This document shows, piece after piece, positions 1-29,886 of a stretch of 29,886 bases of DNA. Made by a program: the position numbers and the translations under genes. Position 1 is the stretch's first letter. The number at the start of each line of letters is the position of its first letter. The stretch spans positions 1 through 29,886 of the forward strand of contig CAXNNM010000001.1 in the NCBI GenBank assembly GCA_964203735.1, read 5' to 3'. The stretch is from Gaiellales bacterium (GTDB lineage: Bacteria; Actinomycetota; Thermoleophilia; Gaiellales; F1-60-MAGs149). The notes below the pieces were generated by a model, which ran no database searches, was not told the origin of the DNA, and worked only from the letters and a program-made list of their open reading frames with translations.

Positions 1-171
1 CTCGGCGGCAACGTCCGCGTCGGCCTCGAGGACAACCTCTACATCAGCAAGGGTGAGTTCGCCTCGAACGCGCAGTTGGTTGAGCGCGCAGTCACGATCA
101 TCGAGAGCCTGGGTGGCACGGTTGCCGGTCCCGACGTCGCGCGCGAGCGGCTCGGGATCACCAAGCGCTAG
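1..171 (+). CDS. 3-keto-5-aminohexanoate cleavage enzyme / beta-keto acid cleavage (BKACE, DUF849) family, C-terminal fragment truncated by the window edge
   Basis: My frame-1 translation (not in the ORF track): [56 protein letters not shown]. The [11 protein letters not shown]...SNAQLV motif is typical of the BKACE C-terminus. Confidence 0.85.
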
Positions 172-947
172 CGGTCTCGCCACTCCGGCTTGCGCTTCTC
201 GGTGAAGGCCGCCACGCCTTCAGCGAAGTCCTCTGTGCTACGAAGCAGGCCATAGGCGAGACCTTCGAGTTCCATCCCAATACTGAGCGACGTATTTGGA
301 GCCTGATTGAGAACGCGCTTGAGGGTGCGGAGCGCGACAGTGGGACGGGCCGCCATGTCGTCTGCCAACGCTGCCACAGCCGCGTCCAGCTCGGCCCGTG
401 GGTGCACCTCGGTCAGTAGGCCCCAACGATGCGCCTCATCGGCCTTCAAACGCCGGCCGCGCATGACCATGTCTTTCGCACGCCCCAGGCCAACCATCTG
501 CACGATCCGTTGAGAGCCGCCGGACCCAGGGATCATGCCAAGCGAGATTTCGGGCAAGCCAATCTGCGTATCGTCAGCCGCAATGCGAAAATCACAGGCC
601 AGCGCAAGCTCGAGACCGACACCAAGGCAATATCCATGCAACTGAGCAATCACCGGCTTAGGACATCGCTCGGGCGCAGCAACGTTGTCATGAAGGTGGC
701 TGATCCACTCGGGATCGACCTGCATAAACCCGGCGATATCACCCCCGGCGGTGAAGGCCTCATCGCCCGCTCCGCGCACCACGATGCAGCGAACGCGGTC
801 GTCGTTGCCGAGCTCTTCGAAGGCCCGGGCGATTTGGGCACGCGCCGTCACCGCGACGCGATTCATCTTGCCTGGAACATCGAGCGTCAGGGTCGCGACG
901 CGACGCGCTTCGTCGAGTTCGACGCGGAAGCCTTCGCATTCAGTCAT
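168..947 (-). CDS. hmfE: Crotonase-fold (enoyl-CoA hydratase family) protein, probable 2-oxoglutaroyl-CoA hydrolase
   Basis: Motifs [35 protein letters not shown] and [15 protein letters not shown]. It is the last gene after a Mo-hydroxylase trio and a CoA ligase, the hmfABCDE order. Start re-placed at MTECEG (ATGA overlap with the ligase stop, GGAGGAG SD upstream). Confidence 0.75.
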
Positions 948-2443
948 TGCTCCTCCTTCAGGAGTCGTCGGAGAAGCTTGCCCGAAGCGCTCTTGGGTAG
1001 CTGATCCACAAAGATATAACGGCGCGGCCGCTTGAAGCGCGCAAGCTCGGTGGCGGCTAAACAATAGGCATCTAATTGATCGTCGCTAACAGCAGCGGAT
1101 GCGACGATATATGCGGTGACGAGGTGGCCGAGTCGTTCATCGGGAGTGCCGATTACGGCTGCCTCCAGTACCGCGGGGTGACGAACGAGCAGCTCCTCGA
1201 TCTCAAGCGGGTGGACGTTCTCACCGCCAGAAATGATCATGTCGTCGATGCGACCATCAATCCAGAGGTCGCCATCTGCATCTTCGTGCGCGAGGTCACC
1301 AGGAAAGTACCAGCCGTCACGGATCTGCTTGGCATCGGCATCGGGGCGCTTCCAGTAGCCAGTGAAGGCCTCGTCGGATGCCAGCGAACAGACGACTTGA
1401 CCGACCTCTCCCGGCGCGACAACGTCAGTTGGGCTGGCCTCAAGGTCGGGTCGAACGAGACGAATCCGCTCGTTGACCCCCGGGCGACCTGCGCAACCTG
1501 GTTTTGCGCGCTGGTCGCTGTGGACGGTGAACGTGTAGATCTCTGTCGATCCATAGTGATTGACAAACACGTCGGGGTCGAACAATGCGACGCAGCGTTG
1601 GGTCAAAACACCCGTCATCGGCGCTCCCGCGTAGGCGATGCGTCGAACCGATGACACGTCACGCGGAGCCGCCTCGTGCGCCAACGCCATGTCATGAAAG
1701 AGCGTTGGTGCGAGGTAGAGGCACGTCAGTTCGTCGTGCAGCACGAGGTCGAGGGCGCGGCTGGCGTCCCACTCTTCCATCAGGTGGAGGCTGCCACCGA
1801 CCAGCGTCATCGCGAGCATCGAGCGCTGCCCCATCGTGTGGTACAGCGGCATCACCCCGAGCGTGCGTTCGCTAGGTCCGTACCCACACTGTGCAACGTG
1901 GGCGATCGACGCGGCTCGCTCGGCCGCATGGGAGCGCGGCACGCCCTTCGGATTGCCCGTCGTCCCTGACGTGTAGAGCATCAGAGACGGTGCGCACTGA
2001 TCAACATCGGTTGCCTCAGCGAGCGGAGCGGCAGCCTCGAGATCGGCGAACGGCGTACCTTTTTCGGCACCTGCGACAGCAACAATCGGGATCCCCTCGA
2101 CGAGCTCTGCGACATCAATCGAGTCAGGTTCTATCACGAGCAACGCAGACTCTGCATCCTGGACGCAGTAGTGAAGTTCGACGGGACGCAATCGCCAGTT
2201 GAGGGGGACAAAGACGCCGCCAAGCCACTGCGTTGCCCACCAGAGGACGACAGTCTCCTCGCGATTACGAAGCGCGACGGCAACACGGTCCCCTTGGCCA
2301 ACACCGAGCGCTGCCATGCCGCTGGCAACGCATTTCGCCCGTTCGAACAGTTCCGCGTAGGTGAGTCTGCGGTCGCCGTCGGTGAGAGCGACCGCCGCAG
2401 GGTGCCGCTCCGCACAGCCGATCAGATGTTCGGCAAAATTCAC
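944..2443 (-). CDS. hmfD: Acyl-CoA synthetase (ANL family), probable 2-furoyl-CoA synthetase
   Basis: Adenylation motifs LYTSGTTGNPKG, YGSTE, GRIDDMIISGGENVHP and PKSASGK. The GTG start overlaps the stop of the 2Fe-2S gene (GTGA). Substrate is inferred from operon context. Confidence 0.75.
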   Translation of the reverse strand: MNFAEHLIGCAERHPAAVALTDGDRRLTYAELFERAKCVASGMAALGVGQGDRVAVALRNREETVVLWWATQWLGGVFVPLNWRLRPVELHYCVQDAESALLVIEPDSIDVAELVEGIPIVAVAGAEKGTPFADLEAAAPLAEATDVDQCAPSLMLYTSGTTGNPKGVPRSHAAERAASIAHVAQCGYGPSERTLGVMPLYHTMGQRSMLAMTLVGGSLHLMEEWDASRALDLVLHDELTCLYLAPTLFHDMALAHEAAPRDVSSVRRIAYAGAPMTGVLTQRCVALFDPDVFVNHYGSTEIYTFTVHSDQRAKPGCAGRPGVNERIRLVRPDLEASPTDVVAPGEVGQVVCSLASDEAFTGYWKRPDADAKQIRDGWYFPGDLAHEDADGDLWIDGRIDDMIISGGENVHPLEIEELLVRHPAVLEAAVIGTPDERLGHLVTAYIVASAAVSDDQLDAYCLAATELARFKRPRRYIFVDQLPKSASGKLLRRLLKEEQ

Positions 2444-2922
2444 AGCGCCCGCTCCGACTCGGGCGGCAAACCGGCCGCGTCGGCAATCGCTTCGATGATC
2501 CCGACGTACCCCGTGCAGCGGCAGAGGTGCCCAGACAGCAGGTCTGTGATCGCCGCCCGACTCGTCAGTTCACCACGCTCCAGTGCCTCGGTGGCGGTGG
2601 CAAGAATGCCCGGCGTACAGAATCCACACTGCAACCCGTGGTGCGTCGAGAAGGCGACCTGCAAGGGGCTGAGCGTGCCCGCCGGGTCTGCTAATCCCTC
2701 AACGGTAAGGATCTCACAGCCAGCGACCTGAACGGCGAGCAGCAGACAGGAACGTGAGGCGACTCCATCGACGAGGACGGTGCAAGCACCACAGACGCCG
2801 TGTTCACAACCAACGTGGGTGCCACGCAAGCCAAGGTCGTGACGAAGGACGTCGGAAAGCAGGCGGCGATCTTCGATGTCGCGTCGGTACGTGCGACCAT
2901 TGACCGCGAACTCGACATTCAT
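2440..2922 (-). CDS. hmfC: CoxS/XdhA-type 2x[2Fe-2S] small subunit, probable furoyl-CoA dehydrogenase subunit
   Basis: GCEHGVCGACTV, SC, QCGFC and HLCRCTGY cysteine sets; ATGA overlap with the FAD subunit. Confidence 0.8.
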   Translation of the reverse strand: MNVEFAVNGRTYRRDIEDRRLLSDVLRHDLGLRGTHVGCEHGVCGACTVLVDGVASRSCLLLAVQVAGCEILTVEGLADPAGTLSPLQVAFSTHHGLQCGFCTPGILATATEALERGELTSRAAITDLLSGHLCRCTGYVGIIEAIADAAGLPPESERAL

Positions 2923-3758
2923 GCCAGTGCCTCCGCGAGCGCTCGAACGACGAGCGTGCCGATAAGCGATCGTCGGTAGGCCGATGGTGCGTGCGGCGAA
3001 TCAGGCGGATCCACCGACTCAGCGGCGAGCGCGCGTAGTTCGTTCGGTGGCACACCGGCCACGATCGCGGCCTCAACCATGGTTAGGCGAATAGGACGAT
3101 CGGACACTGCCCCAGCCGCAACCCGTGCTTCGATGACGTCGCCGTCCTCTATGTGCACCGCGAGCGCGACGATCGCCATGGCGTAGTCGCCGTGGCGTTG
3201 GGCAACTTCGCCAAAGCCAAAGTGCCAACCAGCACCGAGCACTGGGAAGCGCACTGCGGTCAGAATCTCGTCGTCACCGAGTGACGAGGTGAGGTACGAA
3301 ACGAACAGTTCGGCTGCTGATACGTGACGGGTGCCGTCGAGACCGACAACGACCGCCTCGCCGTCAAGACACACCAGCACGCACGGCAATTCGGCTGCCG
3401 GATCGGCGTGGGCGATCGTGCCACCGACCGTGCCGCGGTTACGTGTCGTCGTGTGGCCGACGTGTGGCAGTGCAAGATCCAACAGTGGACACGCTTCGAG
3501 CGCCGCGCGATCGCGCTCAAGCGCACGTTGCGTGGTCATGGCTCCGACAGTCACGGCCGTGTCCGTCACCTCGATACCGACGAGCCCGGCAACGTCACGA
3601 AGATCCACCAGCACATCGGGAGTGGCGAGTCGAAAGTTGAGCAGAGGCATCAGTGACTGGCCCCCTGCCACGACCTTCACGTACCCGCCCGTAGCGAGCA
3701 GCCGACAGGCCTCGTCAATCGTTGACGGTCGCTGGTAGACGAGTGGCGCGGGCTTCAT
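2919..3758 (-). CDS. hmfB: CoxM-type FAD-binding medium subunit, probable furoyl-CoA dehydrogenase subunit
   Basis: MKPAP start (ATGA overlap with the large-subunit stop), AGGQSLMPLLNFR and RNRGTVGG motifs. No Cys-rich [4Fe-4S] insertion. Confidence 0.8.
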   Translation of the reverse strand: MKPAPLVYQRPSTIDEACRLLATGGYVKVVAGGQSLMPLLNFRLATPDVLVDLRDVAGLVGIEVTDTAVTVGAMTTQRALERDRAALEACPLLDLALPHVGHTTTRNRGTVGGTIAHADPAAELPCVLVCLDGEAVVVGLDGTRHVSAAELFVSYLTSSLGDDEILTAVRFPVLGAGWHFGFGEVAQRHGDYAMAIVALAVHIEDGDVIEARVAAGAVSDRPIRLTMVEAAIVAGVPPNELRALAAESVDPPDSPHAPSAYRRSLIGTLVVRALAEALA

Positions 3759-6181
3759 TCCGCCTCTCCCTGCAACAGTGCCCAAACGCGCGCGGGCGTG
3801 AGTGGAATCGGGACCGCGTCTATGCCAATCGCGTCGGCAACAGCATTTGCGAGACAGGCCGGTGCGCTCATCGTATTGCCCTCACCAAGCCCTTTGGCAC
3901 CGAGCGGCGTAGTCGGCGACGGCGTCTCGATCGCGCGGTGGCGTACCGGGGGCAACTCGGTCGCGGTCGGTGGTAGGTAATCGAGGAACGAGGCCGTCAT
4001 CAGATTGCCGTCCTCGTCGTAGCGGTGCTCTTCGAGGAGCGCAGCCCCGAGACCGTGAGCGAGTCCGCCCATCATCTGCCCGTCGGCAATCAGCGGGTTA
4101 AGAATCCGGCCAGCGTCGTGCACGGTCGCGTAGCGGAGAACCTGCACCTGTCCGGTCTCGGCATCAACCTCGACGATGGCGACATCGGCAATGAAGCCAT
4201 AAACCGCCGAGGTGTTGCAGCGATCATCTGCATCTGGCTCGGGTAGCGGGATCGTGTAGGTCGCTGTCAGAGCGAGTCCACCGACATCGCCGACAGCGCC
4301 GGTGCCGGCCGGGTTCCAGTGCGCGCCGCCCGCCAAACGCCTGATGCTGATCGAACGCTCTCCATCGTCGGAGGATCGAGCCTTCCCATCGCTCAACACG
4401 ACTGCCTCAGGTGGGCACCCAAGCTCATGCGCGGCGAGCGTCTTCAGGCGGTCGGCGAGAAGTGTCGCCGCGTGGTGAATCGCGCTTGCGACGACCGCCG
4501 AGAACCGCGAAGAGTAGTTGCCACTCGAGACGGTCCAGGGGTTCGCCGAGGTATCGGCCTCGGTGCGAACGTCAACATCCTCGAGCGACACTCCGAGAGC
4601 GTCAGCGACAATCTGCGCTGCAACGGTCCGATGGCCCTGCCCTTGGGGTGTTGATGTAAACCGTACGGTGACCCCCCCGTGCGGCCCCATCGCGATCGAG
4701 ACGCCTTCGCTATTGCCCGTCTTGGGGAGGCCTCTCGCACGCACCTCTGCGGGCTGAGCAAGGCTGATGTAGCCCATGTTCGAGACACTTGGCTCGACGA
4801 CGACCGCTAGGCCGATCCCGACCAACCTCCCCTGCGCCCGCTTCGCATCCCGAAAGGCCAGTAGCTCGTCGTAGTCGGCAAGCTCGAGGGCCTCGTCGAA
4901 ACACCGCAGGTAGTCCCCAGAGTCGTAAATGGCTCCAGCCGCCGCGCGGTATGGCATCTGCTCCGAGCGAACCAGGTTACGGCGGATCAACTCGGCGTGG
5001 TCGAGGCCTAACTCGCCAGCCGCGATCATCATCGTACGCTCGAGTGGGTAGTACAGCTGGGGTCCACCGAAGCCACGATTGAGCCCGGTTGGAGCCCGAT
5101 TGGTCACCACGACACGCGAGCGTACGGCAAGATTTTGTACGTCGTAGGCACCTGTCAGGCAGCCGTGCATGCGGTACAGCGTCGCTGGTTCGGGTGCGCG
5201 TACGTAGGCGCCGACGTCATCGAGTAGGTCCAAGTCGAGTGCAACGAGTTTGCCATCGGCATCGAAACCAGCCGCGATCTCGGTCAGGCGCTCAGTCGCA
5301 GACGATGAAGCGAGCAAGTGTTCGCCGCGGTCCTCCGTCCAGCGCACCGGAATGCCAAGCACCCGACTGACCGCCGCCATCAGCACGACGTAGACAAAGA
5401 CTGCGGACTTGATGCCGTAGGACCCACCGCTTGCCGGCGGCGTGCAGAGGCGCAGCTTCGACGCGGGAATACCAAGTGCAGCAGCCGCGACACCGTGCAG
5501 CGTGAATGGTCCTTGAAAATTCGCCCACGCATCAACGCCACCCCGCGACTCGTCCCAGTTAGCGATCACGCCGTAGGTCTCGACGGGCGTCGCGCTGTTG
5601 CGCGGGTGTCGAAACCGACGGCGCACAACAAGCACCGCGGTGGCAAATGCCTGCTCGGGGTCGCCATAGCGAAACGTGCGGTCCGAGACAACGTTGGAGG
5701 TCGTCGCGGCGTGTAAGCGGATTGCCGTTGGCTCGGCCGCGCTTGCCGGATCGGCGACGACCGGCTGCGGGTCGTAGTCGACGACCACGAGCGCCGCAGC
5801 GTCCTCTGCAACGTAGCGATCCCGTGCCACCACGACCGCGACCGGTTCGCCGGCAAAGCGCACGCACTCGTACGCCGCTGGTCGATAGTCGATCGGCACG
5901 TCGAGCACCGATGGAAATGGCTGGGTAATCGCAGCGATCTCAGCTCCGGTAACGACGCCGATGACGCCATCCACAGCCAGCGCGGCAGAGACATCAATCG
6001 ACCGAATCTGAGCGTGTGCGAAAGGTGAGCGCACAATGGCTGCATGCCCTGCATGTGGCAGGGGATCAATGTCGTCGATAAACCACTCGCGACCTCGCAG
6101 CAACGGGTCATCCTCAACGCGAGTAATGCCGCGTCCGACCCAACTTGGCTTGGTCTCGGTTGCTTCCATCGGTTCCGACAT
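3755..6181 (-). CDS. hmfA: Xanthine-oxidase-family molybdopterin large subunit, probable 2-furoyl-CoA dehydrogenase large subunit
   Basis: Motifs VRFAGEPVAVVVA, GGSYGIK, active-site loop NRGFGG, QGQGHRT, SSGNYSSR and KGLGEGN (catalytic Glu). The start is uncertain: 6232 GTG, 6181 ATG or 6169 ATG. I chose 6181 because 6232 lies inside the predicted larB promoter. Confidence 0.75.
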   Translation of the reverse strand: MSEPMEATETKPSWVGRGITRVEDDPLLRGREWFIDDIDPLPHAGHAAIVRSPFAHAQIRSIDVSAALAVDGVIGVVTGAEIAAITQPFPSVLDVPIDYRPAAYECVRFAGEPVAVVVARDRYVAEDAAALVVVDYDPQPVVADPASAAEPTAIRLHAATTSNVVSDRTFRYGDPEQAFATAVLVVRRRFRHPRNSATPVETYGVIANWDESRGGVDAWANFQGPFTLHGVAAAALGIPASKLRLCTPPASGGSYGIKSAVFVYVVLMAAVSRVLGIPVRWTEDRGEHLLASSSATERLTEIAAGFDADGKLVALDLDLLDDVGAYVRAPEPATLYRMHGCLTGAYDVQNLAVRSRVVVTNRAPTGLNRGFGGPQLYYPLERTMMIAAGELGLDHAELIRRNLVRSEQMPYRAAAGAIYDSGDYLRCFDEALELADYDELLAFRDAKRAQGRLVGIGLAVVVEPSVSNMGYISLAQPAEVRARGLPKTGNSEGVSIAMGPHGGVTVRFTSTPQGQGHRTVAAQIVADALGVSLEDVDVRTEADTSANPWTVSSGNYSSRFSAVVASAIHHAATLLADRLKTLAAHELGCPPEAVVLSDGKARSSDDGERSISIRRLAGGAHWNPAGTGAVGDVGGLALTATYTIPLPEPDADDRCNTSAVYGFIADVAIVEVDAETGQVQVLRYATVHDAGRILNPLIADGQMMGGLAHGLGAALLEEHRYDEDGNLMTASFLDYLPPTATELPPVRHRAIETPSPTTPLGAKGLGEGNTMSAPACLANAVADAIGIDAVPIPLTPARVWALLQGEAE

Positions 6182-6191
6182 AGTAAACACG

Positions 6192-6208
6192 AATCCGCTG
6201 AGCGGAAC
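6192..6208. promoter_or_regulatory. Candidate operator 1, AATCCG-CTGAG-CGGAAC (core palindrome TCCGCT-G-AGCGGA at 6194-6206)
   Basis: Palindrome in the hmfA/larB divergent intergenic region; 14 of 16 positions match the site upstream of larA. Confidence 0.65.
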
Positions 6209-6214
6209 AAGATC

Positions 6215-6244
6215 TTGCGTTTGTTGGCCCACCCACCGTAGACT
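6215..6244 (+). promoter_or_regulatory. Putative sigma70/SigA promoter for the larB operon, TTGCGT-N18-TAGACT
   Basis: -35-like TTGCGT at 6215-6220 and TAnnnT -10 at 6239-6244. The larB ATG at 6254 has no SD, so the mRNA would be near-leaderless. Confidence 0.45.
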
Positions 6245-6253
6245 CCCGCCACG

Positions 6254-7036
6254 ATGGATCCCGTAAAGCGAACAACCGATCCACTCACCATGCTGCTCGA
6301 GAGCGTGCGCGACGGTTCGCTCGGTCTTGACGAGGCTACGCGAGAGCTACGCGAGCTGCCCTTTCGCAACCTCGGCTTCGCTCGCGTCGATAACCACCGC
6401 GAGCTGCGACAGGGCGCACCTGAGGCAGTGCTCGCCGAAGGCAAAACCCCGCACGAGGTCATCGCAATCATGGCCGCTCTCGCTGAGGGAACATCGTCGA
6501 GCGTCCTCGTGACACGCGTTGATGAGGCCTGTTTTGAGGCCGTGCTGACAGCGTATCCCGATGCGCAATTCCATCGGCGTGCCCGCTGTATTTGGCTCGA
6601 ACGTGCGCTCCCCGAACCACTTGGACGCGTGGCGATCGTCTCGGCCGGTACGAGCGATGGACACGCTGTTCACGAGGCGCGCATTCGCGCAGAACTCATT
6701 GGCACCCACGTCGACACCTATGAGGACGCTGGCGTTGCAGGCCTACACCGCCTTCTCGCCGTCCTTCCCGAACTCGAGGATGTGGACTGCGTCATCGTCT
6801 GTGCCGGTATGGATGCCGCGCTCGCCAGCGTCGTCGGTGGTTATGTCGCGGCTCCCGTGATTGCCGTGCCGACGAGTACCGGCTACGGCGTTACTTTCGG
6901 TGGCGTGGCCGCATTGCACGCGATGCTCGCTTCATGTGCGGCCGGCGTCGCTGTCGTCAATATCGACGATGGCTTCAGCGCCGGGACGATCGCGGCCCGA
7001 ATTGCCCGACGAGCCGCTGGCGAGGAGAGTGTCTGA
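6254..7036 (+). CDS. larB: NPN cofactor biosynthesis NaAD carboxylase/hydrolase LarB
   Basis: FARVDNHRELRQGAPEAVLAEGKT, AGTSD, AGMDAALASVVGG, AVPTSTGYG and MLASCAAGVAVVNIDDGF (PurE-like C-terminal domain). Confidence 0.93.
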   Translation: MDPVKRTTDPLTMLLESVRDGSLGLDEATRELRELPFRNLGFARVDNHRELRQGAPEAVLAEGKTPHEVIAIMAALAEGTSSSVLVTRVDEACFEAVLTAYPDAQFHRRARCIWLERALPEPLGRVAIVSAGTSDGHAVHEARIRAELIGTHVDTYEDAGVAGLHRLLAVLPELEDVDCVIVCAGMDAALASVVGGYVAAPVIAVPTSTGYGVTFGGVAALHAMLASCAAGVAVVNIDDGFSAGTIAARIARRAAGEESV

Positions 7037-8280
7037 TGGGACACGACGGACACGACGGACACGACCACGACCACAATCACAAACACCACGCAACGGTGCT
7101 GCCGACAGCACGGGGCATCGTCTATATCGATGCCATCGGAGGAGCCGCTGGCGACATGTTGCTCGCCGCACTGCTCGATGCTGGTGCACCACTCGAGTCG
7201 GTCGAGGCCGCCGTCGGCTCGCTGGTACCGGGGCTCACGGTCACGGTTGGCCACACCGAACGACACGCGATTGGTGCCCGCACGGTCACCATTGTCGGCC
7301 CCGATGAAGGCCACGTCCATCGCACCTGGCGTGATGTCCGCGCATTGCTTGACGCGGCCGACCTCGCGCCGCGAGCTGCCGCCCGCGCACACCGCGCCTT
7401 CGAGTTGCTCGCTCACGCCGAAGGTCGTGTTCACGGCCAAGACCCCGAGGATGTACATTTTCACGAGGTTGGAGCCATCGACGCGATCGCCGACATCGTT
7501 GGCGTCTGTGCCGCGCTAGAGGCCCTCGGAGCCGACCGTATTGAAGCGGGTCCACTCCCGCTTGGCCGTGGGGTCACGGCGGCCGCGCACGGGCAGATCC
7601 CACTGCCAGCACCGGCAGTGCTTGAGATTCTCCAAGGCTCCCCGATTGCTCCGAGTCTCGTTCAGGGCGAGACCGTGACGCCAACGGGGGCCGCCCTGGT
7701 CGCCGCCGTCGTCGACGCGTGGGGTGGCGTTCCCGCGCTGCGACTCGGAGCGACCGGGTACGGGGCTGGTCAACGCGACACGGCCGAGGTTCCAAACCTC
7801 GTGCGCGTCCTCGTCGGCTCGCCGCTTGCTTCCCCGCGCGACGAAATCGCGATTGTCGAGGCGACAATCGATGATCTCAACCCAGAACTCGTGCCCGACG
7901 CGCTCGACGATGTGCGCAGCGCCGGCGCGCTCGATGTCTGGACCACTCCCGTAGTCATGAAACACGGCCGCCACGGCGTGACCATCACCGCGATCGCGCG
8001 CCCCGTCGATCGAGAGGCCGTCGCAACCGCGCTGCTGCGTTCGACGAGTACCCTCGGCGTCCGCATCACCGACGGACACCGCATCGAACTTGACCGCGAC
8101 TTCATCTCGGTGGAGGTCCACGGCCACGACATCCGTGTCAAGCGCGGGCTGCTCGATGACGCCATCGTCAACGTCGCACCGGAGCACCGCGACTGTGTCG
8201 TTGCGGCGCGGGCACTCGGCGTGCCCGTCAAGGAGATCTGGTCGGCAGCGCTCGCGCAGGCTCACGGTGCCGGACAATGA
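7036..8280 (+). CDS. larC: NPN cofactor nickel insertase LarC, single uninterrupted ORF with an N-terminal His-rich extension
   Basis: YIDAIGGAAGDMLLAALLD, VHFHEVGAIDAIADIVG, ETVTPTGAA, EATIDD, STLGVR and PEHRDC motifs. Start re-placed at 7036 (TGATG overlap with larB). Confidence 0.92.
   Translation: MGHDGHDGHDHDHNHKHHATVLPTARGIVYIDAIGGAAGDMLLAALLDAGAPLESVEAAVGSLVPGLTVTVGHTERHAIGARTVTIVGPDEGHVHRTWRDVRALLDAADLAPRAAARAHRAFELLAHAEGRVHGQDPEDVHFHEVGAIDAIADIVGVCAALEALGADRIEAGPLPLGRGVTAAAHGQIPLPAPAVLEILQGSPIAPSLVQGETVTPTGAALVAAVVDAWGGVPALRLGATGYGAGQRDTAEVPNLVRVLVGSPLASPRDEIAIVEATIDDLNPELVPDALDDVRSAGALDVWTTPVVMKHGRHGVTITAIARPVDREAVATALLRSTSTLGVRITDGHRIELDRDFISVEVHGHDIRVKRGLLDDAIVNVAPEHRDCVVAARALGVPVKEIWSAALAQAHGAGQ
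7039..7089 (+). repeat. Short tandem repeat (GGACACGAC x3, then CACGAC/CAC units) encoding GHDGHDGHDHDHNHKHH
   Basis: Read directly at 7039-7089. Confidence 0.85.
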
Positions 8281-9134
8281 GCACGCCCCCCTCTCCCCAC
8301 GCACTGACACGGCTCAGCGACCGGATCGTCGAACGGGTCGCCGGGCTCGATGGGGCTGTAGTTGCGCTGTCAGGTGGTGTCGATTCGTCGGTGGTCGCCG
8401 CCTTGGCCGTCCGTGCCCTCGGCGAGCGAGCGCTCGCCGTAACTGCTGTCTCTCCGGCGCTCGCCACGGGCGAGCTCGATGGCGCCGCCAGCGTGGCTCT
8501 CACCGTTGGCATCCGGCACGAGGCGATTATGACGAATGAGCTGGCGCGCGCCGGCTATCGCGCGAACGGTTCCGACCGCTGCTATCACTGCAAATCCGAG
8601 CTCTACGACAACCTCGCTGCGATCGCCCAGCAGCGCGGCTACGCAGCCGTGCTGTCGGGCGCGAACGCGGATGACCTTGGCGACTGGCGCCCCGGCCTAA
8701 TTGCAGCGGAGGAACACGGCGTACTGCATCCGTTGGTTGAGTTTGCCGTTGACAAAGACCAGGTGCGGCTGCTCGCGGCACACCTGGGCGTACCGAACGC
8801 CAAGAAGGTCGCCAGCCCATGCCTAGCCTCGCGCATCCCCCACGGTACGCCGGTCCACGCGGATACATTGGCGCAGATTGATCGTGCCGAGCAGGCTCTG
8901 CACGGACTCGGACTCGGACCACTGCGGGTTCGTCACTACGACGAGCTAGGTCGCGTCGAATTGAGCGAGAATGACCTCGCCCGTCGCGATCTGCTTGAGC
9001 CAGCGATCGTCGCGGCCGTCACGGTCGCCGGCTACACCAGCGTGGAGATCAGTGCCACGCCCTTTCGGTCGGGAAGTTTGACGCGCCAATTCGTCAGCAG
9101 CCTCCCGATCGCGCAGTGCGTGGAGAACCGCTGA
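8277..9134 (+). CDS. larE: NPN cofactor sulfur transferase LarE (PP-loop ATPase)
   Basis: PP-loop SGGVDS, DRCYHCK, NADDLGDWRPG, SPCLASRIPHG and LRVRH motifs; ATGA overlap with larC. Confidence 0.93.
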   Translation: MSTPPSPHALTRLSDRIVERVAGLDGAVVALSGGVDSSVVAALAVRALGERALAVTAVSPALATGELDGAASVALTVGIRHEAIMTNELARAGYRANGSDRCYHCKSELYDNLAAIAQQRGYAAVLSGANADDLGDWRPGLIAAEEHGVLHPLVEFAVDKDQVRLLAAHLGVPNAKKVASPCLASRIPHGTPVHADTLAQIDRAEQALHGLGLGPLRVRHYDELGRVELSENDLARRDLLEPAIVAAVTVAGYTSVEISATPFRSGSLTRQFVSSLPIAQCVENR

Positions 9135-9856
9135 TGGGACTGTTCGATCCCATTGACGAGCACCTCTCGACCGTGGGTGGTGGTTGGGTTTTTGTCCTCG
9201 TTGTCGCAGTCCTGCTCGGACTGCGTCACGCAACGGATCCCGATCACCTGACAGCGTTGCTCTCCCTGCGCCTGAGAGGCAGCCAGCGACCACCCCATCG
9301 ACTGGGCCTCGCCTGGGGCGCTGGTCATGCGGTGACGATGATCCTCGTCGGAGTGCCCTTGATCCTGTTCGTTGGACAACTCCCCACTGCGCTGCAGCAG
9401 GGGCTTGAGGTGGCTGTCGGCATACTCATCATCGTGCTCTCAATCCGTGTGCTGTGGGGACTCGTAGAGCTGAGGGCCCACGCGCACGAGCACGCCCATG
9501 GTGACGGCGTCGTACACTCTCACCCCCACGTCCACGGTGCCGGCGCGCACGCGCATGGCATCCGATCGACGCGGAGCGCCTTCTCGATTGGTCTGCTCCA
9601 TGGGGCCGCTGGCAGCGCCAGCATCGTCGCACTCATTCTCACGCGCCTCGAGAGCCCACTGCTCGCCTGCCTCTCACTCGTGGTCATCGCCGGCTTCTGC
9701 ATGCTCTCGATGGCCTGCTGCTCGTGGGTGCTCTGCCGGAGCCTTGACGGTAGCGAGCGACGCGTTGATCAACGTTGGATTGCTGGCGTCGGCGGCAGCC
9801 TCGCGCTCTGCTTTGGCTTCGTCTACGCCGCCTCCGCGGCGGGTTTCGTCGCATGA
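9134..9856 (+). CDS. Nickel/cobalt transporter (NiCoT-like, UreH/SodT type) membrane protein
   Basis: GLRHATDPDH resembles the NiCoT RHAxDxDH signature; also WGAGHAVT, a His-rich loop and GLLHGAAGS, with several hydrophobic segments. Start re-placed at 9134 (TGATG overlap). Confidence 0.8.
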   Translation: MGLFDPIDEHLSTVGGGWVFVLVVAVLLGLRHATDPDHLTALLSLRLRGSQRPPHRLGLAWGAGHAVTMILVGVPLILFVGQLPTALQQGLEVAVGILIIVLSIRVLWGLVELRAHAHEHAHGDGVVHSHPHVHGAGAHAHGIRSTRSAFSIGLLHGAAGSASIVALILTRLESPLLACLSLVVIAGFCMLSMACCSWVLCRSLDGSERRVDQRWIAGVGGSLALCFGFVYAASAAGFVA

Positions 9857-10629
9857 ACGACGAAGTCACTCGTAGCGCGACGAGCCTGGCATCCGTCGAC
9901 CGCTCACTGCGATTACTCGAGGAGCTCGCACGCTCTGGCGATCTCGGCGTCACCGAACTTGCCTCACGGATTGGCGCTGGCAAGGCAACCGCCCATCGGC
10001 TAGTCAAGACGCTCGAGGCGCGCGACTACGTCGTCCAGAACACCAATTCGACGTATCGGCTCGGGCCTCGCTGCCTCTACCTCGCCCAAGGTGTCGAAGC
10101 CGGCCTCGACCTGCGCAGCGCAGCACTGCCGATCCTCGCGGCCCTGCGGGATCGCACCGGCGAGACGGCACAGTTGACCGTCTTCGATGAGGGCGACGTC
10201 GTCTACGTCGAGCAGGTCACGTCCCGTAAGCCCGTGCGTAGCGTTGGGGAAATTGGTGGCCGAGCGCCCGCGCATTGTGTGTCCGGCGGCCTAGCCCTGC
10301 TCGCCTTTGGGCCACCGGAGAGTGTCGCCTACCTTACCGCCCGTGGCGAATCTTCCCCTACCCCAACGGCGAAGCAACGCTGGCTCGACCTCGATGCCGA
10401 GCTCTCGACAATCCGTACAGCAGGCTATGCGGTCAACCGCGGCGGTTTCCAGTCAGAGGTCGGTGGCGTGGCTGCACCAATTATGGACGTCAACGGCATC
10501 GCCATCGCAGCCATCAGCACCTGCGTTCCTCTGTTTCGCCTCGATGCGGTTGGTGTCACCACGCTCGCGGAGGCCGTCACCTCTGCCGCCCGCGAAATGA
10601 GCGTGCTACTCGGGGCCGACGCCGGATAG
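9853..10629 (+). CDS. IclR-family transcriptional regulator
   Basis: N-terminal HTH SVDRSLRLLE...GVTELASRIGAGKATAHRLVKTL, then YRLG, TGETAQL, and C-terminal GYAVNRGG...GVAAPI. Start at MNDEV (ATGA overlap with the transporter stop). Confidence 0.93.
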   Translation: MNDEVTRSATSLASVDRSLRLLEELARSGDLGVTELASRIGAGKATAHRLVKTLEARDYVVQNTNSTYRLGPRCLYLAQGVEAGLDLRSAALPILAALRDRTGETAQLTVFDEGDVVYVEQVTSRKPVRSVGEIGGRAPAHCVSGGLALLAFGPPESVAYLTARGESSPTPTAKQRWLDLDAELSTIRTAGYAVNRGGFQSEVGGVAAPIMDVNGIAIAAISTCVPLFRLDAVGVTTLAEAVTSAAREMSVLLGADAG

Positions 10630-10653
10630 TTCCTAGCCAGACCACCTGAGGGG

Positions 10654-10935
10654 CTATCGAGACTGATACCCAGGACGGCGCGGCACTTTAACGCCGGCAG
10701 CCGCAATTTGCTCCTCCGTTGGTCCGTTGTCGGCGAGTGACCGGAAGGCCTCAAGTACTGCACGCGGCGAGTTGCGGTGCCGGATCGCAGCCATCGTCAA
10801 GGGCTCGGAGAGAGCACCACTGCAGTGCGCGCACGGCCAGTACAACCGTCGCGAAAGTTCGGCCGCCGTACCGGGATATTTTTTGAAGATATCGACCAGT
10901 AACGTCGAGCCAGTGATGCTGAACTCGGTGGTCAC
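10654..10935 (-). CDS. Small CxxC protein resembling DUF1858 (hybrid-cluster-protein-associated redox disulfide domain)
   Basis: ITGSTLLVDIFKKYP...WPCAHCSGALSEPLTMAAIRH follows the I..T...I..KYP...CxxC..A..E.L..AA..H pattern. The GTG start is 8 bp after the larA-like stop on the same strand. Confidence 0.6.
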   Translation of the reverse strand: MTTEFSITGSTLLVDIFKKYPGTAAELSRRLYWPCAHCSGALSEPLTMAAIRHRNSPRAVLEAFRSLADNGPTEEQIAAAGVKVPRRPGYQSR

Positions 10936-10943
10936 GTGTCGGC

Positions 10944-12368
10944 CTAGTGCGTCGGGATCTCCACAGGCGGCGGCTCGTTCGGCGTCATCCGAATCATGTG
11001 GCGCGCGAGCTGGTAGCGGGCGAAGGGCAAGATCACGACCTTCGCATCCGGCCCATGCTTTTCGAGCGCACGATCGAACGTCTCTTGGAGCGAGGTGCTA
11101 GCGGCAATGCCGATCTCCGCCGCCATTGCGAGGTTCTCTTCCAGCGTCACCATTGTTAGGTGCTTGCGCGTCATCACCTCGTAGATTGGCACCCAGATGC
11201 AGCCGGCCCACATCTGGATCGTGCGCGAATGGATATCGCGCAGCACGCGCTCGTAGCTTGCGGTCGTCGGTGGCATATATGGCGTCATTAGATCCATCAA
11301 AGCGAGACCCGGAAAATCACCAATCGCTGTGTGTACGCCGGGCGATGGCGAGCAATAAATGAGATCCCCGCCGTCCTTCAGAATCGGGTCAGCGCTCATG
11401 CAACCCCAGCCGGTGTGGAAGAAAAGATGGTCGGTCGGCGCAAAGACGCCGCAGACCACGATGTCCGCCTGCCCGTGTTCGGCGACCGGGCTATCGTAGG
11501 CATAGATCTCGTTGAATCGCGTGATCGCTGCGACATGGGCCTCGGGGTGACGCCCGAAGATCAGCTCGATCGCGCGCCCGCGGGTGTCGAGAATCGCATT
11601 GAGTGTGCAGTCAAGGCCACACATCGTCGCCACCTCGTCGATATCTGCCCGCATCGGCCCGCCGAGCGCACCGTAATGCGTCTGCGGTGAGGGGACGAAG
11701 GCTCCATGGTTGGACTCGATCGTCTCGTCGGACACGACGCCTGGCATGATCAACTTGCCACCACCGCCCGCGCCCCAATGGTTTGACTGCGCCTGACCGA
11801 TCGTGATCGTGACATCACGCTTCATCACTTCGTTGTGGAGCCAGACCGGTGTGCCACGCGATGAGACGCCGACGAAGGAGTAATTATCCACTTCGCGTGG
11901 ATCGTTCTGAAAGAACGGAATTCCCATTTGCTTCATGCGGGCGAGGTTCTCGCGGCCGATCTTCTGATCAATGTCCGACTCCGACATTGGGAAGACCTTG
12001 CCGTTGGCACAGACGACGACCGCATCCGTGACACCAGCCGCCTCGAGCTCGTCAAAGATGGCGGGCAAGATCTTCATCTGCGGCGTCGGCCGGAACTGAT
12101 TGTCGATCACCACAGCGACGGACTTGCCACCCTTGATCAACTCGGCGAACGTCGGCCCACTCTGCGGGTTGCGAAGTGCGTGTCGCGCAGCCTCTAGCGT
12201 ACTCGCAGTGGGCTCCGGCTCGTTGGGACGAATATCTGCCATCAGGTTCTTGAGCGGGAACGACAACTCGAGGGTATCGCGATAGACCAGCGTGTCGTCA
12301 TCGGCCGACCCAATCGTCAGCGGATCGATCGACTCGTACGGAATGATGGTGTGGTGTAGCTCGGTCAT
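10944..12368 (-). CDS. larA: Divergent LarA-family (lactate racemase superfamily, DUF2088) nickel-pincer protein, substrate unknown
   Basis: LarA-like blocks: ALRNPQSGP, VAVVIDNQFRPTP, GVSSRGTPVWL, GGGGKLIMPG, ETIESNH, LNAILD, ADIVVC, LKDGGDLI and AKVVILPFA. Start at ATG 12368 (GGGAG SD); the upstream GTG at 12401 overlaps the predicted -10 box. The family call is firm; lactate racemase activity is not claimed. Confidence 0.85.
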   Translation of the reverse strand: MTELHHTIIPYESIDPLTIGSADDDTLVYRDTLELSFPLKNLMADIRPNEPEPTASTLEAARHALRNPQSGPTFAELIKGGKSVAVVIDNQFRPTPQMKILPAIFDELEAAGVTDAVVVCANGKVFPMSESDIDQKIGRENLARMKQMGIPFFQNDPREVDNYSFVGVSSRGTPVWLHNEVMKRDVTITIGQAQSNHWGAGGGGKLIMPGVVSDETIESNHGAFVPSPQTHYGALGGPMRADIDEVATMCGLDCTLNAILDTRGRAIELIFGRHPEAHVAAITRFNEIYAYDSPVAEHGQADIVVCGVFAPTDHLFFHTGWGCMSADPILKDGGDLIYCSPSPGVHTAIGDFPGLALMDLMTPYMPPTTASYERVLRDIHSRTIQMWAGCIWVPIYEVMTRKHLTMVTLEENLAMAAEIGIAASTSLQETFDRALEKHGPDAKVVILPFARYQLARHMIRMTPNEPPPVEIPTH

Positions 12369-12399
12369 CGGGGGCTCCCGCGCGTAAGTAGGTAGGTGC

Positions 12400-12429
12400 A
12401 CGCTAGCGTCCGAGAGGCCCTCTGGTCAA
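12400..12429 (-). promoter_or_regulatory. Putative promoter for the larA-like unit, TTGACC-N18-TAGCGT
   Basis: Read on the mirror copy at 17458-17487; same TTG-N18-TAGnnT layout as the larB promoter. Confidence 0.5.
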
Positions 12430-12442
12430 CATTTCGGGCGCT

Positions 12443-12459
12443 GTTCCGACCAGCGGAAC
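12443..12459. promoter_or_regulatory. Candidate operator 2, GTTCCG-N5-CGGAAC perfect-arm palindrome
   Basis: gttccgaccagcggaac at 12443-12459. On the larA sense strand it reads GTTCCGCTGGTCGGAACA, matching operator 1. Confidence 0.65.
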
Positions 12460-12608
12460 GATCGAGGCTCGTCGCCGCGACTGCGCTCGCCGCCGCCGGT
12501 GAGCATTCGGCCGTACCGACGCAGAGTCGGCCGCCGCGTTACGGGCCTGATCAATGCTGTACAAGGGGCGGTGCAGTCCGCGCGCGAAAGGCGTGATTGT
12601 GACACATG

Positions 12609-12640
12609 CGTACGCTATTTTCAGTGCGACACGTACGCTA
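12609..12640 (+). promoter_or_regulatory. Direct repeat CGTACGCTA x2 upstream of vapB, candidate autoregulatory operator
   Basis: Copies at 12609-12617 and 12632-12640, each containing the palindrome CGTACG, ending 19 bp before the vapB ATG. Confidence 0.45.
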
Positions 12641-12659
12641 ACTTTGAGGCATAGAAACG

Positions 12660-12884
12660 ATGGCCAAGAAACACACCTCGCTCTACATCGACGAGCAACT
12701 GCTCGCCGAAGCGGAACGCCTGCTCAGCACGAGCGGACCCACAGAGACCGTCAATCGCGCGCTCACCATGGCGGTGGAGCTCGAGCTGCGACGAGGGCTG
12801 CTCTCGACCCCGTTCGGTATCACGGAGGAAGAGCTCCAGGACATGCGACACCAGCGCGGAGCGTACGAGCGACCGGTCGTATGA
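12660..12884 (+). CDS. vapB: VapB-type antitoxin (RHH-like N-terminus)
   Basis: KHTSLYIDEQLLAEAERLL...TETVNRAL resembles actinobacterial VapB; 74 aa; ATGA overlap with a PIN-domain gene. Confidence 0.85.
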   Translation: MAKKHTSLYIDEQLLAEAERLLSTSGPTETVNRALTMAVELELRRGLLSTPFGITEEELQDMRHQRGAYERPVV

Positions 12885-13294
12885 GTGCTCTGATCGACAG
12901 CTCCGGCTGGATCTGGGCCGAACGCAATCCCTCTGCTGCGGCGACAGGCGACCTGCTAACGGAGATCGAACACGGCACAGCGGGAACCTGCGACCCGGTG
13001 CGTCTCGAACTCCTACGCGGCGTCTCGAACCTGCGCCAGTTCGACACGCTCGACGCTCGACTTTCCGCTCTGCCAGATACCCCAGTCGAACGTGAAGCCT
13101 TCCGGCTTGCTGCCGATATCCAACGTGCACTCGCCAAACGCTCCGGATCCAAGCATCGATCGATCCCTGTTGTCGACTTGCTGATCGCTGGCGCCGCAAT
13201 CGCCGCCGAACAGGTCATCATCCATCGCGATCGAGACTTCGAGACGATCGCGGCGATCACCCATCAGCCCCTGCGCTGGCTCGGACCCCGCTAG
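12881..13294 (+). CDS. vapC: VapC PIN-domain ribonuclease toxin
   Basis: LIDSS, VRLELLRG, VVDLLIAGAA and HRDRDFETIA provide the PIN acidic residues. True start is ATG 12881 (137 aa), not 12554. Confidence 0.92.
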   Translation: MSALIDSSGWIWAERNPSAAATGDLLTEIEHGTAGTCDPVRLELLRGVSNLRQFDTLDARLSALPDTPVEREAFRLAADIQRALAKRSGSKHRSIPVVDLLIAGAAIAAEQVIIHRDRDFETIAAITHQPLRWLGPR

Positions 13295-13303
13295 CCGGCC
13301 GAG

Positions 13304-14902
13304 CTAGCCGCGGTAGACAATCTCGCCGTCGACCATCGTCATCCGGACGGGGTTGGTGATCAACTCGTCGGGATTGCAGGTGACTGGATCTTCGGCGAAC
13401 GCGGTCAGGTCGGCGCAGTAGCCGATCTTGATTCGTCCAAGCCGATGCTCCTCGGAGATCGTGCGTGCAGCCATCGTCGTGTAGCCCTCGAGCGCGGCCA
13501 GACCATCGATGTTTTGCGTGTCGAAGGCGTCGCGCTTGTAGCCGGGTGGTCGGCGCAGTTGCGCGGAGGCCATGCCGATGCGCGGATCGAAGCGGGCGAC
13601 GGGCCAGTCGGAGCCGAGCGCCACGATTGCACCGGACTCGCGCAGCGAGCGCGTCGGGAAGGCGCGGTCGCAGCGACCCGTGCCCATGCGTGTCGTCCAG
13701 TTGCAGGTGCGGGCAGGATCGAGCCACATCATGTGCTGCGTCTGCATCGAGGCAACCACGTTCTCGGCGGCAAAGCGCGGTAGATCCGACAGCTGCAGCG
13801 TCTCGATGTGTTCGATGCGATGACGGATGCCTTCTTGGGCACCAGCGTCGCGGTACGCGTCGAGTGCCTCACGCACGCCGCGATCGCCACAGGCGTGCGT
13901 CGAGCATTGGAAGCCCGCATCGGCAAAGCGCTTGACGGCCTTGCGGTACTTGGCTGGGTCGGGCCAGAACGGCAGCAGCCCCTCACCCTCCGAGTCGGGC
14001 TCGCAGAGCCACGCCGTACCGGTGTCGATGACACCATCGATGAAGAACTTGGCGACTCCACCACGCCAGCGGCGGCCACGGGCATCACGATGCGGGATAA
14101 ACGTCTCCCACTCGGCCTCGGTCATCTCGGGCTTGATCCAGAACGGCATCGTCAGACGCGTACGTAGTCGCCCAGAGGCCTCAAGTTCGCGCAACGTGTC
14201 GAGCGTCGACAGGTCGCCGTCCATGCCGTGAATGCCGGTGATCCCGACGGCCGCAAACTTGAGCATCTGCGCCGCATAGAAGTCGAGCTTCTGCGTGTGT
14301 GAGATTGGCGGCATCGCCTCTTCGACAAGGCCAATCGCACCCCACTCGCGCAGCTCGCCTGTCGGCGCACCCGCGGCGTCGCAGACGATCTCGGCGTTCT
14401 CCGTAAACGTCCGTGAACCCGTGATGCCCGCGATGTCGAGCGCGCGCTGCGAGACCAGCGCGGTATGGAAATCCATGAACTTGATGAAGACCGGGCGACC
14501 ACCAGCGGCCTCCTCGATCAGCTCGCGATGGATCGGGCGTCCCTGGAAGGCGTCGTAGAGCAGACCCCAACCAATCACCCACTCGTCCGGCCCCTTATCG
14601 GCCGCCTCGGCCCGAATGCCGGCGAGTACGTCGTCCCAGGTAAAGGCGTCCAGCAGGTCCGCGCCGCGAGCATCGAGCGCGCCCATCAACGGGTGGACGT
14701 GCGAATCCGTAATGCCCGGCACCAACGCTGCACCTTGCAGGTCGATCACCTCGGCCGTGCCAGCCGTGGCCCGCAGTTCGGCATCCGAACCGATCGCGAG
14801 GATCGCACCCGAACCAAGGGCGACTGCGGTGGCGTGCGGGTTGGCGGGGTCGAGCGTGCGAACCTTGGCGTTGATCAGAACGGTCTCGATGGGCTGATGC
14901 AT
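13304..14902 (-). CDS. Amidohydrolase family 3 (YtcJ/NfdA-like) metal-dependent hydrolase
   Basis: DLQGAALVPGITDSHVH, GWG, TGELRE, KFFIDG, HACGD, RIEH, LGSDWPV and G.IKIGYCADL motifs. Confidence 0.9.
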   Translation of the reverse strand: MHQPIETVLINAKVRTLDPANPHATAVALGSGAILAIGSDAELRATAGTAEVIDLQGAALVPGITDSHVHPLMGALDARGADLLDAFTWDDVLAGIRAEAADKGPDEWVIGWGLLYDAFQGRPIHRELIEEAAGGRPVFIKFMDFHTALVSQRALDIAGITGSRTFTENAEIVCDAAGAPTGELREWGAIGLVEEAMPPISHTQKLDFYAAQMLKFAAVGITGIHGMDGDLSTLDTLRELEASGRLRTRLTMPFWIKPEMTEAEWETFIPHRDARGRRWRGGVAKFFIDGVIDTGTAWLCEPDSEGEGLLPFWPDPAKYRKAVKRFADAGFQCSTHACGDRGVREALDAYRDAGAQEGIRHRIEHIETLQLSDLPRFAAENVVASMQTQHMMWLDPARTCNWTTRMGTGRCDRAFPTRSLRESGAIVALGSDWPVARFDPRIGMASAQLRRPPGYKRDAFDTQNIDGLAALEGYTTMAARTISEEHRLGRIKIGYCADLTAFAEDPVTCNPDELITNPVRMTMVDGEIVYRG

Positions 14903-14984
14903 GGGTGGGTTGTAGCAGGGTTGTTGGGGGGTTGGGGTCCCCCGGGGGACCCCAACCCCCCAACAACCCTGCTACAACCCACCC

Positions 14985-16583
14985 ATGCATCAGCCCATCG
15001 AGACCGTTCTGATCAACGCCAAGGTTCGCACGCTCGACCCCGCCAACCCGCACGCCACCGCAGTCGCCCTTGGTTCGGGTGCGATCCTCGCGATCGGTTC
15101 GGATGCCGAACTGCGGGCCACGGCTGGCACGGCCGAGGTGATCGACCTGCAAGGTGCAGCGTTGGTGCCGGGCATTACGGATTCGCACGTCCACCCGTTG
15201 ATGGGCGCGCTCGATGCTCGCGGCGCGGACCTGCTGGACGCCTTTACCTGGGACGACGTACTCGCCGGCATTCGGGCCGAGGCGGCCGATAAGGGGCCGG
15301 ACGAGTGGGTGATTGGTTGGGGTCTGCTCTACGACGCCTTCCAGGGACGCCCGATCCATCGCGAGCTGATCGAGGAGGCCGCTGGTGGTCGCCCGGTCTT
15401 CATCAAGTTCATGGATTTCCATACCGCGCTGGTCTCGCAGCGCGCGCTCGACATCGCGGGCATCACGGGTTCACGGACGTTTACGGAGAACGCCGAGATC
15501 GTCTGCGACGCCGCGGGTGCGCCGACAGGCGAGCTGCGCGAGTGGGGTGCGATTGGCCTTGTCGAAGAGGCGATGCCGCCAATCTCACACACGCAGAAGC
15601 TCGACTTCTATGCGGCGCAGATGCTCAAGTTTGCGGCCGTCGGGATCACCGGCATTCACGGCATGGACGGCGACCTGTCGACGCTCGACACGTTGCGCGA
15701 ACTTGAGGCCTCTGGGCGACTACGTACGCGTCTGACGATGCCGTTCTGGATCAAGCCCGAGATGACCGAGGCCGAGTGGGAGACGTTTATCCCGCATCGT
15801 GATGCCCGTGGCCGCCGCTGGCGTGGTGGAGTCGCCAAGTTCTTCATCGATGGTGTCATCGACACCGGTACGGCGTGGCTCTGCGAGCCCGACTCGGAGG
15901 GTGAGGGGCTGCTGCCGTTCTGGCCCGACCCAGCCAAGTACCGCAAGGCCGTCAAGCGCTTTGCCGATGCGGGCTTCCAATGCTCGACGCACGCCTGTGG
16001 CGATCGCGGCGTGCGTGAGGCACTCGACGCGTACCGCGACGCTGGTGCCCAAGAAGGCATCCGTCATCGCATCGAACACATCGAGACGCTGCAGCTGTCG
16101 GATCTACCGCGCTTTGCCGCCGAGAACGTGGTTGCCTCGATGCAGACGCAGCACATGATGTGGCTCGATCCTGCCCGCACCTGCAACTGGACGACACGCA
16201 TGGGCACGGGTCGCTGCGACCGCGCCTTCCCGACGCGCTCGCTGCGCGAGTCCGGTGCAATCGTGGCGCTCGGCTCCGACTGGCCCGTCGCCCGCTTCGA
16301 TCCGCGCATCGGCATGGCCTCCGCGCAACTGCGCCGACCACCCGGCTACAAGCGCGACGCCTTCGACACGCAAAACATCGATGGTCTGGCCGCGCTCGAG
16401 GGCTACACGACGATGGCTGCACGCACGATCTCCGAGGAGCATCGGCTTGGACGAATCAAGATCGGCTACTGCGCCGACCTGACCGCGTTCGCCGAAGATC
16501 CAGTCACCTGCAATCCCGACGAGTTGATCACCAACCCCGTCCGGATGACGATGGTCGACGGCGAGATTGTCTACCGCGGCTAG
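14985..16583 (+). CDS. Mirror copy: amidohydrolase family 3
   Basis: Identical translation to 13304-14902. Confidence 0.88.
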   Translation: MHQPIETVLINAKVRTLDPANPHATAVALGSGAILAIGSDAELRATAGTAEVIDLQGAALVPGITDSHVHPLMGALDARGADLLDAFTWDDVLAGIRAEAADKGPDEWVIGWGLLYDAFQGRPIHRELIEEAAGGRPVFIKFMDFHTALVSQRALDIAGITGSRTFTENAEIVCDAAGAPTGELREWGAIGLVEEAMPPISHTQKLDFYAAQMLKFAAVGITGIHGMDGDLSTLDTLRELEASGRLRTRLTMPFWIKPEMTEAEWETFIPHRDARGRRWRGGVAKFFIDGVIDTGTAWLCEPDSEGEGLLPFWPDPAKYRKAVKRFADAGFQCSTHACGDRGVREALDAYRDAGAQEGIRHRIEHIETLQLSDLPRFAAENVVASMQTQHMMWLDPARTCNWTTRMGTGRCDRAFPTRSLRESGAIVALGSDWPVARFDPRIGMASAQLRRPPGYKRDAFDTQNIDGLAALEGYTTMAARTISEEHRLGRIKIGYCADLTAFAEDPVTCNPDELITNPVRMTMVDGEIVYRG

Positions 16584-16592
16584 CTCGGCCGG

Positions 16593-17006
16593 CTAGCGGG
16601 GTCCGAGCCAGCGCAGGGGCTGATGGGTGATCGCCGCGATCGTCTCGAAGTCTCGATCGCGATGGATGATGACCTGTTCGGCGGCGATTGCGGCGCCAGC
16701 GATCAGCAAGTCGACAACAGGGATCGATCGATGCTTGGATCCGGAGCGTTTGGCGAGTGCACGTTGGATATCGGCAGCAAGCCGGAAGGCTTCACGTTCG
16801 ACTGGGGTATCTGGCAGAGCGGAAAGTCGAGCGTCGAGCGTGTCGAACTGGCGCAGGTTCGAGACGCCGCGTAGGAGTTCGAGACGCACCGGGTCGCAGG
16901 TTCCCGCTGTGCCGTGTTCGATCTCCGTTAGCAGGTCGCCTGTCGCCGCAGCAGAGGGATTGCGTTCGGCCCAGATCCAGCCGGAGCTGTCGATCAGAGC
17001 ACTCAT
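16593..17006 (-). CDS. vapC: Mirror copy: VapC PIN toxin
   Basis: Mirror of 12881-13294. Confidence 0.9.
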   Translation of the reverse strand: MSALIDSSGWIWAERNPSAAATGDLLTEIEHGTAGTCDPVRLELLRGVSNLRQFDTLDARLSALPDTPVEREAFRLAADIQRALAKRSGSKHRSIPVVDLLIAGAAIAAEQVIIHRDRDFETIAAITHQPLRWLGPR

Positions 17007-17227
17007 ACGACCGGTCGCTCGTACGCTCCGCGCTGGTGTCGCATGTCCTGGAGCTCTTCCTCCGTGATACCGAACGGGGTCGAGAGCAGCCCTCGTCGCA
17101 GCTCGAGCTCCACCGCCATGGTGAGCGCGCGATTGACGGTCTCTGTGGGTCCGCTCGTGCTGAGCAGGCGTTCCGCTTCGGCGAGCAGTTGCTCGTCGAT
17201 GTAGAGCGAGGTGTGTTTCTTGGCCAT
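17003..17227 (-). CDS. vapB: Mirror copy: VapB antitoxin
   Basis: Mirror of 12660-12884. Confidence 0.83.
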   Translation of the reverse strand: MAKKHTSLYIDEQLLAEAERLLSTSGPTETVNRALTMAVELELRRGLLSTPFGITEEELQDMRHQRGAYERPVV

Positions 17228-17427
17228 CGTTTCTATGCCTCAAAGTTAGCGTACGTGTCGCACTGAAAATAGCGTACGCATGTGTCACAATCACGCCTTT
17301 CGCGCGCGGACTGCACCGCCCCTTGTACAGCATTGATCAGGCCCGTAACGCGGCGGCCGACTCTGCGTCGGTACGGCCGAATGCTCACCGGCGGCGGCGA
17401 GCGCAGTCGCGGCGACGAGCCTCGATC

Positions 17428-17444
17428 GTTCCGCTGGTCGGAAC
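17428..17444. promoter_or_regulatory. Mirror copy: candidate operator 2 (GTTCCGCTGGTCGGAAC)
   Basis: Mirror of 12443-12459. Confidence 0.63.
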
Positions 17445-17518
17445 AGCGCCCGAAATGTTGACCAGAGGGCCTCTCGGACGCTAGCGTGCACCTACCTACT
17501 TACGCGCGGGAGCCCCCG

Positions 17519-18943
17519 ATGACCGAGCTACACCACACCATCATTCCGTACGAGTCGATCGATCCGCTGACGATTGGGTCGGCCGATGACGACACGCTGG
17601 TCTATCGCGATACCCTCGAGTTGTCGTTCCCGCTCAAGAACCTGATGGCAGATATTCGTCCCAACGAGCCGGAGCCCACTGCGAGTACGCTAGAGGCTGC
17701 GCGACACGCACTTCGCAACCCGCAGAGTGGGCCGACGTTCGCCGAGTTGATCAAGGGTGGCAAGTCCGTCGCTGTGGTGATCGACAATCAGTTCCGGCCG
17801 ACGCCGCAGATGAAGATCTTGCCCGCCATCTTTGACGAGCTCGAGGCGGCTGGTGTCACGGATGCGGTCGTCGTCTGTGCCAACGGCAAGGTCTTCCCAA
17901 TGTCGGAGTCGGACATTGATCAGAAGATCGGCCGCGAGAACCTCGCCCGCATGAAGCAAATGGGAATTCCGTTCTTTCAGAACGATCCACGCGAAGTGGA
18001 TAATTACTCCTTCGTCGGCGTCTCATCGCGTGGCACACCGGTCTGGCTCCACAACGAAGTGATGAAGCGTGATGTCACGATCACGATCGGTCAGGCGCAG
18101 TCAAACCATTGGGGCGCGGGCGGTGGTGGCAAGTTGATCATGCCAGGCGTCGTGTCCGACGAGACGATCGAGTCCAACCATGGAGCCTTCGTCCCCTCAC
18201 CGCAGACGCATTACGGTGCGCTCGGCGGGCCGATGCGGGCAGATATCGACGAGGTGGCGACGATGTGTGGCCTTGACTGCACACTCAATGCGATTCTCGA
18301 CACCCGCGGGCGCGCGATCGAGCTGATCTTCGGGCGTCACCCCGAGGCCCATGTCGCAGCGATCACGCGATTCAACGAGATCTATGCCTACGATAGCCCG
18401 GTCGCCGAACACGGGCAGGCGGACATCGTGGTCTGCGGCGTCTTTGCGCCGACCGACCATCTTTTCTTCCACACCGGCTGGGGTTGCATGAGCGCTGACC
18501 CGATTCTGAAGGACGGCGGGGATCTCATTTATTGCTCGCCATCGCCCGGCGTACACACAGCGATTGGTGATTTTCCGGGTCTCGCTTTGATGGATCTAAT
18601 GACGCCATATATGCCACCGACGACCGCAAGCTACGAGCGCGTGCTGCGCGATATCCATTCGCGCACGATCCAGATGTGGGCCGGCTGCATCTGGGTGCCA
18701 ATCTACGAGGTGATGACGCGCAAGCACCTAACAATGGTGACGCTGGAAGAGAACCTCGCAATGGCGGCGGAGATCGGCATTGCCGCTAGCACCTCGCTCC
18801 AAGAGACGTTCGATCGTGCGCTCGAAAAGCATGGGCCGGATGCGAAGGTCGTGATCTTGCCCTTCGCCCGCTACCAGCTCGCGCGCCACATGATTCGGAT
18901 GACGCCGAACGAGCCGCCGCCTGTGGAGATCCCGACGCACTAG
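17519..18943 (+). CDS. larA: Mirror copy: divergent LarA-family protein
   Basis: Mirror of 10944-12368. Confidence 0.83.
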   Translation: MTELHHTIIPYESIDPLTIGSADDDTLVYRDTLELSFPLKNLMADIRPNEPEPTASTLEAARHALRNPQSGPTFAELIKGGKSVAVVIDNQFRPTPQMKILPAIFDELEAAGVTDAVVVCANGKVFPMSESDIDQKIGRENLARMKQMGIPFFQNDPREVDNYSFVGVSSRGTPVWLHNEVMKRDVTITIGQAQSNHWGAGGGGKLIMPGVVSDETIESNHGAFVPSPQTHYGALGGPMRADIDEVATMCGLDCTLNAILDTRGRAIELIFGRHPEAHVAAITRFNEIYAYDSPVAEHGQADIVVCGVFAPTDHLFFHTGWGCMSADPILKDGGDLIYCSPSPGVHTAIGDFPGLALMDLMTPYMPPTTASYERVLRDIHSRTIQMWAGCIWVPIYEVMTRKHLTMVTLEENLAMAAEIGIAASTSLQETFDRALEKHGPDAKVVILPFARYQLARHMIRMTPNEPPPVEIPTH

Positions 18944-18951
18944 GCCGACAC

Positions 18952-19233
18952 GTGACCACCGAGTTCAGCATCACTGGCTCGACGTTACTGGTCGATATCT
19001 TCAAAAAATATCCCGGTACGGCGGCCGAACTTTCGCGACGGTTGTACTGGCCGTGCGCGCACTGCAGTGGTGCTCTCTCCGAGCCCTTGACGATGGCTGC
19101 GATCCGGCACCGCAACTCGCCGCGTGCAGTACTTGAGGCCTTCCGGTCACTCGCCGACAACGGACCAACGGAGGAGCAAATTGCGGCTGCCGGCGTTAAA
19201 GTGCCGCGCCGTCCTGGGTATCAGTCTCGATAG
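18952..19233 (+). CDS. Mirror copy: CxxC DUF1858-like protein
   Basis: Mirror of 10654-10935. Confidence 0.58.
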   Translation: MTTEFSITGSTLLVDIFKKYPGTAAELSRRLYWPCAHCSGALSEPLTMAAIRHRNSPRAVLEAFRSLADNGPTEEQIAAAGVKVPRRPGYQSR

Positions 19234-19257
19234 CCCCTCAGGTGGTCTGGCTAGGAA

Positions 19258-20034
19258 CTATCCGGCGTCGGCCCCGAGTAGCACGCTCATTTCGCGGGCG
19301 GCAGAGGTGACGGCCTCCGCGAGCGTGGTGACACCAACCGCATCGAGGCGAAACAGAGGAACGCAGGTGCTGATGGCTGCGATGGCGATGCCGTTGACGT
19401 CCATAATTGGTGCAGCCACGCCACCGACCTCTGACTGGAAACCGCCGCGGTTGACCGCATAGCCTGCTGTACGGATTGTCGAGAGCTCGGCATCGAGGTC
19501 GAGCCAGCGTTGCTTCGCCGTTGGGGTAGGGGAAGATTCGCCACGGGCGGTAAGGTAGGCGACACTCTCCGGTGGCCCAAAGGCGAGCAGGGCTAGGCCG
19601 CCGGACACACAATGCGCGGGCGCTCGGCCACCAATTTCCCCAACGCTACGCACGGGCTTACGGGACGTGACCTGCTCGACGTAGACGACGTCGCCCTCAT
19701 CGAAGACGGTCAACTGTGCCGTCTCGCCGGTGCGATCCCGCAGGGCCGCGAGGATCGGCAGTGCTGCGCTGCGCAGGTCGAGGCCGGCTTCGACACCTTG
19801 GGCGAGGTAGAGGCAGCGAGGCCCGAGCCGATACGTCGAATTGGTGTTCTGGACGACGTAGTCGCGCGCCTCGAGCGTCTTGACTAGCCGATGGGCGGTT
19901 GCCTTGCCAGCGCCAATCCGTGAGGCAAGTTCGGTGACGCCGAGATCGCCAGAGCGTGCGAGCTCCTCGAGTAATCGCAGTGAGCGGTCGACGGATGCCA
20001 GGCTCGTCGCGCTACGAGTGACTTCGTCGTTCAT
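19258..20034 (-). CDS. Mirror copy: IclR-family regulator
   Basis: Mirror of 9853-10629. Confidence 0.9.
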   Translation of the reverse strand: MNDEVTRSATSLASVDRSLRLLEELARSGDLGVTELASRIGAGKATAHRLVKTLEARDYVVQNTNSTYRLGPRCLYLAQGVEAGLDLRSAALPILAALRDRTGETAQLTVFDEGDVVYVEQVTSRKPVRSVGEIGGRAPAHCVSGGLALLAFGPPESVAYLTARGESSPTPTAKQRWLDLDAELSTIRTAGYAVNRGGFQSEVGGVAAPIMDVNGIAIAAISTCVPLFRLDAVGVTTLAEAVTSAAREMSVLLGADAG

Positions 20035-20753
20035 GCGACGAAACCCGCCGCGGAGGCGGCGTAGACGAAGCCAAAGCAGAGCGCGAGGCTGCCGCCGACG
20101 CCAGCAATCCAACGTTGATCAACGCGTCGCTCGCTACCGTCAAGGCTCCGGCAGAGCACCCACGAGCAGCAGGCCATCGAGAGCATGCAGAAGCCGGCGA
20201 TGACCACGAGTGAGAGGCAGGCGAGCAGTGGGCTCTCGAGGCGCGTGAGAATGAGTGCGACGATGCTGGCGCTGCCAGCGGCCCCATGGAGCAGACCAAT
20301 CGAGAAGGCGCTCCGCGTCGATCGGATGCCATGCGCGTGCGCGCCGGCACCGTGGACGTGGGGGTGAGAGTGTACGACGCCGTCACCATGGGCGTGCTCG
20401 TGCGCGTGGGCCCTCAGCTCTACGAGTCCCCACAGCACACGGATTGAGAGCACGATGATGAGTATGCCGACAGCCACCTCAAGCCCCTGCTGCAGCGCAG
20501 TGGGGAGTTGTCCAACGAACAGGATCAAGGGCACTCCGACGAGGATCATCGTCACCGCATGACCAGCGCCCCAGGCGAGGCCCAGTCGATGGGGTGGTCG
20601 CTGGCTGCCTCTCAGGCGCAGGGAGAGCAACGCTGTCAGGTGATCGGGATCCGTTGCGTGACGCAGTCCGAGCAGGACTGCGACAACGAGGACAAAAACC
20701 CAACCACCACCCACGGTCGAGAGGTGCTCGTCAATGGGATCGAACAGTCCCAT
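20031..20753 (-). CDS. Mirror copy: Ni/Co transporter
   Basis: Mirror of 9134-9856. Confidence 0.78.
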   Translation of the reverse strand: MGLFDPIDEHLSTVGGGWVFVLVVAVLLGLRHATDPDHLTALLSLRLRGSQRPPHRLGLAWGAGHAVTMILVGVPLILFVGQLPTALQQGLEVAVGILIIVLSIRVLWGLVELRAHAHEHAHGDGVVHSHPHVHGAGAHAHGIRSTRSAFSIGLLHGAAGSASIVALILTRLESPLLACLSLVVIAGFCMLSMACCSWVLCRSLDGSERRVDQRWIAGVGGSLALCFGFVYAASAAGFVA

Positions 20754-21610
20754 CAGCGGTTCTCCACGCACTGCGCGATCGGGAGGCTGCTGACGAATTG
20801 GCGCGTCAAACTTCCCGACCGAAAGGGCGTGGCACTGATCTCCACGCTGGTGTAGCCGGCGACCGTGACGGCCGCGACGATCGCTGGCTCAAGCAGATCG
20901 CGACGGGCGAGGTCATTCTCGCTCAATTCGACGCGACCTAGCTCGTCGTAGTGACGAACCCGCAGTGGTCCGAGTCCGAGTCCGTGCAGAGCCTGCTCGG
21001 CACGATCAATCTGCGCCAATGTATCCGCGTGGACCGGCGTACCGTGGGGGATGCGCGAGGCTAGGCATGGGCTGGCGACCTTCTTGGCGTTCGGTACGCC
21101 CAGGTGTGCCGCGAGCAGCCGCACCTGGTCTTTGTCAACGGCAAACTCAACCAACGGATGCAGTACGCCGTGTTCCTCCGCTGCAATTAGGCCGGGGCGC
21201 CAGTCGCCAAGGTCATCCGCGTTCGCGCCCGACAGCACGGCTGCGTAGCCGCGCTGCTGGGCGATCGCAGCGAGGTTGTCGTAGAGCTCGGATTTGCAGT
21301 GATAGCAGCGGTCGGAACCGTTCGCGCGATAGCCGGCGCGCGCCAGCTCATTCGTCATAATCGCCTCGTGCCGGATGCCAACGGTGAGAGCCACGCTGGC
21401 GGCGCCATCGAGCTCGCCCGTGGCGAGCGCCGGAGAGACAGCAGTTACGGCGAGCGCTCGCTCGCCGAGGGCACGGACGGCCAAGGCGGCGACCACCGAC
21501 GAATCGACACCACCTGACAGCGCAACTACAGCCCCATCGAGCCCGGCGACCCGTTCGACGATCCGGTCGCTGAGCCGTGTCAGTGCGTGGGGAGAGGGGG
21601 GCGTGCTCAT
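20753..21610 (-). CDS. larE: Mirror copy: LarE
   Basis: Mirror of 8277-9134. Confidence 0.9.
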   Translation of the reverse strand: MSTPPSPHALTRLSDRIVERVAGLDGAVVALSGGVDSSVVAALAVRALGERALAVTAVSPALATGELDGAASVALTVGIRHEAIMTNELARAGYRANGSDRCYHCKSELYDNLAAIAQQRGYAAVLSGANADDLGDWRPGLIAAEEHGVLHPLVEFAVDKDQVRLLAAHLGVPNAKKVASPCLASRIPHGTPVHADTLAQIDRAEQALHGLGLGPLRVRHYDELGRVELSENDLARRDLLEPAIVAAVTVAGYTSVEISATPFRSGSLTRQFVSSLPIAQCVENR

Positions 21611-22851
21611 TGTCCGGCACCGTGAGCCTGCGCGAGCGCTGCCGACCAGATCTCCTTGACGGGCACGCCGAGTGCCCGCGCCGCAACGACACAGTCGCGG
21701 TGCTCCGGTGCGACGTTGACGATGGCGTCATCGAGCAGCCCGCGCTTGACACGGATGTCGTGGCCGTGGACCTCCACCGAGATGAAGTCGCGGTCAAGTT
21801 CGATGCGGTGTCCGTCGGTGATGCGGACGCCGAGGGTACTCGTCGAACGCAGCAGCGCGGTTGCGACGGCCTCTCGATCGACGGGGCGCGCGATCGCGGT
21901 GATGGTCACGCCGTGGCGGCCGTGTTTCATGACTACGGGAGTGGTCCAGACATCGAGCGCGCCGGCGCTGCGCACATCGTCGAGCGCGTCGGGCACGAGT
22001 TCTGGGTTGAGATCATCGATTGTCGCCTCGACAATCGCGATTTCGTCGCGCGGGGAAGCAAGCGGCGAGCCGACGAGGACGCGCACGAGGTTTGGAACCT
22101 CGGCCGTGTCGCGTTGACCAGCCCCGTACCCGGTCGCTCCGAGTCGCAGCGCGGGAACGCCACCCCACGCGTCGACGACGGCGGCGACCAGGGCGGCCCC
22201 CGTTGGCGTCACGGTCTCGCCCTGAACGAGACTCGGAGCAATCGGGGAGCCTTGGAGAATCTCAAGCACTGCCGGTGCTGGCAGTGGGATCTGCCCGTGC
22301 GCGGCCGCCGTGACCCCACGGCCAAGCGGGAGTGGACCCGCTTCAATACGGTCGGCTCCGAGGGCCTCTAGCGCGGCACAGACGCCAACGATGTCGGCGA
22401 TCGCGTCGATGGCTCCAACCTCGTGAAAATGTACATCCTCGGGGTCTTGGCCGTGAACACGACCTTCGGCGTGAGCGAGCAACTCGAAGGCGCGGTGTGC
22501 GCGGGCGGCAGCTCGCGGCGCGAGGTCGGCCGCGTCAAGCAATGCGCGGACATCACGCCAGGTGCGATGGACGTGGCCTTCATCGGGGCCGACAATGGTG
22601 ACCGTGCGGGCACCAATCGCGTGTCGTTCGGTGTGGCCAACCGTGACCGTGAGCCCCGGTACCAGCGAGCCGACGGCGGCCTCGACCGACTCGAGTGGTG
22701 CACCAGCATCGAGCAGTGCGGCGAGCAACATGTCGCCAGCGGCTCCTCCGATGGCATCGATATAGACGATGCCCCGTGCTGTCGGCAGCACCGTTGCGTG
22801 GTGTTTGTGATTGTGGTCGTGGTCGTGTCCGTCGTGTCCGTCGTGTCCCAT
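21607..22851 (-). CDS. larC: Mirror copy: LarC
   Basis: Mirror of 7036-8280. Confidence 0.9.
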   Translation of the reverse strand: MGHDGHDGHDHDHNHKHHATVLPTARGIVYIDAIGGAAGDMLLAALLDAGAPLESVEAAVGSLVPGLTVTVGHTERHAIGARTVTIVGPDEGHVHRTWRDVRALLDAADLAPRAAARAHRAFELLAHAEGRVHGQDPEDVHFHEVGAIDAIADIVGVCAALEALGADRIEAGPLPLGRGVTAAAHGQIPLPAPAVLEILQGSPIAPSLVQGETVTPTGAALVAAVVDAWGGVPALRLGATGYGAGQRDTAEVPNLVRVLVGSPLASPRDEIAIVEATIDDLNPELVPDALDDVRSAGALDVWTTPVVMKHGRHGVTITAIARPVDREAVATALLRSTSTLGVRITDGHRIELDRDFISVEVHGHDIRVKRGLLDDAIVNVAPEHRDCVVAARALGVPVKEIWSAALAQAHGAGQ

Positions 22852-23633
22852 CAGACACTCTCCTCGCCAGCGGCTCGTCGGGCAATTCGGGCCGCGATCG
22901 TCCCGGCGCTGAAGCCATCGTCGATATTGACGACAGCGACGCCGGCCGCACATGAAGCGAGCATCGCGTGCAATGCGGCCACGCCACCGAAAGTAACGCC
23001 GTAGCCGGTACTCGTCGGCACGGCAATCACGGGAGCCGCGACATAACCACCGACGACGCTGGCGAGCGCGGCATCCATACCGGCACAGACGATGACGCAG
23101 TCCACATCCTCGAGTTCGGGAAGGACGGCGAGAAGGCGGTGTAGGCCTGCAACGCCAGCGTCCTCATAGGTGTCGACGTGGGTGCCAATGAGTTCTGCGC
23201 GAATGCGCGCCTCGTGAACAGCGTGTCCATCGCTCGTACCGGCCGAGACGATCGCCACGCGTCCAAGTGGTTCGGGGAGCGCACGTTCGAGCCAAATACA
23301 GCGGGCACGCCGATGGAATTGCGCATCGGGATACGCTGTCAGCACGGCCTCAAAACAGGCCTCATCAACGCGTGTCACGAGGACGCTCGACGATGTTCCC
23401 TCAGCGAGAGCGGCCATGATTGCGATGACCTCGTGCGGGGTTTTGCCTTCGGCGAGCACTGCCTCAGGTGCGCCCTGTCGCAGCTCGCGGTGGTTATCGA
23501 CGCGAGCGAAGCCGAGGTTGCGAAAGGGCAGCTCGCGTAGCTCTCGCGTAGCCTCGTCAAGACCGAGCGAACCGTCGCGCACGCTCTCGAGCAGCATGGT
23601 GAGTGGATCGGTTGTTCGCTTTACGGGATCCAT
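22851..23633 (-). CDS. larB: Mirror copy: LarB
   Basis: Mirror of 6254-7036. Confidence 0.9.
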   Translation of the reverse strand: MDPVKRTTDPLTMLLESVRDGSLGLDEATRELRELPFRNLGFARVDNHRELRQGAPEAVLAEGKTPHEVIAIMAALAEGTSSSVLVTRVDEACFEAVLTAYPDAQFHRRARCIWLERALPEPLGRVAIVSAGTSDGHAVHEARIRAELIGTHVDTYEDAGVAGLHRLLAVLPELEDVDCVIVCAGMDAALASVVGGYVAAPVIAVPTSTGYGVTFGGVAALHAMLASCAAGVAVVNIDDGFSAGTIAARIARRAAGEESV

Positions 23634-23678
23634 CGTGGCGGGAGTCTACGGTGGGTGGGCCAACAAACGCAAGATCTT

Positions 23679-23695
23679 GTTCCGCTCAGCGGATT
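23679..23695. promoter_or_regulatory. Mirror copy: candidate operator 1
   Basis: Mirror of 6192-6208. Confidence 0.63.
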
Positions 23696-23705
23696 CGTGT
23701 TTACT

Positions 23706-26132
23706 ATGTCGGAACCGATGGAAGCAACCGAGACCAAGCCAAGTTGGGTCGGACGCGGCATTACTCGCGTTGAGGATGACCCGTTGCTGCGAGGTCGCGA
23801 GTGGTTTATCGACGACATTGATCCCCTGCCACATGCAGGGCATGCAGCCATTGTGCGCTCACCTTTCGCACACGCTCAGATTCGGTCGATTGATGTCTCT
23901 GCCGCGCTGGCTGTGGATGGCGTCATCGGCGTCGTTACCGGAGCTGAGATCGCTGCGATTACCCAGCCATTTCCATCGGTGCTCGACGTGCCGATCGACT
24001 ATCGACCAGCGGCGTACGAGTGCGTGCGCTTTGCCGGCGAACCGGTCGCGGTCGTGGTGGCACGGGATCGCTACGTTGCAGAGGACGCTGCGGCGCTCGT
24101 GGTCGTCGACTACGACCCGCAGCCGGTCGTCGCCGATCCGGCAAGCGCGGCCGAGCCAACGGCAATCCGCTTACACGCCGCGACGACCTCCAACGTTGTC
24201 TCGGACCGCACGTTTCGCTATGGCGACCCCGAGCAGGCATTTGCCACCGCGGTGCTTGTTGTGCGCCGTCGGTTTCGACACCCGCGCAACAGCGCGACGC
24301 CCGTCGAGACCTACGGCGTGATCGCTAACTGGGACGAGTCGCGGGGTGGCGTTGATGCGTGGGCGAATTTTCAAGGACCATTCACGCTGCACGGTGTCGC
24401 GGCTGCTGCACTTGGTATTCCCGCGTCGAAGCTGCGCCTCTGCACGCCGCCGGCAAGCGGTGGGTCCTACGGCATCAAGTCCGCAGTCTTTGTCTACGTC
24501 GTGCTGATGGCGGCGGTCAGTCGGGTGCTTGGCATTCCGGTGCGCTGGACGGAGGACCGCGGCGAACACTTGCTCGCTTCATCGTCTGCGACTGAGCGCC
24601 TGACCGAGATCGCGGCTGGTTTCGATGCCGATGGCAAACTCGTTGCACTCGACTTGGACCTACTCGATGACGTCGGCGCCTACGTACGCGCACCCGAACC
24701 AGCGACGCTGTACCGCATGCACGGCTGCCTGACAGGTGCCTACGACGTACAAAATCTTGCCGTACGCTCGCGTGTCGTGGTGACCAATCGGGCTCCAACC
24801 GGGCTCAATCGTGGCTTCGGTGGACCCCAGCTGTACTACCCACTCGAGCGTACGATGATGATCGCGGCTGGCGAGTTAGGCCTCGACCACGCCGAGTTGA
24901 TCCGCCGTAACCTGGTTCGCTCGGAGCAGATGCCATACCGCGCGGCGGCTGGAGCCATTTACGACTCTGGGGACTACCTGCGGTGTTTCGACGAGGCCCT
25001 CGAGCTTGCCGACTACGACGAGCTACTGGCCTTTCGGGATGCGAAGCGGGCGCAGGGGAGGTTGGTCGGGATCGGCCTAGCGGTCGTCGTCGAGCCAAGT
25101 GTCTCGAACATGGGCTACATCAGCCTTGCTCAGCCCGCAGAGGTGCGTGCGAGAGGCCTCCCCAAGACGGGCAATAGCGAAGGCGTCTCGATCGCGATGG
25201 GGCCGCACGGGGGGGTCACCGTACGGTTTACATCAACACCCCAAGGGCAGGGCCATCGGACCGTTGCAGCGCAGATTGTCGCTGACGCTCTCGGAGTGTC
25301 GCTCGAGGATGTTGACGTTCGCACCGAGGCCGATACCTCGGCGAACCCCTGGACCGTCTCGAGTGGCAACTACTCTTCGCGGTTCTCGGCGGTCGTCGCA
25401 AGCGCGATTCACCACGCGGCGACACTTCTCGCCGACCGCCTGAAGACGCTCGCCGCGCATGAGCTTGGGTGCCCACCTGAGGCAGTCGTGTTGAGCGATG
25501 GGAAGGCTCGATCCTCCGACGATGGAGAGCGTTCGATCAGCATCAGGCGTTTGGCGGGCGGCGCGCACTGGAACCCGGCCGGCACCGGCGCTGTCGGCGA
25601 TGTCGGTGGACTCGCTCTGACAGCGACCTACACGATCCCGCTACCCGAGCCAGATGCAGATGATCGCTGCAACACCTCGGCGGTTTATGGCTTCATTGCC
25701 GATGTCGCCATCGTCGAGGTTGATGCCGAGACCGGACAGGTGCAGGTTCTCCGCTACGCGACCGTGCACGACGCTGGCCGGATTCTTAACCCGCTGATTG
25801 CCGACGGGCAGATGATGGGCGGACTCGCTCACGGTCTCGGGGCTGCGCTCCTCGAAGAGCACCGCTACGACGAGGACGGCAATCTGATGACGGCCTCGTT
25901 CCTCGATTACCTACCACCGACCGCGACCGAGTTGCCCCCGGTACGCCACCGCGCGATCGAGACGCCGTCGCCGACTACGCCGCTCGGTGCCAAAGGGCTT
26001 GGTGAGGGCAATACGATGAGCGCACCGGCCTGTCTCGCAAATGCTGTTGCCGACGCGATTGGCATAGACGCGGTCCCGATTCCACTCACGCCCGCGCGCG
26101 TTTGGGCACTGTTGCAGGGAGAGGCGGAATGA
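23706..26132 (+). CDS. hmfA: Mirror copy: Mo-hydroxylase large subunit
   Basis: Mirror of 3755-6181. Confidence 0.73.
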   Translation: MSEPMEATETKPSWVGRGITRVEDDPLLRGREWFIDDIDPLPHAGHAAIVRSPFAHAQIRSIDVSAALAVDGVIGVVTGAEIAAITQPFPSVLDVPIDYRPAAYECVRFAGEPVAVVVARDRYVAEDAAALVVVDYDPQPVVADPASAAEPTAIRLHAATTSNVVSDRTFRYGDPEQAFATAVLVVRRRFRHPRNSATPVETYGVIANWDESRGGVDAWANFQGPFTLHGVAAAALGIPASKLRLCTPPASGGSYGIKSAVFVYVVLMAAVSRVLGIPVRWTEDRGEHLLASSSATERLTEIAAGFDADGKLVALDLDLLDDVGAYVRAPEPATLYRMHGCLTGAYDVQNLAVRSRVVVTNRAPTGLNRGFGGPQLYYPLERTMMIAAGELGLDHAELIRRNLVRSEQMPYRAAAGAIYDSGDYLRCFDEALELADYDELLAFRDAKRAQGRLVGIGLAVVVEPSVSNMGYISLAQPAEVRARGLPKTGNSEGVSIAMGPHGGVTVRFTSTPQGQGHRTVAAQIVADALGVSLEDVDVRTEADTSANPWTVSSGNYSSRFSAVVASAIHHAATLLADRLKTLAAHELGCPPEAVVLSDGKARSSDDGERSISIRRLAGGAHWNPAGTGAVGDVGGLALTATYTIPLPEPDADDRCNTSAVYGFIADVAIVEVDAETGQVQVLRYATVHDAGRILNPLIADGQMMGGLAHGLGAALLEEHRYDEDGNLMTASFLDYLPPTATELPPVRHRAIETPSPTTPLGAKGLGEGNTMSAPACLANAVADAIGIDAVPIPLTPARVWALLQGEAE

Positions 26133-26968
26133 AGCCCGCGCCACTCGTCTACCAGCGACCGTCAACGATTGACGAGGCCTGTCGGCTGCTCGCTACGGGC
26201 GGGTACGTGAAGGTCGTGGCAGGGGGCCAGTCACTGATGCCTCTGCTCAACTTTCGACTCGCCACTCCCGATGTGCTGGTGGATCTTCGTGACGTTGCCG
26301 GGCTCGTCGGTATCGAGGTGACGGACACGGCCGTGACTGTCGGAGCCATGACCACGCAACGTGCGCTTGAGCGCGATCGCGCGGCGCTCGAAGCGTGTCC
26401 ACTGTTGGATCTTGCACTGCCACACGTCGGCCACACGACGACACGTAACCGCGGCACGGTCGGTGGCACGATCGCCCACGCCGATCCGGCAGCCGAATTG
26501 CCGTGCGTGCTGGTGTGTCTTGACGGCGAGGCGGTCGTTGTCGGTCTCGACGGCACCCGTCACGTATCAGCAGCCGAACTGTTCGTTTCGTACCTCACCT
26601 CGTCACTCGGTGACGACGAGATTCTGACCGCAGTGCGCTTCCCAGTGCTCGGTGCTGGTTGGCACTTTGGCTTTGGCGAAGTTGCCCAACGCCACGGCGA
26701 CTACGCCATGGCGATCGTCGCGCTCGCGGTGCACATAGAGGACGGCGACGTCATCGAAGCACGGGTTGCGGCTGGGGCAGTGTCCGATCGTCCTATTCGC
26801 CTAACCATGGTTGAGGCCGCGATCGTGGCCGGTGTGCCACCGAACGAACTACGCGCGCTCGCCGCTGAGTCGGTGGATCCGCCTGATTCGCCGCACGCAC
26901 CATCGGCCTACCGACGATCGCTTATCGGCACGCTCGTCGTTCGAGCGCTCGCGGAGGCACTGGCATGA
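26129..26968 (+). CDS. hmfB: Mirror copy: FAD subunit
   Basis: Mirror of 2919-3758. Confidence 0.78.
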   Translation: MKPAPLVYQRPSTIDEACRLLATGGYVKVVAGGQSLMPLLNFRLATPDVLVDLRDVAGLVGIEVTDTAVTVGAMTTQRALERDRAALEACPLLDLALPHVGHTTTRNRGTVGGTIAHADPAAELPCVLVCLDGEAVVVGLDGTRHVSAAELFVSYLTSSLGDDEILTAVRFPVLGAGWHFGFGEVAQRHGDYAMAIVALAVHIEDGDVIEARVAAGAVSDRPIRLTMVEAAIVAGVPPNELRALAAESVDPPDSPHAPSAYRRSLIGTLVVRALAEALA

Positions 26969-27447
26969 ATGTCGAGTTCGCGGTCAATGGTCGCACGTAC
27001 CGACGCGACATCGAAGATCGCCGCCTGCTTTCCGACGTCCTTCGTCACGACCTTGGCTTGCGTGGCACCCACGTTGGTTGTGAACACGGCGTCTGTGGTG
27101 CTTGCACCGTCCTCGTCGATGGAGTCGCCTCACGTTCCTGTCTGCTGCTCGCCGTTCAGGTCGCTGGCTGTGAGATCCTTACCGTTGAGGGATTAGCAGA
27201 CCCGGCGGGCACGCTCAGCCCCTTGCAGGTCGCCTTCTCGACGCACCACGGGTTGCAGTGTGGATTCTGTACGCCGGGCATTCTTGCCACCGCCACCGAG
27301 GCACTGGAGCGTGGTGAACTGACGAGTCGGGCGGCGATCACAGACCTGCTGTCTGGGCACCTCTGCCGCTGCACGGGGTACGTCGGGATCATCGAAGCGA
27401 TTGCCGACGCGGCCGGTTTGCCGCCCGAGTCGGAGCGGGCGCTGTGA
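26965..27447 (+). CDS. hmfC: Mirror copy: 2Fe-2S subunit
   Basis: Mirror of 2440-2922. Confidence 0.78.
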   Translation: MNVEFAVNGRTYRRDIEDRRLLSDVLRHDLGLRGTHVGCEHGVCGACTVLVDGVASRSCLLLAVQVAGCEILTVEGLADPAGTLSPLQVAFSTHHGLQCGFCTPGILATATEALERGELTSRAAITDLLSGHLCRCTGYVGIIEAIADAAGLPPESERAL

Positions 27448-28943
27448 ATTTTGCCGAACATCTGATCGGCTGTGCGGAGCGGCACCCTGCGGCGGTCGCT
27501 CTCACCGACGGCGACCGCAGACTCACCTACGCGGAACTGTTCGAACGGGCGAAATGCGTTGCCAGCGGCATGGCAGCGCTCGGTGTTGGCCAAGGGGACC
27601 GTGTTGCCGTCGCGCTTCGTAATCGCGAGGAGACTGTCGTCCTCTGGTGGGCAACGCAGTGGCTTGGCGGCGTCTTTGTCCCCCTCAACTGGCGATTGCG
27701 TCCCGTCGAACTTCACTACTGCGTCCAGGATGCAGAGTCTGCGTTGCTCGTGATAGAACCTGACTCGATTGATGTCGCAGAGCTCGTCGAGGGGATCCCG
27801 ATTGTTGCTGTCGCAGGTGCCGAAAAAGGTACGCCGTTCGCCGATCTCGAGGCTGCCGCTCCGCTCGCTGAGGCAACCGATGTTGATCAGTGCGCACCGT
27901 CTCTGATGCTCTACACGTCAGGGACGACGGGCAATCCGAAGGGCGTGCCGCGCTCCCATGCGGCCGAGCGAGCCGCGTCGATCGCCCACGTTGCACAGTG
28001 TGGGTACGGACCTAGCGAACGCACGCTCGGGGTGATGCCGCTGTACCACACGATGGGGCAGCGCTCGATGCTCGCGATGACGCTGGTCGGTGGCAGCCTC
28101 CACCTGATGGAAGAGTGGGACGCCAGCCGCGCCCTCGACCTCGTGCTGCACGACGAACTGACGTGCCTCTACCTCGCACCAACGCTCTTTCATGACATGG
28201 CGTTGGCGCACGAGGCGGCTCCGCGTGACGTGTCATCGGTTCGACGCATCGCCTACGCGGGAGCGCCGATGACGGGTGTTTTGACCCAACGCTGCGTCGC
28301 ATTGTTCGACCCCGACGTGTTTGTCAATCACTATGGATCGACAGAGATCTACACGTTCACCGTCCACAGCGACCAGCGCGCAAAACCAGGTTGCGCAGGT
28401 CGCCCGGGGGTCAACGAGCGGATTCGTCTCGTTCGACCCGACCTTGAGGCCAGCCCAACTGACGTTGTCGCGCCGGGAGAGGTCGGTCAAGTCGTCTGTT
28501 CGCTGGCATCCGACGAGGCCTTCACTGGCTACTGGAAGCGCCCCGATGCCGATGCCAAGCAGATCCGTGACGGCTGGTACTTTCCTGGTGACCTCGCGCA
28601 CGAAGATGCAGATGGCGACCTCTGGATTGATGGTCGCATCGACGACATGATCATTTCTGGCGGTGAGAACGTCCACCCGCTTGAGATCGAGGAGCTGCTC
28701 GTTCGTCACCCCGCGGTACTGGAGGCAGCCGTAATCGGCACTCCCGATGAACGACTCGGCCACCTCGTCACCGCATATATCGTCGCATCCGCTGCTGTTA
28801 GCGACGATCAATTAGATGCCTATTGTTTAGCCGCCACCGAGCTTGCGCGCTTCAAGCGGCCGCGCCGTTATATCTTTGTGGATCAGCTACCCAAGAGCGC
28901 TTCGGGCAAGCTTCTCCGACGACTCCTGAAGGAGGAGCAATGA
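27444..28943 (+). CDS. hmfD: Mirror copy: acyl-CoA synthetase
   Basis: Mirror of 944-2443. Confidence 0.73.
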   Translation: MNFAEHLIGCAERHPAAVALTDGDRRLTYAELFERAKCVASGMAALGVGQGDRVAVALRNREETVVLWWATQWLGGVFVPLNWRLRPVELHYCVQDAESALLVIEPDSIDVAELVEGIPIVAVAGAEKGTPFADLEAAAPLAEATDVDQCAPSLMLYTSGTTGNPKGVPRSHAAERAASIAHVAQCGYGPSERTLGVMPLYHTMGQRSMLAMTLVGGSLHLMEEWDASRALDLVLHDELTCLYLAPTLFHDMALAHEAAPRDVSSVRRIAYAGAPMTGVLTQRCVALFDPDVFVNHYGSTEIYTFTVHSDQRAKPGCAGRPGVNERIRLVRPDLEASPTDVVAPGEVGQVVCSLASDEAFTGYWKRPDADAKQIRDGWYFPGDLAHEDADGDLWIDGRIDDMIISGGENVHPLEIEELLVRHPAVLEAAVIGTPDERLGHLVTAYIVASAAVSDDQLDAYCLAATELARFKRPRRYIFVDQLPKSASGKLLRRLLKEEQ

Positions 28944-29719
28944 CTGAATGCGAAGGCTTCCGCGTCGAACTCGACGAAGCGCGTCGCGTCGCGACCCTGA
29001 CGCTCGATGTTCCAGGCAAGATGAATCGCGTCGCGGTGACGGCGCGTGCCCAAATCGCCCGGGCCTTCGAAGAGCTCGGCAACGACGACCGCGTTCGCTG
29101 CATCGTGGTGCGCGGAGCGGGCGATGAGGCCTTCACCGCCGGGGGTGATATCGCCGGGTTTATGCAGGTCGATCCCGAGTGGATCAGCCACCTTCATGAC
29201 AACGTTGCTGCGCCCGAGCGATGTCCTAAGCCGGTGATTGCTCAGTTGCATGGATATTGCCTTGGTGTCGGTCTCGAGCTTGCGCTGGCCTGTGATTTTC
29301 GCATTGCGGCTGACGATACGCAGATTGGCTTGCCCGAAATCTCGCTTGGCATGATCCCTGGGTCCGGCGGCTCTCAACGGATCGTGCAGATGGTTGGCCT
29401 GGGGCGTGCGAAAGACATGGTCATGCGCGGCCGGCGTTTGAAGGCCGATGAGGCGCATCGTTGGGGCCTACTGACCGAGGTGCACCCACGGGCCGAGCTG
29501 GACGCGGCTGTGGCAGCGTTGGCAGACGACATGGCGGCCCGTCCCACTGTCGCGCTCCGCACCCTCAAGCGCGTTCTCAATCAGGCTCCAAATACGTCGC
29601 TCAGTATTGGGATGGAACTCGAAGGTCTCGCCTATGGCCTGCTTCGTAGCACAGAGGACTTCGCTGAAGGCGTGGCGGCCTTCACCGAGAAGCGCAAGCC
29701 GGAGTGGCGAGACCGCTAG
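28940..29719 (+). CDS. hmfE: Mirror copy: crotonase-fold hydrolase
   Basis: Mirror of 168-947. Confidence 0.73.
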
Positions 29720-29886
29720 CGCTTGGTGATCCCGAGCCGCTCGCGCGCGACGTCGGGACCGGCAACCGTGCCACCCAGGCTCTCGATGATCGTGACTGCG
29801 CGCTCAACCAACTGCGCGTTCGAGGCGAACTCACCCTTGCTGATGTAGAGGTTGTCCTCGAGGCCGACGCGGACGTTGCCGCCGAG
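29716..29886 (-). CDS. Mirror copy: BKACE-family C-terminal fragment
   Basis: Mirror of 1-171. Confidence 0.83.

Follow-up and report, generated by a model that had tools for sequence, protein, structure and literature searches.

Bases 168–12459 of the window, that is, of the whole 29,886-base stretch analysed, would form a single catabolic unit, in which an hmfABCDE-like furoate operon is joined to the genes for the NPN nickel cofactor and to an unusual LarA-like enzyme. With slightly more confidence than doubt, one furan-catabolic unit with a LarA-like enzyme performing NPN-dependent hydride transfer is considered the best explanation overall; the orthology of the hmf genes, the complete NPN kit, the conserved linkage, an operator motif, a rebuilt active site and the LarA fold speak for it. 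The host is an uncultured actinobacterium (Thermoleophilia) from soil or lake. The window makes up the whole of contig C1 in a 61%-complete, 1.0-Mb MAG and equals its own reverse complement with 0 mismatches, and a 95%-identical Thermoleophilia contig, L001, extends 5.7 kb beyond the fold-back point; therefore, the mirror half (14944–29886) is a fold-back assembly artefact, and only bases 1–14,943 are real. All 12 genes of the initial annotation were found at their positions by Pfam and NCBIfam models (Table 1), while the boundary at 12459 is the end of the operator-like palindrome upstream of larA, not of a gene.

Table 1. Genes and operator-like sites of the proposed unit
Feature	Position	Strand	Evidence
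hmfE-like enoyl-CoA hydratase-family protein, putative 2-oxoglutaroyl-CoA hydrolase	168..947	-	Pfam ECH_1 E=1e-53
hmfD-like AMP-forming acyl-CoA ligase	944..2443	-	Pfam AMP-binding + AMP-binding_C; GTG start
hmfC-like 2x[2Fe-2S] small subunit	2440..2922	-	Pfam Fer2_2, Fer2
hmfB-like FAD subunit, 279 aa	2919..3758	-	Pfam FAD_binding_5 + CO_deh_flav_C
hmfA-like molybdopterin large subunit, 808 aa	3755..6181	-	Pfam Ald_Xan_dh_C, MoCoBD_1, MoCoBD_2
Degenerate operator-like palindrome in the 72-bp divergent spacer	6193..6208		14/16 bases equal the reverse complement of the larA-upstream site
larB, NPN biosynthesis carboxylase/hydrolase	6254..7036	+	NCBIfam LarB equivalog 255 bits, cut-off 175
larC, fused LarC1+LarC2, CTP-dependent nickel insertase	7036..8280	+	NCBIfam LarC1 200 bits (cut-off 90), LarC2 123 (cut-off 50)
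larE, ATP-dependent sulfur transferase	8277..9134	+	NCBIfam TIGR00268 276 bits, cut-off 150
NicO/RcnA-like putative Ni/Co transporter	9134..9856	+	Pfam NicO 22.5 bits, under 27.7 cut-off
IclR-family regulator	9853..10629	+	Pfam HTH_IclR + IclR_C
DUF1858-like CxxC protein, 93 aa, obligate partner of the LarA-like gene	10654..10935	-	Conserved adjacency, conserved core
LarA-like NPN enzyme, distinct subfamily, 474 aa	10944..12368	-	Pfam Lar_N 112 bits
Operator-like palindrome GTTCCG-N5-CGGAAC, upstream of larA	12443..12459		Perfect 6+6 inverted repeat

The minus-strand operon had been annotated as hmfABCDE, and the comparison with the C. necator NH9 pENH92 cluster (L083) bears this out, as the same five proteins occur full length, in the same order and translationally coupled, with 40–61% identity. 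In detail, HmfA-like, compared across 98% of its length, shared 51% identity with the proteins that Cupriavidus and Geobacillus have in the HmfA position; HmfB-like was 40% identical to its C. necator counterpart, with a length that agrees with HmfB (271 aa); HmfC-like was 61% and the full-length HmfD-like 50% identical to theirs; and HmfE-like was 52% and 57% identical to the proteins at the HmfE position in C. necator and Geobacillus, respectively. The Mo, FAD and 2Fe-2S subunits constitute an XDH-family enzyme by Pfam and NCBIfam; HmfA-like shows no signature of a CO dehydrogenase, and the score of HmfB-like falls far short of the model for the 4-hydroxybenzoyl-CoA reductase beta subunit. 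The pathway for 2-furoate is known from Cupriavidus basilensis HMF14 and its relatives (Koopman et al., 2010; review PMC3223595). The identification of an actinobacterial hmfABCDE operon in the unit is well supported, and the steps predicted for it by orthology are ligation of the 2-carboxylate to CoA, Mo-dependent C5 hydroxylation of the heteroaryl-CoA, opening of the ring, and hydrolysis of the thioester, which yields 2-oxoglutarate. The C. necator cluster runs LysR, Mo subunit, FAD, FeS, ligase, ECH and MFS transporter, and adjoins hmfFGH-type genes; a TTT binding protein and a GMC oxidase are encoded next to it, as are UbiD and UbiX. In contrast, the window has IclR in place of LysR and neither hmfFGH nor an MFS transporter, which is replaced by a LIV-type ABC transporter in relatives. 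Unlike in Cupriavidus and Geobacillus, the window HmfA carries no CoxG domain; none was found anywhere in the window, nor as the HmfC extension present in G145 and Saccharopolyspora subtropica, and actinobacterial hmf operons mostly lack it.

The initial annotation had also called the NPN cofactor kit complete, and LarB, LarC and LarE indeed all scored above their NCBIfam equivalog cut-offs; LarC matched Pfam Ni_insertion (E=4e-124), and LarE has a CxxC plus a third Cys. The NicO-like membrane protein has an HX4DH motif and a His-rich loop, and its gene is kept in the same position only in locus L002. When junctions were scored with start codons that fit homologues, the start/stop overlaps described earlier for both operons held throughout at 1 or 4 bp: 4 bp (ATGA or GTGA) at hmfA/B, B/C, C/D and D/E (hmfE ATG at 947), and 1, 4, 1 and 4 bp at larB/C (larC ATG at 7036), larC/E, larE/nicO and nicO/iclR, respectively. 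The divergent spacer, given before as about 72 bp, is exactly 72 bp from the hmfA ATG at 6181 to the larB ATG at 6254. The larA homologue and the CxxC gene, 8 bp apart, converge on the lar operon from the minus strand, as described before.

A common operator appears to join these transcription units. In L001, L002 and L007, GTTCCG-N5-CGGAAC was found ~90 bp upstream of larA, and six other loci have it beside iclR, ~60 bp upstream of hmfA; placement upstream of larA or hmfA accounted for 10 of the 16 motif occurrences in 1.49 Mb. Orthologues of the IclR adjoin lar or hmf genes in L001, L002, L004, L005, L008, L009, L012, L081 and G145. Through this operator, the IclR regulator probably governs transcription from the larA promoter as well as from the divergent hmfA/larB promoter.

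LarA superfamily members are NPN-dependent 2-hydroxyacid racemases and epimerases, represented by LarA of L. plantarum (5HUQ), LarA of I. pallida (9EIA) and Mar2 (6D6Z) (PMC7583248; PMC11770544). Similar to these, the window protein has Lar_N, a two-domain fold (covering both LarA domains, TM 0.6–0.76), the NPN anchors Arg93, Lys205 and His221 (LarA Arg75, Lys184 and His200), and larB, larC and larE nearby. However, its catalytic residues are replaced (His108 by Val125, His174 by Asn196), as are the substrate-binding Tyr294/Gln295/Lys298 by Phe317/His318/Trp321, a carboxylate-site exchange invariant throughout the subfamily; Asn also stands in for LarA Asp72, the residue before it being Asp. 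Consistently, the protein scored 139–182 bits against NCBIfam LarA equivalog cut-offs of 460–500, about threefold short of them all, with LarAH6 as the top model and malate racemases as the best-scoring characterised relatives (Mar2, E=4e-31). The description as an atypical LarA therefore stands, and the low scores and lost histidines are not those of an ordinary lactate or malate racemase. From the retained anchors and the co-travelling larBCE, we infer that the protein binds NPN; it would not be a two-base 2-hydroxyacid racemase. Since the AlphaFold model has low confidence precisely in the active-site loops, one-residue shifts (Lys124, His197 and Asp89 adjoin the canonical positions) could still yield a working two-base site.

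In a single-histidine LarA subfamily, represented by proteins of Blautia wexlerae and Streptococcus plurextorum (9Q2U/9Q3J) and suspected of non-racemase chemistry (PMC12611868), Asn likewise occupies the His174 position, but this subfamily keeps the His108 equivalent that the window protein has lost and is linked to carbohydrate genes; its similarity to the window protein is weak (E=1e-13 to 1e-15, TM 0.55). NphT, an NPN-dependent hydride transferase acting on sugars and found via larBCE neighbourhoods (PMC13524815), is a precedent for NPN chemistry other than racemisation, namely intermolecular hydride transfer and disproportionation, although it has an aldo-keto-reductase (AKR) fold, entirely unlike that of LarA, and is unconnected to furan or acyl-CoA pathways. 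The window enzyme further differs from the superfamily in its acyl-CoA/Mo-hydroxylase gene context and its obligate CxxC partner, whose conserved core is wPCAHCGGA..EPL..AA.RH...P..VLeAFRAL and whose match to TIGR03980 is weak (19.9 bits, cut-off 44.95). CoxL/M/S-type COGs occur in none of the 25 LarA context groups of Desguin 2020.

The LarA-like protein belongs to a tight subfamily of ~472 aa with 342 loci in 185,579 species genomes, chiefly of Thermoleophilia and Acidimicrobiia. Among the best 80 of the 342 loci, the CxxC gene directly followed larA on the same strand within 700 bp in 71 of 75 eligible loci, and hmf-like genes lay downstream of the pair, on the same strand, in 61 of the 64 loci whose downstream sequence reached 8 kb or more, with three or more hmf genes in 53 of the 61; in 16 loci, the CxxC gene alone separated larA from hmfA. 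In most relatives the LarA-like and CxxC genes are the first two of the hmf operon. In a 150-genome sample of the class, larA-like and hmf genes occurred in the same 6 genomes, on one contig and with less than 6 kb between them; the other 144 had neither. Two rearranged orders, in G145 and the cultured S. subtropica, also keep larA, larBE/BC and hmf together. These neighbourhoods support the proposal of the initial annotation that an NPN-dependent LarA homologue is tied to a furan pathway, as its close homologues are consistently linked to hmf. The LarA-like/CxxC pair and larBCE, joined to hmf in the window, are absent from Proteobacteria, and a literature search found no paper connecting LarA with furans.

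As to the reaction itself, we tentatively prefer, while regarding it as doubtful, hydride transfer on a furanic precursor that yields the 2-carboxylate for the CoA ligase. For example, furfural or furfuryl alcohol might be oxidised or dismutated by a tightly bound nicotinamide-like cofactor, by analogy with nicotinoprotein aldehyde dismutases, and the CxxC protein may be a redox or metal-handling helper. Sister clades with 39–43% identity share the FHTGW motif and neighbour aldehyde:ferredoxin oxidoreductases, Fe-ADH and acetaldehyde dehydrogenase, which fits aldehyde/acid chemistry, and Zn-ADH and ALDH genes lie directly upstream of larA in some actinobacterial loci, although in a minority. 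Against this role, no hydride shuffling is needed to complete the chemistry of the known furoate pathway, which Proteobacteria run without LarA; a dismutase or oxidase requires a hydride acceptor, and none is evident at the locus; the nearest characterised relatives act on dicarboxylic 2-hydroxyacids; and the modelled loops leave room for a two-base site.

The kinship with malate racemases would suit a rather unlikely role in the lower part of the pathway, where the enzyme would act on a C5 2-hydroxy/2-oxo acid and channel side products into 2-oxoglutarate, for instance by interconverting 2-hydroxyglutarate enantiomers or by redox isomerisation among 2-hydroxy-5-oxopentanoate, 5-hydroxy-2-oxopentanoate and 2,5-dioxopentanoate. 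In 11 Acidimicrobiales loci, the CxxC gene and hmfA are separated by a GlcD/GlcF-type D-2-hydroxyacid oxidase set. FAA-hydrolase-family genes recur beside larA, both in Acidimicrobiales and in the sister clade with 43% identity, in the latter together with genes for a 2-oxopentenoate hydratase, an aldolase and an acetaldehyde dehydrogenase. However, only some loci carry GlcDEF and the FAA hydrolase, in contrast to the near-universal hmfABCDE, the pathway already ends in 2-oxoglutarate, and both catalytic histidines and the substrate-holding Tyr/Gln/Lys are replaced. Because furoate is assigned by orthology, from ~50% identity and synteny, another five-membered heteroaryl-2-carboxylate is a possible substrate. 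It is nevertheless quite improbable that the operon degrades hydroxyproline-derived pyrrole-2-carboxylate or thiophene-2-carboxylate, with the LarA-like enzyme generating or processing the substrate by taking hydride from an alpha-amino or imino acid without a histidine base. The 40–61% identity to proteobacterial Hmf leaves room for such a change, amine substrates would presumably tolerate the loss of both general-base histidines, nitrogen-handling neighbours occur (Amidohydro_3 in the window by Pfam, RidA and amidase in some loci), and Xaa-Pro-peptidase/creatinase-type genes flank sister-clade members. However, these neighbours are sporadic: the window amidohydrolase is kept only in L001 and L002, and the Acidimicrobiales 'amidase' is the housekeeping GatA, adjoining GatB. 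To our knowledge, there is no CoA-dependent Mo-hydroxylase route for pyrrole-2-carboxylate.

Slightly less probable still is that the LarA-like/CxxC pair converts no substrate and serves the Mo hydroxylase as an electron/hydride relay or maturation factor. Mo/W-pterin enzymes or cofactor genes repeatedly adjoin this clade and its sisters (XDH-type HmfABC; AFOR with a polyferredoxin directly downstream; ModD-like, MoaB/MogA-like and ThiS/MoaD-like genes), and the pair occurs where CoxG is mostly missing. Yet S. subtropica and G145 have both CoxG and LarA-like, the former also CxxC, so that there is no simple replacement pattern; the association may just reflect that pterin enzymes handle such substrates; and the role lacks precedent, NPN being a two-electron hydride carrier whose coupling to Fe-S is not obvious. 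Chance adjacency of an ordinary lactate/malate racemase and its cofactor genes to an unrelated catabolic operon would agree with the label 'nickel-dependent lactate racemase' in source annotations, but is highly improbable, given a linkage kept in two classes through three gene orders, the operator motif common to larA and hmfA, the missed equivalog thresholds and the lost catalytic residues. Returning to the furan-catabolic unit, a known furoate operon, the NPN kit and an unusual LarA, a pairing that recurs in relatives, together point to a hitherto undescribed nickel-cofactor reaction in the breakdown of furans.

The window is the complete contig C1 of a 1.0 Mb, 61%-complete MAG in 155 contigs, and it equals its own reverse complement, with 0 mismatches over 29,886 bases and a centre at 14943/14944. 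A 95%-identical Thermoleophilia MAG contig (L001) is collinear with window bases 329-14920 and then runs on for 5.7 kb. The fold-back at 14943 lies in intergenic DNA inside a G/C-rich hairpin, 23 nt past the last base that matches L001 (14920) and, relative to the amidohydrolase start codon (14902), some 40 nt upstream. Because the near-identical L001 continues normally beyond the fold-back point, the second half of the window is, on this sequence comparison, an assembly artefact in the deposited MAG, and all analysis refers to bases 1-14943 only.

Genes were identified by Pfam and NCBIfam scans, and every gene named in the initial annotation was recovered. The layout that it described was also reproduced. 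Using start codons that fit the N-termini of homologues, the four hmf junctions overlap by 4 bp each and those of the lar operon by 1, 4, 1, and 4 bp (1-4 bp claimed), the divergent spacer measures 72 bp (about 72 bp claimed), and larA and cxxC converge on the lar operon, with an 8 bp gap from larA to cxxC. The claimed LarB/LarC/LarE module for the nickel-pincer (NPN) cofactor was borne out as well, since all these proteins pass curated NCBIfam equivalog cut-offs (LarB, 255 vs. 175; LarC1, 200 vs. 90; LarC2, 123 vs. 50; LarE, 276 vs. 150). The NicO-like protein scores 22.5 bits with Pfam NicO against a gathering score of 27.7, and has the HATDPDH (HX4DH) motif and a His-rich loop. The CxxC protein has no Pfam match and scores 19.9 bits with TIGR03980 (DUF1858/hybrid-cluster-protein-associated redox disulfide; cut-off, 44.95); its CAHC motif and a downstream EPL..AA.RH segment are conserved in 75 orthologues.

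Features of the linked hmf, lar and larA genes and their surroundings in the window
Feature	Coordinates	Strand	Content
Whole system	168-12459		hmf-type genes, lar operon, cxxC and larA
hmf-type genes		minus	ECH-family protein, AMP-forming CoA ligase, 2x[2Fe-2S], FAD, molybdopterin subunits
lar operon		plus	LarB, fused LarC1-LarC2, LarE, NicO-like membrane protein, IclR
LarE gene	8277-9134		CxxC pair (DRCYHCK) and third cysteine (SPCLASR)
NicO-like gene, part compared with L001	9178-9784
CxxC protein and LarA homologue genes		converging on lar operon	93-aa CxxC protein; LarA homologue
Operator-like palindrome	12443-12459		perfect GTTCCG-N5-CGGAAC, upstream of larA
PIN-domain ORF	12554-13294		246 aa; VapC-type PIN domain confined to residues 113-236
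Amidohydrolase gene	13304-14902		532-aa Amidohydro_3 protein

Several side observations concern these genes. By its cysteine pattern alone, LarE resembles the [4Fe-4S]-dependent catalytic LarE of Thermotoga (PMC9283937), unlike the single-cysteine sacrificial type. The lar operon of L001 lacks the NicO-like gene; a copy with 74% identity (L001 stretch 7400-8435) sits between the PIN and amidohydrolase genes there, as if this putative nickel transporter gene had recently been moved by a local rearrangement. The PIN domain scores 71 bits against a cut-off of 80, and the ORF probably joins two genes, one for a small antitoxin and vapC, that form a toxin-antitoxin pair between larA and the amidohydrolase. 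The amidohydrolase gene accompanies the system in its two closest relatives alone, L001 (96% identity) and L002 (83%). L002 (CAMDVX010000025.1) is titled a Bifidobacterium breve MAG, yet contains a high-GC locus of Thermoleophilia type, 86% identical and with unchanged gene order; the mismatch probably stems from wrong binning or labelling of the source record.

The linkage of the LarA-like gene to the hmf genes was evaluated by a search of one genome per species in 185,579 species, in which 342 loci encode a relative. The best 80 of the 342 were examined by tblastn with the window's 14 proteins, and belong to Actinomycetota MAGs (Thermoleophilia/Gaiellales and Acidimicrobiia), except for a few "bacterium" records and an apparently mislabelled one. 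Among these 80, a CxxC gene lies on the same strand within 700 bp downstream of the LarA-like gene in 71 of the 75 loci with enough sequence. Where at least 8 kb of downstream sequence was present, hmf genes follow on the same strand, at least three in 53/64 loci and one or two in 8/64, so that the neighbourhood check proposed in the initial annotation found close LarA homologues adjoining hmf genes in 61 of 64 loci. In 16 of the best 80 loci, fewer than 900 bp separate larA from the hmfA start, giving a larA-cxxC-hmfABCDE operon. Of the 64 loci that reach 8 kb or more downstream, 24 carry at least two of the three larBCE genes; where larBCE are close by, they usually separate cxxC from hmfA and point the opposite way, as in the window.

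Co-occurrence was also surveyed by genome. A phylum-wide sample of 400 genomes held 1 carrier, too sparse for co-occurrence, and the survey was therefore repeated at class level, where the same six of 150 genomes carry LarA-like and HmfA-like genes and the other 144 carry neither. In all six, both genes are on one contig, 0.3-6 kb apart. As relatedness inflates such counts, they are cited as description and not as statistics.

Two loci show other gene orders. In G145, a genome with a shuffled system (L093, G145:C11:184000-203000), the order is iclR-hmfD-A-E-B-C-larA with divergent larBC; the FeS subunit HmfC is a 391-aa CoxG fusion, the LarA-like gene starts 27 nt later, and no CxxC gene was detectable within 19 kb. 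In the cultured Saccharopolyspora subtropica (L101, GCA_014646075.1), hmfD-A-E-B-C(CoxG)-MFS is divergent from larA-cxxC-larE-larB, the LarA-like protein is 66% identical, PadR and AraC regulators occur where others have IclR, and no larC homologue was detected in the locus. This locus adjoins remnants of a type I-E CRISPR-Cas locus. The two rearranged orders are independent and both preserve the linkage. Chance adjacency of the LarA-like and hmf genes, given a linkage that is conserved and survives two rearrangements, is excluded for practical purposes.

No curated Hmf protein model exists, and the hmf genes were assigned by homology and synteny. With the large subunit as query, tblastn against plasmids gave matches of about 50% identity on megaplasmids of Cupriavidus and Paraburkholderia and on pHTA426 of Geobacillus. 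The locus on C. necator NH9 pENH92 encodes, in order, LysR, Mo subunit, FAD, FeS, AMP-ligase, ECH, and MFS proteins and directly adjoins genes for a UbiD decarboxylase, UbiX, a TTT binding protein, and a GMC oxidase, an arrangement that is the layout of the two hmf clusters as reported by Koopman et al. 2010 and in a review. The window's HmfA-, B-, C-, D-, and E-like proteins are collinear with this locus at 51, 40, 61, 50, and 52% identity. Because all five match the NH9 cluster in order over full lengths, the hmfABCDE identity given in the initial annotation was accepted as "hmfABCDE-like", with furoate as the presumed substrate at such distance.

Two other identities of the Mo enzyme were rejected because of scores and motifs. 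Those were 4-hydroxybenzoyl-CoA reductase (TIGR03194, 367 vs. 995; TIGR03195, 77 vs. 405) and aerobic CO dehydrogenase (large-subunit models, 438-486 vs. 950-991); neither AYRCSFR nor AYRGAGR, the CoxL active-site signature, occurs in the HmfA-like large subunit. Generic XDH-family NCBIfam models were also missed by wide margins. In the hmf pathway, as established for orthologues, ligation of the carboxylate to CoA is followed by hydroxylation of C5 with water by the Mo enzyme; ring opening gives 2-oxoglutaroyl-CoA, and the ECH protein releases 2-oxoglutarate.

A difference from the known clusters is the CoxG/SRPBCC domain, which neither the window nor the operons of the best 80 of the 342 loci encode. 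CoxG is fused to HmfA in Cupriavidus (residues 852-989), separate from HmfA in Geobacillus, and fused to HmfC in G145 and S. subtropica, whereas the window's HmfC is without it. A role of the CxxC protein as substitute for the missing CoxG would fit G145, which has CoxG and no CxxC gene, but was dropped because S. subtropica carries both.

The 474-aa LarA-like protein contains a Lar_N domain (PF09861; 112 bits vs. a cut-off of 23.3). An AlphaFold2 model built from a 12-sequence alignment has a mean pLDDT of 69, with values below 50 at residues 195-223 and 343-390, and was therefore used for fold assignment and not for active-site geometry. The top 19 Foldseek matches of this model in the PDB are all LarA-family proteins (TM 0.52-0.76), and by its predicted two-domain LarA fold the protein is a member of the LarA superfamily. 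As the initial annotation had it, this LarA is atypical: it falls below all NCBIfam LarA equivalog cut-offs (LarAH6, 182 vs. 500; LarAH5, 145 vs. 462; LarAH10, 139 vs. 540; LarA, 139 vs. 460), and both catalytic histidines are replaced. It has more than 1,200 homologues, the closest of which form a tight family of about 472 aa with a mean column identity of 83% (12 members, 70-84% identical to the query).

Residue correspondences were taken from a profile alignment with L. plantarum LarA. The NPN anchors Arg75 (phosphate), Lys184 (tether), and His200 (Ni ligand) are kept as Arg93, Lys205 (GGGGK), and His221 (ESNH), all three invariant in the 12 family members, and the protein likely binds the NPN cofactor. 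The catalytic His108 and His174 correspond to Val125 and Asn196, and Asp72 to Asn90; each replaced position has a plausible substitute one residue away (Lys124, His197, and Asp89). The substrate-binding Tyr294/Gln295/Lys298 correspond to Phe317/His318/Trp321, within the invariant PTDHLFFHTGWGCMSAD block. From these residues, classical two-base racemisation of a 2-hydroxy-carboxylate is not likely. In a published single-histidine LarA subfamily, His108 is retained and only His174 is changed to Asn (PMC12611868). The present family shares the Asn but has Val125 at the position of His108, and it is a further, distinct departure because the single-histidine subfamily still keeps His108.

Beside the perfect palindrome upstream of larA, a second operator-like copy (14/16 match) lies within the hmfA/larB spacer. 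With at most one mismatch, the motif occurs 16 times in the 1.49 Mb of the window and the loci, and 10 of the 16 occurrences precede larA by about 90 bp or, in the iclR-hmfA spacer of iclR-carrying loci, hmfA by about 60 bp. Because of this placement, we infer that a single IclR regulon may span the larA and hmfA/larB promoters.

Other neighbours were clustered from ORFs filtered on third-codon-position GC content (GC3), a filter adopted because longest-ORF picking caught long antisense ORFs in high-GC DNA. In 21-29 of the best 80 of 342 loci, genes for a LIV-type ABC transporter are located upstream in divergent orientation, and a glyoxalase-fold protein is encoded near the system in 16 loci. 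Acidimicrobiales loci have FAA-hydrolase and SDR genes just upstream of larA (about 12 loci) and a GlcD/GlcF-type oxidase set between cxxC and hmfA (11 loci), while Zn-ADH and ALDH genes are directly upstream in some loci. None of these neighbours equals cxxC and hmfABCDE in constancy. An "amidase", considered as a conserved partner, is in Acidimicrobiales the housekeeping GatA beside GatB, and was discarded for that reason.

In an exhaustive HMMER search, identity falls off abruptly outside the family (at least 65%), with a few full-length relatives at 34-43%, the majority of which retain an FHTGW-type motif. In one case (L096, L097), a LarA-like gene (39% identity) directly precedes genes for aldehyde:ferredoxin oxidoreductase (AFOR), a polyferredoxin, GcvH, and a lipoate ligase, on a metagenomic contig that also encodes an NiFe hydrogenase. 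Four others (L094, L095, L102, and L103) represent a sister LarA clade of 39-46% identity in Bacteria and Archaea. Their recurrent gene set encodes a ferredoxin/BFD protein, an unannotated protein of about 480 aa, ModD-like (QRPTase-fold) and MoaB-like proteins, an FAA-hydrolase-family hydratase, a DmpG-type aldolase, a DmpF-type acetaldehyde dehydrogenase, an IclR regulator, and TRAP or BenE transporters, sometimes with AFOR and Fe-ADH. We know of no described pathway that matches this set, by which a five-carbon (hetero)cyclic acid may be processed anaerobically. Another sister-clade LarA gene follows a ThiS/MoaD-like gene. A common theme of these contexts, aldehyde/carboxylic-acid chemistry or partnership with a Mo/W-pterin enzyme, is a lead and not a result.

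The LarA-like/CxxC pair is very probably a functional part of the hmf-type pathway, in which the enzyme, loaded with NPN, would carry out a hydride transfer. We prefer a step feeding the pathway, in which a furanic aldehyde or alcohol would be oxidised or dismutated to the 2-carboxylate, because the lower pathway needs no such step to be chemically complete, aromatic residues have taken the place of the carboxylate-binding ones, sister clades adjoin aldehyde-oxidising enzymes, and NPN-dependent intermolecular hydride transfer has precedent. This assignment is tentative all the same, and in absolute terms we consider it possible rather than probable. An isomerase of C5 hydroxy- or oxo-acids is unlikely, and quite improbable is an enzyme for another heteroaryl substrate, which would abstract hydride from an imino acid. 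That the pair is an accessory of the Mo enzyme seems more doubtful still.

A wider reading is that this LarA subfamily catalyses a new non-racemase NPN reaction, for instance cofactor-bound hydride transfer on furanic aldehydes/alcohols or redox isomerisation, as a hitherto unrecognised step integral to furan catabolism in Actinomycetota, and that the FHTGW LarA clade of Bacteria and Archaea is a general partner of Mo/W-pterin oxidoreductase pathways; we regard it as nearly balanced between acceptance and doubt, leaning slightly to doubt.

The single parts of the system are of known kinds. The initial annotation knew of no described NPN-furan pathway, and our literature search likewise found no paper joining LarA or NPN with furoate, furfural, or furoyl-CoA, nor one joining LarA/nickel-pincer with molybdopterin, AFOR, or XDH enzymes. 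Among the 25 LarA genomic-context groups of Desguin 2020 there are no CoxL/M/S-type neighbours, and in its supplement CaiC/CaiD, AOR, and MoaD COGs were not found near any LarA group, only MoaA with group 7. The histidine-less LarA subfamily, its CxxC partner, and its fixed place heading a furoate-type operon appear undescribed.

Known NPN reactions are few, namely 2-hydroxyacid racemisation/epimerisation and, since 2026, intermolecular hydride shuttling by a protein of unrelated fold (PMC13524815). A LarA without a catalytic histidine, with an obligate CxxC partner and in a well-understood pathway, opens a concrete, testable path towards a new NPN reaction, for which the operon itself supplies a short list of candidate substrates, and the cultured carrier S. 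subtropica puts genetics and growth tests within reach. If true, the proposal would give microbial furfural/furoate degradation a nickel requirement and a missing or alternative step; this degradation matters for lignocellulose hydrolysate detoxification and soil carbon turnover.

What the first reader, a model, noticed from the sequence alone, without database searches (positions are those of the whole stretch)
6192..12459. Shared palindromic operator (TCCGCTGnnCGGAACA) links the hmf/larB divergent promoter to the separate larA promoter
Seen: site 1 at 6192-6209 (+) is AATCCGCTGAGCGGAACA. Site 2 at 12442-12459, read on the larA sense strand, is GTTCCGCTGGTCGGAACA. They match at 14 of 16 core positions and are both TTCC/ATCC-N7-GGAA palindromes. 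Each lies just upstream (6 bp and 13 bp) of a TTGnnn-N18-TAGnnT promoter-like element. Established, from memory: the IclR-type regulator GenR of Corynebacterium glutamicum binds ATTCC-N7(5)-GGAAT-type palindromes. Inference: the local IclR controls hmf, larBCE and larA as one regulon. This is the strongest in-sequence evidence that the clustering is functional.
Basis: partly seen in the sequence, partly recalled or inferred. Interest (0 to 1): 0.78.

Follow-up and report, generated by a model that had tools for sequence, protein, structure and literature searches.

The report
Conserved IclR operator upstream of hmf/lar genes
Two matching 17-bp palindromes (GTTCCG-N5-CGGAAC) in front of a furoyl-CoA-dehydrogenase-like operon, the nickel-pincer cofactor genes and a LarA homologue are real and conserved in related genomes. 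They fit the commonest binding motif of IclR-family regulators, so this is an ordinary but well-supported predicted regulon.

Summary
No shuffle of the two intergenic regions reaches that (0 of 400).

Comparative evidence carries the case:
- In all 14 loci that encode this IclR (about five lineages of freshwater and soil Thermoleophilia/Gaiellales), the motif lies between the hmfA-like gene and larB or iclR.
- A second, weaker site lies 19-20 bp away, over the hmfA -10 box and start codon.
- A perfect copy lies 13-14 nt upstream of the larA -35 box in four lineages. Arms are 11/12 invariant, spacer 0/5, flanks 0/33.
- Four hmf-like loci without IclR or lar genes have no such site upstream of hmfA.
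- The motif is not a genomic repeat.

It equals the published 'GTT-11-AAC' group-1 IclR consensus, including the tandem spacing.

Limits: binding, effector and sign of regulation are untested. In the Gaiellales-type lineage larA has no site. In G031 larBCE has none.

This is a new member of a known kind, of moderate interest.

The window itself is a perfect palindromic assembly artefact, so each site appears twice.

The parts
6192..6208 (.). Operator O1 (AATCCG-CTGAG-CGGAAC) in the hmfA-like/larB divergent promoter. The right arm CGGAAC is invariant in 14 loci, the left arm keeps only CCG, and the spacer varies.
6172..6188 (.). Operator O2 (GTTCCG-ACATA-GTAAAC): a weaker tandem site with its centre 20 bp from O1. 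It overlaps the hmfA -10 box and lies 3 nt from the hmfA start codon.
   Evidence: tandem spacing of 18-22 nt is described for the family in PMC8222616
12443..12459 (.). Operator upstream of the larA homologue: a perfect palindrome, GTTCCG-N5-CGGAAC, 13 nt upstream of the -35 box and centred about -58 from the inferred transcription start.
6215..6244 (+). Inferred larB promoter: TTGCGT, 18-nt spacer, TAGACT, ending 9 nt before the larB ATG. The leader is very short or absent.
   Evidence: the CTTGCG/-10 arrangement is kept in G019 and L053; not called by the E. coli consensus scan
6180..6185 (-). Inferred hmfA -10 box (TACTAT on the minus strand; TATCAT in the Gaiellales-type loci), 10 nt before the ATG at 6169. 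The mRNA is near leaderless.
12400..12429 (-). Inferred larA promoter: TTGACC, 18-nt spacer, TAGCGT. It is conserved in all lineages, including those without the operator.
9775..10629 (+). IclR-family regulator (HTH_IclR + IclR_C), last gene of the larB-larC-larE-nicO-iclR string. The true start is probably later than 9775.
168..6169 (-). hmfABCDE-like operon: Mo-binding large subunit (3755-6169), FAD subunit, 2Fe-2S subunit, AMP-forming CoA ligase and enoyl-CoA hydratase family protein.
   Evidence: relatives 60-70% identical are named '2-furoyl-CoA dehydrogenase large subunit' by JGI and NCBI
6254..9856 (+). larB (6254-7036), larC (6934-8280), larE (8277-9134) and a NicO-like nickel transporter (9116-9856).
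10944..12368 (-). LarA homologue (Lar_N domain; below the cut-off of every NCBIfam LarA subfamily).
17428..23715 (.). Mirror copies of the three sites (17428-17444, 23679-23695, 23699-23715). They arise from the palindromic assembly and are not independent sites.

Best explanation

The recognition unit is the 17-bp palindrome GTTCCG-N5-CGGAAC, read by an IclR dimer.

At the divergent promoter two units sit 20 bp apart, on the same face of the helix, as expected for a tetramer.
- O1 covers the -35 region of the hmfA-like promoter and lies 6 nt upstream of the larB -35 box.
- O2 covers the hmfA -10 box and start.

The bound protein should therefore shut off the hmfABCDE-like operon. It should also control larB-larC-larE-nicO-iclR, and so its own gene.

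A single perfect unit lies at about -58 of the separate larA promoter and puts larA in the same regulon. That position fits activation or helper binding better than simple occlusion, so the regulator may act in both directions.

A pathway metabolite presumably changes binding.

Shown here: the sites, their conservation, their co-occurrence with the regulator gene, and their match to the family motif. Inferred: binding itself, stoichiometry, promoter and start positions, sign of regulation and effector.
For: 1. Sites and similarity beyond chance: (0 of 400 shuffles reach 14/16).

2. Phylogenetic footprint upstream of larA in four non-redundant lineages (W, G019, G031, L053). Arms are 11/12 invariant, spacer 0/5, flanks 0/33. 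The distance to TTGACC is fixed at 13-14 nt.

3. O1 and O2 are present in all 14 loci with the IclR orthologue. The spacers differ: CTGAG, GCTGG, CGAGC, TCACC, CCAGG, CCCGC, CTCAC, GTTGG, CCAGC, CATGG.

4. Four hmf-like loci without IclR or lar genes have no site upstream of hmfA; one 2-mismatch hit lies about 10 kb away.

5. Genome-wide, matches with up to 1 mismatch are no more frequent than the control pattern. There are 7 exact matches in 5 genomes, and 5 of them lie within 25 kb of iclR. The other 2 are one orthologous position inside what reads as a murA coding sequence, by my reading of its translation.

6. With a matrix trained only on other genomes, site 2 ranks 1 and site 1 ranks 17 of 990,393 positions in the MAG.

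7. In the Gaiellales-type loci O1 sits 4 nt from the -10 box of iclR itself, which is classic autoregulation.

8. The motif equals the IclR group-1 subgroup GTTYCRYW3RYGRAAC. Tandem sites 18-22 nt apart are typical of the family (PMC8222616).

9. Only one IclR-family gene was found in this MAG, which is 61% complete.
Against: - No binding, expression or transcription-start data exist. All runs that hold the sequence are DNA metagenomes.
- Site 1 alone is a weak match: 2 mismatches, rank 17.
- The motif is a family-wide consensus, so a paralogous IclR could bind it. Relatives carry 2-12 IclR-family matches per genome.
- The regulon is not uniform. There is no site within 10 kb upstream of larA in G046 and none upstream of larBCE in G031.
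- The promoters are not called by an E. coli sigma-70 scan.
- The 14 loci are kin, amounting to about five independent lineages.
Confidence: 0.8

Rival explanations
1. The palindromes are real regulatory sites, but a different transcription factor binds them: a paralogous IclR-family protein or another HTH family encoded elsewhere. The local IclR would have other targets.
For: GTT-11-AAC is the commonest IclR motif type and is shared by many orthologous groups. Relatives encode several IclR paralogues. The MAG is only 61% complete.
Against: The motif co-occurs with this IclR orthologue in 14 of 14 loci, and is missing upstream of hmfA in 4 of 4 hmf-like loci that lack it. In the Gaiellales-type loci the site overlaps the iclR promoter itself. 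Exact copies cluster within 25 kb of iclR.
Confidence: 0.1
2. The palindromes act at the RNA or DNA-structure level, as hairpins or terminators, not as protein-binding sites.
For: The scan flags site 1 on the minus strand as terminator-like: a 5-bp stem followed by a T-rich tail.
Against: No gene runs into site 1 on that strand. The arms are invariant in sequence rather than covarying, and O1's left arm is degenerate, which weakens any stem. Site 2 has no T-tail. All the sites lie upstream of promoters.
Confidence: 0.03
3. Site 2 is the autoregulatory operator of the neighbouring PIN/VapC-like gene (12554-13294) and resembles site 1 only by chance.
For: Site 2 lies in the intergenic region shared by larA and the PIN-domain ORF. 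Toxin-antitoxin promoters often carry palindromes (general knowledge).
Against: The same site, at the same distance from the larA -35 box, is present in G019, G031 and L053, where no PIN gene is adjacent.
Confidence: 0.02
4. The similarity is coincidence or a common genomic repeat.
For: The minimal TCCG-N5-CGGA palindrome occurs about 25 times in the 1-Mb MAG, roughly the chance rate. The in-window count at up to 2 mismatches is not significant.
Against: Shuffles, the cross-genome footprint, the genome-wide control and the ranks from an independently trained matrix.
Confidence: 0.02

Closest known systems
IclR-family group-1 binding motif, subgroup 'GTT-11-AAC' (GTTYCRYW3RYGRAAC), as catalogued by comparative genomics (Front Microbiol 2021, PMC8222616)
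   Same: A 17-bp odd-length palindrome with GTTCCG/CGGAAC arms. [quoted passage not shown] Tandem sites lie 19-20 bp apart. The regulator's own transcription unit carries a site.
   Different: The central five bases are G+C-rich and unconstrained rather than YWWWR. This orthologous group and its target genes (hmf-like and lar) did not turn up in two full-text literature searches. The host is an uncultured Thermoleophilia lineage.
GenR of Corynebacterium glutamicum (gentisate / 3-hydroxybenzoate regulon), motif ATTCC-N7(5)-GGAAT
   Same: TTCC-N7-GGAA core. The Gaiellales-type loci even carry an N5-spaced variant (GTTCC-N5-GGAAT) beside an N7 one. It is an actinobacterial catabolic regulon, and the family includes dual activator/repressor members (PMC8222616).
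   Different: Outer bases are G...C rather than A...T. The protein is not shown to be a GenR orthologue; its best NCBIfam hit is BhcR, below cut-off. The target pathway is different.
PcaU / PobR (Acinetobacter baylyi) and TtgV-type multi-box IclR operators
   Same: More than two half-sites are needed or used. Tetramer-sized footprints span about 37-42 bp over a divergent promoter.
   Different: Here the boxes form two inverted pairs with strong outer and weak inner half-sites, rather than a palindrome plus one direct repeat. No footprint is available.
Regulation of hmfABCDE furoate clusters in Proteobacteria
   Same: A dedicated regulator is encoded beside the hmfABCDE-type cassette.
   Different: The regulator family differs (IclR instead of LysR), and the regulon extends to nickel-pincer cofactor genes and a LarA homologue.

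Membership tests
IclR-family group-1 (GTT-11-AAC) operator | 17-bp palindrome matching GTTYCR-YW3R-YGRAAC | tested here: met
   Site 2 matches 12/12 arm positions and site 1 10/12. The consensus is from PMC8222616. The central YWWWR preference is not kept; the spacers are G+C-rich and variable.
IclR-family group-1 (GTT-11-AAC) operator | An IclR-family regulator gene (HTH_IclR + IclR_C) encoded next to the sites, with a site serving its own transcription unit | tested here: met
   Pfam: HTH_IclR 1.5e-12 and IclR_C 8.3e-30 for 9775-10629. iclR is the last gene of the string that starts at the O1 promoter, and the first gene after O1 in the Gaiellales-type loci.
IclR-family group-1 (GTT-11-AAC) operator | Conservation of the sites upstream of orthologous genes, with arms conserved and spacer free | tested here: met
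   14 of 14 loci carry O1. The larA site occurs in four lineages, with arms 11/12 invariant, spacer 0/5 and flanks 0/33.
IclR-family group-1 (GTT-11-AAC) operator | Tandem sites with 18-22 nt between centres (tetramer binding) | tested here: met
   O2 centre at 6180 and O1 centre at 6200, so 20 bp; 19 bp in G019, G031, L053 and the Gaiellales-type loci. The larA site stands alone.
IclR-family group-1 (GTT-11-AAC) operator | Specific binding of the regulator protein to the sites, modulated by an effector | not testable with these tools
   This needs EMSA, footprinting or reporter assays. No RNA runs hold the locus.
GenR orthologous group (C. glutamicum) | Orthology of the regulator to GenR and control of gentisate genes | tested here: not met
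   No gentisate pathway genes were seen in the locus. NCBIfam gives only sub-threshold hits to BhcR, PcaR/PcaU/PobR and KdgR. Only the motif type is shared.
hmfABCDE furoate cassette | Gene content and order: Mo large subunit, FAD subunit, 2Fe-2S subunit, CoA ligase, enoyl-CoA hydratase-family hydrolase | tested here: met
   Pfam domains in that order on the minus strand. Relatives 60-70% identical are named '2-furoyl-CoA dehydrogenase large subunit' by automatic annotation. No NCBIfam equivalog is reached.
hmfABCDE furoate cassette | Enzymatic activity on 2-furoyl-CoA | not testable with these tools
   The names come from automatic annotation only. The substrate could be another heteroaromatic acyl-CoA.

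The most novel reading that the evidence does not exclude
The shared operator would show that a nickel-pincer-cofactor enzyme (the atypical LarA homologue), together with its cofactor-synthesis genes, is a co-regulated, integral step of a furoyl-CoA-type heteroaromatic acid pathway in freshwater Thermoleophilia. That would be a new metabolic role for the LarA superfamily. The IclR protein would be its metabolite sensor, acting as repressor at hmfA and as activator at larA.
Probability: 0.3. Interest if true: 0.65.

Novelty: new member of a known kind. Interest (0 to 1): 0.4.

Why it matters
The operator gives sequence-level, cross-genome evidence that the hmf-like operon, the nickel-pincer cofactor genes and the LarA homologue are controlled together. 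That strengthens the case that this unusual gene neighbourhood is one functional unit.

It also hands experimenters a defined regulator-operator pair: a 17-bp site, three promoters, a natural hmf deletion variant and natural operator-less larA promoters. With these they can find the inducing metabolite of an uncultured lineage, and perhaps build a biosensor.

In itself it is a textbook IclR regulon with the family's commonest motif type.

Tried and rejected
- An E. coli-type promoter scan found no promoter in either intergenic region. The promoter calls therefore rest on conservation and on the actinobacterial TANNNT rule.
- The terminator-like call at site 1 was rejected because of its context.
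- A plain in-window motif count is not significant. The significance comes from the pairwise shuffle test and the comparative data.
- I looked for further regulon members in the MAG. The other high-scoring matrix hits lie in coding sequence or next to unrelated genes: a phosphorylase/MFS pair, pentose-phosphate genes and glycine cleavage T protein.
- An exact motif shared by G042 and G046 lies inside what reads as a murA coding sequence. That is my reading of the translation; no family search was run. I treat it as chance.
- No site within 10 kb upstream of larA in G046.
- No site upstream of larBCE in G031.
- Literature searches for furoyl-CoA with IclR, and for LarA or nickel-pincer with furoate, found nothing relevant.
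- No RNA sequencing run holds the locus, so no transcription starts could be read.
- An earlier-findings search for the motif returned nothing.
Full report
**1. The observation**

Both sites are in the sequence as described. Site 1 (6192-6209, +) reads AATCCGCTGAGCGGAACA. Site 2 (12442-12459), read on the minus strand, reads GTTCCGCTGGTCGGAACA. They agree at 14 of the 16 core positions and share one dyad centre.

The two promoter-like elements are also there:
- TTGCGT, 18 nt, TAGACT, ending 9 nt before the larB ATG at 6254.
- On the minus strand, TTGACC, 18 nt, TAGCGT ahead of the larA ATG at 12368.

An E. coli-type scan calls neither of them.

The gene labels hold:
- On the minus strand, a Mo-hydroxylase large subunit (3755-6169), an FAD subunit, a 2Fe-2S subunit, a CoA ligase and an enoyl-CoA hydratase.
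- On the plus strand, LarB, LarC, LarE, a NicO-like transporter and an IclR-family regulator (9775-10629).
- On the minus strand, a LarA homologue (10944-12368).
- Relatives of the large subunit at 60-70% identity are named '2-furoyl-CoA dehydrogenase large subunit' by automatic annotation.

**2. Is it more than chance?**

Within the window alone the answer is mixed.
- The minimal palindrome TCCG-N5-CGGA is common: about 25 unique copies in the 1-Mb MAG.
- GTTCCG-N5-CGGAAC with up to 2 mismatches is not over-represented in the window: 4 hits, which are 2 unique, against 2.1 expected.
- The similarity between the two intergenic regions is unusual, however. The best 16-mer match is 14, and none of 400 shuffles exceeded 13.

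**3. Comparative evidence**

The MAG belongs to Thermoleophilia/Gaiellales, according to the record titles of its closest relatives. It comes from lake and freshwater metagenomes.

I collected 13 further loci that encode the IclR orthologue at 56-97% identity. They represent about five lineages:
- the window with G013;
- G019;
- L053;
- G031;
- a Gaiellales-type group of eight loci.

In every one a GTNCCG-N5-CGGAAC element lies between the start of the hmfA-like gene and the divergent larB or iclR gene. The right arm CGGAAC is invariant. The left arm keeps CCG. The 5-nt spacer takes ten different forms.

A second unit follows 19-20 bp away, centre to centre. It is GTTCCG-N5-nTAAAC, at 6172-6188 in the window. 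It overlaps a conserved -10 box (TACTAT or TATCAT on the hmfA strand) that sits only 8-10 nt from the hmfA start codon, so the mRNA is probably near leaderless.

Upstream of larA, a perfect or 1-mismatch GTTCCG-N5-CGGAAC lies 13-14 nt before the conserved TTGACC-N17/18-TAGCGT promoter in W, G013, G019, G031 and L053. Across the four non-redundant lineages the arms are 11/12 invariant, the spacer 0/5 and 33 flanking columns 0/33. That is the signature of a protein-binding site.

**4. Specificity**

- In five relatives' genomes, matches with up to 1 mismatch are no more frequent than a reversed control pattern, so this is not a repeat family.
- Exact matches number seven. Five lie within 25 kb of iclR. 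The other two are one orthologous position inside what reads as a murA coding sequence, by my reading of its translation.
- From base composition I estimate about 0.03 exact matches expected in the five 50-kb neighbourhoods. This is my own calculation.
- A weight matrix trained only on sites from other genomes ranks site 2 first and site 1 seventeenth among 990,393 positions of the MAG. That gives roughly 0.001 for such a hit in the 84-bp hmfA-larB spacer.
- The remaining top hits are in coding sequence or next to unrelated genes.
- Four hmf-like loci that lack IclR and lar genes have no site upstream of hmfA.

**5. Regulon differences between lineages**

- The Gaiellales-type loci place iclR first after O1, 4 nt from its own -10 box.
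- They carry extra perfect sites in a divergent spacer between a glyoxalase-family gene and a beta-lactamase-family gene.
- In G046 a further perfect site lies in front of a LivHM-type ABC transporter operon.
- They have no site within 10 kb upstream of larA.
- In G031 the larBCE genes lie elsewhere and have no site, but larA, 11 kb from iclR, has a perfect one.

So in each lineage at least one lar transcription unit shares the operator with the hmf-like operon, but not always the same one.

**6. Comparison with what is known**

A comparative study of 1340 IclR-family regulators defines group 1 as GKTYCRYW3-4RYGRAMC. Its most populous subgroup is GTTYCRYW3RYGRAAC ('GTT-11-AAC'). The study reports tandem sites with 18-22 nt between centres as typical of tetramer binding, and sites mostly 20-80 nt upstream of gene starts. 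It lists GenR with ATTCC-N7(5)-GGAAT (PMC8222616).

The element found here is that motif, apart from a G+C-rich centre, and it shows the typical tandem spacing. The regulator is not shown to be a GenR orthologue: its best NCBIfam hits are sub-threshold matches to BhcR, PcaR/PcaU/PobR and KdgR.

No paper in the searchable library links furoyl-CoA genes with IclR, or LarA with furoate.

**7. Mechanism**

Most likely the local IclR binds O1+O2 as a tetramer. O1 covers about -19 to -35 of the hmfA-like promoter and O2 covers its -10 box and start, so binding should repress it. The same complex sits 6 nt upstream of the larB -35 box, which also gives autoregulation.

A dimer or tetramer at about -58 of the larA promoter, at a conserved distance, suggests activation or co-operative control there. 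The family is known to include dual regulators.

Shown: the sites, their conservation, their co-occurrence with iclR, and the motif match. Inferred: binding, stoichiometry, promoters and transcription starts, sign of regulation and effector.

Rivals:
- another IclR paralogue binds the sites (about 0.1);
- an RNA hairpin or terminator;
- a VapBC operator, excluded because the site persists where the PIN gene is absent;
- chance.

**8. Verdict**

The consensus is refined, a tandem site is added, and the regulon is shown to vary between lineages. It is a new member of a well-known kind. The interest lies in tying nickel-pincer cofactor genes to an hmf-like pathway, not in the operator itself.

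Noticed in passing
window 1-29886 (centre 14943/14944): The whole window equals its own reverse complement, with 0 mismatches, so only 14,943 bp are unique. Contig C3 of the same MAG is palindromic too. Logan contigs from the source runs end within 15 nt of the centre. In a relative, a contig runs on past 14917 into unlike sequence. Together these point to an assembly fold-back artefact.
   Followed up: partly
L038:4189-7523: This Gaiellales MAG contig has lost the whole hmfABCDE block, about 6 kb relative to L031:3941-9913. It keeps O1/O2, the first codons of hmfA, and iclR-larB. It is a natural hmf deletion beside an intact operator.
   Followed up: partly
L031:900-960 (also L032:51, L033:860, L034:118, L037:762, L038:4189) and L045:4995: Extra perfect operators occur in the Gaiellales-type genomes. 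One lies in a divergent spacer between a glyoxalase/VOC gene and a beta-lactamase-family gene, beside an N5-spaced GTTCC-N5-GGAAT variant. Another lies in front of a LivHM-type ABC transporter next to cupin and SMP-30 lactonase genes. They are possible further regulon members.
   Followed up: partly
window 6169-6254 and 12368-12405: The hmfA-like and larB genes start 9-10 nt after their inferred -10 boxes and have no Shine-Dalgarno sequence, so they are near leaderless. larA has a leader of about 25 nt with GGGAG.
   Followed up: no
window 12554-13294: A 246-aa ORF has a PIN/VapC domain only in residues 113-236. The real gene is probably shorter, with an antitoxin gene upstream. The module is present only in the window and in G013. 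It is absent at this place in G019, G031 and L053.
   Followed up: no
L021:14485-15219 versus window 9116-9856: In the closest relative (G013) no NicO match lies between larE and iclR. The only match, at 74% identity, sits between the PIN gene and the amidohydrolase. G019 and L053 keep the window's order.
   Followed up: no
L030 (CAMDVX010000025.1): The public record is titled 'MAG: Bifidobacterium breve'. Yet it carries this locus with proteins 64-86% identical, gene for gene, to the window's Thermoleophilia-type locus. The organism label looks wrong.
   Followed up: no
L053:7229-7261: The called start of the hmfA-like gene lies inside the operator spacer. The conserved ATG 30 nt downstream, at 7259, matches the window's start and is the more likely one.
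   Followed up: no

Follow-up and report, generated by a model that had tools for sequence, protein, structure and literature searches.

The window, by which we mean the whole stretch of 29,886 nucleotides analysed here from a Gaiellales bacterium (contig CAXNNM010000001.1), consists of two arms of 14,943 bases that form a perfect inverted repeat with no spacer, a palindrome that is probably an assembly artefact. Owing to this organization each gene of the window is present twice, and the unique content amounts to 14.9 kb. The source genome bin has a size of 1.0 Mb and is 61% complete. The genes of the first arm, together with the mirror copy of the LarA homologue, are as follows.

168 to 1064, minus strand: HmfE-like crotonase-family CoA hydrolase
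944 to 2443, minus strand: HmfD-like acyl-CoA ligase
2440 to 2922, minus strand: HmfC-like [2Fe-2S] subunit
2919 to 3785, minus strand: HmfB-like FAD-binding subunit
3755 to 6232, minus strand: HmfA-like molybdopterin large subunit, divergent from larB
6254 to 7036, plus strand: LarB, above the NCBIfam cut-off
6934 to 8280, plus strand: LarC, nickel-insertion cyclometallase, above the curated NCBIfam cut-off
8277 to 9134, plus strand: LarE, sacrificial sulfur transferase, above the NCBIfam cut-off
9116 to 9856, plus strand: NicO-like nickel/cobalt permease, with a Pfam match under the cut-off
9775 to 10629, plus strand: IclR-family regulator, listed with a TTG start, the real start probably lying later
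10654 to 10935, minus strand: DUF1858-type small protein of 93 aa with the motif WPCAHCSG, beginning 8 bp past the stop of the LarA homologue
10944 to 12368, minus strand: atypical LarA-superfamily protein of 474 aa, with the R93/K205/H221 anchors kept
17519 to 18943, plus strand: mirror copy of the LarA homologue in the second palindrome arm

The five hmfE/D/C/B/A-like genes occupy the minus strand. The larB-larC-larE genes and those of the NicO-like permease and the IclR-family regulator run divergently from them, and the genes of the LarA homologue and the small CxxC protein converge on this second group. As listed, the larC reading frame overlaps larB, and its true start probably lies near 7030-7120. 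The reading frame of the LarA homologue is open from 10944 to 12401 on the minus strand; the ATG at 12368, which fits the N-termini of homologues, gives the 474-residue protein.

This protein matches the Pfam family Lar_N (PF09861) with 112.1 bits against a gathering cut-off of 23.3, whereas the match to LarA_C is weak (16.7 bits versus a cut-off of 25). An AlphaFold2 model, built on an alignment of 71 sequences, has a pLDDT of 91.8 and a pTM of 0.91. Structural similarity search of the PDB using Foldseek revealed that all 19 significant matches belong to the LarA family, with a TMq of 0.79-0.81 to 9eid, 2yjg, 6c1w and 5huq, a set that spans holo and apo lactate racemases.

Residues were mapped by pairwise HMMER alignment against PDB chains and by alignment of a clade profile to the LarA of Lactiplantibacillus plantarum (PDB 5HUQ), and the two approaches were concordant. 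As the original prediction had proposed, the residues that anchor the nickel-pincer (NPN) cofactor are kept: R93, K205 and H221 correspond to Arg75, Lys184 and His200 of LarA in both the pairwise and the profile alignments. The spacing between K205 and H221 is 16 residues, the same as that between Lys184 and His200, and the glycine-rich loop is retained as well. Translation of the gene places the codons of K205 (11754-11756), H221 (11706-11708), V125 (11994-11996) and W321 (11406-11408) at the positions predicted.

Around these anchors the active site is rebuilt. D89/N90 align with Ser71/Asp72 and F92 aligns with Thr74, so the proposed conversion of the SDxTRP motif into DNQFRP holds in both alignments, as does the replacement of the catalytic His108 by V125. 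The stretch between residues 63 and 178 is free of histidine in the translation, and no realignment can therefore supply an equivalent of His108. The position of the second catalytic histidine, His174, is taken by N196, followed by H197/W198 at the positions of Phe175/Phe176, after which the substrate loop is one residue shorter than in LarA. For this region a shortening of one or two residues had been predicted, with the histidine either shifted or replaced by asparagine; the asparagine indeed aligns at position 174 and a histidine follows one residue later, but the deletion is of a single residue. In the profile alignment F317, H318 and W321 replace the carboxylate-binding Tyr294, Gln295 and Lys298, exactly as anticipated, and H314 and H318 form a pair of further conserved histidines on helix α11.

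A search for histidines at both catalytic positions thus found none at 108 and an asparagine at 174. Judged from the sequence, the two-histidine mechanism known from LarA cannot work in its canonical form. In addition, the aromatic pocket, free of the carboxylate grip, suggests a neutral or thioester substrate. H197, H314 and H318 are predicted to sit at or near substrate-contacting positions, and since they are conserved there, acid/base chemistry, even epimerisation, could still take place. The earlier doubt about a two-base racemisation is accordingly justified for the canonical pair, which is gone, but does not extend to acid/base chemistry in general.

A search of 1.8 billion representatives recovered one tight family of at least ~70% identity and then a few intermediates (43-34%), before identity falls to that of the superfamily at large, near 30%. 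In a maximum-likelihood tree, 13 sequences form one clade with a support of 100/100 and a stem of 0.63. Characteristic of this clade are, in LarA numbering, Asn72, Val/Leu108, a residue other than histidine at 174, His295 and Trp298; position 108 is a histidine in 50 of the 58 other representatives of the comparison set. H318 is conserved throughout the clade, and H197 and H314 are conserved in its core, H197 being not kept in the deeper members. Some of the deep members (P0125, P0140 and P0142) have lost the tethering lysine as well. The NCBIfam equivalog models LAR, MAR, LarAH10 and LarAH14/15/16 all score far under their cut-offs, and the best of the models, the LarAH6 malate racemase, reaches 182.5 versus 500; the ESM Atlas returned generic "lactate racemase" clusters only.

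Neither NQFRP nor HTGW occurs among the 354 sequences of the Desguin et al. 2020 dataset, as represented in a text that covers groups 1-25. That paper and Gatreddi et al. 2025 (PMC12611868) describe groups devoid of His174 alone, or devoid of the cofactor residues too; our literature search found no group that lacks both histidines and yet has the cofactor anchors. It also found no report tying a LarA clade to the degradation of furoate or furoyl-CoA or to hmf genes, and nothing relevant under LarAH14-16. The LarA homologue belongs to a separate LarA (Lar_N/DUF2088) clade that has yet to be characterised, and to none of the characterised racemase or epimerase groups; whether it falls in an uncharacterised cluster was a check that the original prediction had proposed.

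Among known systems, the LarA enzymes of L. plantarum (PDB 5HUQ/6C1W) and Isosphaera pallida (PDB 9EIA) share with the present protein the two-domain fold (TMq 0.79-0.81), the anchors, the glycine-rich loop, the Lys-His spacing of 16 and the adjacency of larB/C/E. They differ from it in sequence, with an identity of only ~18-21%, and in the active site, where the LarA homologue has Val108, Asn174, Phe/His/Trp at 294/295/298 and Asn in place of Asp72. Moreover, these enzymes belong to a lactate metabolism context, whereas the LarA homologue has a one-residue loop deletion, an obligatory DUF1858-type partner and an hmf-type operon. The malate racemase Mar2 (PDB 6D6Z) is the top HMMER match among the solved structures, with an E-value of 3.7e-31 for the single sequence and 4.8e-51 for the profile, and shares the cofactor motifs; however, the LarA homologue scores 182 bits against the NCBIfam MAR cut-off of 500, and lacks the catalytic histidines and the lysine for the second carboxylate.

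The single-histidine LarA subfamily of Streptococcus plurextorum and Blautia wexlerae (PDB 9Q2U/9Q3J), for which a non-canonical mechanism was proposed (Gatreddi et al. 2025, PMC12611868), also has Asn at 174 and retains the anchors. Compared to the LarA homologue, its members keep their own His108, have Lys for Arg75, are ~500 residues long and octameric, and occur in a carbohydrate-metabolism context. The structures 9Q2U/9Q3J give a weaker fold match (TMq 0.62-0.65), and the subfamily is not a sister group in sequence searches. Membership in it was rejected, given the exchange of His108 for Val and the sequence and fold matches that are weaker than those to classical LarAs. A further comparison is offered by NphT, an NPN-dependent hydride transferase of the aldo-keto-reductase fold that performs intermolecular hydride transfer and disproportionation (Semersky et al. 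2026, PMC13524815). It shares the lysine tether and the histidine nickel ligand and sets a precedent for NPN chemistry other than racemisation; in contrast to the LarA homologue it is a TIM barrel with no sequence relation, so the likeness is one of mechanistic analogy only.

The operon on the minus strand resembles furoate-type (hmf) clusters, which encode a Mo-dependent furoyl-CoA dehydrogenase along with a CoA ligase and a CoA hydrolase. The HmfA-like protein has 51% identity at 96% coverage to its counterpart in the hmf-type cluster of Cupriavidus necator NH9, and the HmfD-like and HmfE-like proteins have 50% and 52% identity, respectively. The plasmid cluster of C. necator has genes for UbiD, UbiX, a GMC oxidase, a LysR regulator and an MFS transporter at its flanks, an arrangement known from published hmf clusters. 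By homology plus vicinity, the rule applied to hmf clusters (PMC3223595), the window genes are therefore of this type, the comparator being the homologous Cupriavidus cluster and not that of the experimentally studied strain HMF14. Plasmid pHTA426 of Geobacillus kaustophilus, a probable furfural degrader according to PMC3223595, is also among the best hits. None of the Mo-enzyme subunits, nor the ligase or the crotonase, reaches an NCBIfam equivalog; the best-scoring labels, glyceraldehyde dehydrogenase, CODH, XDH and 4-hydroxybenzoyl-CoA reductase, were rejected, their NCBIfam scores being far under the cut-off. In the Trudgill pathway, the tautomerisation and lactone-opening steps have no assigned enzyme, and an unspecific aldehyde oxidation lies upstream (PMC3223595). 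The proteobacterial hmf genes alone, once transferred, sufficed for growth on furfural (PMC3223595), so the LarA homologue and its CxxC partner would add a function instead of filling an essential gap.

This neighbourhood recurs in relatives. A scan with one genome per species identified 347 carriers; each of the best 80 belongs to uncultured Actinomycetota of the Thermoleophilia/Gaiellales or the Acidimicrobiia. A signature of 16 sites, DNQFR/VF/NHW/K/H/H/F/H/W, is identical in 85 of 85 orthologues at 70-99% identity. In 82 of the 85 loci the next gene downstream of the LarA homologue encodes the CxxC (DUF1858-type) protein, and the neighbours include the Mo subunit in 64, the FAD subunit in 61, the FeS subunit in 60, the ligase in 54 and the crotonase in 42 of them. 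In the commonest layout, the LarA homologue is followed on one strand by the CxxC/DUF1858, Mo, FAD, FeS, ligase and crotonase genes. A Liv-type ABC importer is another frequent neighbour, and the Acidimicrobiales loci have a gene for a GlcD-type FAD-linked 2-hydroxyacid oxidase between the DUF1858 and hmfA-like genes. Judging by homology and gene order, the association of the LarA homologue with furan catabolism is genuine and conserved; the hmf-type neighbours and the Cupriavidus identities bear out the furan-ring idea of the original prediction.

Distant relatives of the clade adjoin tungsten/molybdenum AFOR enzymes and ferredoxins, which may point to a broader association with pterin enzymes.

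The 93-residue CxxC protein of the window itself has no Pfam match. PF08984 (DUF1858) is matched by 11 of 19 partner orthologues, with a best E-value of 8.3e-5, and the predicted model of the partner protein gave 2k5e and 2k53 as the best PDB matches (TMt 0.75-0.76, with E-values of only 0.06-1). Sequence and model together suggest a DUF1858-like protein.

The genes for NPN biosynthesis have a more complex distribution. In the window, larB-larC-larE and the nickel permease gene adjoin the LarA homologue, and the 61%-complete source genome has no second Lar_N protein; for these reasons we infer that the LarA homologue is NPN-loaded in the source organism. The three genes lie within 10 kb in ~30 of the 85 loci, and in 7 genomes that possess them the LarA homologue is the sole Lar_N protein, with larBCE beside it. 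Among the 43 carrier genomes with long contigs that were searched for larB, larC and larE, 22 have all three and 21 have none. The RecA control is present in each of the 21 negative genomes, and the absences cluster on the protein tree: 4 changes are counted versus 14.6 expected, and not one of 2000 label shuffles reaches so low a number. Incompleteness of the MAGs was rejected on these two grounds as the cause of the missing genes, and the lack of larBCE is therefore real.

No residue difference is fixed between larBCE-positive and larBCE-negative orthologues, both of which keep K205, H221 and the whole signature. Since the lysine and the histidine are thus kept in 21 of 43 genomes that have no larBCE, the NPN dependence of the clade is unproven. 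However, the equation of "no larBCE" with "no NPN" was not adopted. A second Lar_N protein, with a canonical-LarA-like score of 185-201 bits, occurs in 3 of the 21 negative genomes, and the one of genome L094 reaches 520 bits versus the cut-off of 460 for the nickel-dependent lactate racemase equivalog, with H108, H174, K184 and all canonical residues intact. Because a canonical LarA occurs in this lineage in a genome devoid of larBCE, the absence of these genes is not diagnostic of NPN independence.

We propose that the LarA homologue may be an NPN-loaded, non-racemase hydride-transfer enzyme of an uncharacterised LarA clade that works in a furan-pathway context, a reading to which we give about an even chance. 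The original prediction of a nickel-pincer enzyme other than a racemase stands as regards the rebuilt active site, but its NPN binding is presumed, and half of the related genomes lack larB/C/E. In the proposed mechanism, the arginine would hold the phosphate of NPN, along with the glycine-rich loop, the lysine would tether its thioamide, and the histidine would bind its nickel. A transient hydride transfer might then serve a reaction other than 2-hydroxyacid racemisation: a compound of the furan pathway, neutral or of thioester type, could be isomerised with no net redox change or could undergo dismutation. Candidate substrates are furfural/furfuryl alcohol, a hydroxy- or oxo-dihydrofuroyl-CoA, and a lactone intermediate, and H318, H197 or H314 could act as new proton relays. 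By analogy, NphT would provide a precedent for a hydride carrier that stays tightly bound and performs dismutation.

An NPN-independent protein of LarA fold, in which the conserved Lys/His/Arg/Gly-rich pocket serves other chemistry and the nearby larBCE serve other clients, seems unlikely to us, albeit the most serious competitor. Such a protein might tautomerise a hydroxylated furoyl-CoA or open its lactone by acid/base catalysis, hold a metal at H197/H221/H314/H318, or bind another pyridine nucleotide. It would suit the 21 of 43 genomes that lack larBCE in a lineage-specific manner, with at least 4 changes and RecA in all 21, the equal sequence constraint in larBCE-positive and larBCE-negative groups, and the unassigned tautomerisation and lactone-hydrolysis steps of the Trudgill pathway; Desguin et al. 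2020 also proposed that some DUF2088 groups are NPN-free. The presumed NPN-free groups, however, have lost the Lys, His and Arg, whereas in the present clade these residues are invariant, as are the phosphate/ribose motif and the glycine-rich loop. The adjacency of larBCE in ~30 loci, with no other Lar_N client in 7 genomes, argues against this reading as well, as does the second Lar_N protein of three larBCE-negative genomes, of which the one examined is a canonical lactate racemase equivalog.

Quite improbable, in our estimate, is a 2-hydroxyacid racemase or epimerase with an acid/base pair relocated to H197 and H318, acting for example on 2-hydroxyglutarate from the end of the pathway. Every LarA homologue characterised so far is a racemase or epimerase (PMC7583248, PMC11770544), two conserved histidines do occupy substrate-lining positions of LarA, and the GlcD-type 2-hydroxyacid oxidase gene of the Acidimicrobiales loci would fit such a substrate. 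But the sequence offers no possible replacement for His108, Tyr294/Gln295/Lys298 are all swapped for non-equivalent residues, the score is far under every racemase equivalog cut-off, H197 is lost in deeper clade members, and the single-histidine subfamily showed no lactate racemase activity (PMC12611868). Still further down we place a non-catalytic role, in which the LarA homologue and the CxxC protein would be maturation, sulfuration or redox-partner factors of the Mo dehydrogenase, in the manner of XdhC. The pair is coupled to Mo-enzyme genes, usually directly upstream, no XdhC-like gene was seen in the window, unlike in the hmf-like cluster of Geobacillus, and the AFOR neighbours of distant relatives would agree with it. 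Nevertheless, no LarA-fold chaperone is known, the strictly invariant pocket-like residues suggest catalysis or tight ligand binding, and proteobacterial hmf clusters function with no such pair.

All LarA-fold enzymes characterised so far are two-histidine 2-hydroxyacid racemases or epimerases. Specialists ask whether other nickel-pincer chemistry takes place on the LarA fold, and the variants with a published structural description are confined to single-histidine ones. The clade described here has neither of the two histidines nor the carboxylate grip, keeps its anchors under strict constraint, and is embedded with an obligatory partner protein in a furoate-type operon of abundant uncultured soil Actinomycetota. 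The LarA homologue probably performs an undescribed reaction, and it offers something concrete to express in the search for a new reaction of NPN. Carriers that lack larBCE, one of which, and probably two more, have a canonical lactate racemase, raise the question of whether NPN can be acquired outside the known pathway. Altogether, we put forward tentatively, and with some doubt, that the LarA homologue, remodelled, carries out a novel nickel-pincer reaction with a compound of the furan pathway, in hosts of which about half lack the known NPN biosynthesis genes. If true, one of three things would follow: soil Actinomycetota salvage NPN or share it by cross-feeding, the cofactor arrives by a route as yet undescribed, or the Lys/His pocket has a second use that does not depend on NPN.

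The first half of the window (1-14943) and the second (14944-29886) form a perfect palindrome, with arms that are 100% complementary and no spacer, so that all genes of the window occur in two copies. This arrangement is most likely an assembly artefact, e.g. a fold-back or hairpin contig. Two features of the first arm are as follows:

12554-13294 (+), an ORF with a PIN domain limited to its C-terminal half (residues 113-233)
13304-14902, an amidohydrolase gene, which lies opposite its own copy across the window centre

The true gene within the ORF at 12554-13294 (+) is probably that of a short VapC-type toxin, possibly preceded upstream by an unannotated antitoxin; the ORF is not conserved among the related loci.

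In some related loci (for example, L030:1923-8638 and L054:2459-9872), the gene for the LarA homologue, an atypical LarA-superfamily protein of 474 residues in the window, is preceded by divergently oriented genes for a Liv-type ABC importer (a binding protein, permeases and two ATPases) and by a UPF0261 gene. Transporter genes of this type were found in roughly 18-24 of 80 loci, and the UPF0261 gene in 13 of 80. Downstream, an amidase gene is found in 14 loci. In Acidimicrobiales loci (L022, L023, L029, L032, L035, L038, L039, L043, L046, L052 and L085), a GlcD-type FAD-linked oxidase gene (L032:11739-13244, for example) and an extra 412-residue gene are located between the DUF1858-type CxxC gene and the hmfA-like gene for the molybdenum large subunit. 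Locus L007 (contig CAMDVX010000025.1) encodes a LarA homologue of 86% identity among actinobacterial, 64% GC-type neighbours; its record label, 'MAG: Bifidobacterium breve', looks like that of a mislabelled or contaminated bin.

Among 43 related genomes carrying the LarA clade (loci L009-L083), the nickel-pincer nucleotide (NPN) biosynthesis genes larB, larC and larE are all present in 22 and all absent in 21. In G003 (L040) and G009 (L012), the larB, larC and larE matches are split over several neighbouring frames, which could reflect long-read frameshift errors or decaying genes. Three genomes negative for larB, larC and larE encode a second Lar_N protein (185-201 bits). The equivalog check covered one of them, L094:2376-3641. 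It scores 520 bits with the model for nickel-dependent lactate racemase, whose cut-off is 460, and is a canonical equivalog of that enzyme; its genome has no known NPN pathway.

More distant relatives of the LarA homologue, L086:7428-8807 and L088:730-2037 (43% and 39% identity, respectively), share the His295/Trp298 signature, and both are adjoined by ferredoxins and AFOR-family tungsten/molybdenum oxidoreductases. Further neighbours at L086 comprise two QRPTase-like genes, a TRAP transporter and meta-pathway genes. The relative encoded there lacks the tethering lysine (the Lys184 equivalent); nonetheless, LarC is present in its genome.
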